From Marsupella aquatica (lineage: Eukaryota; Plantae; Marchantiophyta): a stretch of DNA of 64,000 bases. Made by a program: the position numbers and the translations under genes. This document shows positions 1 through 64,000 of this stretch, one piece after another. Location: the NCBI GenBank assembly GCA_973895155.1, contig OZ316898.1, forward strand, positions 11,121,187 to 11,185,186, read 5' to 3'. The notes below the pieces were generated by a model. That model searched no databases and had not been told where the DNA came from. It was given only the letters and a program-made list of their open reading frames with translations. The first letter of the stretch is position 1. The number at the start of each line of letters is the position of its first letter.

Positions 1-2
1 TT

Positions 3-149
3 GTTGACCTACTGATCCACAGTGCCATCGGTGGTAGACTTTCAGTCTTTCATGCATCAGTACCAGGAGCTTTTAGTGTAAGGTTTTCACAAGGAGGTTG
101 CAGGGTAATGGCTGCCACAGTTACTGTGCATCCTGGTATGCAAATCTAG
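3..149 (+). CDS. Possible 3' end of a protein-coding gene starting upstream of the window (unidentified)
   Basis: Frame 3 is open from the window edge: VDLLIHSAIGGRLSVFHASVPGAFSVRFSQGGCRVMAATVTVHPGMQI-TAG, followed by UTR-like sequence. No family recognised. Confidence 0.3.
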   Translation, partial: VDLLIHSAIGGRLSVFHASVPGAFSVRFSQGGCRVMAATVTVHPGMQI

Positions 150-918
150 CAGCTGTTGCTGCTATACATAAGATGGGCTTTCTGTCAGGGCTTCAAGAAC
201 TCTGTAGAAGGTCAGACATATTGTCTGAGTTACGCCTCGTCCAGTGAGGATTTTGGGTTTTCTGACTCTCAACAGAGGGCAATGTCAAAGCTTGCCTTAG
301 ATTGGACCTAGATTTCTGCAAGCATCTTGTATACGCAGTATCTTATGAAGAAATGATATAACGCAACCAAAGGGCTGTAGTTTCCATCAGTCCCTTCAGC
401 ACTCTGTTGACTAGGGTTGTCAAAAAGTAGTGTCGGAGTGTTTTATTGGAACTTTGGCGCGATGGTTAATTGTGACTATGACACTTATTGTATTGCAATT
501 GCTCAATTCCTGCATTGCTAGGAATGATGACCTATCTGTGTATGTATTACGCTATCTCACGCTCGTCACATTGTGTCGTCTCTCATGCCTTGTCCAGCGG
601 AGGACGACATGTGCACATTTTGTTAAGATAGGATGTGTAATAGATTTGTTATCTGGTCTACTTCAGCATCATGCTCCACTATGTCGTCCACATGGTGAAA
701 GTCATAGAGAATACGACACAATGCATGAGATTCCATTTCCGGGCTGTCCAGACAGGTGACACGTATCGACCAATGGGTGGCTCAAAATTCTGATCTCACA
801 TGTAGGCCGCACGAAAATTGCACATCGTCGTCTACACTGTTCTCTCACCGTGGCAAACTACAGTACTAGGGTAAGAACAACTCAACATATTAAAGAGGGG
901 AAGCTAACACAGTCAGGC

Positions 919-1041
919 GGTTTAAGGTCCGAGTCACTAATGCATGTAAGCCTTGGAAAGTGTGGCAGACACAAGAAGTGGGTTTAAGGTCCGAGTCACT
1001 AATGCATGTAAGCCTTGGAAAGTGTGGCAGACACAAGAAGT
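919..1041. repeat. Tandem duplication of a ~62-bp unit
   Basis: GGTTTAAGGTCCGAGTCACTAATGCATGTAAGCCTTGGAAAGTGTGGCAGACACAAGAAGT occurs twice head-to-tail. Confidence 0.9.
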
Positions 1042-2039
1042 TTCAGTAGTAAAGGTTCGGCTCGATGTTGAAGCTAATTCAATTATCTTGTGGTAGAGTA
1101 CAGGTAATGTTGAAGCAAGCAATGTCACCAAAACTTGTGGCAAGTCCGTCATTAAGCACATCATTAATTGTAAATTTGTCTAGGGTTCTCGATGTAGAAC
1201 TAAAAGACCGTCTCGAAAAACCTACTTTTGCCAACATTCCTGATGTGGTCCCCTTAACACGAGTCAGACAAATGGTGTGGGGTGTGCGGTTCGTTAGGTT
1301 TTGGGGTGCTCGTTTGTAGGTTTCATCTCTATTATGGAGATTGGAGTTCAGGATAGGTGTTGGGCCTAGGTATTGTGGGATTTTATACATTTTATGGGAG
1401 TATATACGCGTTTTGGACTCAATTGAAGTTCTTCACGATAGCCCCTCCTGCCAATTTCCAGACAAATCTTCTTATAGGTTGATGCGGCCTACTACAGGAA
1501 CACTTTATGACTAGGTGGCCTTAGTGCATGCGATCTTGTCTCATTTGCATCGTTCCCTATGTGGGAGAGTCAACAACAAGGCGTGACTGGGTGGGTGAAG
1601 TAAATGGAGGTTGTGGAGGAGGATGTCCGTCAGTCTAATCCACTGGCTGAGAAGTGACTATGAAGAGGATCCACAAATGATGATGTAGAGATAGAGGCTC
1701 GAGGGAGGAGATGGGAAGGAAGGGAATATCGAGAGGATCCAAAGATAAGCATGTGCAGTGGAGGTAGTGGATTGAGGGAGGACATGGGAAGGAGCAGGAA
1801 CTAGGCATTAGGGTCAGTCTGAGGGACAAGATCATACACTTCGAATCCAGGTCTGATTTATTTATTAAAGCGCATATGTATATACGTATGGGCTTTTAGC
1901 ACTTATGTTTGTCATGCAAAGAGGGTTGAGGGATTTATATGAATATATGAATATATGCATTTATGTCTGTTGCACATATGTATGACAAATATAATTGTTA
2001 AAATTACATGTCAAATTAAAACACTATTGTCTTCAATAT

Positions 2040-4950
2040 CCAATAAGTACCCATTTTCCTCCAAAACCTAAAGTGACAACAGATCATCATCTACTAAGTA
2101 CCCATTTCCCTTCACAACCTAAAGTATGCATGATCCAATAAGTACTCGATTTCCTCCAAAACCCTTACAGTTAATACTTAAGAGATCATCATCCAATAAG
2201 TATCCATTTTCCTCTAAAGCCTTAAGTGAATACTTATGGGATCATTCCAAAACCTCAATATATATAACACTGCCAAAAAGAAAAGCTCCATATGTTCCAT
2301 ACTTGGAGATAGAGACAGGAACCCCCAGGCAAACTATCCGATAAAGGGGAGGAACAAGGAAAGAACCTGAAGAGAAGACTTAAAAGATCCTCTTAGCATA
2401 AGGACCCATTTTGACCCATTTTCATCCAAAACCCAAAGGAAAGTATGAAGTATGTTTGAGGTAGGGTAATTTGGCTATTTCATAGCTTGAACACTCTAGT
2501 AAAAATCTGTGCAAACCCAAGAAACAGTGCCCAGTTCTGTTGGGAGATGCATGAGAATGTGTAGGGCAACCCTTCCCCAAGAGAGGGTAATGGGACATAA
2601 TTCCCAAGGGCGGTGAGCATTAGGGGATATAGCCCATTATCCCCAAGTGGGGATGAGTTATAGAGCATATGCCCCAAGTGAAATTTTGAAACATTCACCT
2701 CATTTGACACTCCAAAAACTGACATCTACCACATGTGCTCTATGTTCTCATTCAAATTTGAGAAACCTCAGCCAGGCTGCAACAGGGTGTGTGGCTTACC
2801 AGTTAGGTAATGCCTCCTAACCTTTTGTAGAAATACAAAGAGCAAAGTACGGGCTGAGTAATGCCACCGGGTTCAGTGGCTACCACCTCAAATAATGCCT
2901 CATAACCATTTACAGAACTACAAAGAGAAAAATACACTAGGGGGCTGACTATTCATATAGCATGCTCATCCTGGAACATGCTTTATTTTTTGTCTTGTAG
3001 TGATCTGAAAGTAAATCAAATATGAGAGCATAGAAGTGCTGTTATATAAGTAAAGTGTCCATCAAGAAAAGCAAAGTGACCAAGAAAAGGTACAGTCAAA
3101 CGATGCTACCATGTGTGCACTTAACTCAGGGTGCCTTATGAATGACACTCCTTTCAATAAAAACCATATCAATGACACTCCTTTCAATAAAAACCATAAA
3201 CCTAAAAAAGAAAAACATGAAAAGAACTTAAGAGGCTATGCATTCATTTTCTTGGGCATCATTTCTCTCACTCTTGGTGGTGGAGCCTTTGGTTTCATCT
3301 CTAAGAAAACACATACTCTGAAAGGGGGCTGCCAAAATAAATTCAAAACATTCTAGAATACTTAAACCAAAAGGGGTCTAAAAATTAATTAAAAATGTAT
3401 AGAATACAAAGACTGTCCCTTGATAAGGCATATTAAAATGAAAATACATGACACAAAAATGTGAAAGACAAATATGAAATGTGCCTTCACCATATAGCTA
3501 TAGCATGCATGCAGCTTCAAAAATTTACCATTCATAACCATTCAAAAAAATACAAAGGGGGGCTGACTAATGCTTTATAACGATTTATAAAGACGCAGAT
3601 AAAAAATTCGTGACGGGTTTATCGGTACTTCAATACTGCCTCCATTTTCCTCCACAACCCAAAATCATACCTCAATTTCTTTCGTTCCCAACGCCAATGA
3701 TTATTTAACAGACCCGGCCCGATCAGCAGCTGGAGTCTGAGTCCGATTCCAGAGGGAAATTGTCGAGATTGATGGGCGGACTCCAATGGGCTTGAACAAG
3801 ATGTTGAGCAGCCAGAGCTCCAGCTCCGACGATGGTATTCACAGCTCTTGCAATTCGGCTTGGCGAGACATTTCGCTGGCCCAGAGCAGACGCACATGCT
3901 GTTCTCCAAAGGTCAGGTCGACTCCGTTGATGGGTGCTAGAGCCAGACGGGAGATGCAAACCGAGCACGGAGGCGTACCCAATGTTGACATTGCCTCCCA
4001 CGAGAAACAATGAGGGTGACCAATGAGCTCAATTACAATCACAACGATCGGATGATATGAACCAGCAATTCTATCACACAGCGAAAGAGGCTTCCCAACG
4101 CTTCCGCGAGCATATACCACTCATAACAGCTAATTGGTGGTCTCTGTCCATATTCGTTCTTCCCCATCATTCCCTGCAGCTACTCACGATTGCCTGTCGA
4201 AGATGAACTCCGCTGTCTTGATGAAACAATGTGCTAGATGGCCGAAATGCGAACAACAGTAGGACCAAGCCTCCACGAAACAACAAAGTTTCCGCAAACT
4301 ATGGGTTACGATTGCCTGTCAAAGATTAACTCCGCTGTCGTGCTGAAACAATGTGCGACTGTAGATGGCCGAAATGCGAACAACAGTAGGACCAAATCTC
4401 CACGAAACAACAAAGCTTCCGCAACTATGGGTCCACTTGTCAGTCGCTTCGAGTCTAGCGAAAGATTCAAAGGTGATGCTCGATTTGGCGATGAACAGTA
4501 CTCAAAGGCGAAAAGGCAGGTAGACCAAGGAAACCACCTCGCGGGGTGAGCGCTTAAGACTCACCCCGACTTCTGTGCAAGCCTGCGTCCTGCATTGTCG
4601 TGCCCTAGCCCGAAGGAGCAGCGTGTCGTAGTGCTCGAAGCTCGAGAGCTTGAAGCAGCGTTGTCTGAGCTCGAAGCTCAAGCTTCTGAGCCTGCGTCCT
4701 GCCTTGTCGAGCCCTAGCTCGAAGCAGTAGCGTATCGTAGAGCTTGAAAGCTTGAAGCAGTGTCGTGTAGAGCTCTAAGCTCAAGATCTTGAGCAGGAGA
4801 GACGCCCGGGATGGTAACCTAGGAAGTCGTGGAGTTGGCGTGTGTGGGGTGTCCACCTGCGATTTCATTCGCCATATTCCACCTCCCTGTAAGGTCTTCG
4901 ACACGTTTGGCGAAAAGTCTTCATGCTTTGGTCTTTGATAGCGCGTTTAA
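2040..4950. mobile_element. Degenerate repeat-rich tract, probably LTR-retrotransposon derived
   Basis: Repeated AAGTACCCATTTTCCT...CCTAAAGT motifs (2045-2230), three PPT-like AGGGGGCTG motifs (~2939, 3322, 3555), internal duplications (3141-3198; 4187-4432) and GCTCGAAGCT repeats (4630-4790). No intact TE domain seen. Confidence 0.3.
4187..4432. repeat. Imperfect tandem duplication, ~122-bp unit
   Basis: CGATTGCCTGTC.AAGAT.AACTCCGCTGTC...CTCCACGAAACAACAAAG.TTCCGCAA.CTATGGGT at 4187-4307 and 4310-4432. Confidence 0.85.
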
Positions 4951-5037
4951 ACCTCACCTAAAAGTCTAAGACACTTCTGGCGAAGATTCTTCGTGCGTTT
5001 GTCTGCGATTCCCACCTCGCGACAGACCCCATTAGCA

Positions 5038-5345
5038 CCTTAGATTTAAAGCTTTCTATATCTAGCAATACTAATAACACATCCGACAGCCTGGCTTTTG
5101 TGTTATGAAATGGTCATAACTCATGCCCCCATGATTCAGACATACAGCAAAAACAAATAGAAAACGTCTGAAGTGGTTTAAAGTTTAAACCACAATTGCA
5201 CCCTTAGATTTAAGGCTTCCTAGATCTAAAAATACTAATAACGCATCCGACAGCCTGGCTTTGGTGTTATGAAATGTTCATAACACATGCCTCCTCGATT
5301 AAGATATACAGCAAAAACAAAGAGAAAACGTCCAAATGGTTTAAG
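5038..5345. repeat. Imperfect tandem duplication, ~165-bp unit
   Basis: CCTTAGATTTAA.GCTT.CTA.ATCTA..AATACTAATAAC.CATCCGACAGCCTGGCTTT.GTGTTATGAAATG...AGAAAACGTC...TGGTTTAA at ~5038-5181 and ~5203-5345. Confidence 0.85.
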
Positions 5346-7480
5346 ATCACTTTTCTCCAAGTGAAGTGACACCTCCCTGAGTTTCGGCCCTGAGAATTTA
5401 CGGAAAATTTCAATGTGCGAGGTGGCAGAATTGCAAACAAGTAGGGCCAAATCTCGTATCGCTGGCGCGAATCACATGGACTGCGTGATTGTTGATAAGG
5501 ATTGCCCGCGTGTGGGCTATTTACTGCCTGCGCACAAGAAAAGCACGGACTGCAACTCCAGGCAAGGATGGGAAAATTCCATTGAAGCCAACTTGGTTTA
5601 GCGAAGCTCGGGTTTTTTTCTATGTACTCCAAGTTTGCAACTGTTAAAGGAGAATTGATCCATTTTTGTTTAGTAACACCTTGTTCCAGGGCTTGGTGGA
5701 CTATAATGCCCATACTACTCCGATACCAAGGAGTTGCTACACTTTTATCTCTATGGGGATAAGCTACAGACATTCAAGACAGCCGATAAGAAGTTGACCC
5801 CAAGAAAATGTACAGACGGAAGCTGAAGAAATCGGGCCAGGAGGGATCATACAATCAAGTCAATCAGGAGGAATCAGGAGTAATCAGACAATAAGATCAT
5901 GCGATCAGGCCTTGCTCCAGACTGGGATAGCGATCATTGGCCTAAGCTGGCCCACAAGAGAGAACAGTGCAGTAGTTCGAAGTGAAACCTCCGCCCAACT
6001 ACAGCAATGGTCAGGACCTTCGAATTTTGTGAAACTTTGAGGACATATGCTTCATCTTTTTTGGCCCGGAAACATCCAATTGAATTCCATTCAAAGAGAC
6101 AGCAACAGCAGGGTGGCCCTCCAAGGGAGACAGACAATGCGCTTCTCACATATTGTTTAGTGCTAACTTGCATGACGGGCGATACCTTCATGCAGTCAGG
6201 ATAGTTTAGTACTTGCATAAGGCTTCCATGTCTTCGCATGCCTGCTGCATATTCTTCATATGGCTGAGATTAGTCCGAATCTGAGAATAAATCTGAGATT
6301 AGTCCGAATATGGCATCCTCAATTTGAAGATTTTGCTGAATGGATACCGTATTCTGGATACCGTATTCTGCATATTCTTCATATGGCTTATCGGGATTCA
6401 TTCTCCCCGAAGTTGTAGTAACTAGTAAGTATCATTGCAAGGCTACGGAGCTCAAATTTACGAAGTATGCTCCATGATGCGCAGTCTTGTACTTCCGACA
6501 AGTGAATCACATTGCCCAATCTTTGTGTCTTCAACTACCTATCCTTCATAGACAGTGGTTTCCTACTAAAATTCTGTTCGAGAGTCACTTATAAGCTCCG
6601 ATGTCCACACAACCGGCGTACGATATATATTTGAATTCTGGTACTGACCATGACTTGAATCATAGTGAGTTTAGCACAAAATAATTTGGTTCTGGTACCG
6701 ACCAATATTAAAGGGTATGACTGCTTACTTTTTCCGGGAATTGTGAATCGTGAACTCAAAGCGTGCCACAAGATGGCAGGAAATCTTTTACAGCTTCCCG
6801 CATTTAGAACCGACGCTGTGGTGCGTATCGCCCAAAAGCGCTAGGGACATGCTGCCTGGTCCCTTTGGCCATTTGGCACACCATCTTCGATGACGAAGCA
6901 GAAAACCGAGAGACTTCAAAATTGAGGGGTGTTGTCTACAATGCAGGAACTTTAGACCTCCATCTGAAAAGCTCGTGAATTACAGAGGAGCTGCCCAGTT
7001 GCTAAGCCATAGCCGAGTTCATTTCCTGACAACAAAATTCTACGATCATTTGGAAGGCAGACGACAAAAACCGTAAGATCCAGGACACGTTAAGATTTAA
7101 ACAATTGGTAGCTTCCATTACAACTGAGTTTAGTTGCTCAATCTTTTAAGCCCTCAATGCATTGGGCACTTCGGATACATGCCACACCTGTACCAACCCC
7201 GTGACAACTTTGTGGCTCGCTATAGGGGGAGAAAATCGAACGTTGGAGGAATATGTAATGGAGCAGCTGGAGTGCACACAACAAGAAAACTCTGCACATT
7301 TGTAGTAACTGACAGTCAAGTTTCAGTATTGAGAGATTTCTAGATCTACATCCATAGAGATATTGCAGTGCATTGACTTGACTCAAAATCAGAAAATGGA
7401 ATGGGTTGTAATGAAATTTGCAAGATGTAAGACGTTGTATGAGACAAAATTTTACCATAGGAGATTGGTGAGATATAAAT

Positions 7481-10400
7481 TTACGCTTGTGATGATTGCT
7501 CTGATGGCTGTTCAGGTACACTGATACTTGTTAAGTCATCTAACGGTTTTGATTGTTGATCTACATGTTTCTGAGGTGGTAATAAAGAATCATTTTTACT
7601 TAAAATGGCTTCTCTTGTTATAAAGCCCAAGGGAACTTCCTTTGAGTAACTTGTGTTGGCGGAATATGTTGTCCTGCTGCTCACAACAACCACAACTTCG
7701 ACTTGTGGCTGTAATAATAAACTTAAAGCCCTCACGATGGGTGTTGAATCTGTAACCTGAGGAGGGGTCCTCATAATATCGCGTAACCGTACGTCCATCT
7801 GAGAGAAAGTCCAGCAATTGAAATATTCAGCAGACTACATTGAGGAAACCAGTTCATTTGGTTGATACCTATATCAGAGCAGCAGCCTCACAAACCTTAC
7901 GACTACAATCGAGATATGCAATACATTCGAAAGTTATGAAAGCAAGGCAAAGCCAGAAGAGAGCACCTCAACACAATCTTCGGAATGAACAATGCCGATA
8001 CAAGCTCCGCTGTTGTCAATAATTGGTACACAATCATCTTTGAAAAACCGCATGATGACGCTCTTCACTTGGAAATCACCATGTAGAGGCCCTGCCTTTT
8101 CATAGGGTAACATGATGCTTTCTACGGTGTCATGCAGTGATACCTGCATGGAATTAACGAAGTTCAATTTCTACTACCTCAGTAACAGCAAAAAACGTAT
8201 TGTGGGGAAAGAGAATAAACAAACAGTCAAAAGAAGTCAAAAGTGAGCACAACTGACGTCTGGCTTTAGCAGAAAAGGTTTGAAGAGGTCTTGGGAGAAT
8301 CCCAACAGCGCCTGAAGACGTACAATTGCCTGTAACACCCACACCCTAGTCAGTTAAATAATTCATCTCAAATGTCCCCATCTCAAGTAATTCGGTCCTG
8401 AATCCATAAGCAAAGAAGCTCTAAGAGGGCAATTTACTTGAAGGCACAAGCTCGCTAAATAAGCTAACGTCTTCTTTCGCCACCTGAATGTAACTACAAG
8501 ACATGTGTGTCTGAGTGATGTGATGAGTCTAAAGTAGACCTGTCACAAAGTACAACCGGTCCCAAAGTGCGTACAAGACAAAGGGAGAGGATACCAAGCA
8601 TATTATGTTCATGATGTAAGATATAGCCACAAGAGTTAGCTTATATAACAAAGTGCACGCAGTGGGTAGACAAACCATATGTGCTCGGTTGCTAAGAGGA
8701 ATGCCCTTTCTAATGCCCACCATAGTCTTCAGGGTGTGCCTTGCTACGCCGAGCTGTATCAGACAAAACCCCACAAGAATAAGTTTTGTCGAACGTGCAA
8801 GCACTCGAACTCTACTGCAGAATACGGTATCCATTCAGCAAAATCTTCAAATTGAGGATGCCATATTGGAACTCATTTAAATTTCTGTCTTGAGGTTGGC
8901 GGTGAGCAGAAGCATCATTTGCAACACTTCCGCACTCAAAACTAGCAGCAAGGATTATGAATTCAGAAAAAGTGAACATACGTGTGGACTGTCGCTCTGT
9001 ACCGTTTTGTTTTTCAACTACAGAAGACCAGCGGTAACCAAATCATATCATGCAATGTTGGTCCATTAGCCATTTCTCTTCATGTTCTTAGATGTAAAGT
9101 ATAACATGTATAACCCAAAAGAAAAACCTCCCGTACTCTTATCCTGTGCCTTACTGTCAACGCCACTTTCACAGTTACATTGTCAAGGAAAAACAACTGA
9201 CAATTATTTCAAGAAAATTGGCATATACCTGTCTAGCATTCACAGCTGCCTCGATCAAAAGTTCATCTGCTTCGGCTCGATCCTCAGGACACACTTTGCC
9301 AGCAGATTCAGGCACCATCTGCTGTCTCAAAGACCTTACAATCTCCAGTTCTCCTTTCAGTGCAAAAGCTCTCATGAGAGCCAGGTAAACATGTGCTTTT
9401 GGTTTAAATTGAGGATCCACCTTTGCTCTTTCTTTCATTTCCGCCATGAGAAAGCGTAGACCCTCTGAAGAACAAAGCTTGTCAGTTCGAGGGGAAAGCA
9501 CAACGAGAAAGAAGATTTCATGCACGTTTCAGCTTTGTGAGGTCCTACTGATTCATTCCTCGGGTACGACAGTTAGCAAGGACGCGGCACTGCCTTACCT
9601 TGGATCATCGGTTCACCACTAAATTCCTAGTTCATAACACATTTGGCTAGATTTCCAAGTTGCCTCATGGACCAAAGCCATAACTAGAAGAGAAAATCCG
9701 AGATCAGATTTAGACGCTGACCCAAAATAATCCACAGAACTTGTCAAGCAAGTATCTACCTAAGTTCTACAATTCTGATTCCAGAGCGTGTAGAAGAGCA
9801 TTTTCACCTTCAGGACACCCTGAGAAGATGAATGCATCGATAATGGCTGTGTAAGCAACCCGGTCTAAAACACAAGTAGGAGATATTTTCATCTCAGCCA
9901 CGAGATTTGATACATCTTCAAAGTTCTCAGAATCCGCAAGGCCCTGCTCAGACCACGAAAATCAATGCGACCGTGAGGAACTCTGAAAACTACAAGCTTG
10001 CAAGTAACAGAATTCAAACAAAACCCCTTATACTCAACCCCTGACATCACAAGCAATGAAGTTGGGGAAGGACCTTCAATAATGTTGTGTACGTTACTAC
10101 ATCAGGTAGCAGTCTGGACGTTCTTAATCGTCTGGCTTCCACCTGACAGCAGGACCAATGGCCTATTGTTAGACACTTCCAACTGCCACGAAGAGTGCTC
10201 CTTCCACGTCTGCTACATAGAGCTGTTGAGATCTAGATAGACTCTCTGTTCCCATCCCCAGTTCTACCAGAAAATATCTCAAATAAATTTAATATGTAGT
10301 GGACAAACTCCGTAGGCTCTGGATGACTCCCCAGAAAAGCTATTTATATCTTGACGAAATGAGTTTGGCTAAGGTATGACATATGTCCATGAGAAATGAT

Positions 10401-13389
10401 AACCATATCTACGCGGTCCTATCCAAAACAATCAGTACATAACAACATTTGTGGATTTTCAACTATTGACCTTCATTTCTGCGAACAGCTCCAGAGCTTT
10501 CTCCATATCCCCACCCCTAACGCAAGCAAATATCAACGTATTGTAGGTCAGTCTCTGTGGCTGCACTTCATTGATAATCATTTCTTCTCTCATTTTAAGG
10601 GCCTCCAGAGGGTTGTCAGACCTTGCAAAACCCTGCACTTTCACAAGCACAGATAACGTGTGAGAAACGGACCATACTAGTTTGCCTGATTTACCTCTGG
10701 CCCATAGTTCGACAAACAAACGACTCCGGCTTTTTATATGTTAAGTTGAGCAAAGACCTTGATGAGCAGATTATAAGTCAATATGGACGGCCTTGAGCCT
10801 TGCACTGACGAACGATAGCGTAAAAGTGCACCCCGGGCCCGGAGTGAGTCACCTGTACAACGAAAGGTTATTCAGACACTTTATTTCGTAGCAGCGTAAG
10901 TAATAAACTAAGTATCCTGGACTCTCTGGTCTTTCAATTATAAAGAAACGAGAATCATGAGCAAGTTCAGTAATACAAAGCCAGCAAGTATGGTTCTGAA
11001 AACAACTGTCCCGGCCCCATAAGGTTAACACAATAGAATTTTGGATAAAGACAAACCATCACAATGCTAAATACCGCTACTAAGGTCTTGAGCCCTTCTA
11101 CTCGGGAGAGCTTCACCTCTGCAAATTTCTACTCCCATGGTACAATGTAGTGTACATTACAGACCCGGGTTCAAGGCTACAGAGCAGACATCTTAGCTGA
11201 TGAGAATACCTCACCACAGAGGAAAAGTCAGCAAATACTGAGATAAGGCCTTACCAGCTTCGACACAGGCATTGACCAAGGTATTGAGATGAACATCTGA
11301 CAACACTGGGTTGCCAGGGGCTGTGCCTGCTTCGATCTCTTCAAGAAGCTCAAAAGCATCGTCTAGTCTGTGTGCCTGACCAAGACCCTGTGAGGAGACG
11401 CACAAGATAATACCAAACGATTCAGTTTAAAAACAAAGTGCCGGTGGGATATCTTGCCATTTAAACATCGGATAAAATATCACTAGAAACTCGGGTGGGG
11501 TATGCATTTTACTGAAACAAATTTGCACACATGTCGAATAGAGATGAAAGGCAAACACACACATGTTTAAGAACATACTTTCAGGAGAATACCATAGGTG
11601 ATGTTATCAACACCACAGTTGCTTGGCTGCAGCATCTCTCGGTAGACAGTTATTGCACGCTCCATATCGCTACATTGGACGCAGGACTCTAGTACCGCAT
11701 TCATAATTATGATACATAACGTATTGCCTTCCATCTTGAGTTCCTCTAGTAGGTCAAACACCTGAAGGAGGGTTTGGTAAGTGTGCAGCATCATTGAAAC
11801 TAGACATCTACCTGGATGTCAAATGATAGTGGTTGAGCATCATGTTCCTTACTGCGTGTTTTATGTACTACGATACCAAACAGAAAAAACTGTAAATCTT
11901 TCACCGCACTCAGGTTTGAAAACCTTGCAGATGCCTTGTAATGCAAACTGTCAATCTACTCCTTCTGGCCCACTTACTTGATTCAGTTGCTTTCTCTTAC
12001 TGAGTTCCATGATTCTTATGGTGATAGCCCGTGCTGCAAGTTCCGCCTTACTCTTTTTCCTCCAGAATGGCCATACTTTTTCTACCTCACTGTCTTCTCG
12101 TGATAACTGTTGGTCTCGCAGCAGCCAAGACAATTTTTTCCTATTTCTTATCTGCATGAGAAGGAGTAAAATCATCCCTCGAATCTTTACAGTTTGAATG
12201 GAATGCCTGGTCTACGGACAAAATTGCAACAAAAGGAAATCATCATTCATTACATCCGATTTTTTAAATATTTAGAGTTTGACCGTCAAGGGAGAGGAGA
12301 GAGCAGGCGTAAGGGGAATAATACCTGGGCCAGAAGTTCCCTTTGCGGAATTACAGGTGGTGCATCTTTCTGCCCTTTCTTTGTTTTCGCTCTAACAGTG
12401 CCAGCTGATGAGGTGCCTTGCCGGCCTCTCGTATACTCCCGAGCTAGTGAGGGTTCCAGAGGAAAGATATTTCCTTCCTTCCTTCTGCCTGTCTGTCCGC
12501 AGAGACAAATACCGGGTGACCCAGGGAAAAGAGGGTGTCATGGTTATTATCATGGGACTAGTGTAGCAAAGTAGAAAACACTTCTCAGATCGCCGATCTA
12601 TGCTGACGATATAAAATGACAAAGGCAAGAAAAGGACCCCTCAGCTCCTATATAGTTGCATTGACATGACATAATCCAGAAATAGAGCCCAGGAACTCCG
12701 CCCAACAGCAAATCTATTCAACTAAAACGCCACAATACGACTAAAGCAACCGACATCACATAAGTTGCACTCACTTCTTGGGATGGAAACCATGGACAAA
12801 AAACCTAGCATACTATGCACCCATTGGCTTTTAGATAGTCATATCTCAAGTGAAGCAATCCTCGTACGACGTGAAACCTTCCACCACAATCTCGAGAGAA
12901 ATAAATAGGCCGGAATTCTACGTCTGAATCTTCCAAGGCATGTCATATTTTCTCTATCAAGGACACCGTTCAGTCTTACAAAAAAACACTCGGAAACTAA
13001 TTTCTAAAAACACTCGCAAAACCAATTTCTATGATAGAGTGCGCACGGCCCAACACAAATTGCAGACAGGTAGCAACAAAGATAACTTTATGTTGGAAAA
13101 GTTCCGAGACTCCAACAGATGACAACGCCATACATTCTATACCAAGCAATATTGTCACGCAGACCACAGAAAAGTTCTCTTGAATGACCACTTCCACTAC
13201 AGGAGATACGGACACCGGAAACCCAGCTGAAATGGAAAAAAGGGGGGAACGGCACCGGACAGTCCTCGAATCTCTCAAAGAGCGCTCGCTATGGCCTCCG
13301 ATCGAGATCCACACCTGGGTTGAAGCCGTCTGCCGCGCAGCCACGGATCCGAGAGCAGCACCGGCGATCGTAGCTGAAATCGCAGCCAT
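7481..13389 (-). CDS. CBSPPR1: Pentatricopeptide repeat protein with C-terminal CBS domains (At5g10690-like), plastid transit peptide; 14 exons
   Basis: Phase-consistent GT-AG exons: 13315-13389, 12325-12492, 11978-12151, 11579-11761, 11255-11387, 10758-10852, 10471-10632, 10074-10142, 9808-9943, 9229-9464, 8676-8753, 8258-8329, 7967-8143, 7481-7798. P-type PPR motifs (IMNAVLESCVQCSDMERA, LTYNTLIFACVRGGDMEKA, PDVVTYTTLLKGL, VAYTAIIDAF). CBS motifs VESIM...VPIIDNSGACIGIV and LRDIM...PLGFITRE. Confidence 0.88.
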
Positions 13390-13519
13390 CGCAACGACAG
13401 CAGTGGCAACGAAACGATAACACAGTCGCAACCCGTGCTCTGCTCTGCTCTTCTCTGATCTTCTTGGCCGAATGCAAGCTTCGTCCTTCGGCTGATCCTG
13501 TTGCTACAATTGTAGTGTG
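12563..13519 (-). repeat. Dispersed duplication, copy A (5' flank/UTR + exon 1 + most of intron 1 of the PPR-CBS gene), homologous to 62033-62936
   Basis: Collinear shared blocks, e.g. CAGCTCCTA.ATAGTTG, AGAGCCCAGGAACTCCG, GACTAAAGCAACC, GCACTCACTTCTTGG, AAAAAACACTCGGAAA, TACAGACAGGT-like ATTGCAGACAGGT, ACAGTCCTCGAAT.TCTCA.AGAGC and TCGGCTGAT....TTGCTAC. Exon peptides [25 protein letters not shown] vs [25 protein letters not shown]. Confidence 0.92.
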
Positions 13520-15039
13520 TAAGCTGAACCTCAGCCCCAGCAGGCACATTTCGCCATTTCCTCCCGTGCAGCTGAGCTCTCTTCCTCCGGCTACCGAGGT
13601 GGGTGTTTCTCTGCTGCTGCGATTAGTGTACCATAGATCAATGTTTTCTCGTAGCAATGGGTGAATGTTGTTTCTCGTGCTCTGATTAGTGTACCATGGA
13701 TAAAGGGTGCTACACTTGTGACGAGATGTAGGGGACTCTAGATATCTGATGTTCAGATGAACCTATTGACTGGGGTTGGGAGTGTCAAACCCCCTTCCCA
13801 GATTTTGCTCCATGTAACCCAATCTTATTAGTACTTTGCCATAGAAACCTCCCTCTATGGCCTAGGTCTGAAGTGAAACCTCTAGATCAGAACTCATAAC
13901 TCTGCCCGCATCACTTAAAGCCCGGGGTGCAGGGAATGGGGACAAATCATAAACTAGTGTGAATAATAAAGAATCTTTTTTCTTGCAAGTGTTTTTTTAC
14001 TCATGTCTATTTGTGTTCAAAAGAACTGATAATCAGGCTAGTTATTTAGAAAACCTGATTTGACACTCTTTGGTGTGCAGTCTGAAGTACATCCAGATCC
14101 CTCTCATGGACTAGTGCCATAAGGTGAGTTCAGGTAACTTGAAACTTGAAGTATTCATAAGCAATGGCCTTCATTGCAACAGCTGTTGGCATCGGACAGC
14201 CACCTCTTCCCCAATGGACGCATTAACCACCCTCGGCACATGCAACAGAGAGGTGGGTCAACTGCTCGCCCCTCTGTCACAGCCCTTAAGCCCTCCTCCC
14301 CTCCGCCCTGCACTTCGAAGGGGATACAACAACGATCAAAGGCAGAGCCCTGCATCTCCAGGAGAGGGGTATTGTAATCTATACTATCAACTTCAATCCT
14401 TCTAGAGATCATTTTGAAGAATGGGTAGACGATGTGATTGTGCTGAATATGAACATTAGCGTACCAAGCCAAAGTAATTGTTGCTTTAGCTTTTTGCTAG
14501 TTATTTCCACCCATAAAGAGCAAAATCATATATTAGCTGGGGTTCCTTTTCACATGGGGAACAAGCCAGTTATAACCATGCCATGGGCAGCCAATTTTGA
14601 CGCTTAGACCATGAGAAGATCACAAGCCCCAATGTGGATAGATCTACCAATGGTGCACCTGTTTATGGAGATCTATGCTATTGGACTGTTAGCCTCTGTA
14701 GGCAAAGTAGTATATGCAGCCACCACCAATTCTCGTAGTAGATTTTCTCACATTCGAGGTTGTGTGCTTGTCGACTTGAATCAAGACTTGTTGAATATAT
14801 ACAGAATATTTAGCTTACCAAACATAAAAGATTTCAAGATAGCATATGAGTACAGGTCAATGCTAGATGCCTGCTTTGTTTGGAGGAAGAGGGGGCACGA
14901 GGCACAATACTGCCCCACCAGAAAGAAGGTTACTACAATAGAGTTTGAGTACTCAGAAGCAGGAATTACACTACCTCTAGACCAAGCCATCATGATAACA
15001 AGCACAGATGGAATCAAACCTGATGACCAAAGCCAAGGG

Positions 15040-15269
15040 GACATGAGGGAAGCCAGAGTTGAAGGGACACAAACACTACACATTGCAACCATACATACCC
15101 ATTTCAGGCTCTAATGTTTGCGGAAGACCATCTAGAGGATTCTCCTACTCAATTGACATGAGGGAAGCCAGAGTTGAAGGGACACAAACACTACACATTG
15201 CAACCATACATACCCATTTCAGGCTCTAATGGTTGCTGAAGACCATCTAGAGGATTCTCCTACTCAATT
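15040..15269. repeat. Near-perfect tandem duplication, 115-bp unit
   Basis: GACATGAGGGAAGCCAGAGTTGAAGG...GGATTCTCCTACTCAATT at 15040-15154 and 15155-15269. Confidence 0.95.
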
Positions 15270-15509
15270 ATTGACAGCAACAAAATCACACTCTAGAGGC
15301 CTGACACCCACATAAGCACATACACCCACCAAAACCTAGCACCATGCAGACTCTACCAGCACATAGGTTATTGTAGTACTCACGCCAATCAAGCAAAACA
15401 AGCCAGCCACTAACAAACAACTGATAACAACACAATCTAAAACAACAATGAAAACAAATTCCTATTAAAAACATCCAAACAGCCCTATGGTCTTTGAAAA
15501 ACAGAAAAG

Positions 15510-15865
15510 CATGAGAGTTGTGTTTGAAAATGGAATTTTTTAAGTCTCCATTTTTTCTTCAATCACATCATTTTAACACATTGCCCGGGCCTTGTGTTTG
15601 AATACTGGCATTGTGTTTGAGTTGGACACTATGTTTAAGATTTTACCCTAACCTGTTCTACATTGAGCACAAATAGTAAAACATTCAAGAATCATATGAC
15701 AATACCAATATTCAAACACAACGTCAATATTCAAACATACGCCCTACAAATATAAAAAATTAAAACACATAGTCAAAACTCAAATGCAACGCCCCGGGCG
15801 CAGTATTTCAATAGAGCGCCCCATGACCCACTATTCAAATACAAGGCCACGGCGTTGTGTTTGGG
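15510..15865. mobile_element. Foldback/MITE-like insertion within the LINE
   Basis: TTGTGTTTGA motifs (~15518, 15591, 15611) face inverted TTCAAACA(C/T)A motifs (~15711, 15730). GCCCGGGC...TTTGAGTT..ACTATG has an inverted counterpart at ~15768-15800. No TSD resolved. Confidence 0.4.
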
Positions 15866-18496
15866 GGAAGATGGTAGCATCTCTAGCAAACAAAGCAACA
15901 ATTGTACATCGATCAAGACATCACCTTAGACACACCAACACATGGCCCATAAAAGAGAAACAAGACTGCACTTGAACTTTCACACACAGAGGTCAATCTC
16001 ATGGACGCAACACTAGAATAGATGGAAGAAGATGAGAACAAGCTACTTTATTCTGTCAAGAGGGTAGGAAATGACAAATTGGATCCAGCCCCCTTAACTA
16101 CACAATTGACACAAGGATTGCTCTAGTTCTAGGACCCATGTAGGAGCCGGGGTTCCTTCCAAAAATCATGTGGCGCTTCAATTTAAAAGACAATCACTGC
16201 AAAAATAGACGAGACCTTGTATTGTAGAAGTTAATGTTCTCAAGCATAGTTATATTTGGTGATGAGATAATGGGTTTCAAACAGATTTTTGTCATTTATC
16301 CAAAGAGAGACACCATAAAGGGTAAATAGATACACACCCAGCCAAGGCCATGTCAAAACAAAACCATACCCACACATATCTCATGACTTAGTCATACAGA
16401 TGGGTACAAGGAGCATCTTTATTATAAATGATATTCACCTAATCATTATTCATGACAAAGGGCAATCTTGAGGCTCATGAAGAGCCTCGGGTACACCTAC
16501 CCATGCCTATTGCTTGCCTTTTCATATTTTTTTGAATTGTTACTGGCATGAATGATCCCCATTTTTTGGGTGGGGTGAATGTTAAAAGCATTCTTGGCAC
16601 ACAATAGGTGTTCATCTCGAGACCTTCCATTCCCCAACTGAGCTATGCTACCAGTGAGCCTTTCCCCAATCCGTGTCAGCATCCATTGGCACCAAGTATT
16701 TATCCTAAAATTTGATCTAGCACATGCGGCCAGCGGGCAACACTTACGGGCTGATTAATACAGATTTGCATTAATTAGCCTCAAGATTGGGTTTTGTCCT
16801 TAATCTAAGCATTCATGTCAGACATTCACAAGGTGCCGACAACAAATGGCTTATCATGGGAATATTTACCATGGTGTAAATCCAGTGGAACAGAACAATG
16901 GACACAAAACAAATGATAGTGGAATGTCCTGACCCATATTTTACAGAGTGTAGACAGAGCTTAGATAATAGTGTGTGTGAAAAATGTAGTCAGAGGGAGG
17001 CATCAGTGAGAGACACGTGTGTTGTGTCAAGAGAATAATAGGTGCGAGGAGCAACAGTGAGATTAAAGGTCTTGTAAGAGATGAGGGAATCTAGGTTTTC
17101 ATTATGGGGTCCAAAGATCTATAATGACCGTCAAATCTAGGGTACTTTTATTTGAATAGTATATGTGCTGACATCTCTTAACCTCATGATCAAATGGTTG
17201 TGTATGCACCAGACATATACTATATTTAATTTGGCCTACAAATGTACATATAAGACTAGAATACTCATATTGTTTATAAATGTAAATTGTCAATACATAT
17301 TGTGAGGTATCTTCAGGACATTGACCATGATTGATTAGGTATGACAAGTTTGTTTCTAACTTAGGTTGCATGATCTAGTGCCTTCTTTTATCGAGAGAGA
17401 GATGTAATGTCAAGATTTTAACACCCAATCAAGGCCACATCAATATCCCACAATATCAAGTCATATATTTAGAAGAAGTTGTGGAAAGTCTTTAGAAAGA
17501 TATACACCTCAATCATGCATACCAAAAGACATCATCACATTACTCAAGAATCCTTTACAAGTTGATAATCATAGTAGACAGGTTATGAAGAGTATTAGGG
17601 TGGGTGTGAGTAGATATACAAATAGATTCTTATAAAGTGATACACAAAATGTATATATAGGGCATGAACAATACAAAGTTGTAATTGCATGACTGAAATG
17701 TCTCGATAAGATTAAGTTGTACCTCAAGATATCAATGTTAGGTTGTGATTGGTGCATAAAGGGCCACACTTTAGGCAATTCTTAACAAGTCTAAAGTGAC
17801 AAGTAGTGTAGCATGAAAATAACTATATAAAGATTAGTGATTGAAATAAGTATGTAACTTGCTTATCTAGCTTGTGTGACATCATAACCAAACACCAAAA
17901 AGCAGAGTATTTGTAGCATCAACTGATATGTAACGAGTAGTTATGTGAAAGAGTTTAAAAGATGTATAAATGATTCTATGAGAAATATTTTAGTGTTTTG
18001 CAATCCAGCCATGTCATTGTGTCAAAACGTCATGCTATAGACCCTTAAGGTCGTCATTCAGCCCCGGTCCTTAAGGCGACTCCTAAAAAAAGAAGTTAGG
18101 TTATGTGTTTCTACTACATTCAACTGCAATAGTGATGGGGAGACACATAGTAATTTAAGGCTAGCAAAAAAGTTCTAGGAATTAAATCTCTAGGTGTTAC
18201 AAAGATATAATTATAAGGTGTCATTTTAGCACTGGGTAGTTGCTTGGTGACAATAGTACTCCAATGTTGTGTCCACAACGCTGAGCATGGGCCTTATTCT
18301 TTTATCAGGAATAGATGGACATATCCATTCACATATCCAGTGTCTTTGTTCAACCGCCGCCACGTCCTGGATCAAAATCGTGCTTCAATAACCACGATTT
18401 CTAGTCCCATGTTTCTACAACAATGTTTACATGGCTGCAGGGAGACATGGGCCGGAAAAGGACGAGTCATCCAAGCTCTACTTTTTTCCTCTCAAT

Positions 18497-18510
18497 TTGT
18501 TTTTGTTTTG

Positions 18511-18540
<30 letters not shown>
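18497..18540. repeat. (TTTTG)n microsatellite
   Basis: Direct reading of the pentanucleotide array. Confidence 0.95.
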
Positions 18541-18541
<1 letters not shown>

Positions 18542-20711
18542 TCTCAATTGGTGGTTTTAATATGCCATCCATTCAAACACAGATGTCATTCACGTGTACA
18601 ACACTAATCAATCAAAAACCATTTGTTGTAAATGTGTTATTTAGCACCTGAGTCTGATGCAATCCCTTGGTGTGACGATTTGTGGCTGATACTTTGTTGA
18701 GTCACTCAGCTATCCTCGATCCTTGGCCTATGTTGTTCTTGTGTCCCACAAACTGCTTGTCCCACTAGCTTCTTGTCAATGTTGTTTGGTCCCTTCACTC
18801 TCACTGCCATGTCAGTTGCGTACGTTGCTTTTTGAGGATGGCCTGGTCCCATCGTTGGGTGTGCCAATGGTGGATAGCGCACATAAGGTGATTTTGGTTG
18901 GATGGCTGCAGTTGGCAGTGCCGATACATTGGCTCTCAATTTAGGGCACCCTCTTATGATCTTTTAGCTATGGACATTCTAGGTACAGTTTGGACAAATC
19001 AATGGCTCTGGTGGCCACATTATTATAGTGCGAAGTTGTAGCCTTGTTATTCTATTGTAGATACTGCTCTCATGTATTTTACAAGGTGTGATTACTGCAT
19101 AGTTATACCTTGTTATTGCATAGTTACCATGCAGTATATCTCACGGTCAGATATTATGGTCTGTATTTGTCTTTATGTGTGACAAGAGGATATGCCAGGT
19201 CCTCCTCCATCTTCCCCCTTGATCTACCCCTTATGGGTGGGACCCAATCTCAGGCAAAATTCTGCCCCTACCCTCTTGCTCTGCCCCTTATAGGTGGGGA
19301 CTTCATAGATGAGAGCTTGGGACACAATTCCCATGCGCATTAGTTACTTTTTGGCAAAAGTTCTCCAAAGCCGTACTCTCATGTGTGTGGTGAGATTACC
19401 ACAAAGAGAATTTTGAGGAATTTGGGGACCTGATCCCCAAATTTTGTCCCTCATAGAAAGAAATTTGCCAATTTGGTGATTGTCCTTAATCTATAGAATA
19501 ATTTTCCTTAGTATTAGCAATGCTTGATCCACTACCTCTTTCTGTGGACACCCTCTGCCCCAGGTACTGGCTGTCCAGTTTGGGAGCCAACAAGAGCTTT
19601 AGATGGAATTGAAATAAACTCAAATTGATCTTGTGTAAAAACCTTGGCAGATCAATCAGACCTCTCTTAATTAGGGATTGTCCCCTTTTAGTCATGGTTT
19701 GGCTTCGTTGTGTTACCCAACTTGTCCATGTATTTACTTTTTACGGTCTTGGAGAAAAGTTCAACCTTGAGTGCCTTTCTTGAATAAGAAAGGAAAAGTA
19801 TGGCAAACCTAAACACTACAATATGGCATTTCAATCTTTCTCATGGTCTGTTTACATGTAGGATGATGATGGTCTCGGCCGGGGGTTACTAGGCGGTAAC
19901 CCTATGACCAAAAAATGAAGAAAAGTTGAGCAGCTGTAGCCAAGCAGTTTTTCTGTAAATTCCAGGAGCAAGGTTCATACTAGAACCTCAGCCTAGACAG
20001 TCTTTGTATTACGTAAATGCATTACAATAAAAGGCTACCAATCACAAGTTTCCAAGCAATAGATTATGGAAGTGACAAGGACCTCCAGAAATGATTACAC
20101 ACCGGTAACCTGTATCCCATACCGCATCTAAAAATATCAATGTGGCAGGAACCCTCCATAGCCATTTGATTACGGTGACATTTTTCCCTGACCATGAGAC
20201 GGACCTAAACTAAAGGTGCAACATGCAGCTTAATTTTCCACACCCAGGCGGACACTCCTCAAAATCCAGTTGCTAGGCCTACTTATCAGCTCCATGCAGC
20301 ATTTGTAATCTCCATAATGCCGTGTAGTGCATAAGCATTGGGCAGGTAGGTCAAATATATATGATGGTAATCTCCACCAAAAAAATTAGCAATTTATCGA
20401 ATCTTAGCATAGCCAACAAACAAAGCCAAATTTCAGACACTGATTTAAAGTTCCGCTTGTAGTACTAGAGTTTTGAGTTACTCCCTCCGGAGATATCATA
20501 CCCGTGACCTTGCCCTAGAATCAACGATCTAGATCCATCTCACAACGCGCGGCTAGGATCACCCCAGGGCTCTTCGCTTTCGCTCGTAGGAAAAACACAC
20601 GGGATCCAGTTCCTCACCCTTTTCCTTTCTTTCCTTCTCGAATCGAAGCTCTTCAGCCGCAGTCGAGGAGGATCGGAACAGAGCGGAGCGGAGCTCGACG
20701 AATTTGGCACG

Positions 20712-21997
20712 ATGGTGAAGTTTCTGAAGCCCAATAAGGTCGTGGTGCTCCTGCAAGGTCGCTATGCAGGGCGGAAGGCGGTCATCGTGAAGAGCTTCGA
20801 GGATGGAACCAAGGACCGCCCCTATGGCCACGCTTTGGTGGCAGGCATCGCCAAGTACCCCAGGAAGGTCATCAAGAAGGCGTCGGCGAAGACCATCGCG
20901 AAGAGGTCTCGCTTGAAAGTTTTCATTAAGGTTGTTAACTACAACCACATCATGCCGACGAGGTAAGAACAAACATTCAAATGTTGCATCGTTGACCTTC
21001 CAAAGACGTCCCGCTTGGAGCTCATTAAAACTGTGATCTATAACTGCATTATTCCAACTTTGGCGAGAATGAACATTTTCTGTGTCGAATGAGTTAGTGT
21101 GCCAAAGCCTCGGTTGAACTTGCGGCTATGGTAATGGTGAGGCGGGCTTGGAACGTTTATGAGTGATACTCGTGGTCCTCAGGTACACACTCGATGTTGA
21201 TTTGAAGAACGTGGTTACTTCTGAGAAGTTAGACGGGACGTCGAAGAAGGTCGAGGCTCAGAAGGTAAGCTCCACGGGCTCACTCTATCGATGTCATCTA
21301 ACTTGGAATGTATTAAATTCGTCTGCAAGTAGGTAGTCCGCTTCTTGGCTTCCTACTGTTGCTCGAGGCTCTTTCTCCAATGCCGAGTTAGGGCCTGCGC
21401 TCCCATACTTTCCTTACAGCTTTAGGATTGACTGTGATTCTCTGCGATATTCTTGGGACTGTGATTCTCTCGCCATTCTCTGTGCGTGGGGTTCTCGATA
21501 TGAGTGTCGTTGATTCATCTATTCAGGAAGGAAACTAAGGGTCATATATTCCCCTAAATTGCCAAATTCTAGCTGATTTTGTAGTAAAGTAAACTAGGAG
21601 ATAGTCTTTCTAATCTTATGCGGTTACATGCGAAAATAAGTTTCGATCACTAAATTGTTTCCTCTCTCCCCCTCTCTCTGTCACTCGCGTACTCTCCTAT
21701 TCTTCTATTTTGACGTGAACATTGAAAAGGGACGAGAGTAGTAGTATGGTCGATCTGCTGCGGGGCTGGAAGTAAAGTAGAATCGTCGATCATCTTTGTT
21801 TAGGTAGCATACTTTCTGTGAACGCAGAGTCGACCCCTGCGTCACGTCCTACATCTTTGGGGAATTTGTGGAGGAGCCTCTCTCTCGTGATATTGGTCTG
21901 ACTCGAGCCGTGTTTTTTCCAGGAAACGAAGACTATTTTTGAGGATAGATTTAAGACCGGGAAGAATCGGTGGTTCTTCTCTAAGCTCCGGTTTTAG
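20712..21997 (+). CDS. RPL27: 60S ribosomal protein L27 (eL27); 3 exons
   Basis: Exons 20712-20962, 21183-21264, 21923-21997: [50 protein letters not shown]...[15 protein letters not shown]...[18 protein letters not shown]. Confidence 0.98.
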
Positions 21998-22399
21998 TTT
22001 CGAACCAGATATTCCCTAAGGGGACTTTAGGTTTTATTGAGTTTTGACATCGGCAATTCGTATCTTTTGTCCTTAGAGATCCCCCTTCGGCAGAGTCCCC
22101 GTGCCAAGCTTCTAAGAGTTTGTCAATTGTGCTTTAGCTGGTGGGGTTTTAAAGATGCAAAGAGCCTGTTTTCATGTATGTAGTCACAAAGCATGTTTTG
22201 CATCAGGTCTCTGCCAAAAAATGTGATCATATACTTGCTATTAAAGCATGACGTTGAAAAAAATGGTCGTTGTGTGAGTGTATGGTGTGAGTCTGTTGTG
22301 ATTAAGAATATGCATCCTGAGACTCCGTTAAATGCAAAAAATCCAAAAGAAGAGGGAAGACAAGCATGTTTTTAGTGCCCAAAACAGCCGGTCTAAATT

Positions 22400-23700
22400 T
22401 GGGAATGGTACCTCACTGAAAGTGTTTGGAGTGGTCTGTTTCAATTCCTGATGCAGCTAGTTGTCTTAGATCTCTTTCTTCGTGAACAGGTTCGGAGTTT
22501 CTTTTCAGCCGACATACAGGATGGGTGCTAGTCCTGCTCATATGATGAAAACAATTGTTCCGCAGGGACATAACTGGGAAGGAGACATGCATAGAATTCA
22601 GGCTGCTAAGCAGTACAGCTAAATGTATCCTGTGCACAGAAATATATTGTTACACTAACTCCGTCCGGGCATGACTCAGTGATCATTGATCATTAGAAGC
22701 TAGAAATCTTCAGGCAAGGTTTGTATATCCGTCAGTCATGATACAACATCAAAATCTGGAGGGTCAAATGAAGTAGCACACATGTAGGATGTATGTTATG
22801 AATGCGACACCGCAGATTTGACAACTCAAGTCAACGAGTCTCATTTCCTTGGTTTCAAAGTTACGAGTCCCTGTTCCTTGGAAATGAGACTCGTTGGAGC
22901 TGCGGAGGGCCCTTCCTCATTGCTGAGTTGACTGGAAACAAGATGGCCTGTCGAGAACTACTCGAGCTATGATGGTTTCATGGGAAAGGACAATTGGTTC
23001 CATAGAAGCTTCAATGCCAGTACTAATTATTTAAGCGCAGTGTAAAGCCCTCCATGTGAAGGGCACGGATTCCAAGGAACAGAGACTGAAACTCTAGAGC
23101 TCCAAGTCGAACACCATGTTCTATCTGTGGACCTTCAGAATTCCAGGAGAAGGAATAGGACCGTGGCTGTTGCCATCAACCTAAACCGTTACTCTGTCAC
23201 ATATTTAGGTCTGGTCAAACTTTCCTGCAATCATCCTGTATTGGTAGTGTTCTGCTTCCCTATTGCCGTAGCATGTTTTGGTCAGATGGTCATGGAGTGT
23301 ATGAAATTGATGTGACCTGATGGCAATCATAGGGTCAAAATAGAGGTGGCCGAGCCCCACATATGACCCCATTTACAGCAATTTGTTCAGGTACAAATCT
23401 TGTACAGCCAAGCCAGATGTTTATTTCCCAATAGGATATGCTAGGGATCAGTCCCAGAGGAAAGCAAAATATGGAGAATGGAATATGCGCAATGCAGCAT
23501 ATAGCAACATCAACAAAAATTTCTGTCTTACACAGACAAAACTGTGGTATCGGGAACTGCTCCCCGAAGAGGACTGGATGCACAGCTCAAGCCTGTGTTC
23601 TGTTCGGTTGGTGGCAGTGATCCAACCACTCCACACAATTGCACTTCAAAGGGCTTAGGCTTTGATCACCCTTTGTAAAGCCGCGGCAGTTGGTTTTAGT
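22400..23700 (+). mobile_element. Highly degraded LINE 3'-end remnant (tentative)
   Basis: Fragmentary ..GEWNMRNAAYSN.. (cf. L1 ORF2 W.IW..RN) and Cys-containing fragments; multiple stops and frameshifts. Confidence 0.3.
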
Positions 23701-24865
23701 GACTCTAGAGTGATTCTCCTTTGTGATTCTCCTATGTGGTTTACTCTGACTTGAGCTCTACCAGAGTTTTCAATTTTCCACCCAATGGGGTTTTGGCTTG
23801 TTTTGTGATTTTGTTGTTATTGTGGGGGGCTCTTTGGCTTGCTGAGCCTCTTTGGTCCACTCGGGTCTTACCCTTCATCTCCCTTTATTAGGGAGTCTAA
23901 AATGTTAGAAGATGTGGGCTTTTAGCCGGACGAGAACGCACCGTGCGGGATGCAGACTTATAGTGTGTTGTACACTGCCACTCTTTTGCCTGGGCATTTT
24001 TGCTAACGACCGGCAGACTGGCTAAGAGACCTCTCCAAGCTAACTCCCCCTTGGTTATGCATGTCTGAAAGTCAAGTTCCTGCCATAGTTTCAGTCACAA
24101 TAATTTGCGGTCAGTAGCCCGGACTGCAAACAAGAACTACAAAGTTTGAGACTTCCTATTGGGTCTTTTTGCATGTGGGATCATGTCTCCAAATTTGGCA
24201 TTTTTGACTTTTGGGCACTACCATTATAGCATGTTAGTCCTAGAACATGCTTCATTTTGTTTGTTTGTCTTGTACTATATATAAATGACTATTGCATAAT
24301 TGGCTGAACTATGTTCAGCTATGTGATGGGGGACCAAAAAAGTCCCCCAAGATACTTTTGTTTGCAATACATATCCATTTCAATACAATGGCCTGGAATA
24401 TTGAACTTCTATACACTTTTCTTTGTTCTAAAGAGACCAAAACAAAATCCAATGTATTGTATACAGTATTTGTATTCAGTCCAGATCTTGCTGGAAGAGG
24501 AAAGAGATGAGGGGAACATTTAATGATTTGTCTTTTGTGTTTAGTTCATTCTTCTTTTGTTCTGTTTCACTTTGTTTGTCTTAAGCTAAGTATGTTTAAT
24601 ACTTGCTCTTTTAGGTTCAGCCTAATGTGACCAAACCCCCTTTGATCAAGGGCCTGGTATTTGATAGTATTGCGTGGGAGAAACATAACACATACCAAAT
24701 AAAAGTACATTTCACATAAATGACCAGTAAAAGTATAGGCTCGCAAATCTTAAAAAGTTGTGCACATAAGGTACATATTCTCACTTGCCATGATGACACT
24801 CAAGTCATCTTGTGATGGCATGGTGCCAAAATACTTTAAAATCAAAATCATACAAGTGATGCACC

Positions 24866-25225
24866 TTGTGATAGCACATTGAAATAAAAATATATGACAA
24901 AAAATATTAGACAGTAAGACAAAACACTGAAAGGTGGATTGGCCATTATAGCAATGTCCAATATATATACACTTTGTGTATATGGCACATTGAAATAAAA
25001 ATATATAACAAAAAGTATTGATAAGACAAAACACTGGAAAAATGGAAAGATGTATTGGCCATTATAACAATGTCAAAATTTACATATATATATACTCAAT
25101 CTAAACCATGCAAATCGATGCCCCTTGTGTATATGCCACAATGAAAAAAATATATATAACAAAAAGATTAGTAAGACAAAATAGTGAAAAGTGTATTGGG
25201 TTAGAGCAATGTCGAAATTTACACA
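24866..25225. repeat. AT-rich imperfect tandem repeat, about three copies of a ~105-150 bp unit
   Basis: TTGTG.ATATG.CACA.TGAAA.AAAA.TATAT.ACAAAAA...TAAGACAAAA...TTGG.....TA..GCAATGTC at ~24866, ~24974 and ~25125. Confidence 0.8.
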
Positions 25226-25631
25226 CGAATCTTGGTTCTGAGCTTACAGTGCAGTAATTTGCGAGGGCGTGTTTCAGCTGCGCTCCTCGATCGAAGCTCT
25301 CAGTTATTATTCTAGTCCATTCGGAATCCGGGCTGCAGCAGCAAACAGACACTTTGGTGGTGGATTCCTCCCCTCCCCTGTCTTTTGGTCGTCGGGAATC
25401 CTCTTCGGTGCTCTGATCTGAATTGTTCTGGTCACCAAGACGGAACGCTTTTCTCCCTGGGCCGACACCCAATTCATCGAATTTGCACGAGTTGCGTGCT
25501 CTGTTGTGTGAGGATGGCAGTTCTCTAGAGGAGAGACGGAAGGGCAGAGCTGAAAGGGAAAGGAAGAAAGGAAGAAAAGAAGGAAGAAGGTGGAGAAGAG
25601 GTGTCACGACGAAGGGGAAGGGCGGGCGGCG

Positions 25632-27788
25632 ATGGGTGGGTTGTTGAAAGCATGGATCGGTGTGCTCTTGATCTGCTTATGTGGTGTGGTGGATGCCCTG
25701 CGTTTGGAGGTGCCCGTTTCCTCCACAAAATGCATTGCTGACGACATCCAATCGGAAGTTTTAACCGTGGGGGACTACAGTGTGGTCTCTCCCACCGATG
25801 GAGAGGGCATCACTATCAGGGTTCGTTTGCCTCTCTTTTTATCCTGCCAGATAATTACTTTGTCTTGCCGTTGTTTCAGCCTATCTTCCCTTTGGCTACC
25901 TCTGCCCGACTAGAACTTCACAATTCATCCGTTGAATGCTTCGTTTTGATCACAGAAGAGAAGTTGGTCAAGGTAGCTGGTTAACCACTGACTTCAATTT
26001 CGGAGTCCTTCTTATGTCCTCCCCCCCATTTGTAATCGGTTCGAAAGCAAAATTGGCCATGCGCGGCTCGAAACCTCCATTCGCTCGTTGTCCATTCTTG
26101 AGCCTCTAGCGCAGCTGCGTGAATGAAAGTCCATGTGACGATAAGCCTACCTTCAAACAGTTGTGATCAGTCAGTGGACCCTGATAGAAACCTAAAGGTC
26201 CGTAATTTGTGCTGCGGCACAATCTCTCGGTCTTGTGCCTACTTGCACAACGAGGGTAAACGATCGCTTTTTGGATAACATAGAGAATTATCTCCCGGGC
26301 CTGTGTTCCCCTTTCTGCCTGGTCAGTAGGGTGTGAAATAGATCTGAATTAATCACCTTTTCGCCCCGGCGAAATTCAGTTGAGGTGGTTGTATGAGATT
26401 TAGAACCCTAGTTCTGAGTTCCTGCTAAGCTCCAAAACCCCACTCGCTTCAGTTTAAGATGAGCATGAAGTGGAATAGTACGAATCAAAGTCCTAGTTCT
26501 GATTCATTGGATGATGTGGAATACAGGTAACCTCTCCGTCTGGAAAGCAGTTATATTACAAAGACAATCATCAAGTTGGGCAGTTTGCTTTCACGACCCA
26601 GGAGGGAGGCAATTTCATGGTTTGCTTCTGGATTCAACATGGAACACAGGGATCGTCCCTTAATGTAGACCTTGACTGGAAAACAGGAGTGGCAGCAAAA
26701 GATTGGGCAGGTGTTGCTAAGAAGGAGAAACTTGATGTACGTACTCATCCCATATTATTTATTATTACTATCCTGCAGGGTGATTGTTCGACTCGCTACT
26801 GACGAATGTGAGAACCTTTCACAACTAGTGAGCTATGATTTGCTGATTGCAGAATAAAACTTTAAGCTGCTCCTTTTAGGGATTGGCAATAACAGCTATT
26901 GGTTACCCTTTTAAGTTTTCCCTTGAACATATCCGCTCAAGGAATTGTGTTTGACATCAACAGATGTAATGGCTTGGAAAGGGTAATGCGAATGTGAACA
27001 AATAATATCAGTTTTCCCGACCTAACGTTAGATACTTTATGGAATGATTTTATGAGAGACCAATGTTACTTGTTTCAACACGAATATCTAATGGACCTTT
27101 GGCACTCCTGTAATTGAGAATGATTTGTATCAATGATACTACAATCTGAATACTAGATTAATGGCTATACAAGTTTTTCGATATGACTGATTAAAGTGCT
27201 GGAACTGGCTTCAAATCTGACCTTTTAAGTCGTTGCTGATACTAGGACATGCAAGTCGAATTAAGGAAGCTCGAGGAAGCTGTAGAATCCATCCATACTG
27301 AAATGCTTCGCCTCCGAAAAAGGTAGGTTGTCAAGTCTATGAAGTCTATTTACTTTTTATTAGTTTTCACGAAGAAGTGCAAATTTTTTGTGCTGAGGAA
27401 ATTTTGGAAACCCCTCCATATGTTGATTTGTTCTCGAAGGGCACAGAGGGCATCATGCCAGCGCCTCTGTAATTTAGTGTCATAATGGGTAGTCCCGCCG
27501 TAGTAGATGGGGCTCTGTAGGTGAGAATCTCTCCAGACGGACATCTTGGGTGCAAGAAGGTTTTAACTTTCGCTGAGGTCATGCAGTAAATTATGCTGAC
27601 TTATTTGGTTGGGTTTCTTCCTTCCTGTTGTTCTTGTGTACAGAGAGGAGGAAATGCGCGACTTAAACGAAAGTACAAATTCTAGAGTGGCATGGTTTAG
27701 TATCATGTCCCTCTTTATATGCCTGGGAGTGGCAGGGTGGCAACTGTGGCACTTGAAGTCATTTTTTGAAAAGAAGAAACTCCTTTAG
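25632..27788 (+). CDS. Transmembrane emp24/p24 domain protein, delta subfamily (TMED10-like); 4 exons
   Basis: Exons 25632-25820, 26527-26736, 27246-27322, 27644-27788. Signal peptide, GOLD domain (TKCIADDI...[17 protein letters not shown]...[11 protein letters not shown]), coiled coil [18 protein letters not shown] helix and FFEKKKLL* dilysine tail. Confidence 0.95.
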
Positions 27789-29294
27789 ATTGGGTACAAT
27801 GTCAATTCACTTCAGCGAGAGAGTTTGGTGGACAGATCCAATTGTTATTCTATTCTATCTGGAAATGTTTTCTGCAACGCCACGAAGATAGTTCTGGGTC
27901 TACCACCTGTGCTATGAGGTTTACAAAGCAAACCGGAGAGTCGTGCAACAGGTCCTTCATCTCCGTCCTTGTTGTACTTAAAGATGTTCATTGGAAAACT
28001 TGGACATGCGAGTGTAATGGTCGAACCGCTGTTTGGTTATAGCAACTTGGACGCGAACAGTTTTGTGTATGCTACGTTTCAAGTAGACAGAGCAATGACC
28101 ACCTCCTTAAGATGGAGCATTCTTGTCGATCCAGTTTCTGGTTTGCATTCCCGGCAGCAGAGTGAGGTTTATACATTTGTCTTCCTGGTGTGTGTGTTCT
28201 CGACTTCCTCCACTCAATTTTGGCTCAGGCCAATGATATGATTCCACTCAATTTCTGCAGAACTCCCCTAGAGCGCATAGGTAAAATTTTCAATTAATTT
28301 TGAGGTGTTTCTCCTGTTAACTGTTGGTACCTGGATAACAACTATGACTTTGTCTCCAGTGTTGTAGGGCTTCTGAGAGGATTTACTGGATTAAACCTCC
28401 GAGGAGGTTAAATGTTCCCATTGTGAAATTGCACAGTTTATGTGCAGCTAGTCAGTGGTTGCACTTTGGACCTAATCCCTCGGATTTGCTGCAAGGGATT
28501 GTATGTATTTTTTGAGACAAAATTCCATTACAGGCGATCTGCTTACTCGTCGGAATAAGACCTTTGAAGCGAACTCCATTAGTTTGTGCGCCCTAACACT
28601 TGCCCAAACTTTTAGATGTCTCTCATTGTAGCTCTTTACCAGCAAAGCCCCAATAAAATCAATGCAATGTCGTCACTAGCTGCTTTTCAGAGTTTTTGCT
28701 GACAGAATGTGTATTGGTCATCGAGTACCTCTTCAAACTTATCGGAGTGTTTGTCCATATAACTAGCAATAAAGCTTCAAAGGTAACCTGAGTATGAATG
28801 TGCAGAGTGTAGCACTTTGAGACTTCAGTCTTTGCGGCAAGGGCTTGTATCTGTTTGTTTTGCACGAAAGACATTCTGGGGGGCACTCAGATATGACACG
28901 GAAGTATTTTGGACCTTCATTGTGTAGTCTGGAACTACTGTAGGAGGTTCGGAGTCAGAAGCTCAAGTGTAACTTGTGAACGATGTTTTTGGACAATTGA
29001 GCCACACTCACATTTTCAGAACCATGATGAGAAATACTTTAAGCAATAAATGAAACGGTAAGAACAAGGTAATAGAGTCCTCAGATATCTCAAACCCAGC
29101 CTGGTGGCAACCTAATGGAATTGGTAGTTGGCAAATTGACACGTGAGAGTGGGTCAATAAAATGCCAGTTGGGTCTATGGGGACTTCACATAAACCCAGC
29201 TCTTCTATTTTGTTTTATCATTTGTGTAACATTAAATCTACACCATAGGATTAAGCTTTTTGTTGTGATATGTTGATGTGTCATGGTTGAGCGG

Positions 29295-29508
29295 TGATAC
29301 TGAGGCTATTGCCAAGGAGATTCCATGATATTTGGTGCACATCTTTGCCCCAGCCCTATTTTTTGTTGGCGTCCTTTTATGCCCTCAGTTAGAGCAGAGG
29401 TGTGATACTGAGGCTATTGCCAAGGAGATTCCACGATATTTCGTGCTCATCTTTGCCCCATCCCTATTTTTTGTCAGCATCCTTTTATGCCCTCAGTTAG
29501 AGCAGAGG
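29295..29508. repeat. Tandem duplication, ~107-bp unit
   Basis: GTGATACTGAGGCTATTGCCAAGGAGATTCCA...CCCTCAGTTAGAGCAGAGG twice. It is followed by GGTCTAGAGGCTTCACTC, the TIR motif of the MITE at 44903-45492. Confidence 0.9.
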
Positions 29509-30043
29509 TCTAGAGGCTTCACTCTAGACAGTAAGCCCAAGTTGTAATTTGGTTTTGCTTCCAAAGAACCAATTTGAATTCCTCTGCGCTTCAGCTACAG
29601 CTCCGGCTTTCCAAAGTCTATGCATCCCATCGAGCTTTGAGAGCTTGCCTTTGATCCACCATCATCTTTCTGTTGGACTTGAACCACACTCAAACAAGAG
29701 ATGGGGTATGATGGGCCTTTGTGTTGGAAATGAATCACACTCAAACAAGAGATTGGGTATGATGGGTCTGTAGGCCTCAGTGGTAGAGTCTGAAACAATG
29801 ATCATGAATTGGCCAGAGAACAAACAAGTTCACAGCTTCTGAAACATTGTTCACTTCCTCCTCCCTACCTACAGCACCTGTTGTTCTAGGTGGTTTCCTG
29901 ACTAGTGTGCAAACTGTCTGCAGTCCCACCGAGCTCTTGATATTGAGAGGAACTTGATGAGTAGGCACCCAGCCAAACCTGTGTTTTATCAACTCTATAG
30001 CCACTACAAATTTGAGGCAACTGGCTTGAAAACCTGGTGCATG

Positions 30044-33000
30044 CTAACTAATGGATGTGACCCGGACAGAGTGGTCAGTGGAGCCTGTCAAGAACATAGG
30101 CAGTAACGGATGCCAGTGAACTGAGGTGACTGCACCATTATGATCGAGTGTTCGGTAGGCTTTGATTGGTCCATTGAACTGCACTCAGCGAAGCCACAAT
30201 TCCCATTGTCATCCACTTTGCTCATCAAGGCACCATGCAAATGAATGTACATGCTTGCAGTTTTGACCAGACATGCTTATAGGTTTGACCATTTTATCCT
30301 GCAAATCCGGAGTGTTATTCATCGATAATCTAAATGAGGCATTGGTACACAGAAGACACGAACTTACCTTGAAAAGAGGTGCGCTGTGTAAATTTGATGA
30401 CAAAAGTAGACTTTTTCCCCGACTGTCTAACGCCATTTCATGTCGTGGAAGCTTCGTTCCATCAACTGAACAAAACCTTCAGAAGTTTGCAGAAATGGAA
30501 TTATTAGATCAATAAATCCTCTAGCTTCACCTTCTTGTTCTGCCTGGCAATATTGAAGACGGAAGCATAAAAGAGTTGCTAGAATCGCTGTCCATATAAT
30601 TTTCTCAGCAACATGCTATGCCTCTAGTCATCCGAGACCGTATTAATGCGAGCCAATTAAATAACAAAAACAAAAGCAGTAGAAAATGTACACACATGCT
30701 TGCGTCTTGAGACTGGAGAATCTGGCCTTGGTTGTGTAGACTCCACTCTAATACCTGTGTTATATTGGAGGTTACTTTGTATCCACTGAGGAAATGCAAT
30801 ACCTAAATATGGGTCAAACAGCGAAACACTCTCCTACAGAACACAACATGATACAGGGTATGCTTTACTTTCACGCCTTATTGCAGACATAGTTGTGAAT
30901 ATAGCGGTTATAGACTGACACGGACCACAAAGGCAGACTAACTAGATGAAGTCAGGAACCTTCAATAGAGGGAAAAGTATGGTACATTGCCATCACCACC
31001 GAGGCTAAAAATACTAGAGTGGTCATGACCGAATGTCACAGAGCTCACTGCACAGCCATCATGAGCTGGCCACCCTGTTATAGGAAGAAAGCCATTCATG
31101 TCTGCACAAAGTACACCACGGAATAAGATATAGGTTACATGTAAGGCCTTAATCAACAATTCTGGGTAGCCATTCAAGGACCAAAACCTCATTGGAAAGA
31201 TCCCGACCTCCAAGACGTGTCGTAGAGATGCAAAGTATATTCCCTCAAGTACATCCAGGTCAAGAACATACCAAAAAGACGAATCATCCCATCAGTTGCA
31301 CCAGCGGCGACAAGCTTTCCATTGTGGTTGAAGCAAACCGATGTAACCACTGGAGGGTCTTCACCCAACGGAAGAACGTTCTGTCAAAACAAACGACGTC
31401 AGTCGCTGCACAAACTTCCACTAACTTCAACAGCAGGGCTCCACAAGTAGACACACGAATCCTGAGACCAAATGAACGCTACAAAATGAGCAACTGCACT
31501 AGTAATGCCCGACACTGAAAGAAAGCTTCAAAGAAAAAGACTGGAAGCAAGGATTGACATTATAAAATATCCCCTTATTTCAAGACATGATTCGGTTTCT
31601 CACCAGCACCTTCCACGTTCTCATGTTCCAAACCGTCAGTGAACCGAAACCTACGGCCTCTGCTCCTTGTGTTGATTTTCTGGACAAGGTATACGGACGA
31701 CTGTTTCTCAGTTTTCAACGCAATTCCAGAAACCAGTGGCAAACTAATAAGCTCTCTGGGTCCACCGAAGGGCCCCAAAGCCAGACTTTTTATCTCTGCC
31801 TCCGGACTATGTCTGACGGGAACGGACAAAGAACTGAAAAAAAGGGGGGAGGAATGCTCTATTGGCAGAGCACAATATCGGGGAGTGGGTAAGAATTTGT
31901 GGCAATCCAAAATTGCTGTAGCAGTTATATTCAACTCGTAGATCAAGGCTTGGGCAATGCACAAAGAAAAGGATCGAATTCCATCCCTGTATGAGAAGAA
32001 CAGGACACAGGACGAGGAAGTATTGCATTCGCGAGGGTTCTCCTGCTTGTGAGCAGCGCGGGCCTCCAGAAGTCTGCAAGAGAGGCGACCCTACAGGCAG
32101 ATCTTGATCTAGCGCTTGCGACCATGGCGACGGTCAGCTTGCAGGGCGGAGGCAGGGATGGCCTATTTGTTCTGCTGACTTTGGCGAGTTTGATGATGAG
32201 GTTTTCTCTCGAGGCAGTCGCAGCCAACATGAAGACCGTATTTTACGAATCTTTTGACACCTCTTTTCATGGCCGGTGGATTGTTTCGGACAGCATTGAC
32301 TACAAAGGAACGTGGAAGTACGCGAAGGGGAATGAGAACGAGGACTACGGTTTGTTGGCAAGTGAACCGGCGAGGAAGTATGGAATAGCAGTGAATCTGC
32401 CCAAGATCGTGAAGTTCACCGAGAACCCAGTAGTGTTGCAGTACGATGTGCGTCTGCAGAATGGACTTGATTGTGGAGGAGCATACTTAAAGTTTCTTCT
32501 ACCTCAAGAAGCCGGATGGACGCCCAGTCAATTCGACAACACAGCACCCTACTCCATCATGTTTGGGCCTGACCTGTGTGGGGAAACCGACAAGGTGCAT
32601 TTCATCTTCCGTCACAAGAACCCAAAGACGGGACAGTATGTGGAGCATCACCTAAAGTCTCCTCCAACTCCTATGGGTGACAAGATTTCTCACGTGTACA
32701 CGGCTGTGATCTACCCCAACAACACGCTGCAGCTTTTAATTGACGGAGAAGAAATTTACGAGAAACTGGCTAATTTACTATCTGAAGAGGACTTCGAGCC
32801 GTCTGTAATTCCACCCACGACCATTCCAGACCCAGAGGACAGAAAGCCAGAGAATTGGGATGAGAGAGCCAAAATCCCCGATACTGAGGCAGTCAAGCCA
32901 GAGGACTGGGATGAAGATGCACCGAGAGAGATTATAGATGAGGAGGCTGAGAAGCCTGAGGGTTGGCTAGATGATGAGCCAGATGAGGTTGACGATCCGG

Positions 33001-36000
33001 AGGCAGTTAAGCCAGAGGAATGGGATGACGAGGAAGATGGTGAATGGGAAGCCCCGAAGGTTCCTAACCCCAAGTGCTATGGGAACCAAGCGCTAGGCTG
33101 TGGTGAGTGGGTGAGACCCACAAAGAGAAACCCAGCCTACAAGGGCAAGTGGTCTGCCCCTCTGCTGGACAATCCCGCTTACATGGGGATCTGGAAGCCG
33201 CGAGAGATAGACAATCCTGACTGGTTTGAGCTCGACGAGCTTAAAATTGAGCCCATCGCTGCAATTGGGATAGAGATTTGGACTATGAACGACGGAATTT
33301 TGTTTGATAACATCCTTATTACCTATGATGAAGCTGAGGCAGAGAAAATTAGAGAGACGACGTGGAGGCCAAAGTTCAGAGTAGAGAAGATGAAGCAAGA
33401 AATGAAAGAGAAGGCTGCAAAGTCGGGCACTGATGCCCTGACATCATTCAAGAACACGGTTTTCGAGCTGTATTACCAATTTGCTGAACTGGAATTTGTA
33501 GCTCCTTACAAGGAGCAGATTCTTGAATTGTTGGAGAATTATGCGGAGAAAAATCAGAGCCTATCTGTTTTTGGGACCTTCGGAGCAATAGCCACCATTC
33601 TTGCCCTCCTTTACAACATTCTTGCCCCCTACTGTCTTAATTTTGGAAAAAAGAAGAAGGCCAAAGTCCCTCTATCGGTTGCTAAGAAGGAAGATATTTC
33701 AACTCCCGATGACCCTTTGGTAGATGACCTTACTGATCCTTCAGAGAAGACCGATGAACCCATTGAAGGAACTGTGGATGATGCCGAGTCCGCCGGGGAA
33801 ATTGAGAAAGAAGAGGAGCCCAATGCAGCTCGAAGGAGACACCGTAGAGAAACTTAGGTTGTCGGCAAATTTTGAATAGGAAGACAGATTAATCTGTTAA
33901 ATCTCTTTATGTGAGGTTCTGTAAATTGCAATGCTCTAAAGGGGGCTGGATTTTGCTGGATTCTAATGTGTTGAACCGAAAGAACCCATTTGAACTCATG
34001 GCCAGTTCAAAAATTTGAGTAAAGCGTGGCTTGCTAAGACGAACGTATGTCATAAATCTAGAGAGCATGACTGTATCGTGGGGTTCTAGACGGGACATGA
34101 CACTAAAACACTTGTTGGCAGTTTCAAACGTTACCGTGGTTTCAACATCTCGCCAAAAATACCATTTTTTCATCCGGAAGAAAAACTGTAGACAAATGTA
34201 CGATTTTGAATGTGAACTCGGGCGGAGATATCTGCCTCGCTCAATAATGAGTTTAGGGATAGGCGAAATCATTTTACATGCAGCATTTTCTTTAGAGTCT
34301 CATCTCAGACTATAACATGAAATCAAAAGCACCAGGAAGAAAAAAAAACAAACGTGAGTGAAAATTCGTAAGAGCTTAACTTACCCTGGGTGCGTCGCGG
34401 CTGCGGATATAAACATAGAATCGGTCGGACTACACTTCAGTTCAAGGATCCTGTAAAATTCATCAATTCATGCCGTGAAGGTCAGCATACTGAACCAATC
34501 ATAGATCAGAACAGTTGGGAAACAATACTCTTTGCTTTAAGGCCCTAAGTGCACAGATTACAATGACTGCAAACAAACGATACTTCACACATGCATTTTA
34601 CTAGTTGAAATTTTCGAAGTGCTTCACTCAGACACATGAACTTCAAAGATTTAAAGGACCTTGGAAACGCAGCATCAGTGCTGAGATCACAAACCACACG
34701 CTTGGCTTCCACGTTCCAGGCTTTGACTCCTCCTTCAGCTGTTCCTAACAGCACCTGCACCAGCAATTAAACCACCTCAATATTCATTGCCGTCTGAAAA
34801 CGACGTGTTGTAACACTTATCCACTTCGCATACGATGAGACCCGTGTAAATATGTGATTCCGTACTTCTTAAAAAAAAATACTATGAAGCTTTAGATAAA
34901 CACACTACGAGTTTGATCGATTACCACGCGGTCAGATTTGTTTTCCCACTCGAGAGCCAATACCTCGGCCCCACAATATATTGTTGCATTTCTAGACGTT
35001 GATGCTGCAGCATCTGGTGTCCAAATCCTGCGAATTCATGGCAAGGTTTTAACACTCCTCTCGATGACCACGCTTTGTGAATAATAGCATCTTTATTACA
35101 ATGAGGAAAGACACTACATAAAACGATCATCAAAGACATTTTCAATTTGATAACCTCAGTTCCCATTTGACACTCATGAGAGACAACCCACAGGACAAAT
35201 GAAAGGGCGTCTGCGGTGACTTCGAAGGGAGGCGATCATGATCAAGGAAATACACACAGTGCTTAGAATCTCACCTAACAGTCCCATCAACTGACGCACT
35301 GGCAACATTTGCTCCAGCAGTGGAAAACCGGCACCTTGTGATGGGGCCCGTATGACCAGAAAAGGTTTCCTGAGATCCATTCAATGACGAACGTAAAATA
35401 TAGCCACATCGTCACCGTAGCACCAGGCTTGAAACTCTAATTCGATTCCTCCTATTACTGCATGCACGGCAACATTACATCTGCTACTTGTAGGAGTGAA
35501 ATGGAAATCGAATTTTTGGTATAAAATCAGCTCGTTCCCCTAACAAAGTATTCATATATGTAGAGTTTCTCTGTTTCTTCAGGTGGAGCCTCGAGGATGC
35601 TCACCAGCCCACCTGAGACTCTACAATAACATGAGGAATTTCTTCTTCTCTAGACCAATTTCTCCCCGTATCTGGAAAAGATGGCAACCAGTTAAAGTTG
35701 GTGAACATCACAATTTTGAGACTCTGATTGGGACTACTCTTTCACGCCTACACTCTCAGCATGAAAACAAGCAAAATAATGACTCTTAGGATTTGAAAAA
35801 TCAGAGATATAACAATTCATACATATTTCATCCAATTCTGTAAAGCAACCAATTAAGTTTCTGTTCTCAGGAAGGGTTACCAATGTACCATCTATGGAGT
35901 CCGTCTGAAGTTTAGGCGTATCTGCTATCAAGGGCCCCTCTGTTGTGGGAATGGTGCTCATATCAAGTGAAGCTTCTGAAACGTGGCCTTGGTCAGCTTT

Positions 36001-37893
36001 GGATACAGGACCTTTGGTGGAGGACCTCTCTTTGTTCCCTTCATTCTCTGAAGTTGGTATTGATTGCTGTGAGGGGTTAGACCCTCCCTTATTTTCGTCT
36101 GCCCCATTGCCCTCAGGTCTATTCGTTGCAGACTGGTAGTCACTGAAGAGAAAACGTAAGCAAAGGTCATCGGAATAAGCTCTCCTACAGTGACTGATAA
36201 CGTCAACAGAGTATTGCACATTGGAAGCACTGAGTTTCTACATTTATCCTTTCAACCGTCAAAACTGGCACTTTAAGACAACCTTTCCAATGTTGAGATC
36301 AGAGCCTCCTTTTCCTGGACAATACTTCGCAGGTGTGTACACTCTGCTTGCAAATTTGCCAGGTCTTGCTTCAAAGCCCTGGTTTTCAATCGCTCATTAT
36401 GGAGCCTCAGCAGAGTTGGTAGACGTACAGCTGCTAACATGTCAAGGATGCCAGGCAAGTACAAAGCCCATTGATCATTGTTTGCTCCAAGGCGAGTGAA
36501 ACGAGCCATGGATAATATATCTTTGCATTTGTGAAGGCAAGTTAAACTTCTGGTGAGCAGAGCTGCTAGAATGAATGAAGGATAGTAACACTTCGCTAGG
36601 AGAAACTGGATGGAAAAAACTTTCAGGACTGAAACACGGGCTCCCTTGCTTTAGTGACAGCCTCAAAACCGGTCAGAAGGATAGGAATACCGTCCAAAAC
36701 CTCGGAGAGGAAATTGCGAAATGAAACAACCAAGGTGTCGAGCCACTCCTTCGAAAAGTAAACCCGAAATCGAGGATCAATGCTTGGATGTTTCATGTAA
36801 GGAATTGCTGCAAGCATAACGACTCACATTCAGTCACTAAAGAAGCAAGACCAATTTGCACTGTGTAACAATGTGTAAACGATTTCATACTCATAGCAGA
36901 GGGTGCAATTGATCTCTTCTAATCTCAAGAACCATTCTAGAATTTCCGGAACTCACCAAACCAACCGTGCCAATCATCTCCACGGCCAGTGCGCAGAAGA
37001 GAATCACCATGTCTTTGGAAGAATAAGAGAACCTGGTCAGGCTGCCCCTTCTGTACAGCGTTAACGATGTAGTACTTCTTGAGTGCCACCTCCAGCTTCA
37101 TAAATGTGGAGTGGTACCGAGCATCTGCAGAAGCTAACAATGATTGTTGCAAGAAGACCAAGAGTTTGATGAGGTTATCAGCCTCGAATTGTGGAACATA
37201 TACTGTAAAAAGCAGATCCACGATGCGATCAACCTGCAAGTAGTATTTACTTGAAGTCAATTCCACACATTTGAACTCATTTAAACAAGCAAGTGCCCTA
37301 AGTGACCAGCTGGCAATAACTTGAATCCATCATATCGGCCACCACTCAGAGAATAGTTCATCCAAACAACACACATCTCCCTCAGTCTGCACACTAGTCC
37401 CATATATAAAACGAGCTCGAAAATGGCTCCAAGATTTGGTTCTGAGGAAAACTACATTCGTGTAATAATATGAGAATCATCCAGTCCCACGTCCTGAGAG
37501 ATCTTAGGTTCACTGGACACCTAAAAAGCAATGCCTTAGATCATAAGATGTGAGAAGACGTTACTGCCCACTCAATATCTAAAGTACTTCCTATCTGAAT
37601 TCAAATGGTGATCAACATCAGATTCTGTGGTTGTCTGAGGCCGGTCTTGTAGACCCGAGCACCTGTGATCGTTGCTAGTGGCATTCGCTAGTAGTGGCCA
37701 TCGTTACTAATGGAAAAATTACTTTTCAGTAATAGCACATAGAAGGCTAGATAGGGCAGAGAGTGCTGCATGCCTGAAATCCATTCCCAACGTCCGCTCC
37801 CATTTCGGCGTCGAACGAATTCAGGGTGTGAGTGAAGCCCCGGAAAAGGAGAAATTCCTTCACCACAGCCTCGGCGTACTGCATGCTCTCCAT
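30044..37893 (-). CDS. WDR91: WD repeat-containing protein 91 homologue; 16 exons
   Basis: Exons 37774-37893, 36957-37233, 36691(or 36685)-36807, 36283-36430(or 36424), 35889-36142, 35613-35671, 35275-35369, 34925-35027, 34660-34754, 34385-34450, 31604-31679, 31272-31380, 30986-31101, 30696-30754, 30368-30476, 30044-30178. N-terminus VKEFLLFRGFTHTL...GFQVDRIVD...WFAIPY...FRVYFSKEWLDTL..SFRNFLS is the WDR91 signature. WD40 repeats GHTGPITRCRFS..., CFNHNGKLVAAGATDGMIRLFD, WHPLLPMFLTGSTDHSVRV*. Confidence 0.9.
32124..33857 (+). CDS. CNX: Calnexin, intronless, nested antisense in WDR91 intron 31680-34384
   Basis: Single ORF from ATG 32124 with signal peptide, lectin domain (LDCGGAYLK, YSIMFGPD.CG), P-domain repeats (KPENWDE, KPEDWDE, DGEWEAP), GIEIWTM, TM segment and basic tail RRRHRRET*. 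Confidence 0.97.
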   Translation: MATVSLQGGGRDGLFVLLTLASLMMRFSLEAVAANMKTVFYESFDTSFHGRWIVSDSIDYKGTWKYAKGNENEDYGLLASEPARKYGIAVNLPKIVKFTENPVVLQYDVRLQNGLDCGGAYLKFLLPQEAGWTPSQFDNTAPYSIMFGPDLCGETDKVHFIFRHKNPKTGQYVEHHLKSPPTPMGDKISHVYTAVIYPNNTLQLLIDGEEIYEKLANLLSEEDFEPSVIPPTTIPDPEDRKPENWDERAKIPDTEAVKPEDWDEDAPREIIDEEAEKPEGWLDDEPDEVDDPEAVKPEEWDDEEDGEWEAPKVPNPKCYGNQALGCGEWVRPTKRNPAYKGKWSAPLLDNPAYMGIWKPREIDNPDWFELDELKIEPIAAIGIEIWTMNDGILFDNILITYDEAEAEKIRETTWRPKFRVEKMKQEMKEKAAKSGTDALTSFKNTVFELYYQFAELEFVAPYKEQILELLENYAEKNQSLSVFGTFGAIATILALLYNILAPYCLNFGKKKKAKVPLSVAKKEDISTPDDPLVDDLTDPSEKTDEPIEGTVDDAESAGEIEKEEEPNAARRRHRRET

Positions 37894-38239
37894 TGTTGCC
37901 GCCTGCCTGCAGGTCGTCTCCCTCGCCGTTTTTTCCTTCGTCTTCTTCGCCTTCGTCCCCCTTTACTCCGTAGTGAACTTCATCACCAGAACCAACCTTT
38001 TTCTGCCTGTCAATGTTTACACGGCAGAGAGGAGAGACCTTGACATTCCCACCGATTCATTCAATCAGGAGAAACTCCTTTGCTGTTCGGGCATCCAGGA
38101 AGAACCTGAGAACTTAAGTGGATGGAATAACGAGGGAAATCGTGGGAAATCGTGGGAGAGAAGTGGGCTTTTTATTTAGCAATCTTTTGGCCAAACTGAG
38201 ATCTACTATACACTAAGTTATCATTTTTAGACAAATATA

Positions 38240-38341
38240 TGTTATGGAATGAATGCAACTATATAGTCATGAATGTGTGTACATATAGTGGGGTCGGGTG
38301 ACCGACTGGTCCGATCTTCCGGTCATAGGTAGAATCTAACA
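38240..38341 (-). repeat. 3' LTR of the copia element (102 bp)
   Basis: TGTTATGGAATGAATGC...GGTAGAATCTAACA, adjacent to the PPT. Confidence 0.92.
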
Positions 38342-38637
38342 CTCCCCTTTGGATATATAGTGACATGGACTATACCTATTATATCATGTTCATAGTAAAT
38401 ACATAATATAAGTACAAGCGAGGTAGACTGCCTCGTTAAAAAACCTTTATCAACTCTAGCTTAGTAAAAACTCTACTAGTGTAACAGAGAAAAATATGAG
38501 TGCTAAAGGAAAAAGAGTGCAGCCTAAGAGTCCTCGTCGTAATGAATGTCAATATTAAATAAAGTCAGATGCTATAGTAAATCTAGTTTTAATATTTGTC
38601 TCAATAGTAGATCGTCAGCATCATGTCATCAGCAGCA

Positions 38638-41600
38638 TCAATCGTCATGTGGAGTAGCAGCCTCCACGTTCATCATGCGTCGCACGCTCCGCAGTCCAAT
38701 CGCCTGGCAGTGTCGGTGGTGAACTGATGGCGATAGTGATTTGGTGAAGAGATCCGCACAGTTGTCTGCACTTGAGATCTGCAAAATGTTGATCTCTTTT
38801 CCGTGTAACTCGTGGGTGTAGAAAAACTTTGGAGCTATATGCTTCACGCGATCGCCTTTGATGAATCCTTTCGTGATCTGCTGGATACATGCTGCGTTAT
38901 CCTCAAAAATGTTAGTAGGCTTCGTTAGTGGTGGTAGGCCGCATTTGGTGTTGATGTGGTTTATAAAGGATCGTAACCAAACGGCTTCACGACTAGCCTC
39001 ATGTAGAGCTAAGATTTCTGAGTGATTCGATGAGGTTGCTGTTAGGGTCTGTTTCACGCTTTTCCAAGAAAAGGCGGTACCCCCTATAGTAAAAACATAT
39101 CCGGTTTGGGATTTTGCGGTGTCAGTGTCGGAAAGATATCCGGCATCCGCATATCCTATGAGTTCATGGTTTGCACCAAATGGGTAAAATAACCCGGTAT
39201 CGGTGGTGCCACGCAGGTACCTAAATACGTGCTTAACTCCGTTCCAGTGTCTGGCTGTGGGAGTTGCACTGTGTCTAGCTAGGAGGTTAACTGCAAATGC
39301 AATGTCTGGTCGGGTCTGATTTGCTAAATACATTAATGCTCCTATCGCAGAAAGATATGGGGTTTCTGGTCCTAATAGTGGTTCATGTTCTTCGCGCTTG
39401 CAAAAAACATCGGTATTGATTTCTAATGAACGTACAACCATTGGTGATGTCAATGGGTGTGCTAGGTTCATATTGAACTATTTTAGGATCTTTTCAGTTT
39501 GTGTTGTCTGATGGAGCATCATGCCAGTGGGTAAGATCTCTAGTTGTAAGCCTAGGCAAAAGTTTGTATGTCCAAGGTCTTTCATCTCAAATGTTGATTT
39601 AAGACTAGTAATAGTATCTTCTGTAATTTGGGGTGTCCCAAATATATTTAAGTCATCAACATAAATAGAAACAATGACATATTCGTCATCCACATGTTTA
39701 ATAAATAAACATGGTGTAATGGCATCATGGGAAAAACCCATGGCAATCATTTCATCAGTAAATCTTTGATACCATACTCTGCCACTTTGTTTCAGGCCAT
39801 ATAATGCCTTCAACACGCGGATAGCTAGTCCACGGCGAGTATTCCGTACGGTTGACACAGCGGTGTCGTTATTATGAATTACATGTGTAGATGACACATG
39901 AGGTGTAACTTGAGATAATTGTGTTATAATCTTATGTAAATATGGGATATGCAATTTAGCGCCTTGAGCTAAAGCTTGGCGACGTTGCTCCAACTCGGGA
40001 GGTGATCGCATGTATAGACAAGTGTCTAAAGTTCCATATAGATATGCGGTTGCAACATCCAGTTGTCGCATTTGTAGTTTATGGAAAATGGCAAATCCGA
40101 TAAGGTATCGGAATGTTGTGCTATCCATGACCGGTGAGTAATTTTCATTGTAATGAATTCCCAGTTGTTGGGTAAATCATTTCCCTACCAGACGTGCTTT
40201 GTAGCGTACAACTTGGCCTTTATCATTTCATTTTCGGACAAATGTCCACTTGGAGCCAATGAGATGTACGTCTTGGGGTGTTGGCTCAACTAGGCCAAAA
40301 GTGTGTCTGCTTAGTAGGGAATCTAATTCTCCATTTATAGCTTTTTGCCATTCAGGCCAATCTGGTCTGTTTTGGCATTCTAAGATGGATATTGATTTGG
40401 GTGTTTCGTCTGTGATATGTGTTGCCACCATTAATGCAAAAGCATCATCTATTGAAGTAGTATTTCTATCCCACGTCTCGCCGGTGTGTGCGTAGTGGAT
40501 AGAAATCTCCTCATGAGTTGTGGATTCGTTATGATCGACATTAGGTGAAGGTGGTATAGATGAACCACGCCTTCTTGGTTGTTTATCCTTTGATCCCAAA
40601 GGTCTGCCATGTTTGGCACGAGGTTGGGATGTACTTGCTGACTCACTTGATAATTCGATGCGAGCAGATGCTCTCGCAACTGGAATATGTGAGCGGCTAA
40701 CTTGTAATGTATCGACGAAGACATCGGGAAGTTCTTCCACAATCTTGTGGAGTTGTAAAATTCGTTGGACTTCTTTCTCCCCTTGATTGGTTTGAAGGTC
40801 TTGCCAAAATGGCAAGTGTCTTTCCCACTCCAAAGGTGGTTGTGGGTGTTTAGGTGTTATTAATGATGGATAAACGTATTCATCAAAATGATAATCTAGG
40901 AATCTAGATTTAAAGACGTCGCCAGTTGTAGGCTCCATATATCGGATTATGGACGATGAGTCGAATCCGATGTATATCCCTAACTGTCATTGGGATCTCA
41001 TCTTGGTTCGTTTGGGTGGAGTAATGGGGACCATTACTTGACATCCAAATGAACGAAGATGTGATAGGTCAGGTTTTATACCATTAGCAATTTGGTATGG
41101 GCTATAGGTATTAAAAGCCGATGGGCGGTATTGAATTAATGCATTAGCCTGTAATATGGCATGTCCCCATGCTGAGACGGGGAGTTTCGACTACATTAGT
41201 AGTGGGCGTGCAATGAGCTGAAGGCGTTTAATGACAGCTTCAGCTAATCCATTCTGGAAATGCACGTGGGGTACAGGATATTGTACGTCGATGCCAAGTG
41301 ATGTACAAAAGTCGTCAAATGTTTCAGATGTGAATTCCCCTGCGTTGTCCACCCTTAGTGTCTTAATGGGGTGATCTGGGAATTGTGCCTTCACGCGCAG
41401 GATTTGCGCCAAGATGTGAGGCATCACCGTGTTCCTCGTTGAAAGCAGGGTCACATTTGACCATTTAGTGGATGTGTCGATTAATACTATAAAGTAGCGG
41501 AAAGGTCCGCTTGGAGGGTTAATTGGCCCGCAAACATCTGCATGGATGATTTCCAAGAATTGGGGTATTTTAGTTGGCAATTTTGATGTCGTGGGCCTTG

Positions 41601-43278
41601 TTATTAATTTTCCACGTGAGCATGCAGTGCATGGGGTGCTCGCTGGAATGTGGCATGTATTGATTGGAATGCCTCTTGAATTCTTAATGATTTTGGTTAG
41701 CATTGATTGGCCGGGGTGGCCGAGGCGTGCATGCCAAAGCGCATGCAATTCGCTTGTGTTGGCATTGTTATGTAGGCATTCAATATGAGTTACATAAAAC
41801 CCGCAAGGGTACGAGAAAAGTGTTTCTTTAATGATTTTCACCGTAGGGGTATTTTCAACCAAGTGGATGACTTCTTGGTCTCTTGTATCGCCTGTTTGGA
41901 CGTGTAGTCCATTTGCTCGTATATCTCTAAAACTGAGGAGATTGCGAGTTGCATTCGGGGCAAAAATAGCAGATTCTATGTGTATCTCGATCCCATGCGG
42001 GAGTCTAATAGAAGCTAGGCCGAAGCCCTCTTCTATTTGGCTAGGACCGTTGATAGTGGTGAGGGACCTACGTGAGGGTGTAATCTTGTGGAAAAGGTGC
42101 CTATCCCGGAGGATAGTATGCGTGGTCACACTGTCGATAATACATGTGCTTGGACTATTTAAATCTGGTGTAGTGGAGCTACTTGCCACTAAGTGTGCCT
42201 CGGGTTGGGCAGGTAGATCTGAAAAGTCTTGGAATGGGTCGCTAGACTCCATAAACGCCCCGTGGGTTTCACGGGGTGGTGCCCTAGAGGTTTGTCCATC
42301 CCTGAGGGATCATTGATATAGTTCTCTAAGGTGTTGCGGGATTCTACAATTTCTGGCTAGGTGGTTTGTCATGCCACATGCATGGCATTTCGGGTGTTCC
42401 TATTGTTGTCGGGATTGTGACCAATCGTTTCTACGGTTGTTGTTATATGTTCTTCCACCATCGCGTCCTCCACGTCCTTCTTGTCCACCACGTCCTCCAT
42501 GTCCTCTAAAGGTCCGTTGGGAGTTATATTGTGGACGTTGGTTATAGAAACTCCCCCTGTTGTGGGTGTTTCTTCGGTTGCCATTCTTAGTGCGCTTAAT
42601 GCCTTGCCTCGATGTGGAGGGTTCAACATTTTCTATGTTATGGGTTTCATTCTGTTGTCCTGAGGGCAGTGTGCCCGCAGGTCATTTTCTAGAGTTTACT
42701 AAAAGAAGTTCTTGGTTTTTTTCGGTGACTAGGAGGTGGGCTATGAGCTCGGAGTATTGCCCGAACTTCATGTTTCGATATTGTGTTGATAGCAACACAT
42801 TTGATGAATGAAATATCGACAAGGTCTTCTCTAGCAGATCCTTGTCTGTGACCGGCTGGCCACATAGTGCGAGGGTTGATATTATTCTAAAGAGTTCGCT
42901 ATTGTAGGCTGAAATAGAGGTAAAGTCTTGGACTCGCAGGTTTAGCCAGTCTTGCCTGGCTTTAGGTAGTTCGACCAATTTTTGGTGGTCGAATCGGGTT
43001 TGGAGCACTATCCATAGTTCACGAGGGGTTGAGAGGTGCATGTATTGTCTTTGCAAGAATCTATGGATGTGACGTCTAAGGAATACTAGAGCCTTGGATT
43101 CATTGGCTTTAGTTAACGGGTCTGGTTGGGGTTCGCCAGCTAGTATGGGTTGAGCCATCCCTATAGCTGGGAGTAGGGTTAGCGAGGTTAGGTTCTCTCT
43201 GAGGTTCATTGACCATTCCAGGTAGTTTCTACCATCAATTTCTAGGGCTGGAAAAGTTAGTTTCTCTAGGTTGGTCAT
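38638..43278 (-). pseudogene. Copia gag-pol polyprotein (gag, protease, integrase, RT, RNase H), interrupted
   Basis: ORF fragments 42682-43278 (gag), 41191-42252 (PR/INT), 40228-40938, 39478-40128 (RT) and 38638-39471 (RT/RH), separated by nonsense codons or frameshifts. Confidence 0.92.
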
Positions 43279-44716
43279 GGGGGTGGTGGCTTGATTCCTT
43301 TTAATGATAATGGTGCTTATTTACTAGTAAGTATAGTAAGAAACGACAAAGCACATTTCTGCGGTATGCAAAGTGGGGCTGGGTGGAGAGAGCATGCAAA
43401 TCCAAAATTTAATTATAGGGTTTGCACTTAGGATTTAGGTTGTCCTTGGTATTTGGTTAACTGCAAAGTTTCCTTTGTATTTTCTCTTTCCTTTGTTGAA
43501 TTGTGCAGTAAAGAAGTTTTGCAGTTTGTGCAGTTATGGATTTACTCATGCCCTGGTTAAGTGCACGTCCGTCTTTGTATAGTTGAGTTTTCTTTGTTAC
43601 GGTATGCAGTTATGAAGGTTTGCGGTTATGTGCGCTTATTTGGTTAAGTGCAACTTTTCCTTTGTAATTGAAATCTCTTTGACAGAGTTTGCACTTAAAG
43701 AGGTTTTTGCACTTAGCAGCAGTTTCTCGACGTTTTTCGATCATATGTTGCGAGATTTGGGTTCCAGCGGTGTCCTTCCAAGCTCCTCGGCGATGTCTGT
43801 CGCAGTCCCATCCTTCCATGGCTGCCTTCCTTCGATCGTTGATTGATCCTTTTCAGTTGTTATGCAATCCTTTCTTCAGTTTATGATGGGTTACTGGGAC
43901 GTCATCCTTATGAGGTCTCATCCCGTTGTGCCTGCTTCACTCCGCCTGATGCTGCCATATTGTTACTGCTCGTGCAATTCGTTGATGCTTCTGTGCCTCT
44001 TCTGATCTCCGTCTACTCCTAGGTATGACGATTTGGGACTCTTTCAATCAAAATCTTTCGAATCGCAAGGCGCTGCTGTTTACACAAGCTCCTCCTTTGC
44101 AAGTCTTTTGCCCTCGCCGTCTTTTCCAGCAAACTCTACTACTGCTTGCTCTCGTGCGAAGTCACACACAATAGCTTCGTCTCTGTTGCTTTTGTTTCCA
44201 CAAAGACTAATACTCTTTTGTTCAGTATTGATGCTGTAAGTGAAACTTCTGTATGGGCTCGCCAATCGCTCCACTTTTTGTCTTCTCAGTCACTTATCGC
44301 AGTGTCCTTATCTTCTTCACTTGGTTCAAATTCGCCTGCCAATGCAGGTCCTCTCTTGATCAGTGTTCGTCTTGGCTTCTGGGTCAATCTTGTTGAGATC
44401 GCTCCCCTTTCAGTCTACGTGGATCGTTTCAATTTCAGTTGCTTTTTCTCTTCTTTCAGGGTCGATCTGTTTGCAAATGAATTTCGGATGTCTTCTCTCT
44501 CGATTCTCCTCTATAATTCCTAATCGATGTCCTTGTGCAATTTTTGTTTTTTGCCCTTATGCGCCGGATGCTTGTCCCTTCATTCGCTTACTCACTTTCC
44601 TTTCTATCTCTTCGGGTTCGGTCAGGGATTTCTCTGTCAACTCAATTCCGCTTTCGATCCTTCACAATTCTGCCACAGCTTTGTAGATTTCTGTCCTCCG
44701 CTCAGTATGGTTGCTA

Positions 44717-44729
44717 CGTGCTGATAACG
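44717..44729 (-). promoter_or_regulatory. Primer-binding site complementary to the tRNA-Ile anticodon arm (half-tRNA priming)
   Basis: Element-sense CGTTATCAGCACG directly after the 5' LTR. The + strand CGTGCTGATAACG matches the plant tRNA-Ile(AAU) arm CGTGCTAATAACG, recalled from memory, except G at wobble position 34. Confidence 0.7.
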
Positions 44730-44842
44730 TGTCATGGAATGAATGCAATAGATAACTGTATAGTCAGGAATGTGTGTACATATAGTGGGGTACGTCGGGT
44801 GACCGGCTGGTCCGGTCGTCCGGTCATAGGTAGAGTCTAACA
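44730..44842 (-). repeat. 5' LTR of the copia element (113 bp)
   Basis: TGTCATGGAATGAATGC...GGTAGAGTCTAACA; differs from the 3' LTR by two small indels and several substitutions. Confidence 0.92.
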
Positions 44843-44902
44843 ATATACACTTTGTCATTCTTTTTAAATTCATTAATAATCAGTCCCAATGCCCATTATA
44901 TC

Positions 44903-45492
44903 TTACTTATAAATCTGCAACTACAAGCTAGAGTTGGGGCCTAGGCTTCTAGAGTGAAGCCTCTAGACCGTAACTCCATGACTCATCATGTAGAATGATG
45001 AGAAAACTGATGTCTATGATGTATGTCATGTCAAATGATAATCATGAGTGCTTTTTGTTATGATTTCTATTTATATTAAAAATTGATCTCTATGGCCCCA
45101 CCATATTATATGTGCATAAGTGTGATGTAGGATAGAAAAACTAGAGATGTGCATAGAAAAAAGTACTATGGTATGTTATGTCTGATTATTAAAATGATGA
45201 CATGCATGATAATTTTTTTATCATTTCATTAACCTTCAAAATATGTGAATAAGAAATATATTTTGGTGACATTTTTATTGTCCTCCCCGCTATTCACGTT
45301 CAAAGAATGGGTAGTCGGGGCTAGTTAATCTAAATGATGACGAGAATTATCATAAATGGTCATCATTTTGACATACACGCCCCTTCCTTCTTTATATACA
45401 CAGAAACTTTGGTGGGGCTTTAGAATCATGGTCTAGAGGCTTCACTCAAGCCTAGACCTCAACTCTAGCTTCTCATTGCAATTGACTAGTAA
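44903..45492. mobile_element. MITE-like non-autonomous DNA element with ~65-bp TIRs
   Basis: Left AAGCTAGAGTTGGGGCCTAGGCTTCTAGAGTGAAGCCTCTAGACC is the inverted counterpart of right GGTCTAGAGGCTTCACTCAAGCCTAGACCTCAACTCTAGCTT. AT-rich non-coding interior. Confidence 0.8.
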
Positions 45493-48272
45493 TATTTGTC
45501 ATGTTTTTGAACTCAAGTTAGCTCAGAACAATGCAATAGTGGTTGAACTTATGGGTGAAGCGCCCCCTTGAGCTACCCTATGTCCTAACTTGCCCACCCC
45601 TGCTGCCTTGAACATGGAGATGGGTCTCTTGTTGCTGCAAATTAAAGACAACCAGGAGTGGGACTGGATGATTGAAATAGACTCACCCCAAGGTGGAGGA
45701 TGGTAGCCAATGGACCAATCAGGTTGAGGGGAGTTTCAACTGTCCAATTTAGGAAAAATGCAGATGACTATTGGCAGATCATTCAAAGCTAACCTGAGTT
45801 AGTTTGTCTAGCCCCTATTGGAAACGGATGCCAGTGTACTAATTAAACTACACATCTTGGCAAAATCTGTGCCTGGACAAAGAAAAATGGCAACCTGGTA
45901 CATAGCTACCCAAGATTTGCATTGGCCACTAGTTGCAGCTACACTCTGTTTTGGGGTGAGAGAAAAGAAAGATTACAAATCCTTGTGCATTAGGGTCTGC
46001 CTGCATGCAGCTTGACCTCACCATCCCTGATCCGTCCTTGTGCATCCTTGCCCCCCTTGTGTGTCATGGAGGGCATGGGCCACAGATAGGCTCTGGGTGC
46101 ATTCACAACCTAATTTGCCATATTCAAGGGGAAGTCTTGGAGACTTCCTCTCTGGTATGGTCAGTGCTAGCCATATACAAGGGGGAAGTGTCCAAGACTT
46201 TTTCCTTTTTCGCTTTCCTCTCATTTTTCCTCACCTGTTCCATAATGCTCCACAAATTACGGAAATATACTATTATGGTGTAACCAGGTTTTTGTCATGG
46301 CTAGTGGTGGTTTAAACCATGCATGCCAATACAAGGAGCGTCAGAGGACTCCGGGTTACGCGGAGCCCTCGTTTATTCTTCGCATTTTTCAAGGGACATC
46401 GGGATCGCTGCTGTGCCTGCTCTTTCACCGTTGGATTTCCACTCGTACCATCACAAATTCTTGACCATTTGATGCAATCTTGGTCGCGAATTGTAGATCT
46501 TGACGACATCTACGTCTCGGAAAAATTGCCACCACATTTGACTCATTATTTCAAGAGAAATACATAAAAAAACATTCCTGCAATTTCATTGGCTGGGATA
46601 AAAAATTTGAAATTTAAAACATACTCGGGCAGCCGGGCAGGCCTTATTCAGGGTACGGAGCAGGAGTTTATGGTCACGACCCATGTACTGCAAATTTATC
46701 TTTTGTACTTTTTTTCCTGTGTTTTACAAATTCAAATGGTAGCTCATGTAGTTCCCTTTGGGTGAGGCTTGGCATCTGGTCTTGTAATTGACACCCCACG
46801 ATGTCAGGGTCAGAGCCACCAGAAATTCCTACTAGTCGATGTAAGTGAATACCCCGGGGTGGTGGTCCGTCTAGGCCTAAGTACCCAAGTGATGACATTG
46901 ACTACAAGAGGGTTCGGAGACCAGATGCCAAGCCTCCTATCCATGTCCCACTTGAGCGGTGGGATGATTGGGAGGAGCTCAGGGGATTATTGGGGGACCA
47001 TGCAACCACTCATGCTACAGTCATTATTTGGCTGCTCGACCAGGCTCAAGATATGATCGATGTCTTACGTACACAGCGAGCATTGGAGGCGGCGAGGCTT
47101 CTGCAAGCGACAATGGCTGCTGGGTATGAGAGTGGAGGTGCAAAATTTGATGTCAATGCACATCGGGCCAGCAATATGGAAGATGACATGGTATGAATCA
47201 ACCTAGCCCTACTGTAGGACACCCAATCATTTTGTGGTGTGTATTCCAAATATGATGCAAAATTATGCCTTGCATTATAATATCTTGGTCAAAGAGTGCA
47301 GGGTACTGACCATCACAATACTAATGGTACACTACTTTCTTTGTTGACAAATATTCGTGCAGCAGGGTAACGTTAGCGGTAGTGTTGAAGATAGGCTGTC
47401 TCAACAAGAAGTGGGGCCATTGGATGAACAGGTGTGTATGAGGTTGGTCTATTGTCAAATCAGAACTTTAGATCGTTTGACTAAGGCTCTATCAAATATT
47501 TTATCAAATATAATTTTATAAACATCCGTTAGTAAGTCTAAGGATGGTCAGAAATGGATATTTTACTCAACAAATCTATTGTGTACACATTTCCTTTCCA
47601 ATAAATAAAAACTCTTGAGCACACATTTCACTGACCTAGACATTCAAGTTTATATTAGGAACTTTGAATAATATTCAACTCTATCATAGTACACACCAAT
47701 TTATATGAGAAAATGTTTTTTTACCTGGAAATTCTAAATCACTCGAATTAATATATCAGTACAAATCCTTTCACTAGTAATATCACTTGCCCATTGTGAC
47801 GTACCATGCCTCCATTGAGACTATTTGTTCTTCATCCTAAACTTTGTGTCCCATTCACTCTAATGTAATGTTGCAGAAAAAAATATTTAATATTTTCACT
47901 CTAATGATATGAATATTCATCTATTTTTTATGAAGATCCTAAATTTTGTATCCCATAATATGAAGGATTTTGAGCACAATGAGGAAGTGTTTGGGACTTA
48001 CGATGAATGACCAGAGGACCTGCTACATGGATCGTTCGGAGAATATCACGCCAACTTTGAAGAGGATGAGCCAGATGTTGTGGCTGCTCTAGGTGTAGAG
48101 GTGTGTAATGTAATTTACTCTTACAACTGACCCAACTACTTCTTGTTCAAAGTTTTAGCAAGTTTTGTTGCATACTTTTTGAATGGGCATAAACTTTAAC
48201 TCATACTTCTGAACGCATGAATTGTTTTTCTTGGACATATGTAATGGACTGAGGAGATTTGCAAGACTGTAC

Positions 48273-48460
48273 ATGATGAATTCCCAGGCTCCTCCTACTG
48301 AGCTGCCGGATTCTCAGGTTCCTCCTCTTGAGGCGATGGATTCCCAAATTCCTCTTCATGACATTGATCCCGAGCTTTCTCCAGTTGAGGTGATGGATTC
48401 CAAAATTCCTCCAATTCAAGTGTTGGATTCTCAGGTTCCTCCTGTTGAGGTGTTAGATTC
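48273..48460 (+). repeat. ~30-bp (10-aa) coding minisatellite in the transposase N-terminal region
   Basis: GATTCTCAGGTTCCTCCT.TTGAGG.G.TG units giving (DSQVPPVEVL)-like repeats, about six copies. Confidence 0.85.
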
Positions 48461-50726
48461 TTTGGCTCATCCAAGGGTGCCTACATCAAGATTCAGATCT
48501 CATGAGCCTGCTAGAGTAGGGTTTCTAGAGCGACACTTGGTGCACACTTTGGTGGACCAGCTACTCCCTAGATGTCACATATCCGGATGTCCTTTGACCC
48601 CTCGCGTAGAACATGTTAGAGAGTTGCAACAGTTGTGGTCTATTCGAATCACTTGTGGGTAGGAAGGACATGGTTGGACTTTTCTCACAGGTGAGATGGA
48701 GCCAGGGAGGGGTACACCTATGGTTACTAGCAAGTTGTACCACTCCACATTATGCGCAGGCCTGACATATACATCACTTGCAGCCGTTGCATCACATGTA
48801 GGACTGCATGTCCCTAGCTCGCAACATTGGTACATGACTTTCAGATTGGTCAGGGTCGTTCTGGCATTGGTTGGATTAGAGTTGTCAAGCAACAATGGGA
48901 GGAAAACCAACAAAAGTTGTGGGAGGATGTCAAACATGATCTTCACCACATGCGTGACAACGAAAGAGGTTAGTACCCTCTATCTATGATTTTATAAAAT
49001 TATTTTTTCAAGTAAAGCTGAGACAAGTCATTGTTCTGGTCCTAAAGCTGTCCTTGAATTTTTTATTTTATTGTACATTTTTATATGATTTTAAGTCACC
49101 CAGTATCATTAGCATGCATGTTGTGCTTTTCGGCAGATCCGGGTCTTGTGGTGTATCTAGATGCTCGATGGGACTCCTCTCGTAGTGGTTATCATGGCAC
49201 TGTTTCTATTATCAACCTTCATGATAGTAAGGTCATAGAAATGGTTACTACCACAAAGAAAGAGCAGCCCAATTCATGGTTGATGGAGGAAATAGGGACC
49301 AGAAAAGGATTGGAGAGGTTGCGAGATAATGGAATTGTCATCAAAGAGGTTAGTGCATCAATTTTTCAATATTATGAATTTCTTCATAGCTTTCTTATCA
49401 TGTGTTTGTAAATTCAGTATTAAATGCTAATTATCTTGGGACTTGTCATGTGTAGGTCATCCATGATGAAAATACCGCGGTGGATGCTATCCTTAGAGAC
49501 CTAGGGTTGAAAAATCAAAAAGATTTGTGGCACAAAGCTAAAAATCTTGTCAGAAAATTTGTGGACAAGTTAGTGAAGTGCACATTCACCTTGACTGTGG
49601 ACATTGATACTGCAACAACAAGGTTAGTAAATATTGTGTTATGCAAGTTTTTTTTACTTTACTACAAAATTACATTAATTTTATCTTCCAAATGTCTTCC
49701 CTCCATTCTAAGAGGTCACTGCGGGGGTCATTGTGCAGGTCACAGCTGCAGATTGCAAGTGTGAAGCAGTTGCAAGATTGGCTGAAGGCAAAGAGGGTAA
49801 AGGGGTTGTCTAAGTTGAGGAAAATTGACCTCATCCACAAGGTGGGAGGATGGAGGGGATTACCAATTGAGGAGACATTGGTGCCTATAGTATCCCGTGG
49901 ACTGAAGTATCCAGAGCTTAGTCAACATAACATGTCCATGAAGTTGAAGACTTGGTTCTATATTTGCTGCAGAAGGTGCAAAACATCGTAAGTATTATAC
50001 TAGCTCCATCCAAACACAATTTTGACCTTCAGGGATGATTTGTAATTCTTTGAGACTTTGGTTGGTGGACTTGGATGATGAATTCTTGTTACGCAGAGGG
50101 GGCCATGCGCATTCACTAGCACATGAGGTAGGTAACTGTGCAGACCATTGTTATTCATACAACATGTCTTACACTACCTGACCGACCCTGACACCATGTT
50201 GGAGAGGAAGGAGGACCCCAGCTGGATTTATATTATGCAAAAGATTAGTATATGCATTTCAGAACAAGTTTGTGTGTGCAACTGGAACTGTCATCAAATC
50301 ATTAATGCATTATTTTAGACATAATGCACAACATTACTTATTGTGGTTGTTTGTTGTCATTGTTGGGGCATAGACTCAGTGACCCATGTTGCCATGAAGG
50401 GATTTATGGCAAAGTACATCACTCCAACAAAGATGCAATGGTATACAATGGCCAGAGAAAATTTATTGTCAGAGACATTCCATTCAGTGATGGGAAAGTT
50501 TGCCACGAAACGCATACACTTTCCAGTATCTCATGAGGCTCGTCTCATGTGTGCGTTCATGGATTGGAATGAGAACATTGGCCGCCCGGTGTGGAAGATA
50601 GTTCCTCGCATTCCCGTGCATACTGCTGTGAGAGATAGGCCAGCTCGCACTAGACTGTTGGTGGAGAGGACCACAAATTGGAAAGATGCAATTAGTCAAC
50701 GCATCTATGGAGCTCCAACATTGTGA
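48273..50726 (+). pseudogene. Kolobok-type DDE transposase, intron-containing, disrupted
   Basis: Spliced reading C..GHGWTF...KLYHSTLCAGLTY...W...Q..|LVVYLDARWDSSRSGYHGTVSII...SWLMEEIG..KGLERL..NGIVIKE|VIHDE...QKDLWHKAKN...|RENLLSETFHSVMGKFATKRIHF...ARLMCAFMDWNENIGR. This matches the DGRxDS / MExxG / TD / DxWH / ExFHS...KR...AR...DxNEN pattern. In-frame TAG at 48660-48662 and a frameshift near 48835. Further 5' exons possible from ~46740. Confidence 0.72.
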
Positions 50727-51082
50727 TGCATGTCATTGTGAGTCTAGTGCCTGGTCTGGTGTGTATTATTTTCTTGTAAGTTATGTTGTGGCATTTAATT
50801 TTTCTTCAATATATAATTTGTGTTAAATCAATTATCAACTTTGTGAAGAATATTTCCTTTTATTTTAGATTCTAATATTTGGTCATTTGTTGCAGGGCAC
50901 CCAGTTTTAGGGAGGTTTAGGCATAGATTTGGTGACATGGTTTACAAACTTGTGTTTCTATTCAAAAGGGTATATGTACATGGTGAACCCTTGTAGCTGC
51001 CAATCAGCAAGAGTTTCATGACAATTGAAGAATTTTTATTCATATGGGTGGGTCACGTATACCATTACATGAAAAAGCATGA

Positions 51083-51619
51083 CTAGAAATTATACATGGG
51101 AATGACTCCTAGGAAATTCTCTTCATCCGACTGCCAATGCGATTTTATTGCCAATTCCACCTGCTCAGGGAGCACTGAGCTCTCCACCTTTCCACACAAC
51201 GAATTCAGGTGTCTGACAACTTGCAATCTCTTCTTATACATAACGTTCTCACACCAACTAAAAGCAGCACATAGGAGGAGCTGGTGTGTGGGTACTGTAG
51301 GAGAGAGAACCTCACTACAATCGTGCACAAATGTGCAAAACTCAGGGAAACAGTACTCAATGTCAGCCATAGTGAAGGTGCATTGTCGGTTGATGCTATG
51401 TGGTTCTATCCAAGTCAGGATAAAGCTCCCATCTCGACACTCATTCAAGGTAATTTTCTGTTTACAAGTTTCCTCTTGGTCTACAAACTAAAGACAACAC
51501 AAATGAATGTCAAAACTTAGCTAATATTTTTGTAAAAGTAGTACTGTAAATAGAAACCAAAAATTAACCAGGAAACTATACTTACATGATGTGGTCCATA
51601 TCTGGTGTGAGCCTTCCAT
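51083..51619 (-). CDS. Kolobok accessory protein (KolX/P2X7-C-terminal-like), paralogue 1; 2 exons
   Basis: Exons 51586-51619 and 51083-51480 (phase 1, GT-AG): MEGSHQIWTTSYQEETCKQKITLNECRDGSFILTW...FPEF...LLLCAAFSWCENVMYKKRLQVVRHLNSLCGKVESSVLPEQVELAIKSHWQSDEENFLG. Confidence 0.6.
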
Positions 51620-51867
51620 CACGACAGCCTTTGAGCTTAGATAGGAGGTTCTGTTGCATGCCAAGACAAAGATTGTGGAGGGCAATGCATGATCATTATT
51701 ACCTCATCAAAATGATTGACAGTGTTACAGAAAAAGCGATTGATGTGGAGTCAAAATGATGGTAAACTCAGAGGTCATCTCCACACATTGTTGCAAAAAT
51801 TTTCATTACATAAAACTAGGTGGAAACTTGTCCACCATTACATGAAAATACTATAAAATGTGGATAT

Positions 51868-52251
51868 CTACTCTGGACAAAATCCTACAAATTGCTCGCC
51901 TTCAGAATGCCACTCGTACTGGATGGCTTCCTCGACAGGGTGAGCTATTTTGGTTCTTTCAGCATATCCACATGCCAATGCCAAATGTTTATAAACCATG
52001 TAACGTTTGCATTTCATGACATCTTCTGTGTAGCTATAAGCTGCACACATCAACAGGTCTGCCAAAGGGACTGCAGGGTTCAAAGCCTCATGACACTCTG
52101 TGACAGCCTTCCAGTACTCAGGGAACTCCCACTCTATCTCCAGAGTACTAATCAGGAGTGTTTCCTGAGCCACACTAGGGGGATCATTTGATTTCCACCA
52201 GGTCAAACAATAAAGCCCAAGGTCAACTTCACGTAGAGTGAGGGTGGCCAT
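51868..52251 (-). CDS. Kolobok accessory protein (KolX/P2X7-C-terminal-like), paralogue 2
   Basis: MATLTLREVDLGLYCLTW...FPEYW...LLMCAAYSYTEDVMKCKRYMVYKHLALACGYAERTKIAHPVEEAIQYEWHSEGEQFVGF. The C-terminus fits the RY.AYR...G...R..LP..V...IR..FP.....YxGF motif. Alignable end-to-end with paralogue 1. Confidence 0.65.
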   Translation of the reverse strand: MATLTLREVDLGLYCLTWWKSNDPPSVAQETLLISTLEIEWEFPEYWKAVTECHEALNPAVPLADLLMCAAYSYTEDVMKCKRYMVYKHLALACGYAERTKIAHPVEEAIQYEWHSEGEQFVGFCPE

Positions 52252-52257
52252 GGTCTT

Positions 52258-52336
52258 GTTGTTATGCATGATTCTGCAAGAGACAATCATGATGATGTTG
52301 TTATGCATGATTCTGCAAGAGACAATCATGATGATG
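52258..52336. repeat. 39-bp tandem duplication
   Basis: TGTTGTTATGCATGATTCTGCAAGAGACAATCATGATGA twice. Confidence 0.9.
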
Positions 52337-52599
52337 TTTGGATTAATTTTGTGACAAATCCATATAATATTTCTACTCAATTTAGAGTAATTTAATCTGA
52401 GATCTTGTTTTACTCAACTATGACCAAGAGTCTTTAGTTGCTACAAAGCTATCCTTGTGAGTGCATAAGCCTCTCAAAATAGTGTATATTGTAGTGTAAA
52501 TAATTCACTCTGAGAAAGGCTGTCTTTAGTGGCTAGAAAGCTATGATTCCTTGAGAATGCATAATCCTCTGAAAATAGTATAAACTATAGTTACAATGA

Positions 52600-52815
52600 C
52601 GCTGCACACAGATTTTTGGGAATCAACACTTTTGTTTGTTACTTTTTGGAAATCTACTTGTTTTCTATGTAGATGTGACACTGCGCACAGATTTGTGGGA
52701 ATGTGCACTTTTTGTTTGTTGCTTTTTTGAAATCTACCAAGTGATGACATCTAGATGTGAAACTGTGCACAGATTTTTGGGAATCTGCACTTGATTGTTG
52801 CTATTTTGGAATCGT
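52600..52815. repeat. Three ~80-bp subterminal tandem repeats inside the Kolobok-like element
   Basis: CTG..CACAGATTT.TGGGAAT...CACTT..TTGTT.CT.TTTTG.AATC three times. Confidence 0.8.
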
Positions 52816-54449
52816 AGACTCAACCCAATAAATGAACCCAAAAAAGCAGCATGAAACTAAATCGAAACAAGAAACATCAAAACAAAAACAGGTGGAAATA
52901 TTTTGAATGAGCTTCGAACACCAAACCTTGGTCTCAATGTTAGCAGGCGGCCACCTTTGGAGAGTGCACTAAATCTCTTCCCGTCTTCACTGAAATGCGA
53001 GTAGCAGGAAGCAAAGTTGCAAATAGTCACAGCCAATAAGGATCAAATGAGCAAAGACAACGCTCACAGTGCACACGTACGAAATGAAGCTGCCAGACTT
53101 TATACACAGTCTCAACGACGAGCGATGACTGTGAGGTAGTTTCATTTGTTTCGTGAAGGTCGAGGCCAAAAGGAGATGGAGGACAAGGGCTTTGAAGGGA
53201 CCGCCATGGAGGACGAAGGGACGAAGGGACCACACGGCAGGAGGTGGTTCAGCTTTCATTTTCTTGCAAAATTTGAAATTCCTTCGTTTCTTCACAAAGG
53301 GATTGACGTTTGGAGAGGAGGACGTCGAACGTAGGAGCGAGGACTGGGTGCAGGACAAACGCTGCGGGGGTTCTCTTGCGTGACACAGGACAAGTGGGCC
53401 CAGGCAGCCACGAACGGTGGGGCCCGGGCAGTGGAGTACAAACTGAACGTACTCAGGTTGCACGGCTCAGCCCTCTTATACCTGTAGTTGTGGTTTAAGG
53501 GCAGGGGCAAGCCAGGTGGGGATGGGTGCAGGGTCCAGGTGTGTGTCAGTCAAGTTGGTCAGGGGCACATCTGGGCCAGCTAGTAGGTAGTTTCTGAGAA
53601 TCCAGCAGTCATAGAAAGCAGGTCAGGCCATGAGGATTCATTCCTGTCCAGTTTGTTTTGAGAAACTGACCCCAGAGTTGCAAGATCTGACTAAAAGCTT
53701 GATCTGACTAAATGTTTGCTTTTTCCACCATGTTTGATAAACAAGTAAACTAACATGTTAAATGGAGAAGTAACGATCCAATCACGGTTCTTCTATGAGA
53801 TGTCCGGGCATTGAGCTATGAAGGTTCCTTAGTCCAAAAGCAAAGGATATGGCAGACACATTCTCTTAGGATTTCAAGGAATACAACATTGAGCAAACAC
53901 AACAAGATTGCGTATTGATCTTTGTGTTTGTCTCATTTTGCAACTCTGGCCCCCAACAAATTCAAATATCAGGAACGGGATTAACTTTGTAGTAATGCCC
54001 TGTTTCCAAGGCATTGTAGGCTGTAATGCCCCCTGCTATAATGCCCCCCAAAACTAGGGTCATAGCCCAAGTTTTGAGGGACTATTATTGACCACAATGC
54101 CCTGATAGCAAGAATTTAATATACTTAAACTCCCGGAAGATTCTTCACTCATATTCTCTTTCTCCTTTAGTTACACTTTTAACAATCCCAAATTTCACGC
54201 AAGTTGAGATTTCAATTTATATTCCAAGAGCCAGCAGAGTACAATCTCAATATGCCCTTGCAGAGCCTGATATGGGCATTCTCTTCCACGAAGTACAAAA
54301 AAAATTTAAAGAGAAAAATGTTGAAATGATTTAGCGTTGCTAAGCACCTACTGTGTAGGTTGTGATTTAACTCAAAAACTAGAAATCAATGCATTCTGTA
54401 ACACGTCGCAATATCCAGTGTTACACTTCTAGGGTACAGGGTTTAAGCA

Positions 54450-56504
54450 ATGGCGAGCGAGAGCTCTTCGTCCAGCGATGAAGACGAGGAGCACAATGCT
54501 GCGTTACGCAGTGTCGCCATCGATTCCAATGCTGTTCTTCAATTCGCGATGCCCTCAGTTCAAGGTTCTGGCCGCAAATCTCGCCTATCGAAATTCTCCA
54601 GTAAGAGATCTGCAAAAGTCCTTGAGGACGACTATGACACTGACGGAGATCGTACCGGTGGGCTGAAGTTGTATCAAACTAGGGTATTTGATTCATTTCC
54701 TTTCCTCCCTCCACCCCTCTCTGTCTCAAAGAGAGTTTGATAATTGAATCTAACTTTTCAAAACTTTCACGGATCAGCCGATAGAGTTTCGGTTGAAGCA
54801 CATTGCTTCTTCTTCCTTTTCTCATGTCTAAAGTCTTATCCAGTGGTGCCAGTTGGTTCTCCCTGGATGCCTCAACTTAACCTTAACATTCGTTTCTGTA
54901 TCTCTCTCGTTGAATTCTATTCTATGCCGCAGTGTGATTCGCCCCCACCGACCATAGCCCCTTCTTCGGTCTCTAGGTCTTAGATTTGAATCTCAGAGAG
55001 ATGAAATGTGAAAGTGTTTTCCAGGATAATTGTGCTTTCTCTGTCAATAATCTCAACTGCTTTAAACGTTAGGTAGGCTGAGGGAACACGGAAAACGCGA
55101 TTGCATCGAAATTTACTGCAGCTCATTGACGCATTTCTAAGTTCTTGGTTGAAAATGTAGACCCACTTCTAGACTTAAGGCCTGATTTTCAAAATCTTTT
55201 AGAGTAATTTAAAGAAAATTTGTTAGTCGCTGATTTGAACGACTTCAGCTAAATTATTATTGTTTGGAAGATGAACTGATAAGAAGTGTATTTGTTCTTG
55301 CACAGAATTTTGTGCGTTTGACCTCGGCATGTTTGCGTTGACCTGGATGAAATTTTATAGACTCGTGTTTTCTGGTCTGGATGCTGCTTGAGTGGCATGG
55401 TTCTGATATTTAATGATATCGATATCCTTTTAAGGCAAGTCTGTTATACTCCAAGTGTTGGGTCTCGTGGGCAGTAGACAGGATTACTCAATCATCAAGG
55501 TATTGTAGTGAATCCGTGGACTTTATCCATTGTGGCAGATTGCTTTGTCTGCAGGTTCAAGACCTTCTCCAGAACCACCTCGACAAAGTTTTTGAGGAAA
55601 GTGTAGGGGAGGTAGCAGTTGAACCTGAGAATGGTGCGAAGTCTGGTGGTCACGGAGCAGACGACGAAACTTATGATGACGAAATTCGTCTATATGGCGA
55701 TGCGCCTCTTGGTGTTTCCTTGAAGAGGTCCAGGCCATCGAAGCGTAAGTCGTTTGGGTCCATTTTCCCTTACCAAAGAGACTGCATTTGTGATGTCATA
55801 CATAGTGAAATCCTTCTTACGGACGTGTTTGCGTCCAAGTTTTGTACTGTGCATTCTTGAAGTATGAGAACGAATGTACAGTACTACGTAACTGACCACT
55901 CACTGGTAAAATCCAGATTTTCAAGTGAGACTACTGCCTCCGCGATATGACAGTAGTGATGACGATTCAGCTGAGGTATTTCACACAAGATCTCTCAAAG
56001 CATCGTTTCTGCCTAGGTCTAGTATGTAACATGTCTCAGTTCAGTTCATGATCTTAACATGGCCAGTGAAGTTTGAAAGTGCCTTCAGAGACATCAAACG
56101 TCACAGAAATCGTGTTAGGATAGTGTGACTAATATAGAATCAAATTGGAGTAAGCAAACTTTCTTTCTAAAGCTTTCTGAATCGGAGACTGATCGTTCAG
56201 CTGATGTGCTTTACAGCGGGAGTCTCGTTTCCAGGTGGCAGCTATTGAGACTTCGGAGGTCATATCTCAGGCAGAGAAAGCCCGGGCAAAAGCTTTTGCC
56301 AGATTTCTGGAAGCAGAAGAGGCCTCCCGAAAAGCAGACAAAGCTGAAGCAGAGCGAGTAAAACATTTGAGGAAAGAGCGAGGGGAGGAGTGGCTTCCTT
56401 CAATTGCTAAGGAAGCCATGATTGAAGTTAGAAATGAAACACAGAGAAGAAAAGCAATGACCTCAGAAGGGAAGATTGGAGTAGTTGCCACCTACAGGAT
56501 TTGA
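54450..56504 (+). CDS. CUSTOS (C12orf43)-like uncharacterised protein, copy 1; 4 exons
   Basis: Exons 54450-54683, 55555-55744, 55917-55975, 56217-56504, phase-consistent GT-AG. SSSSSDEDE...LRSVAID, YQTRVQDLLQNHLD, EIRLY, DSSDDDSAE.RESRFQVAAIETSEVI, RGEEWLPSIAKE. Motif order resembles animal CUSTOS; that family call is tentative, the gene itself is well supported. Confidence 0.75.
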
Positions 56505-58399
56505 GAAAACTAGATTCTTTCAGGCAGTGGGAGTCAACTGTCTGGTCAAGCACTTTGGAAAAAGTGTACTATTCAGGGATGCCATGGTATGGGAGTACGG
56601 TCATGTGTACTCTTTGTGAGCTGGTGCATGCGCAGGCCTGTGTCTGTGTTCGTCATTGAAAGTCATGCTTTCTCCAGGAGAGGAAATCTTTTGAGAGGGT
56701 TGAAAGTGATTATGTGTCCCTGCACATCTGGTAACAGTGGTTATTATCACTATGATGGTTGTCCGCACTTATCCAAAACTTTTGCCCACATATTGTTATA
56801 CAAGATCATACGAAAGTTTTCCCACATGGTCCTGTATGTTGCAGACACATTTTACCCCTCGTGCACGCTCCTATAGAAGTTTTCTTCAGGTATGTGTACC
56901 GACCTCACGACAGCATTGGCATGTAGTTAACAGCAATTCCCAGTCAGCCTTATTTTGGAAAGATCCACACTGTTTTATAATTATAGGTAACGTAGGTAAG
57001 TTGTTGGAGGCCCATCGAGGACACGACACACTGGCTCGAGACAGCGCCGAGTCCTTGGCATCAAACCTGAACCATCGGGCTGAGCTGCCACTATGGACCA
57101 GCACGGTCCACTACGACTCGTTCAACAGTTCAGACAGGATACATACCACAGTGAGACCTTAATTCCTCAGAAGAAACTCGAGAAGAAGTACGAATTTGAG
57201 AATTTACATAGTGTGCATCAATATGCGAATGGTGTTAGTGTTTTTGAATTCATGAACCTCGTGGGTAAAATAATCATGAATGTATTTTAAAATGGCCTTC
57301 AATACATACTTGCAGCCCGTTCCTTAAATTCTGTACTTGGAACTTAATACATTCTTCTGGAGCTCAGAGTGAGAATTTCAAACACTCTAAGCTCTAACCT
57401 AGTCGTAGAACTTTCACTGAAGTACCCATCCATCATGTGCTCCTGTTACATTGATTAGCACAAAAGGTCTTGAAGGATAACTACGTGTGATCTCTTTGCC
57501 CAAGTAACAGACTAACTGGGAATAGCACCACAGTACTTCTAGGACACATGTTGGACTTCTACTGATCAACCACAGCTTGTGCTCGAGCAAGAGTATCACG
57601 ATCCTTAAAACTTAAAGGTCCGAAGTTCATGCAGACCTAAGTTACCAGATAGATACCCTTAGTTGAGCACCGGAATCTGACAACATTACTTCAACAACGA
57701 TAGTTGCTGACTACGGTGAAGGTATTCAACAGAATTTCTAACGAACTAAACGGAAGTGAAATGCAAAATTTGTAGCCACTGTTCAGTGATTAATCATAAC
57801 ACCGTTTCCAAGTCTGATCCTGTCTTATGACCAACAGAAGGTAATTGGTCCCTTCAGAGATGTCCCTCACCCCATTGTCAAGGTTGCACTTCCCCTTCAA
57901 AGTCCCTCGCCGCATTGTCAAGGTTGTCATTGTGTTGCTTGCTTCCCCTTCAAGAGCCCCTTCAGCGGGGCTTATAAACATTCAAAAATATTTTTGAGTA
58001 AATTAAGTTCATTACATATTTTAGGATTAAACAAATTACTTGAGGCAGTATGAGTAAAATGTGAGGCACTGAATTTACTCAAAGTTTCATAAACCATGAA
58101 GGTCACATCAGGTATTAATATAAGGACCTAAATGTACTTTATATTTTATATTTTTATTGAACTGTATTGGGGAATGGAGCGAAGCTTTCAATTAAAGTGC
58201 TTTGGCCTCTGACAAAATATACATGAGTGAGGACAGAGTTAATGACAGGGAAATCTTTGGACATAAGTGATGTTTTGGTCATTGAGACTGTTTTGTATGG
58301 ACATAAAAGTAAACATTAGTATCCATGCATAAATTTATGTTTTAGCCCAGTCCATCCAAGTTTCATTTATCCATGGGGCTTCATGGACAACTTATCAAT

Positions 58400-58581
58400 C
58401 CATCCGGGCTTTAACTTCGAAATAATATGACTCACTAATTTATATGAAAATACAAAGGGCTCCATAATTAGTGTGACTAATGAGATGGAGTCCATCCGGG
58501 CTTTACGTTCCAAATAATATGACTCACTAATTTATGTGAAAATACAAAGGGCTCCATAATTAGTGTGACTAATGAGATGGA
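58400..58581. repeat. Near-perfect tandem duplication, ~92-bp unit
   Basis: TCCATCCGGGCTTTA...AAATAATATGACTCACTAATTTAT.TGAAAATACAAAGGGCTCCATAATTAGTGTGACTAATGAGATGGA twice. Confidence 0.92.
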
Positions 58582-58925
58582 CAGTGTAGTTAATTACCTG
58601 GGAGGACCGCTAACTAAATGATTTTAACATAATTATTGGAGAAATTCAAGGACAGCGCCTGTCCCAAGCTTCCAACACATAGACGGCATAAGCTTATGCC
58701 TGACCAGTTCAAATCATTCCAAGGAACGAGGAGAAATTTAATTGACTGAAGTTCTGAGATTCAATTGAATAATTCTGGGTAATCCGCGTCCATCTGTACT
58801 TAGAGTGCATTGCTGCCGCGCGGAAATCGATCATCAGTTAGAGAGAGATAGACACACACACACACCTCAACTCGTTCGTGAAATTCGACAGAAGCCTACG
58901 ATCTGAAGACATTATTGTGGTTTAC

Positions 58926-59203
58926 GATGATCTACTCGTCGCTGGAACAGAGGGACATGATGTAGGTCCTCATTTCGTACAATCTTGGAATTTCTCGAGA
59001 CGTCAGTGTATCAGTAGGTGATTTTCTCGTTTTGTCAGTCTCCAACGACATTTAGATTTGTGTTACTGTGTTTTAGGATGATCTACTCCTTTGCTGGAGA
59101 GGCAGGGATATGCAGTAGATCCCCTTTCTGTACAATCTTGGAGTTTGTAGGGACTGACCCGTAGAATGTCTTCTCGTTTTTATAGTCTCCTTAGATTTGT
59201 GTT
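58926..59203. repeat. Diverged tandem duplication, ~150-bp unit
   Basis: GATGATCTACTC...GCTGGA...GTACAATCTTGGA.TTT...TTCTCGTTTT...AGTCTCC...TTAGATTTGTGTT twice. Confidence 0.75.
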
Positions 59204-60906
59204 GATAGATTTGCGAGTGATGTGTGGGCAAGTCATTATATTCTCATAAAGTTTACAATCTTACCGAAGACCTTCCGCAACCAATAATCAAAAGTTGTAT
59301 CCACATTTAGATCGCTTGTTAGATCGTTATCAACAACTCCACGGGTTTTGAAGCACCAAAAAATAGGTCAGGAGAATTCGGTAATCAGGAGGTGTCAGAT
59401 GTCTTCTGATGGAATTCGTTGACAGGATCTTGATTTGCGGAACTAAATCCTTCAATAGAGGACGATGGGCACGCCGGGAACGATCCCAATGGCTTGGTGG
59501 AACGGAGGTGGAGATTGAAAAATTATGAAAAACTGCTAAAACATGACTGATCACAACTTTTCTAAAATTCTTAGTAAACAGATAGTACACGGTTCCACAA
59601 CAATTATCAGTTAGGCAAATTGAAACATCCCAAGTGACCACACAAGTAAAGATCCAGTAAAATCATACGGGCAGTAACAGCGCAACCAAAGTCCCCAGTG
59701 TTTAAAGTCAAGTATAACGATAGCAAATTTTGATTCAATACCAAGAAGGCCGTCTTAAGGGGCCTAAAAGGCAGTGGAGAAGATCATCCTCCAAACTAAC
59801 ATAAGCTGAAGGTTATGGTCAGGAGGCAGTCAGCACCAATCGCGGTACACCATCTCAGTTTAAGGAGGGATCCGGAAGTGAACTTACTTCACGGGAACAA
59901 GAGTAAACTTTCGTACAAGAAAGCTCGCCCAGGAATGCAAAAGTCATCTCCTTCATACCAAACTTCAAGAAAGCGACAATGTAATCAAGTGAAAGGGAAA
60001 AAAATCCCACGGATAGTTGACATCAGAGATAGAACAAGAAACCGGTCTGGGTGAGAATTTGTCACTCGACGGAGGTGATTGGGAGAGAAGAGATCATCAG
60101 AATTGTGGCTACCGTACATAGCGGCAGTAGCCGGGTAGAAAGGTGACAGTGGATAAAAGGATCCGAAGGAGACAGATGAGATTGCCTCGCACATGAATCC
60201 GAGATTAACAATTCGGCCAAGCTACTCGGGCAAAGGTCAACTTCACCACCGTAGAAGGAGTGGACAATGTTAGACAAAATCAGGGACGATGATCTTGGAA
60301 GAAAGAGATGATACTTCGGAGGAAGAAAGGAGATGATACTCGGAGGACGAATCAAACAAGAGAACACACTGGATCTTGATAAATTTTAGCACGGAAGGGA
60401 AACAACGCATTAATTTGAGTTACTTTAATTGTTCAAAATTTGGGACACAGATACCACACTGTCAGATATAAAATCAAAAGAAGGATCTGTGTTACATGGA
60501 CTAGCTGTGTGAGCGCTATCAACAAACTAAGGAAGGAAGAGGGAATGGAAAAAGAAATGTTGCCGAAGAACCATACATTTAAGTTGAAGAAGAAGCAGAA
60601 CTAATCTCTTAGGTCAGGTAGACGAAAGGTTGAAGGAGAATTGCTTGCCAAAGTTAGGCTGATGAAATTGTGGACAATCGCGGGGGTCCAGCAACACGAG
60701 CGCTACACAAAATTTGAATTCGGAGCTCTTTCCACTAGTTGCCAACGCAGGGCATCGATCATTTGAAGTCACTTAGTTGTGTGAATCTCTAACTGGGTGC
60801 AAACGAATGCTACTGTAAGAGGTAGCATTCACGATGAGGGGTCCACTGAAACATAGAAGACAAAAGCATTCCTGGAGAAAACAATTTAGAAATGGCGGAA
60901 GCCCAC

Positions 60907-62802
60907 CTAAAAGTCTAGGCCACCTTCTCTAGCTGCATCTGCGAGAGCTTGAATCCGTCCATGGTAAACGAAGCCCCCTCTATCAAAGGCCACCTTTGTA
61001 ATTCCTTTCTCCAAACAGACCTTGGCGATCTCTTCACCAACTCTCTTGGCAGACTCCTGCAATTCAAAATACTAAGTCTCAAAACAATGTCCAAAAGACT
61101 CACCCCTTATTCAATGCCTAAGTCTCTTACATTGATGCAAATTTCTCTAGGTTGGCACTGTAAAGCTAAAATGGGGCACCCACTCATTTGGACACCGATC
61201 AGTCAACCACTCGCAACGAAACTTACAATGGTGGGTCCGGCAGACATCTCGAGCTCTTCGCGCAGAGCTTTCTTCAGTGTCGATGATGCGGCCAAAGTGT
61301 GTTGCTTGGTGTCATCAATCACTTGAGCATATAAATGCTTGTTGGAGCGGAAGACTGCAAGGCGAGGCCTCTCTGTAGTGCCATTGAGCTGTACAGACAT
61401 GGAACACATAAGCACCGAACAAGCTGAGACGATATAAATGTAATAATCATCTACGGAAGAAATGCCGCAATACACACCTCTGCCCACCTCCCAGAAATTG
61501 ACTTTGGAAGGGCGCATCCTACCGATCGTAAAATTGAACAACTGACTTTGACAGAACAGAGAGGGCTCCAAATAATTGCTCCAGAAGCCCAACCAAGGTT
61601 TGCAGATTCTATGAATACCTTCTTGCGGACGCGGCGATGCCGGACCTTAACAGTTTCCCTTCTGGTAGGCTCTCTGGCCTCTATCCTTACGGGTGCGTAA
61701 GCAACTGCAATTGCGCAACGGGAAACAATAAAATTTTCATCCATAACTAGAAGTTTAACTTTGCACATCTCAACAATTCACGGAAAAATCCAATTCAAAG
61801 GTCCGCAACGCAGCAAATGCCATGCCCAGACTTAGAAACATTAGGGCACACATTCAAATGGGAACAACCAGATTTTTTGACAGCAGAATAATCTCCTCAG
61901 CACAAAAGGATGTACTTTTTATCGGGAGGAGAAGGCGGGGATCAGTAGAGAGACGAACCACGAGAAGTACAGACCAGCACAATTCCCGAGCTAGTAACTA
62001 CATACCATATGTGCTAACTACTACAACAAAAAATAGCAAAGTAGACCAACTTCTCAGATAGTCAATCAATGCTGACGAAATCAATGACAAAAGAACGAAA
62101 AAGGACCCTCAGCTCCTACATAGTTGTAATGACATACTCCAGAAGTAGAGCCCAGGAACTCCGACCAACAGGAAATCTATCGACCCATACGCCACAATGC
62201 GACTAAAGCAACCCACACCACATTATGGGCACTCACTTCTTGGTACGGAAACCAAGGAGGAAAACTAACATGCTATGCACCCTTGAATTTTCCATCGTCA
62301 ACTCTCAAGTGAAGTGAAGCAGATCTCATTCTCCGAGGACACCTCCACCACACTCTCGAGAGAAATAGACAGGACCTGAGTTCTACCTCTGAAGCTTCCA
62401 GGGTGTCATAGTTCTATATCAAGGACAATGTTCAGTCGTAAAAAAACACTCGGAAAACCAATATCTATGATACACTACGCACGGCCCGACACAGATTGCA
62501 GACAGGTGGCAAGAACCCTATACTCCAACAGATGACACCGCCAACATTCTAGATCTAGCATTATTGTCACTAACACCACAGAAAAGCTTCTCGAGAATGA
62601 CCAGTTCTACTACAATAGATATAAACACCGGAAACCGACCTGAATTGGTCAAAATGGGGGAACGGCACGGGACAGTCCTCGAATTTCTCATAGAGCAGTC
62701 GCTATGGCCTCCAATCGAGATCCGCACCTGGGTTGCAGCCGTCTGCCGAACAGCAACGGAGCCGAGAGCAGCACCAATGATGGTAGCTGAAACCGCAGCC
62801 AT
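60907..62802 (-). CDS. RPL18: Plastid 50S ribosomal protein L18 (uL18c) precursor; 5 exons
   Basis: Exons 62728-62802, 61916-61997 (tentative phase 0-to-1 bridge), 61619-61704, 61227-61388, 60907-61056. [45 protein letters not shown]...[47 protein letters not shown]. Confidence 0.93.
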
Positions 62803-62936
62803 CTCCGACAACAACAACGACGACAACAGCTCCAACGAAATGCGAACAGAGCCGAAACCCCTAGAATGCTCTCCTCTGCTTGGTGGAATGCAAAGCCTCG
62901 TCGCTCGGCTGATTCCCTTGCTACCACTCTAGTGTC
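62033..62936 (-). repeat. Dispersed duplication, copy B (5' flank/UTR + exon 1 + intron 1 of RPL18), homologous to 12563-13519
   Basis: Same collinear blocks as copy A. Confidence 0.92.
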
Positions 62937-63276
62937 CGCCAAGCACGTTCGATTCTGCCGTTTTCATCTCGAGCAGATAAGGTATCTTCGTTCACCTACG
63001 AGGTCATTGCGATTACTCTTGTACCTATGCCATGGATGAACGGTGAGAGGGCACTCTTCCTAAGTGCATAATACGTAAGGGCATAACCTGCCTTACTGCA
63101 AGCAGAGTAATTATTAATTTCAACGTGTTTTCGTTTTAGCCAAAGTGGTGAGTGTCACCTGGTGTGAAGGAGAAAATGCTCGGAATATACTTTATCTACT
63201 TTTCCTACATTGATTTCTGACCCTTAGATCCAGTGTACACTTCTACAGTAGTCTTCTAGGGTACAGGGTTTAAGCG

Positions 63277-63510
63277 ATGGCGAGCGAGAGCTCTTCGTCC
63301 AGCGATGAAGACGAGGAACACAATGCTGCGTTACGCAGTGTCGCCATCGATTCCAATGCTGTTCTTCAATTCGCGATGCCCTCAGTTCAAGGTTCTGGCC
63401 GCAAATCTCGCCTATCGAAATTCTCCAGTAAGAGAACTACAAAAGTCCTTGAAGACGACGATGACACTGACGGAGATGGTACCGGTGGGCTGAAGTTGTA
63501 TCAAACTAGG
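63277..63510 (+). CDS. CUSTOS-like gene copy 2, exon 1 (gene continues beyond the window); head-to-head with RPL18
   Basis: MASESSSSSDEDEEHNAALRSVAID...GLKLYQTR|GT, near-identical to 54450-54683. Intron identity continues to the window end (63228-64000 vs 54413-55234). Confidence 0.88.
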
Positions 63511-64000
63511 GTACTTTATTCCTTTCCTTTCCTCCCTCCACCGCTCTCTGTCTGAAAGAGAGTTTGATAATTGAATCTAAACTTTCAAGGAGCAGCCGAT
63601 AGAGTTTCGGTTTAAGCACACGACTTCTTCTTCCTTTCTCATGTCTAAAGTCTTATCCAGTGGTGCCAGTCTCTCGTTGAATTATATTCTATGCCACAGT
63701 GTGTTTCGCACCCACCGACCATAGCCCCTTCTTCTGTCTCTAGGTCTTAGATTTGAACCTCAAATAGATGAAATGTGAAAGTGTTTTCCAGGATAATTGT
63801 GCGTTCTCTGTCAATAATCTCAACTGCTTTAAACGTTAGGTAGGCTGAGGGAGCACGGAAACGCAATTGCATCGAAATTTACTGCAGCTCATTGACGCAT
63901 TTCTAAGTTATTGGTTGAAAATGTGGACCCACTTCTGGACGTAGGGCCTGATTTTCAAAATCTTTTAGAGTAATTTAAAGAAAATTTGTTAGTCGCTGAT

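Follow-up and report, generated by a model that had tools for sequence, protein, structure and literature searches.

A decayed, probably Kolobok-type DNA transposon with convergent accessory genes in the liverwort Marsupella aquatica

The Kolobok superfamily is usually omitted from plant transposon classification, and a locus in the liverwort Marsupella aquatica raises the question of whether it belongs there. The locus lies at positions 46316-53494 of a 64,000-nt stretch of contig OZ316898.1 (GCA_973895155.1), here called the window. An earlier note, made from the sequence alone, described it as a Kolobok-like element with an intron-containing transposase, small minus-strand genes facing the transposase, and candidate ends ACCA...TGGT flanked by TTAA. 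The analysis suggests that this region of about 7 kb is probably an old, inactivated cut-and-paste DNA transposon of the Kolobok superfamily, from a lineage for which the only hosts seen to date are streptophytes (liverworts, Chara, and Closterium). The Marsupella copy is a pseudogene, and its left limit (46316) is uncertain by about 35 bp or more. In the literature searched, no description of Kolobok in a liverwort, in Marchantia, or in land plants was found, apart from a passing RepeatModeler-type count in spinach. A 2022 survey reported Kolobok in the plant kingdom from a chlorophyte and rhodophytes only, and its alignment adds one Klebsormidium entry (PMC9587614).

The transposase gene and its relatives

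The transposase is encoded by spliced exons on the plus strand, which were searched one by one.

46849-47190, plus strand: exon 1, N-terminal helical region, donor GT at 47191 (tblastn to relatives P0015, residues 3-67, and P0003, residues 4-66)
48222-48968, plus strand: exon 2 (start approximate), 30-nt tandem repeats encoding a proline-rich linker, followed by a Cys/His-rich beta region (homology, frame analysis)
49137-49348, plus strand: exon 3, first catalytic Asp (in DARWDS) and ME block (homology)
49456-49622, plus strand: exon 4, second catalytic Asp (IHDEN) and DxxH motif (DLWH) (homology)
49739-49987, plus strand: exon 5, SAP-like helix-extension-helix segment at 49761-49844, part of the insertion domain (relatives are SAP-positive in the aligned region)
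50033-50127, plus strand: decayed remnant of the exon expected to bear H-x2-G-x-H-x2-C, in a frame that does not fit the adjacent exons (HMM match weak, E 0.06; frame analysis)
50324-50726, plus strand: last exon (start approximate), C-x8-C..WG, catalytic Glu (SETFHS), DWNEN, and stop codon (E 4e-47 to 1e-25 against relatives)

All of the protein motifs quoted in the earlier note are found in plus-strand exons between 49.1 and 50.7 kb: DARWDS (49160-49177), MEEIG (49283-49297), IHDEN (49459-49473), DLWH (49522-49533), SETFHS (50469-50486), and DWNEN (50562-50576). They sit in different reading frames, and the GT-AG introns that connect them are clean, as at 49349-49455 (phase 0) and 49623-49738. 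Searched by itself with phmmer, the last exon retrieves relatives at E 4e-47 to 1e-25, and full-length relatives align to the window in seven collinear blocks from 46867 to 50714 (tblastn), showing that the motif set did not arise by chance. The Asp, Asp, and Glu blocks (49160, 49459-49473, and 50469-50486) are conserved in the relatives, and DxWH is also present in those that align to the window at 49522-49533. Pfam returned nothing useful for the window exons or for the two small ORFs, and exon 5 itself has no Pfam SAP match.

The intron-containing structure noted earlier is supported, but the gene is not intact. Exon 1 lacks an ATG where its homologues start, its frame opening immediately behind a stop codon without a Met, and exon 2 has an in-frame TAG (48660-48662) and a frameshift near 48835. 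Intron content varies within the family, with an intronless core in the Riccia locus L003 versus at least five introns in the window copy. In this respect the family offers a natural example, on a small scale, of introns being gained or lost within a transposon gene.

A phmmer search with the last exon found 75 representatives among 1.84 billion sequences. Thirty of them were looked up, and they come from Riccia sorocarpa, R. fluitans, Calypogeia fissa, Chara braunii, and Closterium spp., or are unnamed environmental or transcriptome sequences; every named relative among these 30 is from a liverwort or a streptophyte alga. Word-index profile searches with the transposase alignment and with the accessory-protein alignment each returned Riccia proteins only. 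The host is a land plant, as the earlier note had it, and the closest relatives are liverwort proteins. In Riccia, numerous copies are scattered over at least six chromosomes; they have inverted repeats and TTAA flanks, and the genes beside them differ from copy to copy.

The Riccia annotation lists the relatives as ordinary genes. A structurally defined liverwort family can serve as an annotation model for sequences that are unnamed or labelled 'SAP domain-containing protein'.

Termini and TTAA flanks

The ends of the element were defined by comparison with its relatives.

46300-46311, minus strand: exact family terminus, ACCACCACTAGC, pointing leftwards (0 mismatches to the Riccia terminus pattern)
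46312-46315, no strand: TTAA, candidate left target-site duplication, matching the TTAA at 53495-53498 (sequence read)
46316-46332, plus strand: candidate 5' terminus (tentative), starting with ACCA, 10 of 17 bases in common with Riccia 5' ends (6 of 14 match to the element's own 3' inverted repeat)
53472-53494, plus strand: 3' terminus, subterminal CT(C/T)TTATAC motif and inverted repeat TAGTTGTGGT (88% match over 25 nt to the 3' end of the Riccia locus L002)
53495-53498, no strand: TTAA, right target-site duplication, directly after TAGTTGTGGT (sequence read)

The two ends proposed earlier are both present in the window, but they differ in strength. The right end is a conserved family terminus: the same 3'-terminal motif occurs in loci L002-L005, and this position is the sole strong match in the window to the subterminal motif plus inverted repeat (1 mismatch, with 4-5 for the next best). 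The left end shares only ACCA and the 10 of 17 bases with the family and remains a candidate. No partner for the element's own 3' inverted repeat is present across 30-46.9 kb, and a search for terminal inverted repeats in the 44-56 kb region found none. The window has only two exact terminus 10-mers. The terminus at 46300-46311 marks the end of an adjacent or relic element or else forms the left arm of a subterminal palindrome that has degenerated; tblastn found no transposase homology to its left. A far left end at 34767 (TTAAACCACCTCAA) was rejected, as its 2 mismatches are at chance frequency and it would enclose exons of the host gene WDR91.

Three relatives in Riccia sorocarpa have complete ends. 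Loci L002, L003, and L004 are intact and have the form ACC(A/C)CC..TA ... TA..GG(T/G)GGT, flanked directly by TTAA at either end, with no additional direct repeat outside it. In the window, TTAA follows the validated 3' end and also stands before the tentative 5' end. The terminal inverted repeats of the family are 10-14 bp long (ACCACCRCTA). A search for TTAA-flanked inverted repeats gave no convincing pair in Chara L007, Closterium L006, Calypogeia L005, or Riccia L001. From the flanks alone, TTAA appears to be the target duplication; since TTAA is palindromic, the duplication is probable rather than proven. Kolobok termini are described as 5'-RR ... YY-3' (PMC9587614), while all defined ends of this family (L002-L005 and the window 3' end) are 5'-AC ... 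GT-3'. The AC start, which had made the termini look doubtful, is therefore a family trait and not a reading error.

Superfamily assignment

The Kolobok reading is largely supported by TTAA and short inverted repeats in the three Riccia relatives, the DxxH motif, the H..H..C..C cluster, the collinear catalytic blocks, and a link to the Pfam family PF20700. Kolobok transposases have C/DxxH between the second Asp and the Glu, a feature in common with hAT, P, MuDR, and Dada (PMC9587614), and DLWH is found at this place in the window. The conserved Asp/Asp/Glu blocks together with the fold matches of a Riccia relative (P0030) indicate an RNase H-like DDE transposase. The AlphaFold2 model of the P0030 transposase core has a pLDDT above 90, and its best PDB matches are the P element transposase (E 1.1e-5), ISCth4, and Hermes. 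When compared by eye, block by block, with the published Kolobok alignment, the blocks D(A/G)xWxS.R, ME, HDxN, D(L/V)WH.AK, H..H..C..C, and LE.FHS are collinear with Kolobok transposases. The likeness is greatest to the Kol0 lineage (Kolobok_1_XT, 1_NV, and 14_CGi) and to the 16_CGi/1_OwFu group.

Domain models lead to the same superfamily by way of a misleading name. PF20700 is the only transposase model matched by any relative, with matches in 2 of 28 family members, and the Chara relative P0045 passes its gathering score (30.0 versus 26.5 bits). The ESM Atlas clusters nearest to P0030 are also PF20700 (features score 0.91, 26 of 30 matches, TM 0.55-0.64). These clusters are present in Parabasalia, and RNase_T, YqaJ, and THAP are found in them as partner domains. 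RNase_T is the architecture of KolobokD and YqaJ that of KolobokE (PMC9587614), and we infer that PF20700 corresponds to Kolobok. The earlier note would have given up the Kolobok reading if the best profile match were a MULE. The Pfam title 'Mutator-like transposase' formally brings this about, but the title is misleading, since the clusters carry the KolobokD and KolobokE accessory domains plus THAP. Its other grounds for withdrawal, target duplications other than TTAA and no linkage to the minus-strand genes, were not seen: TTAA flanks three relatives, and a small ORF is linked to the transposase.

Other identities for the element were considered. That it is a Mutator-like (MULE/Phantom) element is suggested by the title of PF20700 and by the presence, near the top of the fold matches, of ISCth4, which is an IS256/Mutator-type transposase from bacteria. 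MULE target duplications are 8-11 bp, in contrast to the 4-bp TTAA flanks of three relatives. The inverted repeats are only 10-14 bp, the 28 members do not match MULE, Transposase_mut, or DBD_Tnp_Mut, the accessory domains of the PF20700 clusters are those of KolobokD and KolobokE, and the H..H..C..C block and D(V/L)WH.AK fit published Kolobok alignments, making a Mutator-like identity very unlikely. The TTAA flanks would also suit another TTAA-targeting superfamily (piggyBac or Sola-like), and KolX-like proteins are known from a few piggyBac families as well (PMC9587614). However, no member of the 28 matches the piggyBac transposase model, and DxxH with the insertion-domain architecture belongs to the hAT/P/MuDR/Kolobok group. 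By fold, the neighbours are transposases of the P, hAT, and IS256 types. Termini of piggyBac elements are typically CCC...GGG, and those of this family are ACC...GGT, so that this identity is scarcely credible. An hAT element, for which an 8-bp duplication and a C-terminal dimerisation domain would be expected, is not supported, as the flanks are TTAA and the 28 members have no hAT domain match.

The locus could also be a domesticated host gene with neighbouring small genes, no longer mobile. Its multi-exonic structure with canonical introns, the one accessory ORF that is still intact, and the annotation of Riccia relatives as ordinary genes are compatible with domestication. Against this, the window copy has no start codon and has an in-frame stop and a frameshift, and the Riccia copies are numerous, spread over at least six chromosomes, bounded by inverted repeats and TTAA, and set among differing genes. 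Domestication is highly improbable, and a Kolobok transposon is the preferred identity.

Convergent accessory genes and the Kol0 lineage

The small minus-strand genes facing the transposase are two paralogous ORFs, 39% identical to each other.

51083-51487, minus strand: copy A of the accessory ORF (KolX-like), lacking a start codon and probably dead (ORF and family alignment)
51868-52251, minus strand: copy B of the accessory ORF (KolX-like), 127 codons, intact between ATG and stop (AlphaFold2 model pLDDT 86.8; P2X7 ballast match)

Linkage of a convergent small ORF downstream of the transposase extends beyond the two copies in the window to Riccia L001-L004 and Chara L007 (E 1.4e-6). A second ORF beside the transposase is a feature of the Kol0 lineage of Kolobok, which includes Kolobok-1_XT and Kolobok-1_NV (Kapitonov & Jurka 2007; Kojima & Bao 2022, PMC9587614). 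The KolX protein of that lineage has the cytoplasmic ballast fold, with clear similarity to P2X7 residues 476-595 and seven conserved cysteines that bind two zinc ions (PMC9587614). About ten conserved positions of the accessory protein are collinear with KolX, and its C-terminal motifs YR, LG..R, LP....AI(K/R), and aromatic-x2-P..E/G.(F/Y)VG(F/Y) match KolX in Figure S6 of PMC9587614. In a structure comparison with 48,161 chains, P2X7, an a priori candidate, ranked 9th with 14% identity, a weak match that is not significant alone. Among the ten best rows it has the lowest rmsd, its identity is above that of almost all others, and the alignment runs from C-terminus to C-terminus over the ballast end. 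Compared with the rat P2X7 cytoplasmic ballast (PDB 6u9v), the accessory protein is without the channel domain, and the family alignment has no conserved cysteine at the seven zinc-binding positions. P2X7 was not found by the accessory-family profile among PDB sequences, Pfam P2RX7_C does not detect the accessory protein, Foldseek with its model gave no match, and an Atlas search with the Riccia protein P0082 gave no usable match. The linkage of the minus-strand genes to the transposase is upheld, while a relationship to P2X7 and KolX is suggested by weak fold and motif similarity only.

The element may be a Kolobok transposon whose small convergent ORF is an unrelated, lineage-specific accessory gene, with a C-terminus that resembles KolX by chance or convergence. 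The P2X7 rank, rmsd, and C-terminal alignment and the collinear positions argue against this. In addition, the ORF has the same position and orientation as KolX in Kol0 elements (PMC9587614), the transposase itself resembles Kol0 transposases, and cysteine-poor KolX-like proteins are already known on piggyBac elements (PMC9587614). Two of these, piggyBac-2_GrCh and piggyBac-14_PI (Data S6 of PMC9587614), also target TTAA, but the transposase of the window element is not of the piggyBac type. An unrelated accessory gene is unlikely, although it deserves real weight. A further reading, that a Kol0-like Kolobok lineage was carried from charophyte algae into liverworts, with a SAP-bearing transposase and a cysteine-free, ballast-like (KolX) partner, has a little less than an even chance of being correct.

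The family resembles Kol0 elements in its probable TTAA target duplication, short inverted repeats, DDE transposase bearing DxxH, and H..H..C..C cluster ahead of the catalytic Glu. The two also share the blocks D.(Q/R)(F/W)DS, ME, D(V/L)WH.AK, and LE.FHS, and both have a second small gene, convergent with the first, that encodes a protein with a KolX-like end. In contrast to Kol0, which is found in animals, the hosts here are streptophyte algae and liverworts. The termini are AC...GT rather than RR...YY, the insertion domain contains a SAP motif, none of the seven zinc-binding cysteines is present in the accessory protein, P2RX7_C does not recognise that protein, and Pfam detects no THAP domain. 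Two published elements of the green lineage, Kolobok-1_KlNi from the streptophyte alga Klebsormidium nitens and Kolobok-1_MicRcc299 from Micromonas (Data S5 of PMC9587614), belong to the same superfamily. They have the DGxW..RG, GD(A/E)DS, and NH-type blocks of other lineages rather than DARWDS, HDEN, and DLWH.AK, and KolX is not reported for them (PMC9587614).

A possible mechanism can be proposed from the intact Riccia relatives. The spliced transposase, with its RNase H-like core and DxxH, would recognise the 10-14 bp inverted repeats (ACCACCRCTA) and terminus-like subterminal palindromes. DNA binding may involve the alpha-helical insertion domain in the core, with its predicted SAP motif and H..H..C..C cluster. 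The transposase would cut the element out and reinsert it at TTAA, which would be duplicated. The small convergent gene near the 3' end would give a cysteine-free protein with a C-terminal half like the end of KolX and the P2X7 cytoplasmic ballast, and this protein may be a cofactor or regulator of transposition that is inherited with the element.

The liverwort family widens the host range of the Kolobok superfamily. If a Kol0-like lineage is present in liverworts, then there are bona fide Kolobok elements in land plants, and the KolX/P2X7-ballast module would be an old part of Kolobok, present before animals arose and able to work without zinc sites. If the link to KolX holds, the origin of the P2X7 ballast module shifts outside animals.

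Scans of the window for tRNAs and Rfam families were blank. The 3' non-coding part of the element contains one further feature.

52588-52807, no strand: 59-nt repeat in three copies (repeat search, family D2)

Transposase gene and host range

The window contains a multi-exon gene on the + strand (46.8-50.7 kb) that includes all of the motifs quoted in the earlier note. Full-length relatives match seven collinear blocks of it (46867-50714), with canonical GT-AG introns of compatible phases between the blocks. Together with the motif positions this bears out the spliced protein proposed there. The window exons were searched one at a time.

Motifs and example introns of the transposase gene
49160-49177, + strand, DARWDS motif
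49283-49297, + strand, MEEIG motif
49459-49473, + strand, IHDEN motif
49522-49533, + strand, DLWH motif
50469-50486, + strand, SETFHS motif
50562-50576, + strand, DWNEN motif
48969-49136, + strand, GT-AG intron
49349-49455, + strand, GT-AG intron, phase 0
49623-49738, + strand, GT-AG intron

The window copy of the transposon is a pseudogene, as the exon 1 frame begins directly past a stop and has no Met at the relatives' start position, a TAG interrupts a conserved block of exon 2 in frame (48660-48662), and the homology jumps frame near 48835, where there is too little space for an intron. In addition, the exon expected to hold H-x2-G-x-H-x2-C (50033-50330) has degenerated and no longer lies in frame. 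The core introns at 49349-49455 and 49623-49738 correspond to one continuous exon in the Riccia sorocarpa locus L001 (11136-11786), and the core of a second Riccia locus, L003 (10692-11885), has no intron, which points to intron gain or loss within a transposon gene. The transposase linker (48274-48490) is made of 30-nt tandem repeats encoding the proline-rich motif (V/I)PP..(V/A)(M/L)DS(Q/K). It is probably disordered, since two segments upstream of the Cys/His-rich region in the model of the Riccia relative P0030 (residues 73-111 and 128-160) have pLDDT below 50.

A phmmer search with the last exon against 1.84 billion representative proteins gave only 75 matches (best E 4e-47). The source was looked up for 30 of them: the named ones are Riccia sorocarpa, R. 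fluitans, and Calypogeia fissa (liverworts), Chara braunii, and several Closterium strains, and the remainder are environmental or transcriptome sequences without a species name. Mosses, hornworts, and vascular plants are absent from these 30. The claim of a land-plant host stands because the nearest named relatives are liverwort proteins. The 2022 review of Kojima and Bao lists animals, fungi, protists, a chlorophyte, and rhodophytes as Kolobok hosts, and its alignment also has a Klebsormidium entry (PMC9587614). We found no description of Kolobok in a liverwort, Marchantia, or land plants in the publications searched.

Superfamily assignment

The only Pfam transposase model matched by the family is PF20700, named "Mutator-like transposase"; several relatives also have a SAP domain. 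PF20700 is matched by two of the 28 family members, and the Chara relative P0045 scores 30.0 bits (cut-off 26.5). The classical MULE, hAT, P, and piggyBac models have no match in the family. In the ESM Atlas, P0030 has PF20700 clusters as its nearest neighbours, whether ranked by features (0.91; 26 of 30 matches) or by structure (TM 0.55-0.64). Some PF20700 clusters carry RNase_T exonuclease (Mollusca), YqaJ/lambda-exonuclease (Arthropoda), or THAP (Cnidaria) domains, and others are from Parabasalia. RNase_T and YqaJ/lambda-exonuclease are the accessory domains that define KolobokD and KolobokE, and Trichomonas Kolobok families are present in the published alignment (PMC9587614). We therefore infer that PF20700 effectively serves as the model of Kolobok transposases. 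The earlier note would have counted best profile hits to MULE transposases against Kolobok; the match to PF20700 seems to be such a hit in name only, as its clusters carry the KolobokD and KolobokE domains.

Comparison by eye with the Kolobok core alignment (Data S5, PMC9587614) shows ordered blocks in common: D(A/G)xWxS.R at the first Asp, ME, HDxN or DGD at the second Asp, D(V/L)WH.AK, an H..H..C..C cluster, and LE.FHS or NESxN at the Glu. These block patterns come closest to those of the Kol0 lineage (Kolobok_1_XT, 1_NV, 14_CGi) and of the 16_CGi/1_OwFu/1_MyEd group. Of the five superfamilies with C/DxxH, Kolobok alone is described as duplicating TTAA (PMC9587614). In the AlphaFold2 prediction for P0030, pLDDT is 78.7 overall and exceeds 90 across most of the core; P element transposase, ISCth4, and Hermes are the solved structures that it matches best. 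Such neighbours are to be expected of a member of this group, given that the matches include no Kolobok chain. The family differs from Kolobok in its termini, which are AC...GT and not RR...YY, a defining feature of the superfamily.

Ends of the element

The termini were defined by comparing four Riccia loci and one from Calypogeia. Riccia L002 and L003 have about 8.7 kb in common, bounded exactly by TTAA followed by ACCACC(A/G)CTA on the left and by TAGTGGTGGT followed by TTAA on the right. L004 is a 5.45-kb element that runs from ACCCCCAGTA to TACTGGGGGT between TTAA sites. No direct repeat extends past TTAA at L002, L003, or L004. All 3' ends, including that of Calypogeia, have a subterminal CT(T/C)TTATA directly before the inverted repeat. 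AC...GT termini are characteristic of the family, and the AC-type ends noted earlier are found alike in the Riccia elements and at the window 3' end. The Riccia 5' ends (L002 6880-6925, L003 7318-7363) consist of the terminal repeat, a 9-nt spacer, and a perfect palindrome whose two arms, AGCGGTGGGT and ACCCACCGCT around a central A, resemble the terminus; they are probably additional transposase binding sites.

Of the two candidate ends proposed previously, the right one (53494, followed by TTAA) is correct, because 53472-53494 has the CT(T/C)TTATA motif and then TAGTTGTGGT before TTAA, agrees with L002 over 25 nt (88%), and is alone in the 64 kb in fitting the 3' consensus well (1 mismatch versus 4-5 for the next best). 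The left one (46316) is tentative: past the TTAA (46312-46315), agreement with the Riccia 5' ends is limited to ACCA and 10 of the initial 17 bases, and the element's own 3' repeat has no partner in 30-46.9 kb. This TTAA is abutted on its left by an inversely oriented family terminus with 0 mismatches (46300-46311), beyond which, further left, there is no transposase homology. We give about even chances that this terminus belongs to a second, non-autonomous or relic, element sharing the left TTAA, so that the 5' end stays at 46316; two elements at one TTAA are a natural outcome since the family targets TTAA. Alternatively, 46300-46311 may be read as the left arm of a degenerate subterminal palindrome, as in L002 and L003, with the true end near 46283.

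Other sites in the window also resemble family termini. The 12 nt at 38924-38935 on the + strand (GTTAGTGGTGGT) are another exact match to the L002 terminus, flanked by AGGC and not TTAA; this may be what is left of an element end, or a coincidence (about 0.1 exact 10-mers are expected by chance in the window). The sites 4947-4971 and 5172-5198, with a weak minus-strand match to the 3' terminus (4 mismatches) and, nearby within a tandem-repeat region (5026-5344), TTAAACCACAATTG and ...GTGGTTTAAAG, are possibly relics of small Kolobok-type elements. A 565-bp unit (44916-45480) with 61-nt inverted arms of 85-86% identity (44916-44976, 45423-45480) resembles a MITE from a different family. Another repeat, of 100 nt, is common to 38240-38341 and 44730-44842. 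Dispersed duplications link 54426-55234 with 63253-64000 (88% identity) and 12564-13518 with 62034-62935 (75%, the shared PPR-CBS/RPL18 module).

Accessory gene

The small minus-strand genes reported to face the transposase are present as two paralogous ORFs, 39% identical. Copy A has no start codon, and copy B is an intact 127-codon ORF.

Accessory ORFs in the window
51086-51487, - strand, accessory ORF copy A, facing the transposase
51871-52251, - strand, accessory ORF copy B, facing the transposase

In each of the four Riccia loci a convergent small ORF is conserved on the downstream side of the transposase, and its annotated homologues in Riccia sorocarpa number at least 11. It is also found in the Chara locus L007 (13497-13742, minus strand, E 1.4e-6), so the linkage of transposase and accessory gene is old.

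Kolobok elements encode a convergent KolX protein, as the earlier note points out; sequence methods did not tie the linked convergent gene found here to KolX or P2X7. The accessory ORF has no match to Pfam P2RX7_C, and a profile of the accessory family did not find P2X7 among PDB sequences. Foldseek with the accessory model gave no match. In the last ~55 residues, about ten ordered positions are common to the KolX/P2X7 alignment (Figure S6, PMC9587614): YR, LG..R, (L/I)P....AI(K/R), aromatic-x2-P, and a C-terminal (F/Y)VG(F/Y). The seven zinc-binding cysteines of KolX/P2X7 are absent, as they are from KolX-like proteins of some piggyBac elements (PMC9587614). Overall, homology to KolX is rather likely, and our working guess is that the protein is a transposition cofactor or regulator.

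New here are the family termini defined from Riccia, the inferred link between PF20700 and Kolobok, the SAP insertion in the transposase, the accessory-gene linkage from Chara to liverworts, and a first structural test, a weak one, of the KolX idea.

No 3' terminus was found for the element at Riccia L001 (CM100795.1). On the minus strand, its KolX-like ORF (15039-15554) overlaps a gene model of the same orientation (13950-15491, 314 aa) with a cytochrome P450 Pfam match; the likely explanation is a chimeric annotation or capture of a host fragment.
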